A stretch of 64,000 nucleotides of DNA from Eledone cirrhosa (lineage: Eukaryota), in the NCBI GenBank assembly GCA_964016885.1, contig OZ024741.1, positions 124,992,001-125,056,000 on the forward strand. Reading direction: 5' to 3'. The stretch's first letter is position 1. Every line of letters starts with the position of its first letter. The translations under genes were made by a program, and so were the position numbers. This document shows positions 1-64,000 of the stretch, in pieces. Below the pieces are notes generated by a model. The model did no database searches. It was not told the origin of the DNA and was given only the letters and a program-made list of their open reading frames with translations.

Positions 1-513
1 TGCTCTCAAAACTGACCAATGGGAAGTTTGACATTTTTTTATTTTGTTCCTTTACCATCTTATTCCTTCTACCACTTTATCGATTTTTTTTTAGCTAACT
101 CCAACAATAACAACACTACCAACACAAGAATAGAGGTCAGATGTACCTAACAATAACAAGAACAACAACTACAGATTGGCTTGCCTCAGAACGAATTTCT
201 ATAGACTTTTGAATGAGGAATGTTCTAACAACTGACCAATGAGAGGAGTAGAGGCCCTTTGACACTGAAATTCGTTTGTTTAAATTCATATGATTCCAGT
301 TCCTCAGTGAAATAACAACCCAACCAGGAACTGGGAATATCAGAGTATTGACAAAGTTATACACCTCAACAATATGTATACCCGTCTCTACCACACTAAT
401 TCGGACTGCCTGAAGAGGTCACAGCCAAAGATGGCTGTCACCGAAATATATATAGCAATATAGCAGTAATAAACGAAGCTAAATTTTAAACATTTGACTT
501 ATTTATTTTATTT

Positions 514-520
<7 letters not shown>
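1..520 (+). mobile_element. 3' end/pLTR remnant of a Penelope-like element
   Basis: Carries a hammerhead motif (405-467), then AATAAA and a T-rich tail running into (TA)n, the same layout as the other PLE ends in the window. No ORF is visible. Confidence 0.5.
405..467 (+). ncRNA. Type I hammerhead ribozyme motif
   Basis: ACTGC-CTGAAGA-stem II (GGTCACAGCCA aaga TGGCTGTCACC)-GAAA-TATATATAGCAATA-TA-GCAGT. Stem I is ACTGC/GCAGT. An 8-nt tandem duplication (ATATAGCA) lies in stem III. Confidence 0.75.
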
Positions 521-559
<39 letters not shown>

Positions 560-1168
560 AATATAAATATATGCTGAAAAGTTACCGGCTTTGGGTAACA
601 GAAAATACAGGAGGATCAGTTAATTATGATTTTATTCAACAATTCCACTCTCAGATTCACACATTTATTGCAGTAGTCCTACTTTTGCTTGTAAAGATAA
701 CAGTTCTACCATTTCGCGATACCCTTAAGCCAGTAACTTTTCAGCAAGCCGGTATATATATATATACATACGGAAAGGGTAAGAGACACATATAGATAGA
801 AAAGAGGATGTGAGAAAGAGGAGGGAAGAGAGAGAGTGTGACTCAAATGTCAGACCGGTAGACAAACGAAATAAGAAGAAGAAAAGTTTTAGCTAGTTAG
901 TTAGAGAGGGGGGTCGATAGAGTCAGAGCTGATGTAGTATGCCACTTTCTTTTTATAGATAGCATGAGGGAGGATGAAACAGTACAACTGTGCTATAAAT
1001 AGCAGTACATTGTCCTCCAACTTCCCCGGAAAATAAGTCGACAATGAGCTTGACGGAGGTCATATTAGTTAAAAACACGAAAAACCTTAATTATTATCAA
1101 TTTTATTTAGTATTATTTGTAGTCAAATTTCCTTTTTATATATATATATATTCTTCTTTCTTCTCATG

Positions 1169-1215
<47 letters not shown>

Positions 1216-3223
1216 GTAATGAAGATATAACACTTCGTCCTTTTTATTATTAGTAGTATTACACTCTGCTTGTTACAACGCAATATACCTACTGGAAACT
1301 ACGCATCGAGTGCTCACCGGTGAACCTACTGGGCATTACAATCCCTAAATATACACATATATATATATATATCTTTCCCTCTCTTTTCCTTCTATCTTTT
1401 TTTATTGTCTAACTTATTTTCCCCTAATCAGTGAAGTGCATTTACGTAATGCATCGTTAATGGTGTAGTTTTGCATTATCATCATTTCAGGTAGTAAACT
1501 CCATCCATCGCTGCTATTTCTGGAAATGTTTTACAAATTGAATCATCTCAACAGAGGTTTTCTCCACAGCGGTTTTGCTACTCCTCATATCAGCATGTAT
1601 TACTAGATTCATAGATGGGCTAATTATATTCTATTGTAGACATCATTAAACTGTTTTGATACCATTCCGACTGAAACCGCCTCTGGTCCTGCGATGAATC
1701 TATTTTAGAGTGTTTATATCTAGATAAAAACCTTCCATCATAATTTTGTGAATAATTTTTTGTTGTGTTCCAACTTAATGAAACAGTTATTTTACTTTAA
1801 CAAATTAATTTTTTTTAATTATTTTCAAAAGCAACTGAAACGCATTCAATGTATTTCAAGGGTGATCTTTGTCATGGCCTAGAATGTAAAGGTAACGAAA
1901 ACAGAAAAACAAACAATCAACCTTCCTCTACACAGAAATACGAAATTAACCTCGATATGATGTTGCTACGAAAATATGTGAGTACGCAACAAACGTTTCC
2001 AACAATGAGTATAATCATTATAAATGGTATTGCTTATTTTACAGCTTGAATTGCTTATTTTACAGCTTCTTTTATAGCTTCTTTACAAGAAGTTTGCTTT
2101 GCAATCATAAGTTCACATGTTAAACACCCACTGCCTAACATCTTGGGCAAATGTCATTTACCATAACTGCATGTCGACCCATTACTTGTTAATGTAATTA
2201 GATAAACAGAAACGGTTTGGAAGCGCTTCGGAGACTGTATCTCTATTTCAAAGGTCCACCTTTGACACTGACATTTATGTTGCATTTCCTGAAAATTATG
2301 TTAAAGTCACTCATGCATGTTTAATGTTCAGTTACTTTCATGTTAATTTTACGATGAGGACGTTCTGGAAGATGCATCGCCAAAATCGACGTATGGTCAT
2401 TCCATCTGATTTTATATACCAAAATTGTAAATATGATTATTGCGCATACAAAAACGCTAAGGAAGACTAAATCGATAAAGAAGTAACGTTAGAAATAGTA
2501 GCCAAACCTCCGTCGAATTGCACATCATCCTTTTTCAAAGAACGAACACATACGTAAATAAAAGGGTCAAAGCTAGAATGAGTTTTATATCATGTCTTCA
2601 CAATCAGGACTTATTAGGGTTAAACCACAAAAACAACTGGGTCAGTTGGTTTCAGAATAATGAAGCCTGTTTAACGAATATCTGTGCTATAACAAACATT
2701 CTATTTGAAAACGTGATGTACTTTCACATGCGCACACACACATAGATACAAATATAAACACATGCGCACGCACACACATATATACAAACTTCTACACACA
2801 AATATACTTGAAGCTTGTCTATATATGTGACTGTATATAATCCATATACCAAGCGCTCTTTGTTCTTCTACTCATTATGCAATTTTATACAATATCGTCA
2901 CTTAGATTCATCAGATCATCCGTCCGGAAAATATCGGTTAATGAGACAAAGAATTCAGCAATGGGTGTAGTTATCACTATGGAAGTTTTGATGAATAAGT
3001 TGAATTTAAAAGCTTTGCTTCCAGCCGACTGTTTATTACATGCACAAAAAAATAATGCAGTCATTCTTTGACACTAATTCTTGTTGCTAATGTAATATCA
3101 AAGAAAATGTTTAAACGACAAACACTATCTTTCTCTAGTTTTCTTGATTGCCGTCTCTACTTTTCACCACCTCTGTGTCTTTCTCTCTCACTTTCAATTT
3201 TTGTTTGTCTCTGACTGTATGTA

Positions 3224-3232
<9 letters not shown>

Positions 3233-3292
<60 letters not shown>

Positions 3293-3298
3293 CTGTGT

Positions 3299-3381
<83 letters not shown>

Positions 3382-3388
3382 TGTGTGT
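3233..3388. repeat. (TA)n-(TG)n compound microsatellite
   Basis: Read directly from the sequence; it explains the YIYI/CVCV/THTH ORFs here. Confidence 0.97.
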
Positions 3389-3646
3389 ATTTTCATAAAG
3401 CAAACAGAAATAACAAAGCAAACTAAACCAGGGGTATATATACACAAATATATAAATATATATATATAGAGAGAGAGAATTAGTATATTTACCAACATAT
3501 GCGTAAAGATGTACACTAATGCTAGCTAATACATAAATTATGTCATAGTACCTAGGTGGTTCAATGCAGGAGGATGCAGAACAATTATATGAAAGACGTA
3601 AAATAAGAACATTTTAAAAATTAAAAATTAACTTACTAAAATATTC

Positions 3647-3728
3647 ACTCCAACTAATTAGTTTCTGTAATGGGATAAAGATAGTTACGCAACGTAACTG
3701 TCGAGAATTCATTACGTCATCAGGGAGT
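3647..3728 (-). ncRNA. Type I hammerhead ribozyme motif (left arm)
   Basis: Minus strand reads ACTCC-CTGATGA-CGTAATG...CATTACA-GAAA-CTAATTAG-TT-GGAGT. Confidence 0.8.
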
Positions 3729-3818
3729 CCCCGCTAGCTGTTCCATCCACCGAATTATTATTATTTTTATATGAGTCCCTAGTGTCCGCGCATTGCCTGG
3801 AGACTTAGCAGAGAATAG

Positions 3819-3900
3819 ACTCCCTGATGACGTAATGAATTCTCGACAGTTACATTGCGTAACTATCTTTATCCCATTACAGAAACTAATTAGTTGGAGT
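3819..3900 (+). ncRNA. Type I hammerhead ribozyme motif (right arm)
   Basis: ACTCC-CTGATGA-cGTAATG..CATTACa-GAAA-CTAATTAG (palindromic stem III)-TT-GGAGT. Predicted cleavage triplet GUU. Confidence 0.8.
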
Positions 3901-3956
3901 GAAAATTTTAGTAAGTAAGTTAATTTTTAATTTTTTAAATTTTCTTATTTTACGTC

Positions 3957-3960
<4 letters not shown>

Positions 3961-4047
<87 letters not shown>

Positions 4048-4084
4048 CTATATATGTATATATATATATATTTGCTTGTGTGTG

Positions 4085-4119
<35 letters not shown>

Positions 4120-4207
4120 ATATTTGCTTGTGTGTGTGTGTATATATATATATATTTGCTTGTGCTTGTGTGTGTATTTAAATATATATATATATATATG
4201 TGTGTGT
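3961..4207. repeat. (TA)n and degenerate TA/TG microsatellite
   Basis: Read directly from the sequence. Confidence 0.95.
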
Positions 4208-5538
4208 GGGGGGAGGGGAGTTTTATTGTAGCACAATAAAGCAATGCAAATATTGGATAAGTAGCACTCTACAGTTTGTAGAGGATAAATTTCAAGGATC
4301 ACAAAAGTAATTTTCGAACGGAACTGCCTGTTAGACTAATCGCCCCCTATAAATCAGATCTGGGGTTGTTAGTAAAGCCATCGTGGATAGAATTATCCCA
4401 CAGGTTCGTTCTAATTGCTCTATTTCTAACTTAAATTTATGGTCTGGTACATCTGAAGTAATTGGCTGGTTCAACAACCTGAATAAGAAAAACAAACACA
4501 AATTTATTCAATTTGATATTGCCAGCTACTATTCTTCTATTTCGCCTTCACTTCTCAACAATGCTCTATCTTTCGCATTTAAATATTCTGACATCACCAC
4601 AGATGAACTTTACATCATTCTCACCGCAAGAAAAACTATCTTAGATATCAACAATGAATACTGGACTAGAGCCGATACTTCCAACAACTTTGATATCACA
4701 ATAGGTGCTTCCGATTCATCGCAATTGACTGATTTGATTGGTATTTTTATTTTGAATTCTTTAAATCGGAAAATTCCTCAACTTCGCGGTGGAATTTATG
4801 GTGACGATGGACTTTTTACTATCTTAAACTGCAACTTAGTTAACCTTAATATTATTAAGAACAATATAAGTGATCTCTTTAAGCAACATTGAATTTGATA
4901 ACCACGTCAAACTAGCTAACTTCTTGGATATATCCCTTAATCTTGATACTGGCCTATATTACCCTTACCATAAAAACAATGAGAATCTAAATTATGTTAA
5001 TTTTAAATCTAACCACCCCACTAACATTAGTCAGTAATATTGGAAAAATAATCTCAAACCTATCCTCTAATAAAGATATCTTCGATGCTAACGCCAATTA
5101 CTATAATAATGCGCTTTCTAAAGTCGGTTATCCTGATAAAATTAAATACAGTAAAGAAACCAATCCTAGAAGGTCTTACAGTAAAATAATTAATTATGAA
5201 CATTCCAATAACTTAAATAAAAGACCTAGATACAAAAATATAATCTGGTATAATGCTCCTTTCTCTGTTTCTATTAATAATAATATTCCTAAACTATTCT
5301 TTAGGGCTTCCCTCCCTCACATATCTATAGTAAAATCTTTAACAAACATACAATAAAATGTTCTTATTCCACCTCTTCCAACATCTCTAACATTATCTCT
5401 AAACACAACAATAAAATATTAAATAAATCACATCCTTCCAACACTGAGCGTCATAATAATAGCAGTAGTACTCCCGACGCCATTGTTAACTCTAGGCTAG
5501 ATTCTGTAAACTTAAATACGACGTCAAACGTAACTTCG

Positions 5539-6099
5539 TTGAATGTTCATAATACCAATCTAAATAAGGAAACTATTATTCCTATCGTAAATAACTTCTC
5601 CAATCCAATTCCTTCTATAAATAACACTAGGTCACTTGTTAATAACTCTGTTAATTTCTTTAATCGTAATTGTAATTGCCCTGTGAGAACTAAATGTCCT
5701 CTTAATAACCATTGTCTTGATAAAAACTTAGTCTATGAATATAAGGTTATAAATGATACCAATTCCTTTACCTATTTTGGTTCCACCTCCACTTCCTTCA
5801 AAGCTAGATTTTATAATCACAATTCGTCTTTTAGATACCAACTTAAAAGAACTAACACGGCACTCTCGGAACTCATATGGTCCTTGAAAGACAAAAATAT
5901 TAACTGTAACATCTCTTGGAGGAAGGTTTGTTCTGCCTTTCCTTACCTGAATTCTTCCCTATCCAGAAATTGTAATCTCTGCCTAGTCAAGAAATTTACC
6001 ATTATATCTAATTTCCATTCTATAATAAATAGACGCACGGATTTATTTTCTCTCTGCTTGCATAAATTCCACAGAACATTCCATAAAGTATACAGCTAA
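5539..6099 (+). pseudogene. PLE GIY-YIG endonuclease domain fragment
   Basis: NLVYEYKV..TYFGSTSTSFKARFYNHNSSF..TALSELIWSLKD..CNLC. Confidence 0.85.
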
Positions 6100-6359
6100 T
6101 ATCTCAATACCTTACTAGTTTAAAATCCTTTTTCTCAAAGGCTTTTATATCTTTTACAATATTATATATTATATAATACAATTTACTCATTCTATATAAT
6201 TCCTCTTTATCATTTTCCTTTCTTCCTTTTTTCTTTTTAATTTCTAACCTCTAATCTGTACTTTTTCTTCCCAACTACTTCTCAATTCTTATTATTACTC
6301 ACCACAACATTATCCATTCTTCCATCTTTCCTCATATCATTGGCCATAAAAATTATTTT

Positions 6360-6720
6360 TTTTAATACATTATAGTATTACCATTATAAGTCCTTCGTAA
6401 ACATATAATTTTTTGACGTTAGATTTTTTTCTTCCTTAAATTTTTCTTATCTCCTCCATCCTTTCATGCTCGTTTTAAACTACTACTTAATTTTACCTTT
6501 ACATATTACAATACATAAAAACAAACTTAAACCCTAACCAATTTATTTTAATATATTATATTATTACCATTAGAAAATATTTCGTAAACATATATACTTT
6601 TTGATGTTAGATATTTTCTTCCTTAAACATTCTTTTCTTCTTTTCCTGCCGCGCTCATTTTAAACAAATTATTTACGTACACATATTACATTACATAAAA
6701 ACAATCTTAAACCCTAACTA
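6360..6720 (+). repeat. Diverged tandem duplication (~180-bp unit) in the PLE 3' region
   Basis: ATTACCATTA..TTCGTAAACATATA..GTTAGAT..CTTCCTTAAA..CTTAAACCCTAAC occurs twice. Confidence 0.75.
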
Positions 6721-7210
6721 ATTCCTCTAAATTCATAACTCATTCATTCTTCTCCTTCTTTTCACATTATATCCTTAATAACATTAATATTTTTATTTTA
6801 ATAATACATATTAATAAATTCTTTTCCTCGCACTTCAATATACAAACCTTAATTTAATACTATTCTTAATTCCTTTTTCTTCATGCATAAACCTCATTAA
6901 CTTTTAATTTCAAAATCTTTTAAATTATCTATTATCTTCCAACGACTTTTTAATTTCTCTCTGTGAGACAATATTTTTTTTTCTCAGTTGTAAAGGCAAT
7001 CTCACTCTCTCTATCACCCATCTCTCCTCCTCTCTCATCCTTCCTTCTTATACTCCTCCCCCACCATCCTTTACTCTCATATCTTCCTCTTCCTTACCTT
7101 TTCCACCCACCACCTCACTTTTTCCCAATCTCATCTTAATTTATTTTTCATATGTTGATTTAAAACTTTACTATTCACAAGTGTTTTTTAAGCTTCATAT
7201 CATGTCTCCC

Positions 7211-7281
7211 TATTTTATCTGATGACAACGCAGATATCATCCCATGATGATATTTGTTATTGAAATGCGCATAATAAAATA
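7211..7281 (+). ncRNA. Type I hammerhead ribozyme at the PLE 3' end
   Basis: TATTTTAT-CTGATGA-CAAcGCAGATATCAT cccatg ATGATATTTGTtaTT-GAAA-TGCGCA (palindrome)-TA-ATAAAATA. Stem I is 8 bp. Confidence 0.85.
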
Positions 7282-7350
7282 CTTGGAAATCTTTTAACCA
7301 TCTTTTGATCTTATATTATATATATATATAGAGAGAGATAGATAGATAGG

Positions 7351-7605
7351 TAAATTTCTTTATTAGCCACAAGGGCACAAAAGAAGGGGACAAATACAAA
7401 TGGGGAGTTTACATACAGGTATATGAAAATAAAACTATTAATAAAATAACAAATAACAATTGATATGCCCAATAGGGGGAGGTGTTACACAGGGGTTGTA
7501 CACACCCCGAAAAAATGTACAACCCTCATCTCTAGGAGCACCAAGAGTGAGTACTCCCTTCCTCTTCCTCTTTTTCCTCAACCTACAGGCTTATATAGAG
7601 AGAAA

Positions 7606-7606
<1 letters not shown>
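7351..7606 (-). mobile_element. Tx1 family B 3'-end fragment
   Basis: Near-identical to 56952-57207 (3' UTR ending CCCTTGTGGCTAATAAAGAAATTT). Abuts (GATA)n. Confidence 0.9.
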
Positions 7607-7685
<79 letters not shown>

Positions 7686-7690
<5 letters not shown>

Positions 7691-8832
7691 CAGGAAAGAA
7701 GATTGACATGGTTTGCTATACAAAAAAGGTTTTTAATCTCATTGCTGACAATTGTTTCTCTGAACTGGTAGGTCTAGAGATCGCTATTCGCTTGTTTTCA
7801 CGTTACTCGATCGCCAATACAAAATTATAATCAGTCAGTTCTTCGGAGCATGCGAGAATGAAGAGGATATACAGGCACGAAAGGAATATACAGGTTACTA
7901 TATGAAGTAGTAATGGCATTCAGTTAGAACAATAACAACAATTACAACAATGCTAGTAATAAATTATTTGAGGAGACCCTGACATTACATTAGGTGGGGG
8001 GTATAGTGTATCTAAGATTTCGGCGTGTAAAACTAGCTGACATGAAGCAGAAGTATAAGGTTGACATGTAAGGAGTGTCGTAGGGTGTATTATATCAATT
8101 TTAAAGATAAGCCGGTGTTTATCAACAATATATATATACACACGCATGTGTACATAGACACATCAATATACACTCGTACAAATACATACATATATGCAAA
8201 GAGATAAACGCGCTGACTGTAATTATGGCAAAAGGAAGGTAAAGTTACATTGTAGTAGTGATTTGAGAAATTCTAGGATTTAGGATCAAGTGATGGCAGC
8301 AACTGAGAAGGAATAAGTTTATGGGTTGATGAGGTACTTACAGACATTTGTGTGGTATAGAACTGCGAAGGCTAGAGTGTACTTAATGAGTATATTTCTG
8401 TGGTGATTTATGCAGGGTAGTGGGTATCCTAGTTTAAAGCTATGTTATGTTGGTTCGATTCACAGAGGTTTGAATCTTATGAATTTAGTGGCAATTCTAT
8501 GTCTGCAGAAGATAGATCTTTCTAACTTATTGTTAAGTAGCCTTTTTACATTTTTGAGGATATACATTAGTTCTAGATCACATAGCCCGCAGTGGGACAT
8601 ACCTGTACTATAGGTTTTAGCAGCCGACAACTTCGACCAGTTAATACTGTAGTTAGTGTTGTTGTCCTTCAATTCCCATATTTTTTTGGCGAGGGTTGTG
8701 GAACCTATAAGTGCACAGTTTTTCATCGAGTGCCTGTGCATATACCATCTTTTTTTAAAAGAACCCGCGGTGGATCCTATGTAATTCCAGGTGGAGTTAT
8801 CCGAGTTGACCGTGCACATGTGCACTAGGCTC

Positions 8833-8835
<3 letters not shown>
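7686..8835 (-). mobile_element. Penelope-like element 3' fragment (GIY-YIG ORF 8460-8825 + 3' region)
   Basis: NYIGSTAGSFKKRWYMH..STTLAKKIWELKD..CGLCDLE..LNNKLE..CRH. Flanked by (TA)n on both sides. Confidence 0.88.
7740..7852 (-). ncRNA. Degenerate hammerhead motif with enlarged stem II
   Basis: Minus strand reads CATGCT-CCGAAGA (U4C variant)-ACTG...CAGTTCAGA-GAAA-CAATTG-TC-AGCAATG. Confidence 0.6.
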
Positions 8836-8904
<69 letters not shown>

Positions 8905-8914
<10 letters not shown>

Positions 8915-9438
8915 TGCCCCCTCGTTATCGAGTATGGCCATTGCACCATATACCATTATTAATAATTATTAATTAATTCTATTGTGTAATGCCTGTGTGT
9001 GAAGATATTTTTTAAAGTGAGGAAAGACTGTGCACTGAGCCAATCCCACTCTCTGAGCGACAATAGCTATAACGCGAAAAGAAGAAAAGATCAACATCAT
9101 CGGTAACTACTGAGCCGCAGGTTTTATATCGGAGTTATCCTAGTTTCCTGAGTTGCTATCTCCTAGAAGAATGCCCTGACAAATGCTAGGGGTCCTTCAC
9201 TCCCGGTGGTTTTACCGCGTGGTACATGTGTATATACATATTTACACACTTTTGGATGGCCGTTGACTCTTATGAGTTCTTCCACTCTTTGTCAGGTTTT
9301 GTCTTTTGCCCTGCAGGATGTCCAAAATCACCCTCCTCACCAAGTAAACTTGGTGGGGTTGCCGGTTTAGTCGCCGACGACCATGCGACAGGATGTACTG
9401 GGTTACATGTTACCAGTAGCACTGATGTGTGACCCGAC
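8905..9438 (-). mobile_element. Two GC-richer non-coding repeat fragments resembling RTE-type LINE leader sequence
   Basis: GC-richer blocks between (TA)n tracts, with a GTCG..GGCGACTAA motif on the minus strand. The family assignment comes from recalled similarity only. Confidence 0.35.
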
Positions 9439-9463
9439 ATATATATATATATATACGCGCATA

Positions 9464-9516
<53 letters not shown>

Positions 9517-9781
9517 ACACGCATGCACACACGGATGCACACACTTGCATACACACAAATATATATATATATTTATATATATTCCTTTATGCTACTCGAG
9601 TTTCATTCCACAGTGATCTTCGGATGAGAAGTATTATTGTTTGATGTATCTGATATTCTATTGCCATCAATGTGGTGTTTGTCTTATCGCTTTCTGAATC
9701 TATAGCTTCCAGAATATACGAACAATATAACTTTTCACCTGAAGATCACAATGGTGTTAAACTCGAGTAACGAAAATAACA

Positions 9782-9862
9782 TACTGGGTGGCCAAAACGT
9801 CACCAGACAATTCCATATATGTTATAATTTGAAATGAGATAGTGACTTTGGGATACCCTATG
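9782..9862. mobile_element. Possible short Tc1/mariner-type MITE remnant
   Basis: TACTGGGTGGCCAAAACGTCAC and GTGACTTTGGGATACCCTAT form imperfect terminal inverted repeats. Confidence 0.35.
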
Positions 9863-9878
9863 CTATGGGATACCCTAT

Positions 9879-9960
9879 CAGGCATGGGCAACCTTTTTTT
9901 TTTTAGAAGCAGGCCGCATGAGATATGCCTCATCATCAGGCGGGCCGCAAGCGCTAATTT
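9879..9960 (+). mobile_element. hAT (Charlie/Buster-like) transposon end
   Basis: CAGGCATGGGCAACCTTTTT followed by repeated GGCCGCA subterminal motifs. The opposite end was not found. Confidence 0.55.
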
Positions 9961-10779
9961 ACATTCGTGCCTACATTTAAAAAAGGGCGGTATCTCAGGT
10001 TGTTTTGATTTGTTTCTTCAGAATTCGTACACGTTGTTTTCCTCGAACGTAAAAAAGATAGAAAGATAAATTACGACTGAAAAGTTGGGGTGAAAAAATT
10101 GGAAAGATTTCACTTAGCTGACTTAGGCGAGCCATCTTGTCCTGGGTGTCACATACTCATTTTTTTTTTTTTTTTTTTTTCTAAATCTACGTCTAAAATA
10201 TTTTTATATGGCCTGTTCTGAAGACGTGTAAATCGAGGTAAGTCACACCGTTAGGTGTGATAAAATTAGGCCAGATAAAATTATTGTAATCCAAGATACG
10301 AGGTTATGCATGTGTGTGTATGTGTGTATGGATACGTGTAAGTGTGCATGGGTGTGTGTGTCTATGTGTGTGCCTGTTTGTTGGAACTCCGTCCCTTCCG
10401 ACGTCATGTGATCCAGTCATTTGATCAACGGAACAACCCAACCTGCTCGTGAAATTATCGTGTAAGTGGCTGATTTTTCTACAGACACGTGTGTATTTAA
10501 TTCTGATTGTCCCTACATCACTACTTTTGAAAATTGTGGCCTGTATTTTGAGGGAGATTTAGCTGCAATGTGTAGCACGTTGAGTCATCACGAACAGTTT
10601 CACCGCTTATTAGTTATTAGTGTAGGTGTTTTAGGTTTTTGGAACCAAGATAATATTTTTTAAATTCATATTTTATGATCAAAGAATTCCAAAGAGATCT
10701 TTGTTATTCATTTGAATATTTCCTTCAGTTTTTGTTGTTGCTATCATCGTCATCCACATCATAATCATCACTATCATCA

Positions 10780-10823
<44 letters not shown>

Positions 10824-11038
10824 GAATGCCATGGTTGACGGAGGCTCGGCTCTGTAAGGTATAGTAATTTTTAACCGTTAAAACAATTGTAAATTGTTTA
10901 AAACTTGAACCAAATTGTTGATAAAGACACCCTCCTCCTCGTGAGAGGGGTCTTTCTGTCCGTTATTTGGCCCTTCGGGGTTAAATAACCAGTTATTGGG
11001 GTTTTGTACCCAATATTCATTTTAAACAAAAAAACAAC

Positions 11039-13132
11039 ATGGCTACGAAAAAGAAATTTCATACGTCACTCCCACTCATTCCGTCTTCTTCTTCCTCAAT
11101 CATCACTACAGCAGAGAGAAGATTGTCTCTCTCCCTCCCTTCTTTAAATGTGTCTCTCTCCCTCCCTTCTCTTTCGCAAGTGACGAAAGAAAAGAAAAGT
11201 CTCGTGCAAAGCGTGCAAGGTTTCTCCACGACGACGACGACAGCGACGAAACAGGTGTGCGGGAAATACGAAAACCCAGTTCATTCGTCTGACGTCAGGA
11301 ATAATAGCAGTAGCAGCCGTAATAACAACAGCAACAGTGACAATGAAAACAACAGTAGCAGCCGCAACAGCATCACCAGCAGCATAAACAACAACAGCAT
11401 TAGCAGCAGCAACACCAACAACAACCACAGCAACAGCGACGGAGGCAGTAGTCGTAGTACCTGCAGCAACAAAAGTACCAGCAGCTCTGACGACAACAAC
11501 AACAGCAGAGAAAAACCAATCTCATTTGCAGGTATTGCGAAAAACTTGGAAACAATCCTCATAACAAATGAGGAATTAGAGGAAGCGAAGAAGATGGTGA
11601 CAAAGAACGGACACCGAGCAATCTGCAAGGCAGCGAAAAATTTTTTCGAAACCCAAGAGCACTGTACGGTCACGTACCGTACAGTAAGTACAAAATCCCG
11701 TAGGGTGGAAAGAGCCACAGAGGCCCAAATACAAAAAGCCTTAGGGTCTGTGTGGCAGCGGAAAACGCACATCACCCGAGGCAAAAAATATGCCACCGTA
11801 GACGTACTTTTTGCCACACCCCAGGAGGCAAAGGCCCAATCAGTAGTGACCCTAAGGAGCGAGGAAATGGTGTTGGTGCCCTCCTACTGTGGGCAAAAAA
11901 TTGTGAGGGTCAAACTGACCCACGTCCCCCCCGGAATGACCCCTTCTTGGCTGGCCGCGTCTGTCCTCGTCGGAATCGAGGACAAAACAACTGTACTGCA
12001 AGTACAGAAAAAAGTAAGAGAAGATTGGGTCGGCTCCTCCATTGAGATGCTAATCCAAACCAACCAGGAGTGCATCGAAGCTATCCCGGATGTGATAGAC
12101 TTCGATAACGGCACTCAACTGCCCATAAGTGTTGAGGGCAAACGCCCGAAATGCTTTCGCTGTGGATCGAAGACTCACCTCAGGGCCTTCTGCAACGAGA
12201 AAACCCTGAGAAAGGAGAAAACCCCCCTCCTTCCGAATCCGGCTCCACGGCTACCAGCAACAGGACAAGGGGCAACCAGGAACGATAGGCCCGTGGCACC
12301 CATACCCACTCCACGGAAATCAAAAACAGCAGCAGCAGTGGAAATACTAACAACAACAACAGCAATACCAAATGCAGCTGCAACAGAGACTCCAGTGCAA
12401 ACATCACCAACAACAACAAGTGAAAGAGTGGGGTTGGTACCCCTCCCCGACCTCACAGAATCAGACATGGAGTGTGAGGTGGGAGAGAGATGGCAAAAGG
12501 TCGTAAGAAGGCACAAACGCAGAAGCAGCGCATCGTCGCCTTTGAAAAGGGAGGAAAGAAATGAGAAAAGGGTAAAGTCTACTGCAAAGAGACCCACAGC
12601 AGCAACAACACCAACACCATCACCACCCACACTAGCGCCACCATCACCACCGGCGACAACCCCACCGCCAACAACACCTTCAACACCACCACCACAAGCA
12701 CCAACATCGCAAACACAACAACAAAACACACACACCCAGCAACAACGACAAGAAAATAGCAGAACCACACCCCACCCCCAGAAAAACAAATGCACGGCAA
12801 TAAACACACACAACAAGAAACTAATGACTTACATAATTGAACACACAGACATTTCACAACAGGACTACATAATACCAGCACCAATCAAAACGCCAACTAA
12901 CATAAGACTGCTAAAAATAGCACAGAAACAATACACAAACATTAAAACGAAATTCCCCAACGCAGTTGGTGATTTCAGGGACCTAGGAGGAACCATTAAT
13001 CGAAGAGTATATTCAGACATTCTCTTAGAAGAGCCGACGACCAGCCGAAGGGACGATTCAACGGTCCCTTCACCAGACGATCAAGTGAAAAGGGATGTAA
13101 AAACCATCCCTCCTCTACCAAAAGTACGGTAA
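11039..13132 (+). CDS. ORF1 (gag-like nucleic-acid-binding protein)
   Basis: 697 aa. N/S-rich N-terminus, RRM-like core, CCHC knuckle CFRCGSKTHLRAFC, WQKV-basic motif and P/T-rich tail. Confidence 0.9.
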   Translation: MATKKKFHTSLPLIPSSSSSIITTAERRLSLSLPSLNVSLSLPSLSQVTKEKKSLVQSVQGFSTTTTTATKQVCGKYENPVHSSDVRNNSSSSRNNNSNSDNENNSSSRNSITSSINNNSISSSNTNNNHSNSDGGSSRSTCSNKSTSSSDDNNNSREKPISFAGIAKNLETILITNEELEEAKKMVTKNGHRAICKAAKNFFETQEHCTVTYRTVSTKSRRVERATEAQIQKALGSVWQRKTHITRGKKYATVDVLFATPQEAKAQSVVTLRSEEMVLVPSYCGQKIVRVKLTHVPPGMTPSWLAASVLVGIEDKTTVLQVQKKVREDWVGSSIEMLIQTNQECIEAIPDVIDFDNGTQLPISVEGKRPKCFRCGSKTHLRAFCNEKTLRKEKTPLLPNPAPRLPATGQGATRNDRPVAPIPTPRKSKTAAAVEILTTTTAIPNAAATETPVQTSPTTTSERVGLVPLPDLTESDMECEVGERWQKVVRRHKRRSSASSPLKREERNEKRVKSTAKRPTAATTPTPSPPTLAPPSPPATTPPPTTPSTPPPQAPTSQTQQQNTHTQQQRQENSRTTPHPQKNKCTAINTHNKKLMTYIIEHTDISQQDYIIPAPIKTPTNIRLLKIAQKQYTNIKTKFPNAVGDFRDLGGTINRRVYSDILLEEPTTSRRDDSTVPSPDDQVKRDVKTIPPLPKVR

Positions 13133-13167
13133 GTGGTCTTTCCCATCTTTTCCACTCTATTTTAAAC

Positions 13168-16100
13168 ATGACCTCACTCAGAATAGGCAGCATAAATGCG
13201 CGTGGCTTGGGGTCGTCATGGAAGCAGGGTCACCTGCTCAACGACCTCAGGTCACTAAACATAGATGTAGTGGCCATCAGCGAGACCAGAATCTCCGAAG
13301 CACGGGCCTTCGCACCGATCTTCGGCGGCTACGATGTGTACGCATCTCCCAGCCGTCCTGGATCGGGTGGAGGAGTTGCTGTGCTTTTTCGGAGAGGTTT
13401 GGATCTCGCCATACGGGCCATCTTCCTGGACCCAGAGGGTAAGCTGGTGGTGCTGGACGTGACCAGCGGAGACGGGCAAGCTTTCAGGCTAGTGGCCGTC
13501 TATGCCCCGACAGGAGCAGGGCGGCCTGATTTCTTCCGGCGTCTGGAGACCTTTCTTGGAACGTCCCGCTCTTTAGTGTTAGTGGGCGACTGGAACGGGA
13601 TCTTAGATGCACGCTGGGACTGTGTGGGATTAGCGGATAGGGGTGGAGGGTGCAAGAGCCTCACCAACCTGCTCAGGCGTTTTGAACTGTCTGACAGGTA
13701 CCGATTGTATTTCCCGAATGTGCCAATGTGGACTTGGACAAACCGCATAGGGTCATCCAGATCATATCTAGATAGAGTATTTTGTAGGGAAATAGATAGG
13801 TCTAGCATAGGCTGTCCACAATTCAAGATAGTCAGCTACACGGACCACAAATTCGTGATCTGTGTGCTTGACTTAGATAGGCTTCATAGACGAGGACCCG
13901 GCTACTGGAAGCTAAACGCGTCCTTACCAGCGCGCAAGGCCTACAGAGACCGGATTAGCGAACTAGTTAAGCGGGCGTTGACGGGGGCCATCGTCAACAA
14001 CAAGTGGTGGTTTGCTCTGAAAAGAGCGATTAGAATAGAATCGATTAGGTTTAGTAAGGCTTTAGCAATAGAGAAAAATAGAGCAGAGGGAGAACTAGTT
14101 AGAAAATTAGACGAGGCGCTTAGCAAAGGCATTGCGACCGACGTGCTTGCGGCGAAATTGGCCCTTGACCAATTCTTCAATGCAAAGCACGAAGGCTGCG
14201 TTGTCAGAGCTAGGGTGCGTGCTCTCAGTCACGAGGGGACGAAAGCCGTTCAATGGGCCCGAGTGGCGGAGGCGCGTCGTGGCAACAAAGCCACGATCCG
14301 GTCTTTGGTGGACCACGACGGGCGCATGCTACTCGATCCCGGGCAAATGTGTGAAGCTTTTCAGCGACACTTCGCTCAGCTGTTCGGGGGCAGCGGTGGG
14401 CCGGGTAGAGGGATGGACTTTAGTGTCTACCTCGACGGACTGCCGCGGCTCTCGGCCACTGAGGCGAAGTGTTGCGAAAAGCCGATAACAGCCGCTGAAG
14501 TAAGGGAGGCAATGACTGGCTGCACAAGGGGTAAATCGCCTGGTTTGGATGGTCTGCCCTATGAACTTTACTTACAGATGCCAGACTTGTTCGGAGGCCT
14601 CTTGGCGGACGTCTACTGCAACTGGCAACAGAACGGGAGAATTCCCAGTTCTGTGAGCCGAGGAGCGGTGGCACTGCTGAGAAAGGATCCGAACAAGGGG
14701 GATAACATAGACAATTTCCGGCCCATAACTCTGCTAAACACAGAGTTTAAGATTTTGGCCAAGGTGCTAGCAAAGAGGTTGGCGCTTGTCGTTGGTGGTC
14801 TGGTGGGAGAGGCGCAGACATGCGCCATTCCCGACAGATCCATCCACGACAACCTCCACCTCATGCGATACATCGTAGAGAGGGTAGCTAGGGAACCTGG
14901 CACGGGTGGGTCCTTGATCAATTTAGATCAGTCGAAAGCTTTCGATAGGGTCGACCATCGTTACCTAGCGGCAGTCCTGAGGGCGGCTGGCTTTGGGCCC
15001 GTCTTCAGAGGCTGGATCGCTGCCATGCACAGCGACATCTGCTCTGTGGTGAGAGTGAACGGTCACCTGTCGGAACCGTTCAACATCATGCGCTCGGTCC
15101 GCCAAGGATGTCCCCTCTCGTCCCTCTTGTACGTATTGACTCTCGAGCCATTACTGCACAAACTGGAGACGTTGAGGGGAGTCCCGCGCGAACTAGGATG
15201 CGGAAGATCCGTGTCAGCATATGCGGACGATGTCACCGCAGTGGTGTCGAACGCCAAACACATCGAGGCGATCGGCACTACACTAAGAGAATACGAAGCG
15301 GTGACAGGAGCAATGATCAACCAGGAAAAGTCAGTGGGCCTGCAGCTCGGCACCTGGAGAGGCAGGTCCATGCCGTCCAACAGCGTCGTCGGGCGCTGGA
15401 CGGACGGACCGGTTAAATTGCTAGGGGTCTGGTTCGGTCCGGACCTCCAGACGGACAAAAACTGGGACGAGGTGACGAGCAGGGTGGCTTCTCTCACCCA
15501 GAAATGGGCGGAGAGGAAGCTATCCCTGAAAGGTCGAGCGGAGGTGGCTAACGCGTACATCGCGTCTGTCATCTGCTACCGCCTAACCGTCGTACCTTGT
15601 CCTAAGCCTCGCCTGACTGCGCTGGAGCGTTTGCTCTTTCGCTTTTTGTGGAAGGGACGTGCTCCGATGGTCAGGCGGTCCATCTGTTGTCAACACCCGC
15701 TACGTGGAGGGCTGGGCATGCCGTGGCTGATGATGCGCAGGCACGCGCTCAGGCTACGACATCTCCACCTCTTCCTCGACGGTGATCAGGTGTGGTCGCC
15801 GTTTGCTAGACGCGTTTTTCCCCAGCTCGTTTCCTTGACGGAGCTGCAGTCCTGGGTCAAGCGAAGACCGAGAGGGAGCGCCTGGAGACTGGAATGTCTT
15901 CAGGCGCTCACAGCCCTCGACCAATCGGGCAATGTGATCGGTGGAAACTCCACCTCGGCGTTCTATAGAGGATTAGTGGAGGGGAAGAGCGACGACGTAC
16001 TTGGGGAAACTCTAGGCGTCGACGAAAATCAACTAGCCAATCTCTTCGGAAGAACTTTCGGGCCAGGGCCTATGGACAACTTCCAGAAATCTCTGGCCTG

Positions 16101-16587
16101 GCAGTGCTACCGAGGAGCCTTGCCAGTTCGGGATAAACTCTACAGGCATGGAGGTGCCGTCAGCCGGGCATGTCCGAGATGCGCGCAGGGCGACGAAACC
16201 GTCCTGCACGCACTCGTCCAGTGTCCGAAAATTGCTGACTTGTGGGTTTATGTCGAACACCTGCTGTCGCGTTTAGGACGGATCCGGCTATCATCTGAGT
16301 CCATCGTGAGGATTGCCCCGCCCTCCTCCTTTAGCCGGGAAGGGCAGGCAGTTTTTATCTGCCTGGTGGCCATGGCGAAAGAGATAGTATGGTGGACACG
16401 TTTGAAAGGGCTGAAGACGAGCACTTACCTCTTCGGTGATGCTCTGATTGACTTTTTCAAATTTCATTTGAAAAGGAAAATCAGAGTAGAGAGGGAAGTG
16501 CTCTCTTCCCAGCATTTTGTTGAAAGATGGGTGAGAGAAGCAAGAATGGCCCGAGTGAATGGGCCGACTCTGAGCATATATCTGTAA
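13168..16587 (+). CDS. ORF2: APE endonuclease + reverse transcriptase + C-terminal zinc finger
   Basis: 1139 aa. SINARGL, ISET, VYAP, GDWN, SYLDR, TDH, GYWKLN; KSPGLDG, FRPITLLN, LDQSKAFDRV, VRQGCPLS, YADD; CPRC..ETVLHALVQC. Confidence 0.97.
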   Translation: MTSLRIGSINARGLGSSWKQGHLLNDLRSLNIDVVAISETRISEARAFAPIFGGYDVYASPSRPGSGGGVAVLFRRGLDLAIRAIFLDPEGKLVVLDVTSGDGQAFRLVAVYAPTGAGRPDFFRRLETFLGTSRSLVLVGDWNGILDARWDCVGLADRGGGCKSLTNLLRRFELSDRYRLYFPNVPMWTWTNRIGSSRSYLDRVFCREIDRSSIGCPQFKIVSYTDHKFVICVLDLDRLHRRGPGYWKLNASLPARKAYRDRISELVKRALTGAIVNNKWWFALKRAIRIESIRFSKALAIEKNRAEGELVRKLDEALSKGIATDVLAAKLALDQFFNAKHEGCVVRARVRALSHEGTKAVQWARVAEARRGNKATIRSLVDHDGRMLLDPGQMCEAFQRHFAQLFGGSGGPGRGMDFSVYLDGLPRLSATEAKCCEKPITAAEVREAMTGCTRGKSPGLDGLPYELYLQMPDLFGGLLADVYCNWQQNGRIPSSVSRGAVALLRKDPNKGDNIDNFRPITLLNTEFKILAKVLAKRLALVVGGLVGEAQTCAIPDRSIHDNLHLMRYIVERVAREPGTGGSLINLDQSKAFDRVDHRYLAAVLRAAGFGPVFRGWIAAMHSDICSVVRVNGHLSEPFNIMRSVRQGCPLSSLLYVLTLEPLLHKLETLRGVPRELGCGRSVSAYADDVTAVVSNAKHIEAIGTTLREYEAVTGAMINQEKSVGLQLGTWRGRSMPSNSVVGRWTDGPVKLLGVWFGPDLQTDKNWDEVTSRVASLTQKWAERKLSLKGRAEVANAYIASVICYRLTVVPCPKPRLTALERLLFRFLWKGRAPMVRRSICCQHPLRGGLGMPWLMMRRHALRLRHLHLFLDGDQVWSPFARRVFPQLVSLTELQSWVKRRPRGSAWRLECLQALTALDQSGNVIGGNSTSAFYRGLVEGKSDDVLGETLGVDENQLANLFGRTFGPGPMDNFQKSLAWQCYRGALPVRDKLYRHGGAVSRACPRCAQGDETVLHALVQCPKIADLWVYVEHLLSRLGRIRLSSESIVRIAPPSSFSREGQAVFICLVAMAKEIVWWTRLKGLKTSTYLFGDALIDFFKFHLKRKIRVEREVLSSQHFVERWVREARMARVNGPTLSIYL

Positions 16588-16848
16588 ATTAAAGGTGGAA
16601 AACTGGGAGAGGGCACTTGCCTTGGTGGTCAGGGTCATTGTGGCTTTTTACTGGGCTTTCTCCACAAATGTCCCTCCGAAGTCTCCCCCCTATTGGGGAA
16701 TTTTTCATTGTTATTTTCATTGTTATTTTTGTTACATCCTCTGTTTTTGTTTTTTTTACACGCAGAAATGCCCATTTGTACCGTCCTGCATTGTCCTGCA
16801 CTGTCCTTAATGTCTACTTTATGTAAACCCTTGTGGTTAATAAAGAAA

Positions 16849-16918
<70 letters not shown>

Positions 16919-16919
<1 letters not shown>

Positions 16920-17110
16920 GGGCGGTGGATTGGCAGTATCGATAGAGGGTCGGATGCCATGCTTTGACGCATAGAATTACGGCCCTTGCCATTCTGAGTT
17001 CAAATCCCGCCGAGGTTAACTTTGCCTTTCATCCTTATGGGGTCGATAAAATAAAGTACCAGTAATACACTGGGTATTTGCTGGCCTTGTGCCAAAAGTA
17101 GAAACAATTA
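16919..17110 (+). mobile_element. tRNA-derived SINE (abundant family)
   Basis: A-box-like TGGCAGTATCG, B box GAGTTCAAATCC and central GCCTTTCATCCTT..GGGGTCGATAAAATAAAGTACCAG. Ends TGTGCCAAAAGTAGAAACAATT. Many copies occur in the window. Confidence 0.85.
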
Positions 17111-17214
17111 TTATTTTTTTATTTTTTATTTTCTTTCATTATTGTTTCTGAGATATATGCCGAGTGTCTTCCTGACAAATAAATTCACAGTGTGCATTGG
17201 TAAGCCAGTTAATA

Positions 17215-20200
17215 CAGCACAATGATTATAATTAAAAAAAGAAAAAAACAGTATACATATATACACATGTGCATATGCATATGTAAATACAAGGAGGGAT
17301 ATCAATCTTACAGAGATAGTGCTCTTCTCAATACGTGTGCAGTACCAGTCAAAATAATTTTTTGCACCTCGGGCAGAGAGGATAAACCAGGAATCATTCG
17401 CAAATATTGTCCTGTTCCTTTCGTGATCATTCCCAGTCCTCCCACAATCACTGGGATTGTAACGGCCTTGAGGTGCCACATTTTCTCAATTTCAATAAGC
17501 AAATCTTTATATTTTCGTAGCTTGTCAAATTCTTTTGCCGCGATATTGTGATCACATGGGATGCTCATATCTATCAACAAACAGACCTTGTTATGTTGAT
17601 CTTTTATAATGATGTCAGGTCTATTTGTTTTTATGGTCCTGTAATGTATGTACAGGAAAGTCCCAGAGAATTGTTACATTTTCTCCTTCAGTTACAGCCT
17701 CAGGGTGATGATTGTACCACTTGTCTTCAGCTTTGATTTTGTAATGCCGACATATTACCCAGTGTAGATATTGGCCAACTCTGTCATGTCTATATTTGTA
17801 TTCTACTGGTGCTAAAACTTTACATCCAGAGACTAAGTGATCCACTGTTTCAACCTCAGCATTGCAGAATCGGCACTTTGGCTTTATTCCGTTTCTCATC
17901 ACATTGGCCTGGTAATTACGAGTCAATAAGCTTTGATATTGGGCAGTTAAGATGAAGCCTTCACTCTCCGCCTTTGGCCCTGAATTACGTAGCCACTGAT
18001 GTGTGTGCTTTTGGTCAACATCAGCTTGTTTGCTACGGGCCACATATTTGCCATGCAGATGTTTCTGCTCGTTATTTGATGCTAATTGTCCTTGCCCTTT
18101 GCTTTTGCCAGTTATTTTATGTGCCTAGCAGCATCAGTTGCAACAGTTTTCTTTTGTCTGTCCAGCCTGGGTATCAAGCATGAGATCAGTAGCATATTGT
18201 TTGCTCTCCCTCAAGATAGAATGAAGCTGCTTACTTCTCTGATGCATTTCAACAAGTTTCAGCATACAGTCGTTAGTTCTTTCAAGGTATTTGGCCAGTG
18301 CAATGATGGTGGTCTTGTAAGTAAGTTCAAATTGGATCAGGCCACGGCCTCATTGAGTTCTAGGAAGGTAAAGACGATCCACATCTGCTTTTGGGTGGTG
18401 CATCCTATTACAGGTCAGTAGCTTACGGACTTTGGTGTCGATTCTTTTGATTTCACTCATATTCCAGTTCAACACACCGAAGCTATAAGTAACAACTGGG
18501 ACTGCCAAGGAATTTATGGCTAACATCTTTTTATGAGCGTTTAGTTCTGATCTCAGAACAGCATGTACTCTCCTGTAACATTCTTTCCTTATCCCCTCTT
18601 TCATACTTGCATGCTGTATGCCAGAGCCCTCTTTAATCCCTAAGTATTTATAGGTTTTTCCTGCTCAAGTTTCTTTATGAGTGTTTCAGCATGCAATTCA
18701 ACTGAGTGTGAGTTGACAAGCTTCCCCTTATTGAAAGTGGCTTTTGCACACTTGTCAAGTGCAAACTCCATCCTGATGTCATCGCTAAACGTTTTTACTC
18801 TCGGCAAAAGGCCTTCCAGTTCGTCATTATCTTTGCAATATAGCTTCTTGTCAATTCTATAACCGTACCCTGTCCTATTAAGTTCGGATGTTAGACGTAT
18901 TAAAGCTATGCAGAAAAGCAAGGGTGAAATTGAGTCACCCTGGAATATACCACAGTTGATGTTTATATTCCTAGAGCACAGTACCCCAGTGGAATTAGAC
19001 AATTGGAGATTTGTGTTCCATAATGACATATTGTGTTTCAGGAAGTTTGAGATCACATGTGAGATTTTGAAGATGTTCAGTGATTTCAGAATCCATGAGT
19101 GTGGTCTGCTGTCAAAGGCTTTTTTATAATCGATCCATGCAGAACTGAGATTTCTGTGTTTATTATGACAGTTCTCAATGATCATACGATTAATCAAAAG
19201 TTGATCTTTGCAACCATATGAACCTCGTCGGCACCCTTTTTGTTCAATCGGGAAAAGATTGTTCTCCTCCCAAAAACACGTATGCTTTTTCCATGAGAAT
19301 AGAAGTTAATAGTTTATAAGTGGTGGACAAGCAGGTTATGGGTCAATAGTTTTTTTTTATCTTTGGTTTCGTTGCTCTTTGGTAGAAGGTAGGTAATGCC
19401 ACTTGCTATCCAATCAGGTGTATTTTTTTGATCTTTCATAATTCCATTAAACAGCTTGACCAATATATGTGCACGGGAGTGAAGAAAGCCAGAAATTTGG
19501 CACCAGGAGATTTCAATTTATGAGATTTATTGAGTGCTGTCCTTAAGTCCGCTATAGAGATGTGTTCCCACGCCTGTTCTACTGAATTTGTGTAGGATTT
19601 GTCTAATCTAATCTACATTAGCATTATATGTCTTCTCATCATTCCAAATCTTACTCCAGAAGTTTTCAACTTTTTCTATAAACGGGGGTCTTCAATAATT
19701 CTTTTTTTCTTCACTACTTCTCTATAAAATGACTTGGCATTCGATGAGAACAACTTATTTTGCCTGTAGAAGTTGTTTCGCTTCTCGAATCTACGAATTC
19801 GTTGGGCTTTTACTTGGACTTTTTGTTTCAGAGATTCTTTTGTTGAAACTATTGCTTCTCTAGAAGACAGTCCATATTTTCTCTTTAGCTTTCTTACCTT
19901 CTTGGATCTTATATCATTTCCAGCGGTTAACTCACCCAATAAAGATATTTCTCATCTCATTACGCCAATCTCCTTTTCGATTCTACTTCTCCAAATTGGT
20001 TTACCTCGAAGGTTCGACCTTTTTTGTTTATTTGGTGGTAAACAACTTGTTTCAATTACTCTAGCAGATGCATAAATGATTTCATTTAACTCAGTAATAT
20101 CAGGTTCTAGTTTTTCTATGATTTCTTTTGTCACAGAATTAGCAATCATTATTTGTTTTCTATTTTGGATTGTGTTTGGGAGTTTTTGAAGTGGTTCTCC

Positions 20201-20760
20201 ATCATTTATACTAAAATGTCTTACTACTGCAAGCTCATTCATTATTTTTTGCTTTAATTCCTTCATAGTCTCCCTGTGTTTTCAGCAGATGTTTGGTTTT
20301 CAATTACTGTTTCTAAGTCCCTCTCCTGGCTATTTTCAGTGGGTTCAATAGGGCTTCTAATTTGTACAAACCTATTTGTGATTTGGTTAGATGGAGGTCT
20401 TTCAGTAAAGACTTGTGACTGATTACTATCTCCAGGAGATTTTTCAGTTCTTTCGTCATTTATATTTATGTCATTCTCCACAGCCTGCTTGATCGCAGTT
20501 AGTTCAGTGTCTGTGAGTCTATTATTTCTGAAGATATACCTCCTTACATTTGCCAACTTATTTCCATCCATATCACGTCTGCTAGCTTGATTCCGAGTTT
20601 TCCAGATTTTGTAGGAGTTTAAAGTATGTCTGTCATGTGATGGCTTACCCAATGCATAGTAATATGCATATATTACTTTTTTATACTATTCTCGGGTCTA
20701 TTTCATCCTTTTAGGTTTTCCTTTTTGAGGTGGTTTGGGTGGTGGATCTGGAGTGCATTT
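17215..20760 (-). mobile_element. Degraded R4/Dong-like (RLE) non-LTR retrotransposon, copy 1
   Basis: Fragmented ORFs with [55 protein letters not shown] and IPVIVGGLG. Many stops and frameshifts; the YMDD motif is deleted. Confidence 0.9.
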
Positions 20761-21514
20761 GCTAGTTGGGACTGAGATCATTATTACTATTATAACAGTA
20801 TAGTTATGGTCATTGCTGTTGTTGATTGAGGTGATATTGTTATGCTTGCAGCTGTAAGAGATGTACGAAAATTTTCTCAACTGTTCTTGTGGTGTGAGTG
20901 GTGTTGGTGGTGGTGGCAGGAAGATTAATGCTGGGGTGGGGGTGCTGGAAGTGGTAGTGGGTAGGGTGAAATTGTAGATTATAGGAGTTGCTTCTCCGAT
21001 GTTATTTTCTGTCTATTTTGAGTTTGAGGTGTAAATGGGGTGCTAGTATTCTTTTTTTGTTTTGTCCTTTATGTGGGCTCCATACACATACATATATATA
21101 CATTCACACGTGCATACTTATACACCCGTATGTATATACACACATATATATATACCCACACGTTAGACACTGAGAAGGGAGGTAGGTAGCAGTCAGTGAC
21201 AGTAGTCTAAAAATAGATTGGAGATTTACTGGTGTGAATGTGTGAGGAAGTGGTTGTGAATGTGGTGGTGGGAGAGAGAAGTGATCTTTCAACTGTCCAT
21301 TTTCCTTTCAAAATCTGAAATTTAGCCACAATCGACCAAAATATAAAAAAAAGAAAATTATATTTGGGGAAATATCTAAAAATATATATGCACCTTTCAC
21401 ATCTTCAGCTACAGAGATGATTGCATAATAATTAGTTGGATTTTTCATTAAACAGAACTTATCCCCCGAAATAAACAGTGTGTTTTCCGATCTATGTCTG
21501 TTTCTTTTCTTCAA

Positions 21515-21700
21515 ATAATTGTTTCTACTTTAGGCACAAGGCCAGCAATTACCCACTGCATTACTGGTACTTTATTTTATCGACCCCGTAAGGATGAAAG
21601 GCAAAGTCAACCTCGGCGGGATTTGAACTCAGTTCGTAAAGGGACGTAACTATGCTGGAAAGCATGGTGTCCGACCCTCTACCGATACTGCCAATCCACT
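21515..21700 (-). mobile_element. SINE, same family as 16919
   Basis: Reverse-complement match over the full length. Confidence 0.85.
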
Positions 21701-21930
21701 ATGTAAACAGCGATTGTAATGGGTAAATATATAAAAATATTTATGCAGTTCTCACAACTAGTGTCAGATTATTTGTAGAGATAAGTGGTAAAATAATTTG
21801 GAGAATTTTCGTGTTAGAAAATACCAAATTAGACAAAACTTACTCTTCGAAATAAGCAACGTGCGTCGTCCGATCTACGACTGTTTCTCTTCTTCAAATA
21901 GTTTTTTCTTTAAGTTCATTATTATTATTA

Positions 21931-22112
21931 TTGTGGATTGGCAGTATCGGTAGAGGGTCGGACACCATGCTTTACAGCAAAGAGTTACGGCCCTTTGTGA
22001 GGTCAAATGCCACCGAGGTTAACTTTGCCTTTCATCCTTACAGAGTCGATAAAATAAAGTACAAGTAATGTACTGGTTAATTGCTGGCCTTGTGCCAAAA
22101 GTAGAAACAATT
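21931..22112 (+). mobile_element. SINE, same family as 16919
   Basis: Direct match; bordered by (ATT)n. Confidence 0.85.
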
Positions 22113-22133
22113 AATATTATTATTATTATTATT

Positions 22134-25100
22134 ACAGTTGCATTTATCTTGCTTTATGTCCATACGTGTTATCACCAAGTCACAACCAGTGACCTCAAGA
22201 GACAACAAGGTCCGCCATGTTCAAGAAAGAACATACATACTCACACATGCATCTTTAGTGTTTAGACTTGTGATGTACTTATATTGACAGAATCTTCCTT
22301 AGTATATGGGCAGTTCCCATTAGTACTATCTTTTGTATTTCTCCTATACGCGGGTTTCCTGGGATCTGCGATAAGTAATCATTAGACCCCTTAGGTATCA
22401 TTCCCAGAGCGCCTACAACCACTGGTATTGTTTTAGTTCTCAATTTCCACATTTTTCCAATTTCTATCTCCAGGTCCTTATACTTGCTCAATTTTTCAAA
22501 TGTTTTTATAGATACATTCTTGTCTATTGGAACAGACATATCAATTAGCAGGCATACCCTCTTTTTAAAGTCCTTCAATATTATATCAGGTCTATTTGCA
22601 TCTATTTTTCGGTCTGTTTGGATGCTAAAGTTCCACAAGATTGAGATGTGATCTTTTTCAAGTATGGGAGGTGGGTGATGCTCCCACCAATTCTTTTGAT
22701 GGGGCAGGTCAAAATGCTTACACATTATCCAATGTATGTATTGTGCAGCTCTGTCATGCCTGTTTAGGTATTCGGTTGGAGCTATAGGACTGCACATTGA
22801 AATTATATGGTCAATAGTCTCTGGTTGTTTTTTGCATACTCGGCATAATGGGCTGCACCCATTTTTTATTATGTTGGGTTGGTAATTTTTTGTTGGCAGA
22901 CACTGATCTTGTGCCGATATAATCAGTCCTTCAGTCTCCGATTTCAGTCCAGAGGATGCCAACCACTGATGGGTTAAAGTTTTGTCAACATCGGGATTGT
23001 TAGCTCGCTCTGGGTATTTTCCATACAGAGGCTTTTCTTGCCATTTCTTAGCCAGTTTCTGTAGCAGTTCTTTCTTTGCAGTTACTTTTACCTGCTTTGC
23101 TTTTTCTGCGTTTTCCATTTCAGCAGTAAATGGGACTTCTGAAATTTGTAGTCCATTACTGTATCTTTGTGCATCTTTTGTAATGGAATATGATCTTTTG
23201 ATGCTTTCGTGTTTCAAAACGAGTTTGATCATCCAATCATGTGATTCCCTTAGATATGTAGATAATCCAATTGTTGCAGTTTTCAACGCAATGTCTAACT
23301 GGATTAACCCACGTCCTCCTTCTTTCCTAGGGAGATATATTCTATCTATATCTGCCTTAGGGTGATGCATTCTGTGCATAGTTAAGAATTTTCGAATTTT
23401 TGTATCGAGCCTACGGATCTCTGTGCTTGACCAGTTGATGACATTGTAACTGTAGGTTACTACTGGTATGACAAGCGTGTTTATGGCATCGATCCTATTC
23501 CTTGCATTCAATTCCGTTCTTAAGATTGCTCTTACTCTGCGGTAACATTCCTTCCTTATCCTTTCCCTCATTGTCGAGTGCTTGATTCCGTCTCCTTCAC
23601 AAACACCTAGATATTTGTAAGTTTTTTCTTGATCAAGTTCTCTTATCACGTTCCCCGATCAAGATTAATGTCTGAACTCTTCAGCAGCTTTCCTCTGGTG
23701 AACGTTGCCTTGGTGCATTTATCTAGTCCAAACTCCATTTTAATGTCATCACTGAACTGCTCCACAGTGGATAATAGCCCTTGCAATTGTTCATCATTTT
23801 TTGCAAATAGTTTCAGGTCATCCATGTAGAACAGGTGAATAATGGTTTTGTCATAGACTTTATATCCATGTTTTGTTTCATTGAGCATTTTACTTAATGG
23901 TATAAGTGCGATGCAGAATAAAAGCGGTGATAAAGAGTCACCCTGAAAAATTCCACAATTAATATTAACTTCTCCAGCTTCCAGTGATTTTGTTTCACTA
24001 TTCAAAAGGAGTGTCGTTTTCCATGTCTTCATACTGAATGACAAAAACCTCCTGACAACGGGGGATATTTTGAAAATCTCTAAACATTTTTCAATCCAAC
24101 TGTGTGGCAAACTATCGAATGCTTTTTTATAATCTATCCAAGCAATCGATAGATTTTTGTGTCTATTATGACAATCTTCCAGTATCATTTTGTTAACCAG
24201 AAGCTGATCCTTACAGCCATATGAGCCTCGTTTACACCCTTTCTGCTCAATGGGAAATAGGTCATTTGTTATCAGGTGGTCATATGTGTTAGGACTGATG
24301 TTAAAATTTTATACATTGTGGTCAAGCAAGTTATCGGTCTGTAATTTTTGGGATTGTTTGTCTCATCATTCTTCGGAAGCAGGAATGTAATGCCGTTAAC
24401 TAGCCATGATGGTATCTTTTCTGGCTCCTTAATTATTTCATTGTAAAGTTGGGCTAACAGCTCATGAGACTCTGTGAAAGCATTTATCCAAAAGTTTTGT
24501 ATTTTGTCTTTTCCTGGGGATTTCCATTTGCTGGTTTTTCTTGGAGCCAAGCGCAACTGTTCAACTGTTATATTTTCCCATATTTGTTCCTCAAGGTGAG
24601 CTGTATCTTTCATTTGTCTGTCTATCCATGGGGCATGTATGTTATGAACTTTTTCTTCAGCCCAGATCTTTTCCCAGAATTCTTGCACTTCCTCCTTGGG
24701 TGGTATTGATTTAGCAGTTATTGTTGACTTACCAATTTTTCTGTAGAAGTTTCTCTGGTTGTTTTTGAACATATTATTGTCCTTATAGAATCTAGATCGT
24801 TTTTCAAAGCGCCTTATACGAGCAGCTTTGGCCGACACTTTTTGCTTGATTATTTCTATCAGCATGTCTATGTCACATGTTGATTTTATACTGTACTTTT
24901 TTTTCAATTTTCTAAGTTTAGTTTGTTTAACATGTTCACCTACTTTATAGTTTGTTAAAATTTCTATGTCAGATCGGAGAAGGTTTATTTGGCGATTGAT
25001 GTTCTCTTGCCAAGTAGATTTCTTATGGGAATTCCTTTGTTTTTTCATCTTCACTCCACATAAGTGAGTGGTGACTTTAGCCGATGCATAATAGAGATGA

Positions 25101-26100
25101 TTTAAATCAGTAATGTTTAGTTTGTTTGTGATGATAATGTTTTTGAGAATTATGTTAGTCTTGTGTATTATCTTTTGGTTCTGTTTGGAGTTCTGGATCT
25201 TAGGAAGGGTGTCTCGTTGCCCCATGTCAGATTCTTTCATTTTCATCCATTCGATCATAATTTCATCCTTCAAGTTGGCAAGTTCATTCTCATTCATTTC
25301 TTTATCATTTACGATCTCATTATTTTCATTTGGAGTTTCATCCTGAGCATGCACTCCCTCCACTTTTTCGATCCTTTCTTTAATTTGTTCTGTTTCCAGT
25401 GATTCCGCCCCAACACTGGGGTTCGAATGTTACAGTTTACCTCGTTTTCACTGACACATGTTTCATTTTCCCTTCGCTGACTTTGTGCTAATAGCTTGAT
25501 CTGATCAATTTCTATATCAGTTAGTAACATTTTTCTTACAATATTTCTTCGTATATTGGCTAGTTTGTTACTGTCAATATAGCCTCTGTTTTCGGGATGT
25601 TTCTTTTTCCAGTTGATATATGTCTGTTCTGTATTCGATGTATTTGATGGGTAGTACATGGCAGTGTAGAAAGCCTCAAGGACTTCTTTATTATCTTCCC
25701 TTGACCACTTTTCTCTCTTTTTCTTTGGATTTCTTGGTGGTGAGCATGGAGGGCCAACAGTAGGAGTATTCCGGTTATGGGAGGTCTCCATCTCCGAAGT
25801 GATGGGAAGGTTTGAACCATTAGCTGATTTTTCGACCCCAGTCTGGTTCCTCTCTGAGGGACGCGGCCCTTTTTTACCCGGGTGACAGCCGATCCGGTAT
25901 GAGATTTTATCATTAGACATTTACTTTATTTTGTCGCGTTTTATCCTTATCCGCCAAGGGGTAATCATTTCGTGTTACCACTTCTAGAACGAGTGTCAAC
26001 CAAGACTAGAGGGGTCGTTCTCCCCTAGAGACACGGCTATTCCCCGCCGGCCGCCATCCCGGTATTTCTTGGTCACGGGGTTTTCTTTTTGTTGTTTTTT
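22134..26100 (-). mobile_element. Near-full-length R4/Dong-like retrotransposon, copy 2 (few frameshifts)
   Basis: The single ORF is split into 25309-25920, 24272-25363, 23646-24188 and 22279-23649. Motifs: WKSPGKD, NYRPITCL, HLFYMDD, YKYLG, CRVC..ETIDHIISMC, NRPD, KLSKYKDL. The 3' end abuts (ATT)n. Confidence 0.93.
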
Positions 26101-26219
26101 TTAAATTGTTATTATCATGAGTGGTTCCTTAATGTGAGCATTGCGTGGCTTAAGAATGAAATTATTAATAATTGTCTCCACTCCAGGCACAAGGCCAGCA
26201 ATCACCCAGTGCATTACAA

Positions 26220-27056
26220 TAATATAATATACTTTTTGCTGTAGTTGCCTGTTATTGTTGTTGGCTATGTCGGTTGTGGTGCCGGGGCTTTTTATATTGT
26301 TGGTGAGGAAGGGGTGAGCCAGCAGCCCCATAGTTGTTGATGTTGACGTTTGGCCGATGGCCATGTCACTAAGTCAATATATTTATATCTTTTGCTAGCC
26401 TCTCCCTTGTCTAGTGATACCGCCACCTTCCCCTTTCTCTCTCAAGTTAACAGGGGAATAGTGGTGGTAGCAATGAAGGAGTGGTGGCGGCGGCGATGGG
26501 ATAATGGTAGCAAGATGATGGATGGGGTGGTGGCGGCAGTGGCGTTGTGGTTACTGGGTTTTGTGATATGTAGTATCTATGAGTTTGTGTTCGTATGTTT
26601 AATATATATTGTGTTGACATATTCCCGTAAAATTTGAATTAAACATTTTGTTAAAATTTGAGACAATAATAATAGTAATTATTATTATCATGCCGGGATT
26701 GATAGTGGTGGTGGTGAAATTGCCGTTATCTGGCTGTTATATTTAGTGTGATGGGATAGGTGGTGTATCAAGTTTCTGCTGTTGGTGAAATTGCTGTTAT
26801 TTGGCTGTTCTATATAGTGTAGACAGAGGGTGTTTTCTTCCATTTATAACCATTTTCTTTTTTTGAATACAAAATATATAATACAAAATTGAATATTTGA
26901 GCGATATAACAATATATATGGATACGAAATTTTATGGGACTTCATTCAGTGGTTTATGCAACATTTGTACTAAGAATTGTTATTTCACAATTGATTTAAA
27001 TATGTTAAAAATCAAAAACTTACGGGAGCGATTTCATGACCTTCTACCACCTCGTA
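26220..27056 (-). repeat. Leader-like repeat, copy 1 (homologous to 37030-37742)
   Basis: Shares long blocks with copy 2, e.g. AAACTTACGGGAGCGATTTCATGACCTTCTA and GGTGGTAGCAATGAAGG. Begins at an (ATT)n tract. The strand is inferred. Confidence 0.8.
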
Positions 27057-27073
27057 TTATTATTATTATTATT

Positions 27074-30000
27074 GGCGACCTACGTAGTAAATCGTATCAT
27101 CGTGAGCTCCGCAAAGGTTTGTTATTTCCGTTTGTTAAAAATTGCCATTTATGGAAAATTTTTATTGTTAACTATATATAAGCGCACATACATTGTTTTC
27201 CGAAAAGGACACCCAAAAAGATTGGGGCCTTGTGCCCAAAATTTAAACTTTTATGATTATCAAAAAAATTTCTTTGAAAAAAAATGGCTAATTCACCACT
27301 GCACCAAGCAGCTGAAAGCCTTTCTCACAAATTAACGCCTCACACCGACAGGCAGACATTCATTTCCCGCCATTACCAATGACTGCAGGTGTTAAAGCCG
27401 CCACCACCACCACCGCGACAACAGAAACAAAAGGAAAAAATAAATCAACTCGTAATGTCGAAATATTTTCAACCAAAATGGACTCTCCCAGACCGACTTT
27501 CAATGACGTCACCACCACCACAACTGAAACTAAAATTAATAATAACAAAAATAACGATTGCAACAACAACAACAATGACATTAAAAAAAACACCCTGAGT
27601 TTTGCCAGAGTAGCAAAACAGTTCGAAGCATTTACGGTAACTCAGGAGGATTTAGAAAATGCCAAACAAATGGTAAAGAAAGATGGGTACAGGGTCAGCC
27701 TCCCCCCCCCCCCCACCTAATAAAATGGAGCATCGGCGCCTATGCACCGTGTCGTATCGAACAATAAATGTAAAATCGCGCCGAGTGGAACGGGCATCCG
27801 AGTCCCAAATCCAAAAAGCTTTGGGACATGTGTGGGCAAGAAAAACCCACATCAGACGTGGGCAGAAGTATGGAACCGTGGACGTGTTCTTTGAAACACC
27901 AGAGGAGGCTAGAGAACACTCCATGGCCCCATTAAGAAGTGACGACTTCACACTCGTCCCAAGCTATTGTGGCCAGAGACTCGTAAAGATCAGGGTGACC
28001 CACGTTCCACCGGCCATCGAAATTCCCTGGCTAATAGCGGCCGTCCTCGCCGGCATCGAAGCCAACACAAAGATAATAGCAATAGCAAAAGAAAAGCAGG
28101 AGAACTGGTCCGGATCTGGGATGGAGCTCCTGATCCAAGCGGACCAAAAAAGCATTGAGGAGATCCCAGAGGTAATAGACCTCACTGACGGCAGCCACCT
28201 AACCCTAATTGTCGAGGGCAGAAGGCCTAGGTGTGTCGTTTGTGGTGAAGGAACCCACCTAAGGGCTTTCTGCCCTCAGGTTAAAAGGTTGAGGCCACCT
28301 CTCCTACCCACCCCAGTGACACAACCATCAACACCACCAGTAGCAGAGATGGCAGCAACAACTGTAGCAGCAACAACAGAAGCAACTATAACAGCAACAA
28401 CCCCAGCAACAGTAGCAAAAGTAACACCACCACCACCAGCAAAACCAGCACAACCACCACCCAACGCTTCAGAACTAGCACCAGCGCCTCCACCATCCAC
28501 CACGCCACAGCCAAAACTAACGCCTGTGGAGGATTTTCCACTCCCCTGCCTATCACAACTGGAGTCAGATTGTGACGACGAGGAGTGGGAAACGGTATCA
28601 GGAAAAAAAAAAGAAACCAAAAAAGAAAAAATTCTCTTCCTTCCCCCTCCAAAAACAAAATACAGAGGGAAACAAATAAATTAACAAACAAAAAAGTTAG
28701 GACAGATATGCCACCATCCACACCATCATCACCAACCCCATCAACCCAAACACCAACACCATCACCATCATTAACCCCAACACCACCATCACCTACACCA
28801 CAAAAGTCACCAAAATGCGAAACAGAAACAAACCTACAACAAACGCAAACATAACAAAACAACCAAAACGATACACACTACACAGCATTAAATTTGAACA
28901 ACAAGCAATTATTACACTACATCCAACACAACACCAGCATCACAGAAAAAGACTACACAACAACCCAAAAGTTCACACCACCTCCACACATACAAATCAC
29001 TCGCATCACACAGATAACGTACACGACACTAAAACAAAAATTCCCCAAAGACATCGGAGACTTCCGACAAACACTCTCCAGGAGGATTTATAAGGTCATC
29101 CTTCCGGAGGAGGCCACAAGCAGTGAAAAGGATGGACAAACCATCCTTCCTCTACGAGAAGTAAGGTAAGTGGTCTTTCCCATCTTTTGCACTCCATTTC
29201 AATATGACCTCACTCAGAATAGGCAGCATAAATGCGCGTGGCTTGGGGTCGTCATGGAAGCAGGGCCACCTGCTCAACGACCTCAGGTCACTAAACATAG
29301 ATGTAGTCGCGATCAGCGAGACCAGAATCTCCGAAGCACGGGCCTTCGCACCAATCTCCGGCGGCTACGATGTGTACGCACTCCCAGCCGTCCTGGATCG
29401 GGGGGAGGAGTTGCTGTGCTTTTTCGGAGAGGTTTGGATCTCGCCATACGGGCCATCTTCCTGGACCCAGAAGGTAAGTCGGTGGTGCTGGACGTGACCA
29501 GCGGAGACGGGCAAGCTTTCAGGTTAGTGGCCGTCTATGCCCCGACAGGAGCAGGGCGGCCTGATTTCTTCCGGCGTTTGGAGACCTTTCTAGTGTTAGT
29601 GGGCGACTGGAACGGGATCTTAGATGCACGCTGGGACTGTGTGGAATTAGCGGATAGGGGAGAAGGGTGCAAGAGCCTCACCAACCTGCTCAGGCGTTTT
29701 GAACTGTCTGACAGGTACCGATTGTATTTCCCGAATGTGCCAATGTGGACTTGGACAAATCGCATAGGGTCATCCAGATCATATCTAGATAGAGTATTTT
29801 GTAGAGAAATAGACAGGTCTAGCATAGGCTGTCCACAATTCAAGATAGTCAGCTACACGGACCACAAATTCGTGATCTGTGTGCATGACTTAGATAGGCT
29901 TCATAGACGAGGACGCGGCTACTGGAAGCTAAACACGTCCTTACCAGCGCGCAAGGCCTACAGAGACCGGATTAGCGAACTAGTTAAGCGGGCGTTGACG

Positions 30001-33000
30001 GTACCATCGTCAACAACAAGTGGTGGTTTGCTCTGAAAAGAGCAATTAGAATAGAGTCCATTAGGTTTAGTAAGGCTTTAGCAATAGAGAAAAATAGAGC
30101 AGAGGGAGAACTAGTTAGAAAATTAGACGAGGCGCTTAGCAAAGGCATCGCGACCGACGTACTTGCGGCGAAATTGGCTCTTGACCAATTCTTGACCAAT
30201 TCTTCAATGCAAAGCACGAAGGCTGCGTTGTCAGAGCTAGGGTGCGTGCTCTCAGACACGAGGGGACAAAAGCCGTTCAATGGGCCCGAGTGGCGGAGGC
30301 GCATCACTGTAATAAAGCCACGATCCGGTCTTTGGTGGACCACGACGGGCGCATGCTACTCGATCCCGGGCAAATGTGTGAAGCTTTTCAGCGACACTTC
30401 GCTCAACTGTTCGGGGGCAGTGGCGGGCCGGATCGAGGGATGGACTTTAGTGTCTACCTCGACGGACTGCCGCGGCTTTCGGCCACTGAGGCGGAGTGTT
30501 GCGAAAATCCGATAACAACCGCTGAAGTACGGGAGGCAATGACTGGCTGCACAAGGGGTAAATCGCCTGGTTTAGATGGTCTGCCCTATGAACTTTACGT
30601 ACAAATGCCAGACTTGTTCGGAGGCCTCTTGGCGGACGTCTACTGCAACTGGCAACAGAACGGTAAAATTCCCAGCTCTGTGAGCCGAGGAGCGGTGGCG
30701 CTGCTGAGAAAGGATCCGAACAAGGGGGATAACATAGATAATTTTAGGCCCATAACTCTGCTAAACACAGAGTTCAAGATTTTGGCCAAGGTGCTAGCAA
30801 AGAGGTTGGCGCTTGTCGTTGGTGGTCTGGTGGGAGAGGCACAGACATGCGCCATTCCCGACAGATCCATCCACGACAACCTCCACCTCATGCGATACAT
30901 CGTAGAGAGGGTAGCTAGGGAACCTGGCACGGGTGGGTCTTTGATCAATTTAGATCAGTCGAAAGCCTTCGATAGGGTCGACCATCGTTACCTAGCGGCA
31001 GTCCTGAGGGCGGCTGGCTTTGGGCCCGTCTTCAGAGGTTGGATCGCTGCCATGCACAGCGACATCTGCTCTGTAGTGAGAGTGAACGGTCCCCTTTCGG
31101 AACCGTTCAACATCATGCGCTCAGTCCGCCAAGGATGTCCCCTCTCGTCCCTATTGTACGTATTGACTCTCGAGCCATTACTGCACAAACTGCCAGACTT
31201 GTTCGGAGGCCTCTTGGCGGACGTCTACTGCAACTGGCAACAGAACGGGAGAATTCCCAGCTCTGTGAGCCGAGGAGCGGTGGCGCTGCTGAGAAAGGAT
31301 CCGAACAAGGGGGATAACATAGATAATTTTAGGCCCATAACTCTGCTAAACACAGAGTTTAAGATTTTGGCCAAGGTGCTAGCAAAGAGGTTGGCGCTTG
31401 TCGTTGGTGGTCTGGTGGGAGAGGCACAGACATGCGGAAGATCCGTGTCAGCATATGCGGACGATGTCACCGTAGTGGTGTCGAACGCCAAACGCATCGA
31501 GGCGATCGGCACTACACTAAGAGAATACGAAGCGGTGTCAGGAGCAATGATCAACCAGGAAAAGTCAGTGGGCCTGCAGCTCGGCACCTGGAGAGGCAGG
31601 TCCATGCCGTCCAACAGCGTCGTCGGGCGCTGGACGGACGGACCGGTTAAATTGCTAGGGGTCTAGTTCGGTCCAGACCTCCAGACGGACAAAAACTGGG
31701 ACGAGGTGACGAGCAGGGTGGCTTCTCTCACCCAGAAATGGGCCGAGAGGAAGCTATCCCTGAAAGGTCGAGCGGAGGTGGCTAACGCGTACATCGCGTC
31801 CGTCATCTACTACCGCCTGACCGTCGTACCTTGTCCTAAGCCCCGCCTGACGGCGCTGGAGCGTTTGCTCTTTCGCTTCTTGTGGAGGGGACGCGCTCCG
31901 ATGGTCAGGCGGTCCATCTGCTGTCAACACCCGCTACGTGGAGAGCTGGGCATGCCGTGGCTGATGATGCGCAGGCACGCGCTCAGGCTACGACATCTCC
32001 ACCTCTTCCTCGACGGTGATCAGGTGTGGTCGCCGTTTGCTAGACACGTTTTTCCCCAGCTCGTCTCCTTGACGGAGCTGCAGTCCTGGGTCAAGCGAAG
32101 ACTGAGAGGGAGCGCTTGGAGACTGGAATGTCTTCAGGCGCTCACAGCCCTCGACCAATCGGGCAATCTGATCGGTGGAAACTCCACCTCGGCGTTCTAT
32201 AGAGAATTAGTGGAGGGTAAGAGCGACGACGTACTTGGAGAAACTCTAGACGTCGACGAAAATCAACTAGCCAATCTTTTCGGAAGGACTTTCGGGCCGG
32301 GGCCTATGGACAATTTCCAGATATCCCTGGCCTGGCAGTGCTAGCGGGGTGCTTTGCCAGTTCGGGATAAACTCTACAGGCATGGAGGTGCCGTCAGCCG
32401 GGCATGTCCGAGATGCGCACAGGGCGACGAAACCGTCCTGCACGCACTCGTCCAGTGTCCGAGCATTGCTGACTTGTGGGTTTATGTCCAACACCTGCTG
32501 TCACGTGTAGGACGGATCCAGCTATCAGCTGAGTCCATCGTGAGGATTGCCCCGCCCTCTTCCTTTAGCCGGGAAGGGCAGGCAGTTTTTATCTGTCTGG
32601 TGGCCATGGCGAAAGAGATAGTATGGTGGACACGTTTGAAAGGGCTGAAGACGAGCACTTACCTCTTCGGTGATGCCCTGATTAACTTTTTCAAATTTCA
32701 TCTGAAAAGGAAAATCAGGGTAGAGAGGGAAGTGCTCTCTTCCCAGCATTTTGTTGAAAGATGGGTGAGAGAAGGAAGTATGGCCCGAATGAATGGGCCT
32801 TCTCTGAGTGTGTGTCTGTAAATTAAAGGTGGAAAACTGGGAGAGGGCACTTGCCCTGGTGGTCAGGGCCACTGTGGTCTTTTAATGGGCTTTCTCTACA
32901 AATATCCCTCGGAAGTCTCCCCCCTATTGGGGAATTTTTCTTTGTTATTTTATTTCATCCTCTGTTTTTTTACACGCAGAAATGCCCATTTGTACCGTCC

Positions 33001-33063
33001 TGTATTGTCCTGTACTGTCCTTAATGTCTACTTTATGTAAACCCTTGTGGTTAATAAAGAAAA

Positions 33064-33064
<1 letters not shown>
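27074..33064 (+). mobile_element. Tx1 family A copy 2, full length but frameshifted, with a divergent 5' UTR/ORF1
   Basis: ORF1 fragments 27379-29169 (CVVCGEGTHLRAFC). ORF2 fragments 29204-32821 are nearly identical to copy 1. (ATT)n on both sides. Confidence 0.95.
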
Positions 33065-33109
<45 letters not shown>

Positions 33110-33110
<1 letters not shown>

Positions 33111-36100
33111 TTTGAGTCTCAGTCATTGATGTTAGTTAATTGTAAAGTTTGTTGAAATGAATATCAAGCCACTACCTGCAGCCTCAGATATTCAGGACGT
33201 ATCGGAGGTTTCTTGCTGTTCCCAGCAAGCATGCCTTTTGAAGCGTTCCAAAAAGCGTGAAGGGGCCAATTTTCTTTAACCATCCTTGGAAACTTTTTGA
33301 GATAGTCCCTAGTGCGCCTATGACAATCGGGATTACTTTGACTTCATGACAGTTCCAAATCCTTTTTACCTCCCACTTTAAGTCCTGGTATCGGTTAATT
33401 TTCTCCCTCTCCTTCTCTTGCAATCTCGTGTCGAATGGGCACCCACATCCACAATCAGGCACGATCTTTTTTCTTTGTCCACAACCACCAGGTTAGGTCT
33501 ATTGTGTTCCAGTTTCTTGTCCGTCTGTATCCTAAAATCCCACAGCACCTTCACCTGATCGTTTTCTATCACCGAGTCTGGCTTATGCTCATACCATTTC
33601 TCCGAATGTGGTAAATTGTTTACTTTGCATAGGTGCCAGTGGATCACCCTGCCCATCACATCATGTCTCCAGCCCTTATAGTGAGTCTGGGCTAGGTGTT
33701 TAGACTCGGATACAATGTGAGCCACAGTCCCCTCTCTCTCTCCACAGATCCTGCACAGTGGGCTAGCCTCCTCCTTGTAAATATGGTGTTTCAACCACTT
33801 CGTTTTGAGGGCCTGCTCCTGCGCAGCCATTAACATCCTTCTGTAGCCTTTTTAAGGTCTCCTCTTTTCAACCAGTTCCATGTCTGTGGATATCTAAATT
33901 CAGTTTTCTCAAAGAAGGTACTATGAAGGGATTGTTCCTGAAGGCTGCTCTTTCTCCTTGATGTTATTTCCTCCTTGGACATCCCCTGGCCTATTGTCCC
34001 CTCCTTCAGTACAGTTCTGAGCATTGGCTCCTTACTATCAGTGACGTATTTGTGTAGGTCGTTTTTCTCCATCTCAACACAATCCTCTATGCTGATAAGA
34101 CCTCTTCCACCCTCAGATCTCCTTAGGTAGAGTCTATCGACATCACTCCTCTTGTGGAACATGTTGTAGATAGTCAATAGCTTCCTAGTCTTACTATCCA
34201 TTTCTTTTTGTTCAGCAACATTCCATCTCAGAATTCCCGCACTGTACCTAATAATAGACACAACTCGGGAATTTACTGCGCTTATGTCATTTCTGCTGTT
34301 CAGATGTGACTTCAATACGCTCCTTACTCTCCGAATGTATTCAGTTCTTAACAATTCCTTCATTTTTTTGTTCTTTATGCCATCAGCCTCCAGAATGCCC
34401 AAATACTTGTATCCTTCCTCAGAGTCAATTTCCTTTATCATCTCACCTGTTGGTATCTGGATTCCGTTACTTCTGCTCAACCTACCCCTCCTCATCACAA
34501 TGACTCCACACTTACTAATACCAAACTGCATACATATATCACTGCTGAAAATACGGACAGTGTCAACAAGCACATCCAACTCCTTCTCACTCTTCCCGAA
34601 GAGCTTAAGATCGTCCATGAAGAGGAGGTGATTGATGGTAAGCCCTCCCTTTCCCAACCCGTATCCTGCTCTCACTTTTCGCAGTACACTGGTCAGGGGC
34701 ATCAGGGCAAGGACAAACAACAGAGGGGACAGGCTATCTCCCTGGAAGATACCTCTCTTGATCTTCACGCTTCCCAAGGATTCTCCAGTTGATGTCAACT
34801 CTGTTTCCCAGGACCTCATACTCTTGCCCAACAACTGTCTGATGTTATCTGCCACCTTGAAGATCTCCAGGCTTTTGGTGATCCAAGAATGAGGCACCAT
34901 GTCAAATGCCTTTCTGTAGTCTATCTATCCCATGGCAAGATCAGTGTGTCTCCTCCTGCAATTCCCCATTACCATCTTATCAATAAGTAACTGGTCCTTT
35001 GTACCACGTGACTTCTTTCGGCATCCTTTCTGTTCGTCCGGTAACAAGTTGTTTGTGTGGAGGTGATGGTAGATTTCCTCAGACATAATGCTCGTCAACA
35101 GTTTCCACATTACGGACAGACATGTGATAGGTCTATAGTTGGTAACATCATTACCTTTGATTCGGTCTTTCATTATCAGAACTGTGGTACCTTTTGTCAA
35201 CCACTCTGGTACCTCACCTGACATCAAGCAGTCATTGAACATAGTTGTCAGTTTCGGGTGGAGGGATGTTATATTTTTAATACAATACCCCTGCACACCA
35301 TCTGGGCCTGGTGATTTCCAGTTGGTTAGTTTTTTGGCCTGCCCCTTAAGAGTTTCAACTGTGATACTCAAATCAGTTTTCTGGTGTGCCTGCTCACCGA
35401 TCTCCCTCTGTACTGTCTCAATCCACCCTGCCTGGTCATTATGTCTAACATCCTGCTCCCATATTCTTCTCCAGAATGTTTTAGTTTGTTCCGCCTCAGG
35501 GATCAAGTCGTTGCCTCTTTCTTTCCGCTCAAGCTGTCCGAACAGCATCTTCTGGTTGTTGTCGAACATGCGGTTCTGTTTATACTGACTGACTCTGTTC
35601 TCGTATCGCCTGATTTTTGCACTCTTTGCTACAATGCGTTGCTTCAGTTCCTCTATGATAATATTTAGCTTTTTCCTCCTAGTTTTGTACTTTATTTCCA
35701 GTCTATTTTTAGTGCCTATGTTTTTTAGTGTCCCATTCAGTAGTGACTCAAGCTTTCCAATGTCATTTCTCATTTCCCTGATCTGACCACTCAGTCGTTT
35801 CTTCCACCAAGGCTCTGCTCTTTCTTGTCTGTTGTTTCCTCTCGCTTTTATACCAAGTAGTTTCCTCACCGTATTTGCTGTTGCTTTGAGGATATTGTTG
35901 CACTGGTGAAGGCTCCTCGCCTCAAGGTATGGGATGACTTTGTTTACCTTAGCTGTTGTTTCTTTTAACTTTTTCCTGTCTACAAATCTTAGGTTCATAG
36001 GTCTCCCACTATCATTGTTCAATTCATCTACCACTAAATTTAGGATGTCAACCGAATCTTGTCCTAGCCCGTCAGCATTTATCTCCTCAGTGGCCGTATC

Positions 36101-36770
36101 CCTGTTCCAGGTATTATTTATCTCAGTATTCAGATCATTGTCTGCTTCGGGTGGTTCCTCCGTTCTCTCGACCTCTTCACCTTCATTTCCCACTGGCTCG
36201 TTTGCCTGGCATACTCCACCCTCCATCTCCAAGCTAATCTCTCTGCTCAGTTCCTTCAGTTCCAGCTCGCTTATCCACCCATTAGTTCTTATTACCCGAG
36301 CCTGCCCGGCCAATGTTTGTTCATCTAATTTAAATAGACCAATCTCGTTCCAGATGTTATGCATCCGTCTCCTATAGCCCCTCTCCTTGGGGTTACTTTT
36401 CAGGTAACATTGCATAACAGTTCTATTCAATTCTTTCGTCCAGTTGGTTCTGGTCCCTTTCCTTCTTCCTCCGACACCAGCAGTATTTGGTTGACAGCCA
36501 GGTCCCTGCTGCTGAGCCAGGGAGCACCTGTTGGGTGAGAGTCTGTCACATGATTTTCTAGTCTCCATTTCACCGTTATTCGAACTGTTTAATTTCGACA
36601 TTTAAACACTCTTATCGAGGATTGGCGAATGTATGGTTACATAACCATCTGTGGATTCACCGTCTCCGGTGGTTGCCTCCCTCCACTTGGCTCTTGTGTG
36701 GCATTATCACCACGCTGTAGACGAACACAAATAAACAAACAAACAAACAGGCAGAAACCCCCCCCAAAAT
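33110..36770 (-). mobile_element. Near-full-length R4/Dong-like retrotransposon, copy 3
   Basis: ORF fragments 34925-36601, 33830-34900, 33378-33836 and 33184-33462. Motifs: [54 protein letters not shown]. Tail-to-tail with Tx1 copy 2 across (ATT)n. Confidence 0.93.
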
Positions 36771-37029
36771 GAATAAGCATAAGCTTCATTGTAATGTAGT
36801 GTTCAAATGTCTGACTTAGTTTTTCCCTTCTCTTCTCTGTCCGTCCGCTTGTTTCTCTCTTCATTCTTATTTTCTTTACGTTTTTTTTTGTTTTTATTTT
36901 TCTCTGTTTGTTTTTCTTTCTTTTTTTGTTGTTGTTGCTGTGCTGCTTTGGTTTTGATTTTTCTTTTTTCTTTTGAGTCTATCTATATATTTTGATGCCT
37001 TCCTCTTTTTTCGTAGGAATTCTATAATG

Positions 37030-37741
37030 TGGTGGCAGTGCTGTGCTTGCAGCAACTAGCAGGAAACAATGGGAGAGAATAGCGGCGGTAGCGATACTGA
37101 GACAGTGGTGGTGGTGATGTGATCGTATTACTGTAGTGATGGTGTTGTAGCGGTGGTAGCAATGAAGGGGTGGTGGCGGCGGTGATGGGATAGTGGTAGT
37201 AATGATGGATGGGCGGCGTTGTCGTTACTTATGTCCGTTCGGTAAATCTATGGGGTTAGTCGCGTACATGTGTTGACATAAATTCCCTTAATGTTGGAAT
37301 TAAATATTTTGTTAAAACTTGGGACAATAATAATAGTATTTATTATTATCATTATTATGTTGAGATTGGTTGTGGTGGTGGTGAAGTTGCCGTTATCTGG
37401 CTGTTGTGTTTAGTGTACACAGAGAGGTGATGGGGTAGGTGGTGTATCTAGTTTCTGGTGTTGGTGAGATTGGTGTTGTTTGGCTGTTCTATATAGTGTA
37501 GACAGAGGTGGGGGAGTTCTTCTTCTTCCATTTATAGCCATTTTCTTTTTTGAATATACAATGTACAATACAAAGTTGAATATTTGAATATTTGAGCCTT
37601 ATAACAATATATCGTGGGTCCGAATTTTTTTGGGGCTCAAGCCGGATGCTTTACGTAACATTTGTACTAAGAGTTGTTATTTCACAAATGATTTAAATAT
37701 GTTAAAAATTCAAAACTTACGGGAGCGATTTCATGACCTTC

Positions 37742-37742
<1 letters not shown>
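37030..37742 (-). repeat. Leader-like repeat, copy 2
   Basis: Homologous to ~26450-27050. Starts at (ATT)n 37742-37787. Confidence 0.8.
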
Positions 37743-37782
<40 letters not shown>

Positions 37783-37787
37783 TTATT

Positions 37788-38321
37788 GGAGTCTAGTCAT
37801 TGAGGTTATTTAATTGGAAAGTTAATTTAAATTAACATCAAGCCGCTACCTTCAGCCTCAGATATTCAGGACGTACCAGACGGTTCTTGCTGTTTCGACA
37901 AGCATGCCTTTTGAAGTGTTCCAAACAAGGGAGCTTGACAGTGACTGTGCAGCCTGGACTAATGTTCTTTAACCATCCTTGAAAACCCTTTGAGATAGTA
38001 CCTAGTGCTCCTATGACAATCGGGACGACAGTCCCAAATCCTTTTTAATTCCTACTTTAAATCTTGGTATCGGTTGATTTTCACCTTCTCCCTTTTTCGG
38101 ACCCTTGTGTTAAAGGGGCAGGCTCCATCTACAAACAGGCACGATCTTTTTTCTTGTAAAAAACCACCAGGTTAAGCCTATTGTGTTCTAATTTCTTGTC
38201 TGTCTGTCTGTATCCTAAAATCCCATAGCACCTTCACTTAATCGTTTTCTATCACCAACTCTGGCTTATGCTCATACCACTTCTCAGAATGCGGTAAATT
38301 ATTTAGCTTGCATAAATGCCA
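37788..38321 (-). mobile_element. 3' fragment of an R4/Dong-like element of the same subfamily as copy 3
   Basis: Matches 33110-33640 (GCCTCAGATATTCAGGACGTA, CTGGCTTATGCTCATACCA). Abuts (ATT)n. Confidence 0.88.
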
Positions 38322-38890
38322 TTACCATGCTTTGACGCATAGAGTTACGGCCCTTGCCATTCTGAGTTCAAATCCCGCCGAGTTAACTTTGCCTTTCATC
38401 CTTACAGGGTTGATAAAATAAAGTACCAGTAATGCTCTGTGTAATTGCTGGATTTGTGCCAAAAGTAGAAACAATTATAATTATTATTGATGGGGTATAA
38501 AACAAGGTAGCGTCGTAAATTAAACTACAAAATGTAGTTAATTACCTTTACATTCCAAGTTTAATTCATACAAGTATCCACACTGCCTTTCATAAAGTAC
38601 CAGTAATGTACTGGGTAATTGCTGGCCTTGTGCCTAAAGTAGAAACAATTATCATTGGCTGGTCTAAGAGGCCGTGAATTGGCAGTATCGGTAGAGCGTC
38701 GGGCAACATGCTTTGTGACATATAATTACGTTCCTTTATGTTGGGAGTTCAAATGCCGCCGAGGTTAGCTCTGCTTTTTATTCTTACCGAGTCGATATAA
38801 TAAAGTACCAGTAATGTAATGAGGTAGATTTAATCGATTTCCCTTCCCCCAAAATATTGTTGGCGTTGTGCCTAAATAAGAAACAATTGT
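38322..38890 (+). mobile_element. Cluster of partial SINE copies (16919 family)
   Basis: Repeated GAGTTCAAAT..CGCCGAG and AAAGTACCAGTAATG..TGTGCC..AGAAACAATT blocks. Confidence 0.8.
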
Positions 38891-39036
38891 CATTGACAGT
38901 TCTCATTGTCGACAGTGCCTTTCTTTGCCTTCGTTTATTCCATCATATCCACTCCACTGTTTTATCGATATGTTTTTATCAAAACGCAAAGTTACAAGAC
39001 ACTCACTCACGAGCGCGCGCACACACACACACACAT

Positions 39037-39290
<254 letters not shown>

Positions 39291-39389
39291 CTTCTACCTG
39301 GATTTGCGACCGATAGAGAGTATTAGCAATTTGAAAGACCAATGGAAGCAATGTTTCCTCAGTCCGATTTGACGAAAGTCGATCGACTT

Positions 39390-39478
<89 letters not shown>

Positions 39479-39688
39479 GGGGGGTAGAGAAAGATAGAGA
39501 GATATAGCTTCTACTGGACTAGAACTGTTTCATTCGGAGGAAATCATCAGGAAAGCCCTGATAATTTCCTTCGACTGAAACAGTTCTAGTCCTACATGAA
39601 AGATTTATACTCTGCTATGTATTGAGTACCTTACTGTCGTTACCCCCGGTTGAACCCGGGATAAATACACACAAACACAGACACACAC

Positions 39689-39750
<62 letters not shown>

Positions 39751-39754
<4 letters not shown>

Positions 39755-40513
39755 TTTCTGAATTTGTTTAGCAAGATTCTTTATCTGAAAACGTGTGTTG
39801 AAACCGATATTGTTATGCTTTGGGAGGGTCATGTTGCCAATAAGAAACACACGCACCAATTGCTTTCACTCCAATTTATTATAAATTAAATTTATAAATT
39901 TCCGGTTGGTTGGTTTGTTCCATAACCGGACGGTTGTTCATATATTGTCAAAGTTCTTTCGTCACACATTCTGTGACCTCTTCAGTGACTGGGGATTATT
40001 TCCTTTGTTTTGTGCCTCTCCTTTGTTCTGTCCTACACCATCTTGTTTTTGTGTGTTGTGTGCTTAGTTTGCGCATGTTTTACATCCGGGTGTCTGTGCG
40101 TGTTTTTTATTTGTTTATTTACCTGTTTATTTACATGTTACTGGCTGGTTGTTTGTTCTATGTGTGTGTGTGTTTTCATTTTGTCCTTAATTGTAAGTTG
40201 TGATGTTCCTATTCCATTCATGTTTTCTATTTAATTTTGGTTGGAGTCCATTTATGTTTATTGCCTCTGTGATTTGTCTAAACATTGCGTCTTTTCTGTG
40301 TGTAGATTCTATTTTTATTTCTATGTTCTCTAATTGGCCCTTATGTTCTATTTTAGCATGTTGGTGGAGTATTGATGATTCTTTTTTATCTTGAAGTTCT
40401 CGCCAGTGTTCATTTAACCGTTCTCCGAGCTGTCTGACCTATGTACACTATATTCTTATCTTTACATTGTCCTTCAGTACATCTTATGCTATATACTACA
40501 TTTCTAGTTTTAC
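39751..40513 (-). mobile_element. Penelope-like element 3' fragment (frameshifted GIY-YIG + 3' region)
   Basis: Manual minus-strand translation of ~40200-40510 gives TRNVVYSIRC..C..IVYIGQT / LGERLNEH..SILHQH..RQITEAINI..PKLNRKHE. Ends in (TA)n. Confidence 0.8.
39947..39989 (-). ncRNA. Minimal type I hammerhead ribozyme
   Basis: Minus strand reads GTCA-CTGAAGA-G-GTCAC agaatgt GTGAC-GAAA-GAAC-TT-TGAC. Shares CTGAAGAGGTCACAG with the motif at 410. Confidence 0.8.
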
Positions 40514-40571
40514 AGTTAATATGGGGGCTTAGTTTACAGATTATGCATTTCTTATCTTACGTAAGAGGAAA

Positions 40572-43500
40572 TTACGTAAGAGCTTCTGGGTGAACAAGAT
40601 TCTTTGTTTTCTGGTTTGGAGCATAGACAAATATGTCTTGTAAACCTGGAGCAACCAACATAAGGTTCACCATGAGAAAGTCAAGGCTCAATTAAGTGCA
40701 AGCCAGTAGATTTCAAATCTGACCTTGAGCTTTATTAATTGATATTGCGAAGCAAAGTCGCACTGGGAATTGTGTTCATTTGAACTCAAATGGTGTCTGT
40801 TGGTTTGATTGGAATTCTTGGAAAGAAAATCTCTTCCCCAGAAGCACATCCAGTAATGATGGTAGCTTCTATCACATTAGGTGATAATGTCTTCACAATA
40901 AACCTTGTCACATGGCATAATTTAGGAGTATCTAAATTTCTTAGAAGCATTATTGGGACTCCTACCTTCAGAAAAAAATTATGTGGAGGAGTTCCAAGTG
41001 GCTCAAGAGAATTAAGGAACTCTGACAGCTTGATTTTCATCAAGGACTGAATCAACTGATTTGTACTCCTTAATGACAGTTGGAATCTTATTCATTCATT
41101 CATGGTTATTCCTTGCTACTATCTCATTTTGGGGAACAAGAATTATCCTTTCACACCCATTTATGTCAATTATAATTATTACGTAAGTCCGGAAATACCC
41201 TGTTCTTCAATGCAGCTGGGGAATTCACCATGATAGCAATATGAGCTAAATTGATATCACCATTCCCATCAATTGGTACTTTCCCATTTCCTAATTGAAG
41301 GAGCCGGGTTGAAAACTGTTCCCATGTAATAAAGCTCGTATGTGAGTATTGAATGAGTATTTCTGTACTTGATTCAATAGGTGCGAAGACTTAATGCATG
41401 CTTTTATTTCATCAGCGCTTGTTCCTCTCGGTATGACTGGTAATGACTGTCTGAAGTCTCCTGATAAAACTAATGTAACTCCACCAATAGATCAATTGTT
41501 GTCTCTTATGTCCTGTAAGGTCTTATCAAGAGTTTCAATTGCACCTCTATGTGTCATGGTGCATTCATCTCAAATGATCAGGTGGCATTGGCGCAACACT
41601 TCTGCTGAACCTGAACCTTTGCTCATGTTACAAATTGGACTGTTATTTGTGACCAGGTTTAGCGGTAATTTAACAGCAGAATGAGCTGTTCGTCCTCCCG
41701 GGGGAAGGGTGGCAGCAATAACAGACGATGCTACAGCAACTGCAATTCTTTTTTGTTGCCTTACCTTGGAGAGAAGCAATGCTGTTACAAATGTTTTACC
41801 TGTGCCACGAGGTCCATCAAGAAAGAGAATTCCTCCACCTTTTTCTCTGACTGACGAAATAATTTTATCATATGCACAGCATTGTTTTGGAAGAAGTTTA
41901 GGTTCAAGTTCATTCATATGTGCAGCCAAAAATGTGATGTCATAATGTGTCTCTCTTGCTATGTCTCTTGAAGTTCTGGAGTCGTTTAAAGTTTAGAAAG
42001 TGAAAAGTGATTTACAAAAAGCAAGACAGAATTATTGGAAGTCTATCAAACTTTCCAGTTGTTGTCTTCCTGTTTCTTTTACAACAACTACAACAGTACG
42101 CGATGGATCCCACCCACAGCCCCGGCGGACAGAATGGAGAAGGCGTTTCCCCGGAAGACGGCGAGGGAGACGCGCTGGAAGAGCCACACCAACTCGCGAG
42201 GCTCACACCTGCGGCTGGCCATCTCAGCGCCTATGGTGGTGAGTAAGGAGGTAGCCCTGGGGCCGAGGACACCAGAAGTCTCCATTGCCAGGGGTACAAC
42301 CGCAAACCTGTCGGAGAGCGACCGGTATTTGAGGAGTTTGGTCCCCTCAGCCCGACGTGCAGCAGAACCTGGGTCAGTCGCAGACTGCACCAGGTTGCGG
42401 CTGCAGAAAGTGTCGGTGCAAGTGGCATCCCAGACGAGGGGTTTGCCACTGCGGAACGGGAAGATAGTCATGCCATCTGGCCTTTTGTCGTCCCCTCGAT
42501 CCAGCCCGACCGGCTCGAGCTGGGAAGGGAAGCCTGTAGCGTCCAAGCCATGCTTAATGACCTCGTTGAGGGCACCATGGCGTGGAATGCGGCCGGCACT
42601 GTGGCGACAGGAAAGCGGGTGGAGGCCGAAAGAGTCCACTGTGGAACCGCAGCGTCATTGGTGTGGCTGGCAGATACAGAGGCCGAGCCTCAGGGAAATT
42701 CCGATGCGCAGGCTATGGTTGTCTAGCTGCGTGCCAGTGGAGAAGGAAATTGACAATTTGTTTTTGGCAGTCCAGATCCAAACTCTTGCAAATGTTTGCC
42801 TCCCATGGCCAAACCTTTATCCTCAATTTCAATCAGTGCTTGGTTAAAATTATTTTCAGAGAACTGAATATTGTCTGAACACCAAGCTATAATATCATGG
42901 CGATCCTTGGGTTCTTGATGATGATAAAGCTCATTCTTTATTTCATGTCATGTTGGAATACATGTGAATCTAATGAAGAAGTCTAGACGACCATAGTGTC
43001 TGACATATGTAAGTGCATCTTGGGTACAATCATGCATATACCGTGGATTTCCTGTAAAGCTTGATGGAAGAATGCCACAAAGCTGTTCAATGTTACAGCA
43101 GCCAATGCTGCTTCATTACTGATTGCATCTCTCAGGTGAATAAAATCTGATGCACGGAGATCTTTCTGATGTTTTCTAATGTAAAGAAACGTTTCTCCTT
43201 CAAATTTTGCATACATATCAACTGCAAATTGTTGGAAGAGCTCACGTGAACGATTAAGAATATTGAAGTCTTGCTTTATTAATGCGGTAAGCATAGAATT
43301 CCATGCAGCTTACTGTTTTTGTCAGTCCAGGAGCTCTTGTTTTAAGATCAGTTTTTTTTATACCAAATTGATATTCATCTTGGCCAAATACACAGATTAA
43401 ATGGATACTGGAGTGCATCATATTTCCTCTTCCTTGAATAATAATATCTCTCTTCCCATACTCATCGCCTATAATAATTGCCTCTGTGTTCAGCAACAGG

Positions 43501-44480
43501 CTTTATGTCTGCATCAATAACTATCTTGTATTCAGTGGGTGGTGCAAATTATAATGCATACTTGAAACTTCTGATGTAGCTATTGTTTGCATGCAACATA
43601 TCTTGCAGATCAAAGATTAACTCTTCTTTCAAAGTTGGAAAGCTAGATGACCGTTGCAAAGCCTGCTCCTTGTAATTTGCCACAAAATATAGCTGTAAAA
43701 ATTGAGTATTTTTGCCTTCAGTTGGCAATAAAGATCCAATGCGATGGTATACTTGACCTTGAACTTAAAAAGTTGGCTTGATGTTCCCAAAGGAGGTCAT
43801 TTGGAAAGCAGAATTATAATTACTAATGTTTTTCCTTGGTGTGTTTCCCAAAATCAATGCCTTCAAAGTATTTGGGGGTATACCAAACGTCGATAAATCA
43901 AGTGTTCCTCCACCACAACACATAGTTGTGGTTCTCTTTCCCATTTCTTTCCTTTGCAAAAATTGCACTCTTTTGACATTGCTCCAATATCAATCAATTT
44001 GTCTGTAGTTTAATCATGTTTTGGATCATAGTTGAAAGCTGATCTTTTCCATGTCCCCTTGAAAGTTGCAACACTTTTGTTAAACGTATTCAGCCTCTCG
44101 TGATCAAGACGCTTACGTCTTTCGTCTTTCCTTTAGGGATTGGCGAAATCTTGCAGCAACTGTTTGGTCCTGTTTTTTTTTCTTTGACTAATCTCTCGCT
44201 GACCTATTGTCTCATTGGTAACTCTGGCAGCTTATCTTTGACTTGCATCCTTTAAATGTTTTTCTTTTTCCTTTTTTTTACTCTTAGCTCCTGCGGACTG
44301 CATTTTGTTGACGTAATTGTTCTAACCGTTTTTCCCTTTGCCTCTTGTGACTCATTTTCCCTGCGTGCAGCAGCTCTCTTCCGGTCGGTTTCATGTCTTT
44401 GCTGTCGTTGTGCTGGGGTCTCTAGCGACATTGCTCTGGTTACCTGTAGCCGTCGTGCTTCATTGTAGAATACTGATCAT
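40572..44480 (-). mobile_element. Degraded, internally deleted Helitron (RepHel remnant)
   Basis: Charged N-terminal repeats, MCCGGG zinc-finger end, YNSAFQMTSFG, LFQQFAVDMY and YGRLDFFIRFTC. PIF1 helicase motifs LDGPRGTGKTF, GGRTAHS, LKVGVPIMLLRNLD and the terminal KTKNLVHPEALT*. Confidence 0.92.
41982..42737 (-). mobile_element. 5'-truncated CRE-like RLE non-LTR retrotransposon inserted in the Helitron
   Basis: GC-rich island. ISLRLGL-C..H..C..HPLSC, RH..LN, RPDG, LVWDATC, AE..K..KY, PLAMETSG and QRVSLAVFRGNA (ORF 42088-42639). TGGAG occurs at both junctions. Confidence 0.85.
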
Positions 44481-44639
44481 CTACATCTACCCCGTCTTCT
44501 CTTGTAGAGAGTGAGAACATTTTTCTCGGAAACTTTTTAAGAATCAAATTGGAGATTAAATGAAAAAAATGAGTTTGTTATGTGAATATATCACAAGAGT
44601 GATTGAGATAAATGGCGATTGTGCAACGCCGCACGCACG

Positions 44640-44715
<76 letters not shown>

Positions 44716-45149
44716 TGCACGTACACACTCGCACATACTCACATATGTTGATAGTTTTTACGTACACACAAACGCACACATATAAATAGTTATTGCTTTC
44801 CTTCCCCTCTTATTTCCACACACATCATACACACATGTATCTACCTCTTTAGATGTGTGTATGTATATGTGTGTGTCTGTGTGTGTGTAATTTTCGTGTG
44901 ATTAAACCAACCAACCAACCAAAAGACATCTCTTTTTTATATTATATATATATATATATATATATAGGATGGAATTATTTAAGTTTCCTTTACCAAATTT
45001 CCTTCACAATGTATTTCGTTAAACCTAGGCTATAGGAGAAATCGTAGAAGTCACTTTGCCAAGGTAAAGTGCAGAGCGAGAACAACGTGGTGGTGAAATG
45101 AAATCCATAACCAAACAGCCATACCTGCTCCTAGAAGTTTATCTAAAAG

Positions 45150-45415
45150 TCGAAAAACTGTCTCGAGCACGACAACTCATCAAATTTTAATCCCTTTTCC
45201 GTGACGTTAAGCGACTGAGAGTACAAGACTCCTCCTTCGACAGGGCACCAGTCCAATGCAGGGTAAAATCCACATCTATTGTTGGTACTCATTTTCACCT
45301 GATTATTCTGGAGCAACGTGAAATGCGTGAATGCAAGAACACAACTCAGTCCAAGAATCGAACCCACGACATTATGATCGTAAGTCCAACACTCTTATCA
45401 CTAGGCCACGCACTT
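45150..45415 (-). mobile_element. Diverged tRNA-derived SINE
   Basis: Minus strand GCGTGGCCTAGTGATAAG..GGGTTCGATTC gives A and B boxes. Confidence 0.6.
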
Positions 45416-45671
45416 CCATCTGAATAAATGCTGACAATTTTATTTCTCTTGCTGCAGACGTGGTACGCATTAAAATCCTCAGTTTATGTATGTAGTTGTT
45501 CCTACATATTCTCTCGATATCTGAATGTCAATCTTGGCTTGGAAGAACATGTAAGCTTGTGATAATGTAATTATACCTGAAGTGTATAAAGTTGTGTATT
45601 TACTGACAGAAGAGAATGTTATTTGATATTATGTAATTTAACTGAAGATCTACAGCTGATATTGTCATCGA

Positions 45672-45740
<69 letters not shown>

Positions 45741-46034
45741 CTATCGCTCTCTCTCTCTTTTGCTCTCTCTTTCCATCATTATCTAAATCTTGCATTTACT
45801 TTGCGTTCTAATCATGACTATGGATTCTACGTCAGTTTCGACGATGAACATTCAGTTATTCGATGAACTGTATGTTCGACTTGTGAATTAACGTGTAGAT
45901 TGTTGGGTATTCCGCAGCAGGCACGTGGAACATTAACCCCTTCATTGACATATTTATAAGAAAATACACTATCTGTTTTCAAGTAATTTTGAAATAGAGA
46001 AATTTAGTACAATAACTAATCTTTCATTATGAAA

Positions 46035-46405
46035 GGACGGTGAATTGACAGCATAGAATTACGGCCCTTTATGATCTGAGTTCTAATCCCGCCGAGGTTT
46101 ACTTTGCCTTTCATCCTTACGGGTCGATAAAATAAAATACCAGTTACGCACTGGGGTCGATTTAAACGACTTTCCCCTCCCCAAAATTGCTGGCCTTGTG
46201 CCTATATAAGAAACCATTAGTAAAGGGCGGTGGATTGGCACGAACGGTAGGACGTCAGACAATATGTTTTGCGGTATATAGTTACGTTCTGAGTTCAAAT
46301 CCATACGGGTCTATAAATTAAAATACCAATAACGCACTGGTGTCGATTTAATTGACATCCCCCTCCCCAAATTGTTAGCTTTGTGCCTAAATCAGAAACC
46401 ATTAT
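46035..46405 (+). mobile_element. Two tandem SINE copies (16919 family)
   Basis: GCCTTTCATCCTTACGGGTCGATAAAATAAAATACCAG and TTGTGCCTA..AGAAACCATTA occur twice or in part. Confidence 0.75.
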
Positions 46406-48307
46406 GAAACTAGTGTTTAGAGTAGTATCCGCAATAGAAAGACCAATGGGAACATTGTTTTAGTATTCCAGTCTAATGACCGGCTGCTTTTCTTTGTCCT
46501 TCAGCTTAACCTCACTTGAACGTCAATTTCACTAGCAGGCTTTTTTACTGTTAGGGAAACTATTGGTCCTCTCGTCATGAGTACCAACGGATATTCAACA
46601 ACAATATATTTGTATATCCATTTCCTTAAACCGTCACTCGCAATCGAGTTTGATTTGGTAGTATGTACCACACTTTTGTCAGGAGTTGTTTAGCTCTATG
46701 GTACAATGTGATCAGTCGAAATTTGAAAGGTGCAGAGTTCGATTCTCTGTAGCGGCTGCTGATCGATGTTTTAAGAAGGAGGTGAATTGGCAGACTTGTT
46801 AGAACATCAAATAGAATGCTTCGCCTTTCGTCTGTATTCAGACCTGGAGAGGAGATGGTCTCTGCCAGGTTTTAAAATGTCATAGAAACACTGTATGCTA
46901 ATACGGCACCCCTACGACTCCCTTGGAAGTTACGAGACCATGCTATGTATGCATTCTATGTTTTTGCTGACAAGTTTAGAAGTTTAGGCATTCACAGAGA
47001 TCTCTCAGAACATCCAGTATGTGGCAACTGGAAGGTGCCAAAAGCCATTTTATATTTATTGAAAGGTTGAAGATAAAGTGGACATCGACGGGGTTTGAAC
47101 CTAGAGAGCAGAGAGCCAGAACATTTATCCTGAGGTTTAACGACTCTGCAAGATGGGCCGCCTATATATATGCATATATTCTGCCGATATTTATGTTACT
47201 TTTAAAGTTCTAAATGTTAAACATTCTATTTTAGAGTGTCATAATCCTGTTTACAAAACGTCATCCTGAGGTGATGTGAGTTTCTGTAGTATGGTCTAAG
47301 AGTTGGTCAGAGGTTAATCAATTATTCCAGCTGAGGTTTGTGTGTATTCATGCAGTCTTGAAAGCCGGAAAGCCAGATTCAATTGTAGTGTGACAAATGC
47401 GATTGTATTGCACATGTCATGCCAACTGAATATTATTGAGAAAAAAATTAATAAAATTTAACAGAAAATATATACCTCCGCCAAAAATACATTTTAAATA
47501 TCTGAAGTTAAAATCATTACTGATGAAATAATTATTTCTTAAACTTTTTTAAGAAAAATACAAGGATTTTGTATTAATGACGCATGAAGGTGAATAGTTA
47601 ACGGAAGGAGAAACATTTCATGTATTGTGTGACAGTCGTGGGTATCGAAATTATTTTAGAGTTGTTATTGGAAGATGCATGTCCGACAAATTAAGAAATT
47701 CACTTCGCAATCATAAGCTGCTGAGTTTGATCCCGCTGCAAAGCATCTGAGGAAAGTATCATTTATCATACCCTCTGTTTGACCCAAGCATTTGTGAATA
47801 AAAATTTAGGTAGATAGAAGATGTTAGGAAGCTTGACTCATGCTTATTTTATCGATCCATTTTTTGATAACCCGGTAAGTTATGTGACATATGCACACAC
47901 ATACACGCGCGCGAATATACACACGCACGCGCGTGCATATACACACACAAGCATCCCCCTATATATGTATATATATATATATATATAGAACCATTTTGCA
48001 TGTTATATATTTTGTATATAGACGAACGTAAAGTTAGCAGCTCCAAACGTACGCTTTCGACTATGAAAAATAATCTGACCAATTGGGCATATAAGCCCCT
48101 AGAGACGGAAGAGAAGTTAAATAGCCCCGCCAATGGTACTCGAAATTACACCTGCCGTATACAGGACAGATGCGCTTCCATTTCACCAAAGCGGGCTAAC
48201 AAATTTTCCCGTCCTTTTAAGCTTTATTTATCAGTCAGTCGACAGAAACAATCGTATTATTAAGAAACGTTGAGAAAATTATGAATTTTGAATGTATGTT
48301 AGCTTAA

Positions 48308-49385
48308 AGTTTAAATAGCTTGACAAAAATCTAACATTGTGGTAGGCAAAATCTAACCCACAATAACATACCAAAGTAACGATAGAACTAACACGTTGAG
48401 AAAAATACACCTGGACAAATCAAACGATTATACGCTTAAAGTGCTTCTATGAATCCGAAATCAAATATCAGACTTACGTGACTGGCAAGCTCCAGGTATT
48501 TTTGATCGAACAGAGGATTCATTTTATCAACAGGTTTTCGTTCTACCAAGGACGGGGTGATAGGCTAAATGTTGCTGCTGTATCGCGGCGTATTGTATCT
48601 ATAGCTGTCACCTGTTAATTCCAGCAAGGGAAATAAACCCAGGTTTTTGGCGAGTCATTCAAAATGAAATGGTAGACAAAGGAAATATTTTAATTCCCGC
48701 TAATCATCAGAATAAGCTCTCGACCAGATGTTATAAAACAAACATAAATAATTAACCAAACAGAATTGTCTAATTAAATTAATTAGTTAATTATTGAATC
48801 TAGGAGAATAATATAATTGGATATTTAGTAAAATCGAATCTCTGGCGGTTTGCAAGCAAATTCGGCCTACTTATGAGGTGATGAGTTAGCAAAGCACTCG
48901 ATAAGTTAGGTCCTTAGAGTAATAACATACGTTTAAATAGCTTGACAAATCTAACATTGTGGTAGGCAAAATCTAACCCACAATAACATACCAAAGTAAC
49001 GATAGAACTCAGAGGTTGAGAAAAATAGACAAAGGAAATATTGTAATAAAAACTTGTTGATAAAATGAGTCCTCTGTTCGATCAAAAATACCTGGAGCTT
49101 GCCAGTCACGTAAGTCTGATATTTGATTTCGGATTCATAGAAATACTTTAAGCGTATAATCGTTTGATTTGTCCAGGTGTACTTTTCTCAACCTGTTAGT
49201 TCTATCGTTACTTTGGTATGTTATTGTGGGTTAGATTTGGCCTACCACAATGTTAGATTTGTCAAGCTATTTACTCTAAGTTATTACTCTAAGGACCTAA
49301 CTTATCGAGTGCTTTGCTAACTCATCACCTCATAAGTAGGCCGAATTTGCTTGCAAACGGCCAGAGATTCGATATCCAATTATAT
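48308..49385. repeat. Nested direct and inverted duplications
   Basis: 48308-48538 is inverted at ~49048-49272. 48811-49026 is inverted at ~49175-49385. 48308-48405 is directly repeated at ~48930-49026. Confidence 0.88.
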
Positions 49386-49483
49386 ATATATATATATATA
49401 TATATAACGAAGGAAATGTGGTAAGGAACCAGGTGGACCATAACGCACCAAAGTACTCAATACTTGGGGTAGTAGAGTGGGTA

Positions 49484-49594
49484 ATAGGAACCAGTAAGAC
49501 CCCGACAGCTGAGCTCAAGCCGTTTCGACGGCTAATTCTGTCCAGAATTAGCCGTCGAAACGGCTTGAGCTCAGCTGTCGGGGTCTTACTGGTT

Positions 49595-49599
<5 letters not shown>
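49484..49599. repeat. Perfect palindrome, 57-bp arms with 2-nt spacer
   Basis: 49484-49540 is the exact reverse complement of 49543-49599. It lies in a block bounded by (TA)n. Confidence 0.95.
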
Positions 49600-49644
<45 letters not shown>

Positions 49645-49825
49645 AGACTGGATTCTAGAGTTTCCGTACATTAAAATCTACCCATAAAGCAATGGTCAAC
49701 GAGAGGCTATACCAAAGAACACTTACCCGAAGTATCACAGTCTGACTGAACCCAGAACCACATAGCTGTGAAGCCAACTCTTTATTCACTCAGATATGTC
49801 TGCGCCTGTGTATATATACATTACA

Positions 49826-49919
<94 letters not shown>

Positions 49920-50468
49920 TATATATATATATATATGCGCGAGGGTGTGTGTGTAATTTTCGATATATATGTATATAATTACAATATATGTTTCAAGTAC
50001 TAAAATATTCGAAACATTCAAACATTAACTGAGTACTCAATATTCCTGAGTAGAATGTAGAAAATTATTTCCTTATAAATCTTCAAATTATCCGCCTATC
50101 CAACCACTACTTCATCAGTGTACACCTTGTAGGTTTAAAACACCTCAGATGCTGAAACTTCCTTCTGCATTGAATCTGAAACGGTGTGGTTACTGGTGAA
50201 GAACTAAATTGAATTTGATGTAAAGAAAGACCGTACATAGTTAAATTGTATTTCAGGGAGATATTTTCGGATGGTTTAAGATTGTGTGTGAAAAGAGAAA
50301 ACTATTTATCAATTTCTGTAGAGTAAAATGTACATATAAATACGAATATATTAGCTGGAATGATTTGTGTATGAAATAATTGTCTGTACGTGACGTTCTG
50401 AAATTTGGCTAACGTTGCTTGAATGAAAACTAACTCAGATTTGACAAGTTATGAAACTAATCAAAAAA

Positions 50469-50512
<44 letters not shown>

Positions 50513-51144
50513 GGGTATCTTGGATTTCCAGTCGTTCTGACGACTAGTGTTACAGTTGGGTGATCAACGGAACAGTCTGTTTGTGCAAAGTTGAAAAATA
50601 CGAAAAGTAATCTGAACATAAACATTGGTACACCACCAAATAGTGTGGTACATTCTAGAAAAATTCACAGAATCCAAGTATAGTAGAATACTGAGTATAG
50701 ATAGAACCCATAGAACATTCTCGAAAATCACAGTATTCAGGTAGAACAAAATACGTATAACAAGATATTTTGAACATTTATTTGAAAAGGAAAAGCTGCA
50801 TTTCTTAACGGCTTAATGAAGCGAAGAAGATAACGTCCATCACATTTTTCCAGAGACTTTTATGCTGATTGGAGGAAAGAAAAAAATGATTTACAGGCCG
50901 AGATCCTGGCTTGAAGTTTTAGTAGCAGAGTTTACATCCCCGTTAAAACTGCTAACGAGTAAAGTAATAACGGATTAAGTCTACCACACAACAATAATCC
51001 CCAACGTCGCATCTTCACAGCTTCATTCAAATAAATTTTATTCAAAAGCATTCTTTGATTTGAGGCTTATCCAATGTGCTGCGCAGTGGGGTCGAAACAA
51101 AAGTCTTATAGAAGCGAAATAAGAATATTAATTAAATTAAATAA

Positions 51145-51323
51145 ATAATTGTTTCTACTTTTGGCACAAGGACAGCAATTATCCAGTGCATTACTGGTAC
51201 TTTATTTTATCGACCCCGTAAGGATGAAAGGCAAAGTTAACCTCGGTGGGATTTGAACTCAGAATGGCAAGGGCCGTAACTCTATGCGTCAAAACATGGC
51301 GTCCGACCCTCTACCGATACTGC
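51145..51323 (-). mobile_element. SINE (16919 family)
   Basis: Near-identical reverse complement of 16929-17110. Confidence 0.88.
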
Positions 51324-51877
51324 ATGGAACTTCATCGGTTTCTAGAATGAATGTTAAGTTCTATTAACGAAACACACTGTTCCTGAAATTAACGTGTAAA
51401 GGACTGAATATACTACAGACACGTGTCTCCTCAATGTAATGCTCAGTGGGTTTCAACAGCATGTCACAAAATGGCACATTGAACCACAGCTACAGTCTAT
51501 ACGACACGTATTTCGAACAGTTTCAGTCTAACCAATTTCCCTCACGAGGTTTGGTCGACTTGAAATTATAATAAATATCTGTTTCTAATAATAGATAACA
51601 CTTGCCAATATGCCATGCGGTGGGATTGAACACTAACTATAGCAAACTAAATATAATTGTATATAATAGTCATTAGAAATTTAGAAATGGTCGTGGAAAA
51701 CGTATCGAGCTATAAATTATATTTAAAGTAAAATAATGGTATATAATCTTTCTTTTGACCAGTAGCTCCTTAGAGAGAGCCGTAAGAGCGCCGTGTTGAT
51801 ATACGGTGTATGAAGAGGATTTTTTAAAACCTGGCGGAACCCATCTCCTCTCCCAGTTTTGATATAGCAGATTTCTT

Positions 51878-51961
<84 letters not shown>

Positions 51962-51964
<3 letters not shown>

Positions 51965-52590
51965 AATGCCAATCCCAGTCGAATTGGATGTGTAGGTTGC
52001 ATTTGGCTTTTAGCAATATCAAAAGCGCGTCTTTGTATGCACATTGTGAGTGCCCTATAACACTTTTCCTGTCTTCACCTTGGGAAACCTCTGCAAGATA
52101 CCCGTAATAATCGCCTTTCATTTTCAAATAAAATACTTTGCTCTCTGTAGTAGATGCTTTTGATATCAAATAGTTCTCAAGAAGATCCAATACTTCTGTA
52201 CAAATTGCTTTAAGTTCTAGTTCAACCTTTTCACGGTAATGTTTAGCCATTGCAAGCTTCCTCTCATAGTTTTCTGCTTTCGATTCAATGCTGGAGATGA
52301 CTCTCCACGATGACTGGCGTGCACTGACGACATTTTTATACGCGACCGATAGCAAATTCTTTTCCTCGTTGTTCAATTCTACTCCATTCTCTGTCACTTT
52401 TTTCATAGTTACGGCCATATCATCGTAGCATTCAGCCTGTTCGGCTAATTTTGCTTTCGCTACTAAATCCTCCTTTGAGTTACCGCTCTGTTCTGTCATT
52501 TTCCTAAGAAATGTAAGAGCAAATGGAAATTCAAAGTTATAACAAAAGAATTTCAAGGTTAAACTTCCACCTTTTACAAAGATGGCGGAT
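51962..52590 (-). pseudogene. 14-3-3zeta: Processed, 3'-truncated 14-3-3 (zeta-like) pseudogene
   Basis: ATG at 52499: [62 protein letters not shown]. Intronless, with a frameshift near 52045 before [22 protein letters not shown]. Stops at a (CT)n tract. Confidence 0.92.
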
Positions 52591-54074
52591 ATACAGAACT
52601 AATCACTTATAAGTGTGACATTTATTATTACGCCGTATGAATTTTATAGTGCTGGTTAATTCACAATAACTAATAGCTAGTGAATGTAGAAAACATTACC
52701 TAATAGAATGATAATAAAATTGACCCCGGCGGGATTTGAACTCAGGGAAAAGAAAACTAAAACGAATACCGCAAAGCATTCTATCCGACGTCCTAACGAC
52801 TCTGCCAAATCACCGCCTTAACGCTGTATGATCGTTTACAGAAATTATGTTAATTTTCAAAACAGAGCCTCAAAGGTTAGTGTGGTCTCAAAACTCACTT
52901 CTCACTGACATATTTTCCTATAATTTACTTAATGCATTCACACGGAAATTTAGACTCTGTGGTTACGTAGATGACAGAGAAAGTACTTGCCAGAATATAA
53001 TGCTTGTTTATGAGAATTAAACTCAGACGAAACTCGATAAACTTACTGAAGGTGAAAGGAAACTAGAGACTTAATAATATCAAAGTAAAACAAATTACCC
53101 TTCCACCACCACCACCAACCCCACCACTAGAAATAGATTGCAACAATATAAGCGTGTGGGCAATAAATAAAAACAGTGATTTATTACGAAACTGTTATAA
53201 TGAATTGTGTAACTTTCCTATGTCAGGCAACGTATGGTTAAACATGCGACAAAATATAGACCGTTGGTTAAAATTTGTAGAGTACAACACCAATCTAGGA
53301 GTCAATTATTCCCAGTCAAAGCTGAATAATTATAATGAAACAGAAACAACACATATAAATATATGTAGTCAACTATAATCGATATTTTCCGCTTACTATT
53401 TTTCATTTAGGCTAAATGTGAGTTTAATAACTTTATTAAGTGGGATAATAGTTGTCTTTAATGGGAAGTTATTAATATATAATTGAATCTGTGCACAATA
53501 CGAATACACAATGATATATGGAAATATTACGCAGAAGAAATTTCCTTTAAAATTCTCTTTTCTATAAGTATCAGCTAATAGTTCAGGATCAGTACATTCG
53601 CTAATCAATTACACAACACTGGTTTAAAGTTTGATAAACTCATTCTGATTTTAAAAGTTTTGACGCATTCATCTCAAAATGCATAGTAACTAGAAACTGA
53701 TTGTCTGAAGTTTCGTTAAAGTTCACAATGTCAAGGAGAGGAATAGTTCTAAAAGAATGCACTGGATATTTTAACAATATGACTGTGGACATTCCTTGTA
53801 AATGTCGAAGAGGAAATCACTTCTTTTGAGGGAATCAAAGTCCCGAACGGCAAGAAGTGGTATGAAAGGAGTATAGATGACAATGTCTTATGATATAAAT
53901 AATATCCTTTAATAGTTTAGATGTTGATCATGAACAAAGAGAGAATGATTTCACCAAATATTTCATATGTAACAGTGAGAGCTTAGGAGCGGCCATTGAA
54001 CTGAAGACACACTGAAAGTATAATAAAGTTTCAACTGATATTAATGAGACTTTATCCTATTTATTTCAGTAAAG

Positions 54075-54350
54075 TTATTTAGACATACAACACTAGAATT
54101 ATACTAGAGAAATATATACCCGGTTTCGCTTCGAATCACTGACATCGTAGCTTCATTTGCTAGACATAGACGCCGCAGTTCAACCGAATAACAGCCTAAA
54201 ACATTAAAGTTATTCAAATATACAACACTAAAATGATACTGTAGAAATATATACCCGCTTTCGCTTCTTATAAAGGAAACACCAACGTCGTATCTTGACT
54301 TGCTAGAAATAGAAGTTGCAGTTATACCGAATCACAGCCTAACGCCTTAA
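54075..54350. repeat. Diverged ~135-bp tandem duplication
   Basis: ATACAACACTA..ATACT..AGAAATATATACCCG.TTTCGCTTC..TTGCTAGA.ATAGA..GCAGTT..ACCGAAT.ACAGCCTAA occurs twice. Confidence 0.75.
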
Positions 54351-54779
54351 GAAAAGATACATAATGCTACATTTGTTGATGTTCTATTAGAATCACAGTA
54401 CCTGGAAATAGATAGCATGGTTATGACTGGAACAATTCTAGTAAAAATATATCCTTGAACTCGCGCTTTACTGCCTTAGAAAAATATTTGATGGGGTTCG
54501 TGATGATGATTTATACGTTGGTCAATAATATGTATGTGTTGCGTCTATTAGACCCTCTCCTGCAGTCATTTGGAAGCAAAAGCGGCAGTTTCGGGTTCTG
54601 TTATGCATTGTCTAGCCATTTCTTATTTGGTCTGACTGACGTGACCAAACCATTAAAGTCGGCAATTTTAAATGGCATGGATAATAAAGATATTAGCTGC
54701 CAGTCTGTCTCTTACTACATGATATTCTCTATCTATCTATCTAATCTATCTATCTACCCTCTTTCGCTCTCACAAATTT

Positions 54780-54920
54780 GAAGGGAAGGGAAAAGTCGAT
54801 TATAACGACCCAGTGTATTACTGAATTTTGTTTTATCGACCCTGTAAGGATAAATGGCACAGTTAACTTCGGTTCGATTTGAACTCAGAACGTAAAGGGA
54901 AGTAGCTATCTACCACCCTT
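54780..54920 (-). mobile_element. Diverged SINE (16919 family)
   Basis: TTTTATCGACCCTGTAAGGATAAATGGCAC..ATTTGAACTCAGAAC. Confidence 0.7.
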
Positions 54921-55310
54921 AGTATAATAGTAATAATAATGATTTTTGATTTAAAATTCGAAACGAGGAAACTCGACTAAATAAAACCTCAAGTGACTTG
55001 TTCTTTATGTATTGATTTCGAAAGACTGAAAGGCAAAGTTGACCTGGCAGGATTTGAACTAAATCAGTTTGTAACCTATTTAATTTGATATGGCTTGTAG
55101 TTTGTTCCATCTTATGATCACACCACTCGTGGAGTTTGGGAGGAAAGAAGAAGGCATTAGACTACATCTCAGAAGTATCACTTAGCATCTTCAGTGTGGA
55201 ATCGACATTAATTCCTCTAATACATAATTTCTGATAGCGTTGAGACTTGATTTGATTTTGGTGAAAAAAATATCATCGATTTTAATGAGTCCTTCCTCTC
55301 TCTCTCTCTT

Positions 55311-55438
<128 letters not shown>

Positions 55439-56894
55439 TTTGTGCGCTAATATATATATATATATATATATAATGGAAAATTTGAACAGGAACAAAACAG
55501 AGAGGCAGTACAACGAATGTTTATTAAATATATGTACATATATGTGCGTATGTGTGTTTGAATGGGTGTGCGTGTGTACACATATAAAGTTAGAATGAAA
55601 GAAAGAAGCTAAATGTTGTACTGTAACTGAATTAATGCACTTCATAAAACCATATCGTTTTAACGTTTTACCTTTTCTTGGTTCGTTAGAAGAAATTGAC
55701 AGTTTTCAAACCAAGATGAAATATAATGAGTAACTTAATGAATCACGTGTAGAATTAATGGATTCTAACAGTAAACTTCATGTAAACAGTCGATTAGCAA
55801 ACTTATATGACGTAAAATGTACTACCTTGAATGTATAAACCTATTATTTTGACAAGTAAGAAATAACAGCCAAATCTGCATCAAATTAAAACATAATTTC
55901 TGAGGTTGTCATAGAAACCAGTGTCATTGGTCCCTTGAATTTTATTTATTTTTTTTATTTTGTAAAATCGGGGACGAGTGCATCACGCTTTAAACATGGG
56001 GTGGAATGGCTGATGGAGTAGGTTCTGGCTGTTTTTAGCGACGTTGTTTTCACCATCTTGTCTACGGGATGCAGCTGTGTGGTACCACCTAGTCAAGGCT
56101 ATAAAGTTAGTCTCGTCTCTTCCATTAGGTTTTTCTTTTCACATTTCATTTTTATCTCCCTCTTTCCTATTTTCTATTTTCTGACTTACTCTTTCGTATA
56201 TAATTTCTTTCTTTAATACTCTCATTAATATTCCTTTTTCATTTCCTTGTTCCAGCTATCGTGTTAAAGACATGCTGGGACACGACCATTAAAAATTGCT
56301 AAACCTACAGAGGGATTTGAAGAAGCTTCGTAAAAGCCTGCTACTCTATCGCCACATTAATTTCTTTAAAAGTAAGGAGACAATGATATAAATATCATTA
56401 GTGCAATCTTGGTTACGCAATCTGTATGTAACTTTAATGATATAGTTATACGTTGCTGTTGACTCAATCTCGTAACATATGGCATTAATCTCACATCATT
56501 GCAGTACGTTACTATACATTTTCTTTGGCATACCTTATGTCTGTTGGTATTATGTCACTGTTGTACATTGTGGCATTAAATTTATGGCCATTGATGAAAG
56601 CCCGTGGTTTAGTGGTTATAGTGCTCAGCTCATAACTTTAAGATTGCTCCAGCCCACTCAGCTGAGAGAATGACGTACCTGCAACTTCACAGGGTCAGTC
56701 TTGTTACAGACTTTATCATGCTGAATCTCCCTCAGAACTATGTCAAAAGTACATGTGATGGAAGAATGTTCTGCCACTTGCACATGCATTTCACAAGCAG
56801 CACTTGCTTTGTAGTGAACACTCGTCCTCGGAACTGACAGGTCCAGCAAACACACATAAAGATATGCATATTTATTTCCAAAAGCGTATAGTTT

Positions 56895-56951
<57 letters not shown>

Positions 56952-56953
<2 letters not shown>

Positions 56954-57848
56954 ATTTCTTTATTAGCCACAAGGGCACAAAAGAAGGGGACAAATACAAA
57001 TGGGGAGTTTACATACAGATATATGAAAATAAAACTATTAATAAACTAACAAATAACAATTGAAATCCTCAATAGAGGGGAGGCGTTACACAGGGGTTGT
57101 ACACACCCCGAAAAAACGTACAACCCTCATCTCCAGGAGCACCAAGAGTGAGTACTCCCTTCCTCTCTTCCTCTTTTTCCTCAACCTACAGTCTTATATA
57201 GAGAAAAGGCCCAACCACTCGGGCCATCTTTGCCACATTCACCCACCTTTTATAAAATTTGCTGGGGTACAGCACCTCTCTCTCCATCCTGTTTCTTCTT
57301 CCAAAATGATATTTGAAAAAACGAATCAGTTGCTCACCGGAGAGAAAGGTGTCTGACCTCAGCCCTTTTAACTTCGTCCACCATATAACCTCTTTCACCA
57401 TAGCCATAACACATAGGAAAACCGCCTCTCCCTCGTTTTTGAAGGAAGGTGGCGGTTTGATCATGACAATGGACTCGGTGGTCCACTGGATTGGTCCCAC
57501 CCGCCACAATAGTCGTTCTACATAACCCCACAGGTTGGTAACGCCCGGGCAGTGTACAAATGCGTGCGCAACGGTTGACTCGTCGCGCACGCATCTCGGA
57601 CAGATCTTTTTCGAAGGGCCCCTACCCGGGCGCCCGTGTCTGAACAGCTTGTCTCGAACTGGTAGAGCTCCTCAGTAGCACTGCCAGGCCAGGGACTTTT
57701 GGAAGTTGTCCATTGGTCCCGGGCGGAAGGTCCTACCGAACAGACTGGCCAGTTCGTCCTCCTCTACGCATGGAGTTTCTCCGAGCGCGTCGTCGAACTT
57801 ACTGCGGACCAACCCTCTATAGAATGTCGAAGTGGAGTCTCCACCCTC
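56952..57848 (-). mobile_element. Tx1 family B 5'-truncated copy (ORF2 C-terminus + 3' UTR)
   Basis: ESTVAHAFVHC..VMAMVKEVIWWT..FFKYH is homologous to the family A ORF2 end. (GATA)n on both sides. Confidence 0.92.
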
Positions 57849-57897
<49 letters not shown>

Positions 57898-60800
57898 TGT
57901 TTCTTTATTAGTCACAGGGGCACAAAAGAAGGGGACAAATACAAAGGGGGAAGTTTACATACAATAAAAACGTGTAAATATTATCACAAATGCAATTTAA
58001 AAATTAATCGATTTTCCCCAATAGGAGACATTACATATGGGTAACACATACCCCCGAAAAAGAGATGTGCAACCCTCATCTCCAGGAGTACGAAGAGTTT
58101 GTACTCCTTTCCTCTCCTCCTCTTTTTCCTCAACCTACAGGCTGATATAGAGAGAAGGCCCATTCACTCGGGCCATTCTCGCCACTTTCACCCACCTTTC
58201 ATAAATCTTGCTGGGGTACAGCACCTCTCTTTTCGTATTCCTTCAGTAAGGTGCCGACCTCCTCGATTTGCGAGGCGCTCGACACCATTACTGTCACGTC
58301 GTCGGCGTAGGACGACGCCGCTTTCCGCAGTCCCGGTTCCAGAGGGATGCCCTGCAATAGCTCCAACTTCCGCAGTAGTGACTCGAGAGTCAATACGTAC
58401 AGAAGGCAGGAGAGAGGGCATCCCTGTCGAATGGATCGCGTGATATGGAACGGCTCCGTGAGGTAACCGTTCACCTTAACCCTTGAGCAGATGTTGCTGT
58501 TATGCATTGCAGCAATCCAGCCCCTGAACACGGGTCCGAAGCCTGCCGCCTCGAGCACCGCATCCAGGTAACGATGGTCAACCCTATCGAAAGCCTTAGA
58601 CTGATCCAAGTTGATCAGAGACCCACTGAAGCCGGTTTTACACCCTACCCTCTCTATGATGTATCGATTGAGGTGGAGGTTGTCGTGTATGGACCTGGTC
58701 GGGATTGCGCATGTCTGCGCTTCTCCCACCAGGTTCTCGACGACAAGCGCCAACCTCTTTGCCAACACCTTGGCCAAAATCTGTAACTCTGTGTTTAGCA
58801 GAGTTATGGGCCGGAAGTTGCTTATGTCATCCCCCTTATTCTCGTCCTTCCTGACTAGTGTGACTACGCCCCCGGTCACAGAACTGGGAATTCTCCCGTT
58901 CTGTTGCCAGTTGCAGTAGACCGCTTCCAGGAGACCGGAGAATAAGTCCGGCATTGCTACGTAAAATTCGTAGGGTAGACCGTCGAGACCTGGAGATTTG
59001 TGTTTGCCGCATTGGCTCAACGCGTCCCCTATCACAGCGGCTGAAATCGGCTTTTCGCAGAACTTTGCCTCGCTGTCCGAGAGTCACGGTAGGCCGTCGA
59101 GGTATGGACCGAAATCCATAGCCCCTCCCGGCGCGCCGCCCTGCCCGAACAGCTGAGCAAAGTGCCGCTGAAAGGCTGCACACATCTACTTCGGCTCACG
59201 TATCACGCGTCCGTTTTGGCCCTTCAAAGACCGAATCGTGGACTTGTTGCCACTTTTTGCCTCCGTCACTCGGGCGCAGCTAACAGCTTTGGCTCCCTCG
59301 TTTCCCAGAGCACGTATTTTGCTTCTGACAACGCAGCCTTCATGCTTTGCGTCTAAGAACTGGTCTAAGGCCGTTCGCGTTGCTAGCATGCTGGCTACGT
59401 TGCCACTTCTAATTGCCTCTTCTACTTTATCTACCAGTTCTTTCTCGGTTCTATTTCTATCTAACGCTAATTCTTTACTAAAAACTAACGAGTCTAATCT
59501 AACTGCCCTCTTGAGAGAGTACCACCATCTGTTGTTGACAATGGCCCCTGTCAAGTGCTGTTTAACCAAAGTGCTAATCCGTCTACTGTAGGCTTTGCAT
59601 GTCGGTAACGACAAGTTCAGCTTCCAATAGCCGGGTCTTTGTCTATGGGTTCTATCAAGGTTGACCATGCAGGTCACTAGTTTGTGATCTGAATAGGCAA
59701 CCATGAACATTTGTGGAAAACTTAACATGTCCCTATCCTTATTTCTAACTAGAACCCTATCTAGGTACGATCTAGACGTTCCGCTACGATTAGTCCACGT
59801 CCACAGTGGCACAGTCGGAAAATCTAGTCGATATCTATCGGCCAGGTCAAATCGGCCGATTAACTGTTTGAGGATGTTACACCCTATTTATCGGGACATG
59901 CCCCCACATAGTCCCAACGTGCATCTAGGATTCCATTCCAGTCCAGTCCCCCACTAAAAGCAAGGAGCGGGACTTCCCCAGAAAAGTCTCTAGACGTTTA
60001 AAGAAGTCTGGTCGCGGTGTCCCGGATGGGGCATATGCGGCCACCAGCCTGAAGGCTCCACCTTCACTACCGTCAACGTCTAGGACCACCAGTCGACCCT
60101 CCGGGTCCAGATGTATCGTCTGTGTTACGAGGCCCAGGTGTTTCCGCAGCAAAACTGCATCCCCTCCTCCACCCCCACCCCGGCTGACAGAGAGATGCGT
60201 AGATCTCAAAGTCATCGAAGATGGGGGCCAGCTGTCGCTCGCTGTGGATCCTGGACTCGCAAATGGCTACTACATCCATACTGTGCGACCTGAGGTCGTT
60301 TCCAGGGCATCCCCAGGCCGCGTAGATTCACACACCCAACTCTTATATTGGCCATGTTGGTTGTGAAAAGTTAAAAGAGGAGAAGAAAACACTCACCTCT
60401 TCGTCTCCCGGGGATCAGGCCGCACGGTTTCCATGGGGGTGTTAGAGGAGTTTCTGGGTGGGTGGTGGTTTCCGGCGGTGTGGGGACGGAGATGCTTGGT
60501 GGGGTGGGGGGTGTCTGGGGTGAGGGTGGGGAATCTTTTTAAAAGGACGCGGTTAATGCGTTTAACACAAGGATTACCACGTCCTTAGGAAAGTTTTCCT
60601 TTAAAGACTTATAGGTATCCGTAGGGACCCTAATCATCTTTAAATTAGGTTTGTCTACACAGTTCGAAAAAGTTTTCCCTTCGGTGAAAACCGAAGGGTC
60701 GTTGGAGATGACCTCCATTGAAGTTTTGTTTTTACTGTTTATGTATGTGTAATGTTCTTGTGTTGCGGTGGTTTTTGTCTGTTGTTCTTGTGGGAGCTTT

Positions 60801-62066
60801 CGTTTTGTTGTAGGTGTTTGTGTTTGGAGTGATGTCGTGGTTTTGTTTTCGGGACGGGGGGTTTTTGTTTGTGTTGATTGTGTTGGTGGTTGTATGTTTG
60901 TAGTGATGTTTGTTGTTTTTTTGTTCTTGTGGTGTCTTTTCTTCTTTCTTTTCGAACGGAGAGGCTCTCCCTCATCATCACTTGGTGATGATGTGGGGGG
61001 CCTCGTCCGTTGTGGTCTCTCTGTTATGGGGAGCTGTTGTGTTTGTGTGTGTTTTTGCAGTGGTTTTAGGTGGTGTGGGGTTGGGTGGGACTGTGCTTGC
61101 AGGTTGGTTTGTTGTTCTTGTTTTGGTTGTATTTGGTTGTATTTGCGTGTTGTTGTTGTTGTTGTTGTGGTGGTGGTGCTGGTGGTGGTTGTGTTGTTGT
61201 TTTGGATGTTGGCAGTAGTGCCTCTCTTTTTTTTAGTTAATTGAGGACAGTAAGCCTTCAGGTGACCACTGCTTGAACAGTGGTAACATGAAGGCCGCCT
61301 ATCCTCAACAGAAATGTTTATGTGTGAAATTCCATCCAGAGGCACACGTTGGGATATTTTAGCTATCCGTTCTGGCCTCATTTGGACCAGAACTTCTATG
61401 CTTGTACCATTGAATGTGCCTCTGGAGGACTTTCCCACCGAAATGATGGTGTCTTCGTCGAAATCGATGAAGCCAGTTAGAATCCACCAGACGTTTACAT
61501 TTGGTGCAATGTTCGAAATTTTTATTTTTTGAGTTCTTTTTCCCCATATATGTGGGGAAAAAGGTGTAAAGGGGGGACACAAACGGCGATACAGAATATT
61601 TTTGTGCTGTCAATTGGTCTTTCAACAACACCGAAATGCTTCCAAAAAGTTTCCCTTTTTGGATGAAGGCAATATCCTTCATGGAATTCTTCAGAACCAG
61701 TTCAATATCGTTTTGGGATAACTGAACTGGTTTTTTCGACACATTTGAGACCGTCCTAAAAATTACTGTTTTTAGAACAGTTTCTCTGCGTAACTGTTGA
61801 GGAGAAATGATGCTGAAAGCACCACTCTCACCAAAAGTTACGTACTGTTTTACATCGCTTAACATTTCCCTAGCATTGGAAATGTCAAGGTATGTGAACA
61901 GTTCCGTCTTTTGGACGGTTTGAACAAAAGAAATCGTTTCCTTGTTCGTGGAGTTGTTCGTGTTGCTGTTGTTGTTGGTGATGTTGTTGTTATCATTGTT
62001 GTTATTGTTGGTGGTGGTGGTGGTGTTGTTGTTATCATTGTTGCTGTTGTTGTTCTTGTTGTCATT

Positions 62067-62099
<33 letters not shown>

Positions 62100-62116
62100 C
62101 TGGTTGGTGTTGTTTA
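57898..62116 (-). mobile_element. Tx1 family B long copy, frameshifted, with an internal ORF2 deletion
   Basis: ORF1 fragments 61359-62116 and 60539-61582 (CYHCSSSGHLKAYC). ORF2 starts at ATG 60355 (MANIRVGCVNLRGLG), with EN and RT up to YADD, then jumps to the C-terminus at ~58230. (GATA)n at both ends. Confidence 0.92.
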
Positions 62117-62715
62117 TATAGATAGATAGATAGATCGTGTGTTTACTTATTTGTTCAGAAAAGAATTTTAGAATTTCACCTTTAGAAACCAATAACAAAA
62201 TGCATTATCATTTTCATTTCTTTCTTATAATAAATGTTCAATATATATAAATATAGACAAATAGAATAATTTTAATAGATTTTAAGATGAATCGACAAAT
62301 CCATAGGACTGGATCGTTGGCGTCGACATTCGTAGAGACATAGGAGGGAAAATGAAGATTATTGTAACATTATATATTCGGGTAGATGAATATTACTTTG
62401 GTGATTGCAGATTTCCTGTGTTTGTTTATAAGCTACTTTTTGAAAGACGTAGTTACATAGATATTCCTACATTACATCCAGATTATTTCAAAAATTCTAC
62501 TACTCCATGTTTCGTAAATCTTAAGTATCTTCAGTATATGTTTTAGATGATGTAATCATATATGATTCATATCTACCCTGCTATAACATTAGTTTCAATA
62601 TATTATATATATATGAATTGTTGTATATACAATAAACAAATGAATTGACTTAAGAAGTATTGGATGCATTTTTGATGCAATGCGTCCCAACGCAAAAGAT
62701 AATAATAGTTTATAG

Positions 62716-63242
62716 GTGTTAATATTAGTTACGGTCCTTTACGGTGGTGATGGTGGTGGTGGATTGTTTTGTGGACGAAGTCAAAATGTTTTTACTTTTT
62801 TTCTTTTTTTTGTGAGTGACGGTTTTCTCTCTTCCCCCTCACCACTAGCCATGAACAATTGGACCAAATCGGAGAAGGGTATGCAACTCTCGTGGTGTTG
62901 TTGCTGTAGTTGTTGCTACTGGGGCTAGTGTTGTTTTTATTGGACATTTTAGTTGTTGGTGGTGTCTTTCCTGCTGTTGACACTGCTGTTTGCGTTGTTC
63001 GCACTAGAGGACTTTGTATTGGATAGAGGGGAGGGCTTTCCTCCCTGGTGGTTGGCAGAAAAACCTGAGGTGAGTTTTTGCCCCACAAATATGGCTTTCT
63101 AAATTCTACGGATAAAACGCCCATTCCACGGTGATTGCAGTGAAGATTATCACCTTATGTAATCAATAATCACAAAATTGCGAAATAATTGTCGACAAAA
63201 GTAAACGAACATGTTTAAATCTCAACAGCGTGGTCTAATGAC
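62716..63242 (-). mobile_element. Possible 5' end/ORF1 start of another Tx1-like element
   Basis: A P/T/N-rich ORF (62792-63124) starts just inside a (GAT/AAT)n tract. Compositional resemblance only. Confidence 0.3.
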
Positions 63243-63522
63243 ATGATAATGATAATGATGATAATCATGATGATGATGATGATGACGATGGTAATGGTGG
63301 TAATGATAATGATGATGATGATGATTTCTCTTATTAACCACAAGTCATTGTTGATAATAGAAAGACAACACAAAATGGGGTTTTCTTGAAGTAAAAAGGA
63401 AGGGGGACATATCGATGTGAAATCAGTAGATATAATAATAATAGAAATTGTAGTTACACTTTTATCCTTTTACCTGTTCCAGCCATCCGGCTGAGGCCAT
63501 GCATAGTAAAAAACTTAAAGAA

Positions 63523-63683
63523 AATAATTGTTTCTACTTTTGGCACATTACTGGTACTTTATTTTATCGACCCCGTAAGGATGAAAGGCAAAGTTAACCT
63601 CGACAGGATTTGAACTTAGTCCGTAAAGGGACGTAACTCTATGCTGCAAAGCCTGGCGTCCGACTCTCCACCAATACTGCCAA
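63523..63683 (-). mobile_element. SINE (16919 family)
   Basis: Reverse-complement match including GGATTTGAACT and TTTTATCGACCCCGTAAGGATGAAAGGC. Confidence 0.85.
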
Positions 63684-64000
63684 GACAACAAGGCCAACTT
63701 CCCCAACAGTGGAGGACAGCACTTTAGGGTAATTCCAGAGAAAATTCACACACAAAGCCCTGGATTACGCTGTACATCTAACGGGCATTGGAAGTGCCCT
63801 CTTCCGGTTTCCTTTTTCCTACTTAGAAAAGTATTATCAAAATAATAATTTTTTTAAATATAGAAACATAAAATATGTGCTAAGTATCAGGTGATTTGAT
63901 GTAGTGATTTGATGTTCTGCGCAACGAATGCAGAAGAATCGTCAACGCTATTGCAGTACAAATTACTTGATGATGTTGATGATGTTGATAATAATAATAA

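Follow-up and report, generated by a model that had tools for sequence, protein, structure and literature searches.

A 5' splice-site motif conserved where ORF1 meets ORF2 in L1/Tx1-type LINEs of Eledone cirrhosa

The element and its junction

The window, a 64,000-nt stretch of the Eledone cirrhosa genome, contains a young full-length LINE and two further copies with the same junction between their open reading frames:

10824-16850, plus strand: young full-length L1/Tx1-type LINE, family A, subfamily A1 (5' end approximate)
11039-13132, plus strand: ORF1, 697 amino acids, with a CX2CX4HX4C knuckle; stop codon TAA at 13130-13132
13126-13134, plus strand: conserved 5' splice-site motif, ACG/GTAAGT
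13137-13163, plus strand: pyrimidine tract immediately 3' of the donor
13168-16587, plus strand: ORF2, 1139 amino acids, with APE endonuclease, reverse transcriptase and C-terminal zinc-binding domain
13179-13181, plus strand: CAG, the proposed acceptor, whose AG belongs to the Arg5 codon AGA
16742-16765, plus strand: strong acceptor-like site in the 3' UTR, a U-rich tract followed by CAG (family A only)
16839-16844, plus strand: AATAAA poly(A) signal ahead of the (ATT)n tail
29163-29217, plus strand: copy 2 (subfamily A2), same junction; its ORF1 differs upstream of about 29122
60342-60399, minus strand: family-B copy, same junction, GAG/GTGAGT

The layout is that of the L1/Tx1 clade, with two open reading frames (ORF1 first), a short spacer, a poly(A) signal and a simple-repeat tail, and ORF2 has the domain order expected of the clade, an N-terminal APE endonuclease followed by the reverse transcriptase and the zinc-binding domain (PF03372, PF00078, PF13966). 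Its top PDB match is human L1 ORF2p (E 3e-52), with R2 reaching only 6e-21. The Pfam search assigned no family to ORF1, and its knuckle was read off the sequence. The A1 element sits within an (ATT)n microsatellite, with ATT arrays on both flanks (10782-10823 and 16851-16918), and the fetched copies carry ATT or TCTA tails, a target preference known as a Tx1 trait. The Tx1 label, taken over from the original prediction, appears to fit the features of the element.

That prediction held that the ORF1 stop codon is part of a splice donor and that removal of a mini-intron would fuse ORF1 and ORF2 in frame. The geometry was checked on the sequence and holds at all three sites. ORF1 terminates CG/GTAAGT with its stop overlapping the donor, which is the only sense-strand GGTRAGT in the 5.8 kb scanned; the putative 53-nt intron 13129-13181 has GT...AG ends, contains no AG other than the donor's own and that of the CAG at 13179-13181, and its excision would restore an arginine codon and continue in the ORF2 frame. 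Copy 2 has the junction as described (29166-29217, 52 nt). Reading frames are broken in both copy 2 and the family-B copy, and for the latter (60396-60342 on the minus strand, 55 nt) the geometry stands, while the placement of the stop on the donor rests on C-terminal homology (ETKR-stop) because the frame is broken. The absence of a further AG had also been attributed to family B, but 26 of 29 other B loci carry TTTTCAG 7 nt upstream of the ORF2 ATG; the AG-free spacer of the window copy is therefore an atypical variant.

Donor, acceptor and frame across families

In seven families, all within the Eledone cirrhosa genome, G/GTRAGT and a pyrimidine tract are found 28-46 nt upstream of ORF2, and the four-fold sites of these families are just 49-77% identical. 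Six donor positions (-1, +1, +2, +4, +5 and +6) are invariant across one representative of each family, compared with 0/22 upstream positions (-24 to -3), 0/18 downstream positions and 60/225 four-fold ORF2 sites, a figure that is partly circular in that the donor columns were chosen using the motif itself and the families share ancestry. The sense strand of 15 of 16 elements carries one or two copies of GGTRAGT, one of them at the junction. The tract following the donor keeps its composition, not its sequence, in all seven families. The donor motif exceeds chance expectation; an in-frame acceptor does not.

Retention of the donor does not depend on overlap with the ORF1 stop. In family C, ORF1 ends GK-stop in 24/30 loci, with the stop off the donor and the donor kept; the same is true of B2, in which ORF1 ends GE-stop. 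Family G reads through the donor and lacks an ORF2 AUG, its open 1146-codon ORF2 beginning at an ATA that overlaps the ORF1 stop (3/3 copies). One family-H copy has only a weak donor. It is very unlikely that the motif is merely an arginine-stop context inherited from an ancestor, without function. The stop fixes TRA in most families, and the context of the ORF2 stop is likewise conserved in most of them; against this, the flanks have fully diverged on either side, the motif outlives changes of frame, and for the four invariant positions that are unconstrained, 0.27 apiece amounts to a probability of about 0.005.

The invariant letters of a donor are those that pair with U1, and donors tolerate A or G at +3. 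The original prediction had offered U1 binding as an option, and this part has gained weight: the conserved donor is complementary to U1, and the hybrid copies described below suggest that it can be spliced. It might be argued that the motif is donor-like only and is kept for another reason, such as a role in reinitiation or as a promoter element linked to the start of ORF2, with splicing as a rare by-product. The narrow spacing to the ORF2 start (28-46 nt), independent of the ORF1 stop, would agree with this, and the account of human L1 provides a precedent in a 5' UTR donor retained within a RUNX3 site (PMC5860796). Yet the letters that do not vary are the ones pairing with U1, and +3 alternates between A and G, as donors allow; we consider this explanation rather improbable.

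The mini-intron is not a family trait. Donor phase is 2, 1 or 0 depending on the subfamily, and the position of the first AG varies likewise (-9, -7, +4, +8, +14 or +16). It is in frame in only five of 11 junction types, namely A, D1 and E (51-53 nt), F (42 nt) and B1/B4 (34-39 nt), and out of frame in the other six (B2, B3, C1, C3, D2 and G), of which D2 and G are young families; the original prediction had itself named such variation in the phase of the first AG among relatives as speaking against it. This lack of conservation already refutes a 52/53-nt intron as a family-wide need. Precisely intron-less copies, which the prediction had suggested looking for, numbered 0 among 4,452 family-A copies and 0 among ten matches in a separate search; thus, no genomic copy joined at the CAG 13179-13181 was found. 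None was found in B1, D, F or B2 either, for the acceptors covered by the search patterns, which miss some exon starts, for instance those set by the acceptors at -9 in C1 and at +14 in B. Three candidates for micro-intron loss (L262, L263 and L265) were rejected, the copies being hybrids.

A Gag-Pol-like ORF1-ORF2 fusion is therefore unsupported, lacking both intron-less copies and a conserved acceptor frame. The donor is probably functional, the frame would fit in A, D1, E, F and B1/B4, and rare or somatic splicing would leave no genomic copy. But the absence among 4,452 copies compares with about 2% spliced copies in the account of human L1 (PMC5860796), six junction types are out of frame, the in-frame AG belongs to a codon for an arginine in the N-terminal part of the endonuclease, with the pyrimidine tract stopping 16 nt ahead of that AG, so that we regard in-frame fusion by removal of the 52-55-nt intron as highly improbable.

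A further possibility is regular use of the donor with a distant acceptor, which would excise ORF2 and yield an ORF1-only mRNA and excess ORF1 protein, as for plant copia GAG. As in the copia elements that produce shGAG, a conserved U1-type donor lies at the end of the structural ORF, and a conserved position with free phase would fit a protein that tolerates any short tail. The donor is probably functional, a very strong acceptor-like site occurs in the family-A 3' UTR, and in B, C, D, E and G a pyrimidine-rich stretch leads up to the ORF2 stop TAG, whose next base is G. However, no acceptor for a structural-only RNA is common to all families: the 3' UTR site was rejected as a general partner, being present in family A only, and candidates inside ORF2 (e.g. 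+415) were not above controls, with conserved AG plus pyrimidine tract sites numbering five on the sense and 15 on the antisense strand, compared with 0-7 for other dinucleotides (6 of 8 dinucleotides scored). Copies of ORF1 plus 3' UTR numbered 0 among 4,452 A or 1,106 B1/D anchors, although such an mRNA would not be copied in cis and cis preference would hide these copies. We consider regular production of an ORF1-only mRNA unlikely.

Hybrid copies joined at the donor

Seventeen genomic copies (16 of the 17 matches of one genome search, plus L262) are hybrids that carry family-B ORF1 exactly up to the donor and family-F sequence straight after CAG. The F-type part begins where 29/30 F parents have CAG, and four hybrids are joined a second time at this boundary, again with CAG as the parent context. 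Both joints, which count as two events, thus run from the exact donor exon end to the base directly after a parental AG, the pattern seen in SpIREs; both came out of searches directed at the donor, and therefore only the 3' CAG is free of ascertainment. Of 11 joints that served as controls, a little upstream of the donor, nine were small indels and two were single-copy forward microhomology deletions. Unclean joints at the donor boundary were also seen, one with microhomology (L185), one a single base off (L264) and one three bases off (L346).

The donor has thus likely been spliced in the past, giving rise to the B-F hybrids, and the joints point to splicing of read-through RNA over head-to-tail arrays, or splicing in trans; same-strand neighbours from different families, about 5.5-6 kb apart, exist in the genome. 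Template switching on the 2-nt AG homology might also have produced the joints. An older joint at the donor boundary, as a possible origin of subfamily A1, was addressed by comparing 13045-13085 with the terminal unit: the similarity is weak (shuffle p 0.003-0.014), and at least 10 of 1,965 ORF1 windows score equally.

Contigs of X1, X2, X3 and X6, from runs of unrecorded kind, showed no joint beginning at 13128 among the joints listed (15 of 30), nor did those of X1, X3 and X6 in a second comparison among 11/11 joints, again from runs of unrecorded kind. The X1 and X6 contigs span the entire unspliced junction; as the kind of run is unrecorded, this says nothing about expression or splicing. 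No relatives with DNA context were found in viral contigs, 54 protein relatives were found as protein sequences only, and a search with a distant protein returned this lineage only. Five metagenome loci (21-30% identity) were judged by their junctions not to belong to it.

Interpretation and known systems

The motif is conserved, frame and acceptor are not, copies lacking the mini-intron are absent from the searches described, and hybrids are joined at the donor. From this we tentatively favor, at a probability of roughly 0.45, the reading that donor and tract would bind U1 snRNP, normally without splicing, and that the docked U1 would guard against premature 3'-end formation in the 6-kb bicistronic RNA, with ORF2 translated by reinitiation on the unspliced RNA. 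Occasional splicing of read-through RNA over head-to-tail arrays, or in trans, would then swap ORF1 between families. Binding of U1 is predicted from the donor, and protection as its purpose is suggested by analogy with the copia element EVD. ORF2 contains only 0-2 A(A/T)TAAA per element; ORF1 contains 2-6, about the number that its A-richness predicts, which counts against protection.

It is also possible, although we hold it to be doubtful, that a working donor makes ORF1 an exon, that array splicing grafts it onto the ORF2 of another family to create active hybrid families, and that U1-coupled control of ORF1-only versus full-length RNA is the selected function. If so, spliceosomal exon shuffling would drive ORF1 replacement in an autonomous LINE lineage.

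LINE RNA is generally regarded as intronless, and its splicing as a dead end. If the donor is under selection in seven families, as it appears to be, a LINE would be relying on U1 snRNP in the manner of copia elements. The hybrids offer a concrete way, open to testing, in which LINE families could exchange ORF1. Reporter tests should be easy in those families that are young, intact and high in copy number. The fusion protein of the original prediction would have been the larger surprise, and is unlikely.

Like the Tx1 elements Kibi and Koshi, the families are APE-type LINEs in short microsatellites (PMC4494074), which in the present case are (ATT)n and (TCTA)n. Human L1 SpIREs are described as spliced L1 RNAs fixed by retrotransposition, at about 2% of full-length copies, and share with the hybrids, which probably derive from spliced LINE RNA as well, a conserved donor perhaps kept for another reason (PMC5860796). 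In that account, the donor lies in the 5' UTR and the products are intra-element dead ends, whereas here it lies where ORF1 ends, the searches yielded no intra-element products and inter-family hybrids have been amplified (17 copies). For gibbon LAVA, an origin via trans-splicing between two RNAs has been proposed (PMC5174737), and in both cases a splice joining two RNAs might have given a new subfamily. LAVA is described as non-autonomous, with a cryptic one-off donor, in contrast to the autonomous LINEs and conserved donor seen here.

A further likeness is to Arabidopsis Ty1/copia EVD, in which U1 at a conserved donor close to where the structural protein region ends is reported to permit a structural-only shGAG RNA and to protect the full-length RNA from premature termination (PMC5580714). 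EVD is described as an LTR element whose Gag and Pol share a single frame and whose intron is conserved, whereas the LINEs are bicistronic, non-LTR and without a conserved acceptor.

Element 1, family A and neighbouring features

The full-length LINE element 1 (about 10824-16850 of the window) has (ATT)n arrays on both sides. Other non-LTR elements, whose C-terminal region resembles a restriction-like endonuclease, are represented by broken RT-containing copies on the minus strand:

ORF1 of element 1, 697 aa
ORF2 of element 1, 1139 aa, APE-RT-zinc (domain search)
18640-19185, minus strand, broken non-LTR copy, weak Pfam match
22279-25920, minus strand, broken non-LTR copy, weak Pfam match
33378-36601, minus strand, broken non-LTR copy, weak Pfam match

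A 14-3-3 reading frame without introns (51963-52499, minus strand; 178 aa; Pfam E 3.8e-54) adjoins a microsatellite and is likely a processed retrocopy. The best solved relative of the element 1 ORF2 in the structure database is human L1 ORF2p, and an Octopus sinensis protein gave a short match (64% over 5% of the query). In the 3.0 Gb of genome searched, the ORF1 end of family A had 4,452 exact matches and the 24-mer behind the proposed acceptor 4,658; the family is young and abundant. Its copies are often arranged head to tail at intervals of about 6.05 kb (for example, at 55.427-55.453 Mb of genome stretch C1). Copy 2, of subfamily A2, carries an internal 250-nt duplication in ORF2 (30601-30851 and 31185-31436, 98% identical).

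The junction donor and the proposed mini-intron

Junctions were gathered from seven families, A-G, with an ORF2 DNA identity of 68-83% among A-F and of 49-77% at four-fold sites between families. At 28-46 nt ahead of ORF2, all seven contain the donor motif G/GTRAGT (slash, donor boundary), accompanied by a pyrimidine tract and a start context resembling CAAC. Six positions of the donor core are invariant, compared with 0/22 upstream, 0/18 downstream and 60/225 four-fold sites, in columns anchored on the motif itself and in families that are related; retention by neutral descent is highly improbable. Of 16 elements scanned, 15 carry one or two instances of the motif on the sense strand, and the remaining one is a point mutant. 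The motif is kept where the ORF1 stop has moved, that is, in subfamily C1 (ORF1 ending GK-stop in 24 of 30 loci), in B2 and in family G. An eighth type, seen in one copy, has a weak donor (CAG/GTTATT), a different ORF1 end and a stop directly preceding the ATG; its ORF2 is A-like (91% aa over 130 residues).

The original prediction was that an in-frame mini-intron (13129-13181, 53 nt) fuses ORF1 and ORF2. The three junctions on which it was built (element 1, copy 2 and the family-B copy) are present in the sequence as described, but as a shared property the in-frame intron does not hold, because the phase of the first AG varies among relatives. The family-B geometry was correct for the window copy and not for the family, as an AG 7 nt before the ATG, absent from the window copy, is present in 26 of the 29 other B loci. 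Both donor phase and first AG position differ among families; phase in degenerate copies was assigned from the conserved C-terminal peptide, with which single copies with private frameshifts disagree.

Frame of the first AG behind the donor
In frame: A, 52-53 nt; D1, 53; E, 51 (one copy); F, 42; B1/B4, 34-39
Out of frame: B2, B3 (one copy), C1, C3, D2 (copies 99% identical), G

Spliced RNA that encodes an RT is expected to be copied at least sometimes. None of the 4,452 family-A copies is precisely intron-less, and a pattern excluding the intron's last letters gave 10 genomic matches without an intron-less one (seven small variants, two with an 11-nt deletion after the ATG and one with a foreign 5' flank). 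Patterns for non-donor sequence behind the A ORF1 end gave 6, 8 and 5 matches, with small changes only, apart from one microhomology deletion. Short-intron loss was also not seen in B1/D (1,106 anchors), F (855) or B2 for the acceptors covered by the patterns, a coverage that is incomplete. For comparison, PMC5860796 gives 131 of 6,609 full-length human L1 copies, about 2%, as spliced. We regard an ORF1-ORF2 fusion through the mini-intron as having a very low likelihood.

In family G, ORF1 (603 aa) reads through the donor and ends at a TAG that overlaps the ATA start of ORF2, which is open for 1146 codons without a Met before position 35 (3/3 copies for ORF2; loci L240-L242, L249 and L258). 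This first Met, codon 35, lies behind the first endonuclease motif; the family is young and its ORF2 intact. The overlap is in line with the reinitiation model of stop/start coupling cited in PMC5381506, and not with an in-frame splice; an ORF2 lacking an AUG points to reinitiation at a non-AUG codon or to a -1 frameshift.

Tails and targets are (ATT)n in A and C and (TCTA)n in B, D, E, F and G. The families' 3' UTRs carry a recurrent short inverted repeat (C-run/TATT/G-run; 16686-16701 and homologues), possibly an RT recognition hairpin.

Joints at the donor boundary

When B1/D was searched for foreign sequence following the donor boundary, two patterns gave 15 and 17 matches; 16 matches of the second pattern, together with locus L262, have a single common joint. 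The upstream part is B-type and ends exactly at the donor boundary (in the 14 copies whose 5' part is long, 88-96% identity with B and 74-80% with F), and the downstream part consists of the last 23 nt of the family-F ORF1, the F spacer and the F ORF2 (identity 95-97.5% with F and 79-83% with B). The joint point is preceded by CAG in 29/30 F parents, with CTAAT/CTCAT, a branch-like motif, 13 nt before it. Four copies (L262, L263/281, L265/283 and L290) have a second joint to the ORF1 of another B subfamily, again ending at the donor boundary; its downstream point is preceded by CAG in the single-joint hybrids.

In element coordinates both joints lead backwards, and they have only AG in common, the pattern that results when one element of a head-to-tail array is spliced to the following one. 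Mixed same-strand neighbours exist: near C1:76.26 Mb, for example, a D element is followed by an F element at a distance of 5.5 kb, and near C1:42.27 Mb an F element by a B element at 6.0 kb. Families B, D and F occur in mixed runs, which, like the runs of A, are consistent with insertion into one another's microsatellite tails. The 12 control positions upstream of the donor yielded small indels (nine) and forward deletions present in a single copy each (two); three further joints at the donor boundary are not clean splices. Judged from sequence, the hybrid joints, which are two events only, both found by searching at the donor, probably originated by splicing, the alternative being template switching. 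The hybrids occupy separate loci and share 93-98% identity, and thus were amplified after the joint had formed; their ORF1 acquires a short frameshifted tail.

When the ORF1 ends of subfamilies A1 (13045-13128) and A2 (29124-29165) are compared, the last ~42 nt are the sole ORF1 part common to both, beginning directly after AG in each. A1 has an additional 41-nt unit, weakly similar to this tail, which is possibly an older donor-boundary joint.

Possible roles of the donor and known systems

Every functional step proposed for the donor is inferred from sequence. Splicing of the donor could produce an ORF1-only RNA; family A has an excellent acceptor-like site in its 3' UTR, and ORF2 ends TAG-G in other families. 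However, a partner acceptor common to all families was sought and none was shared, and conserved internal AGs showed no excess over controls, which makes this reading unlikely and favours binding of U1 to the junction donor without splicing. Quite unlikely is a look-alike translation or promoter element, for which PMC5860796 offers a precedent. Non-splicing U1 binding, to which we assign a probability of about 45%, is preferred over all four alternatives.

Full-text searches of the literature, at the level of titles and abstract openings for most papers, showed no account of a donor between ORF1 and ORF2 of a LINE or of ORF1 swaps made by splicing; Repbase, subscription journals and supplements lie outside their scope and may bear on this. 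The string 'splic' does not occur in PMC5381506, and an Octopus repeat annotation, in its accessible part, lists L1-Tx1 families as active and says nothing on splicing (PMC13282606). Related ideas are already published: SpIREs (PMC5860796), the LAVA trans-splicing model (PMC5174737) and copia shGAG (PMC5580714). In the copia element EVD, binding of U1 to the donor makes a GAG-only RNA possible and keeps the full-length RNA from being terminated prematurely (PMC5580714); the LINE donor resembles it in being conserved and likely functional, yet unspliced in the RNA that is copied.
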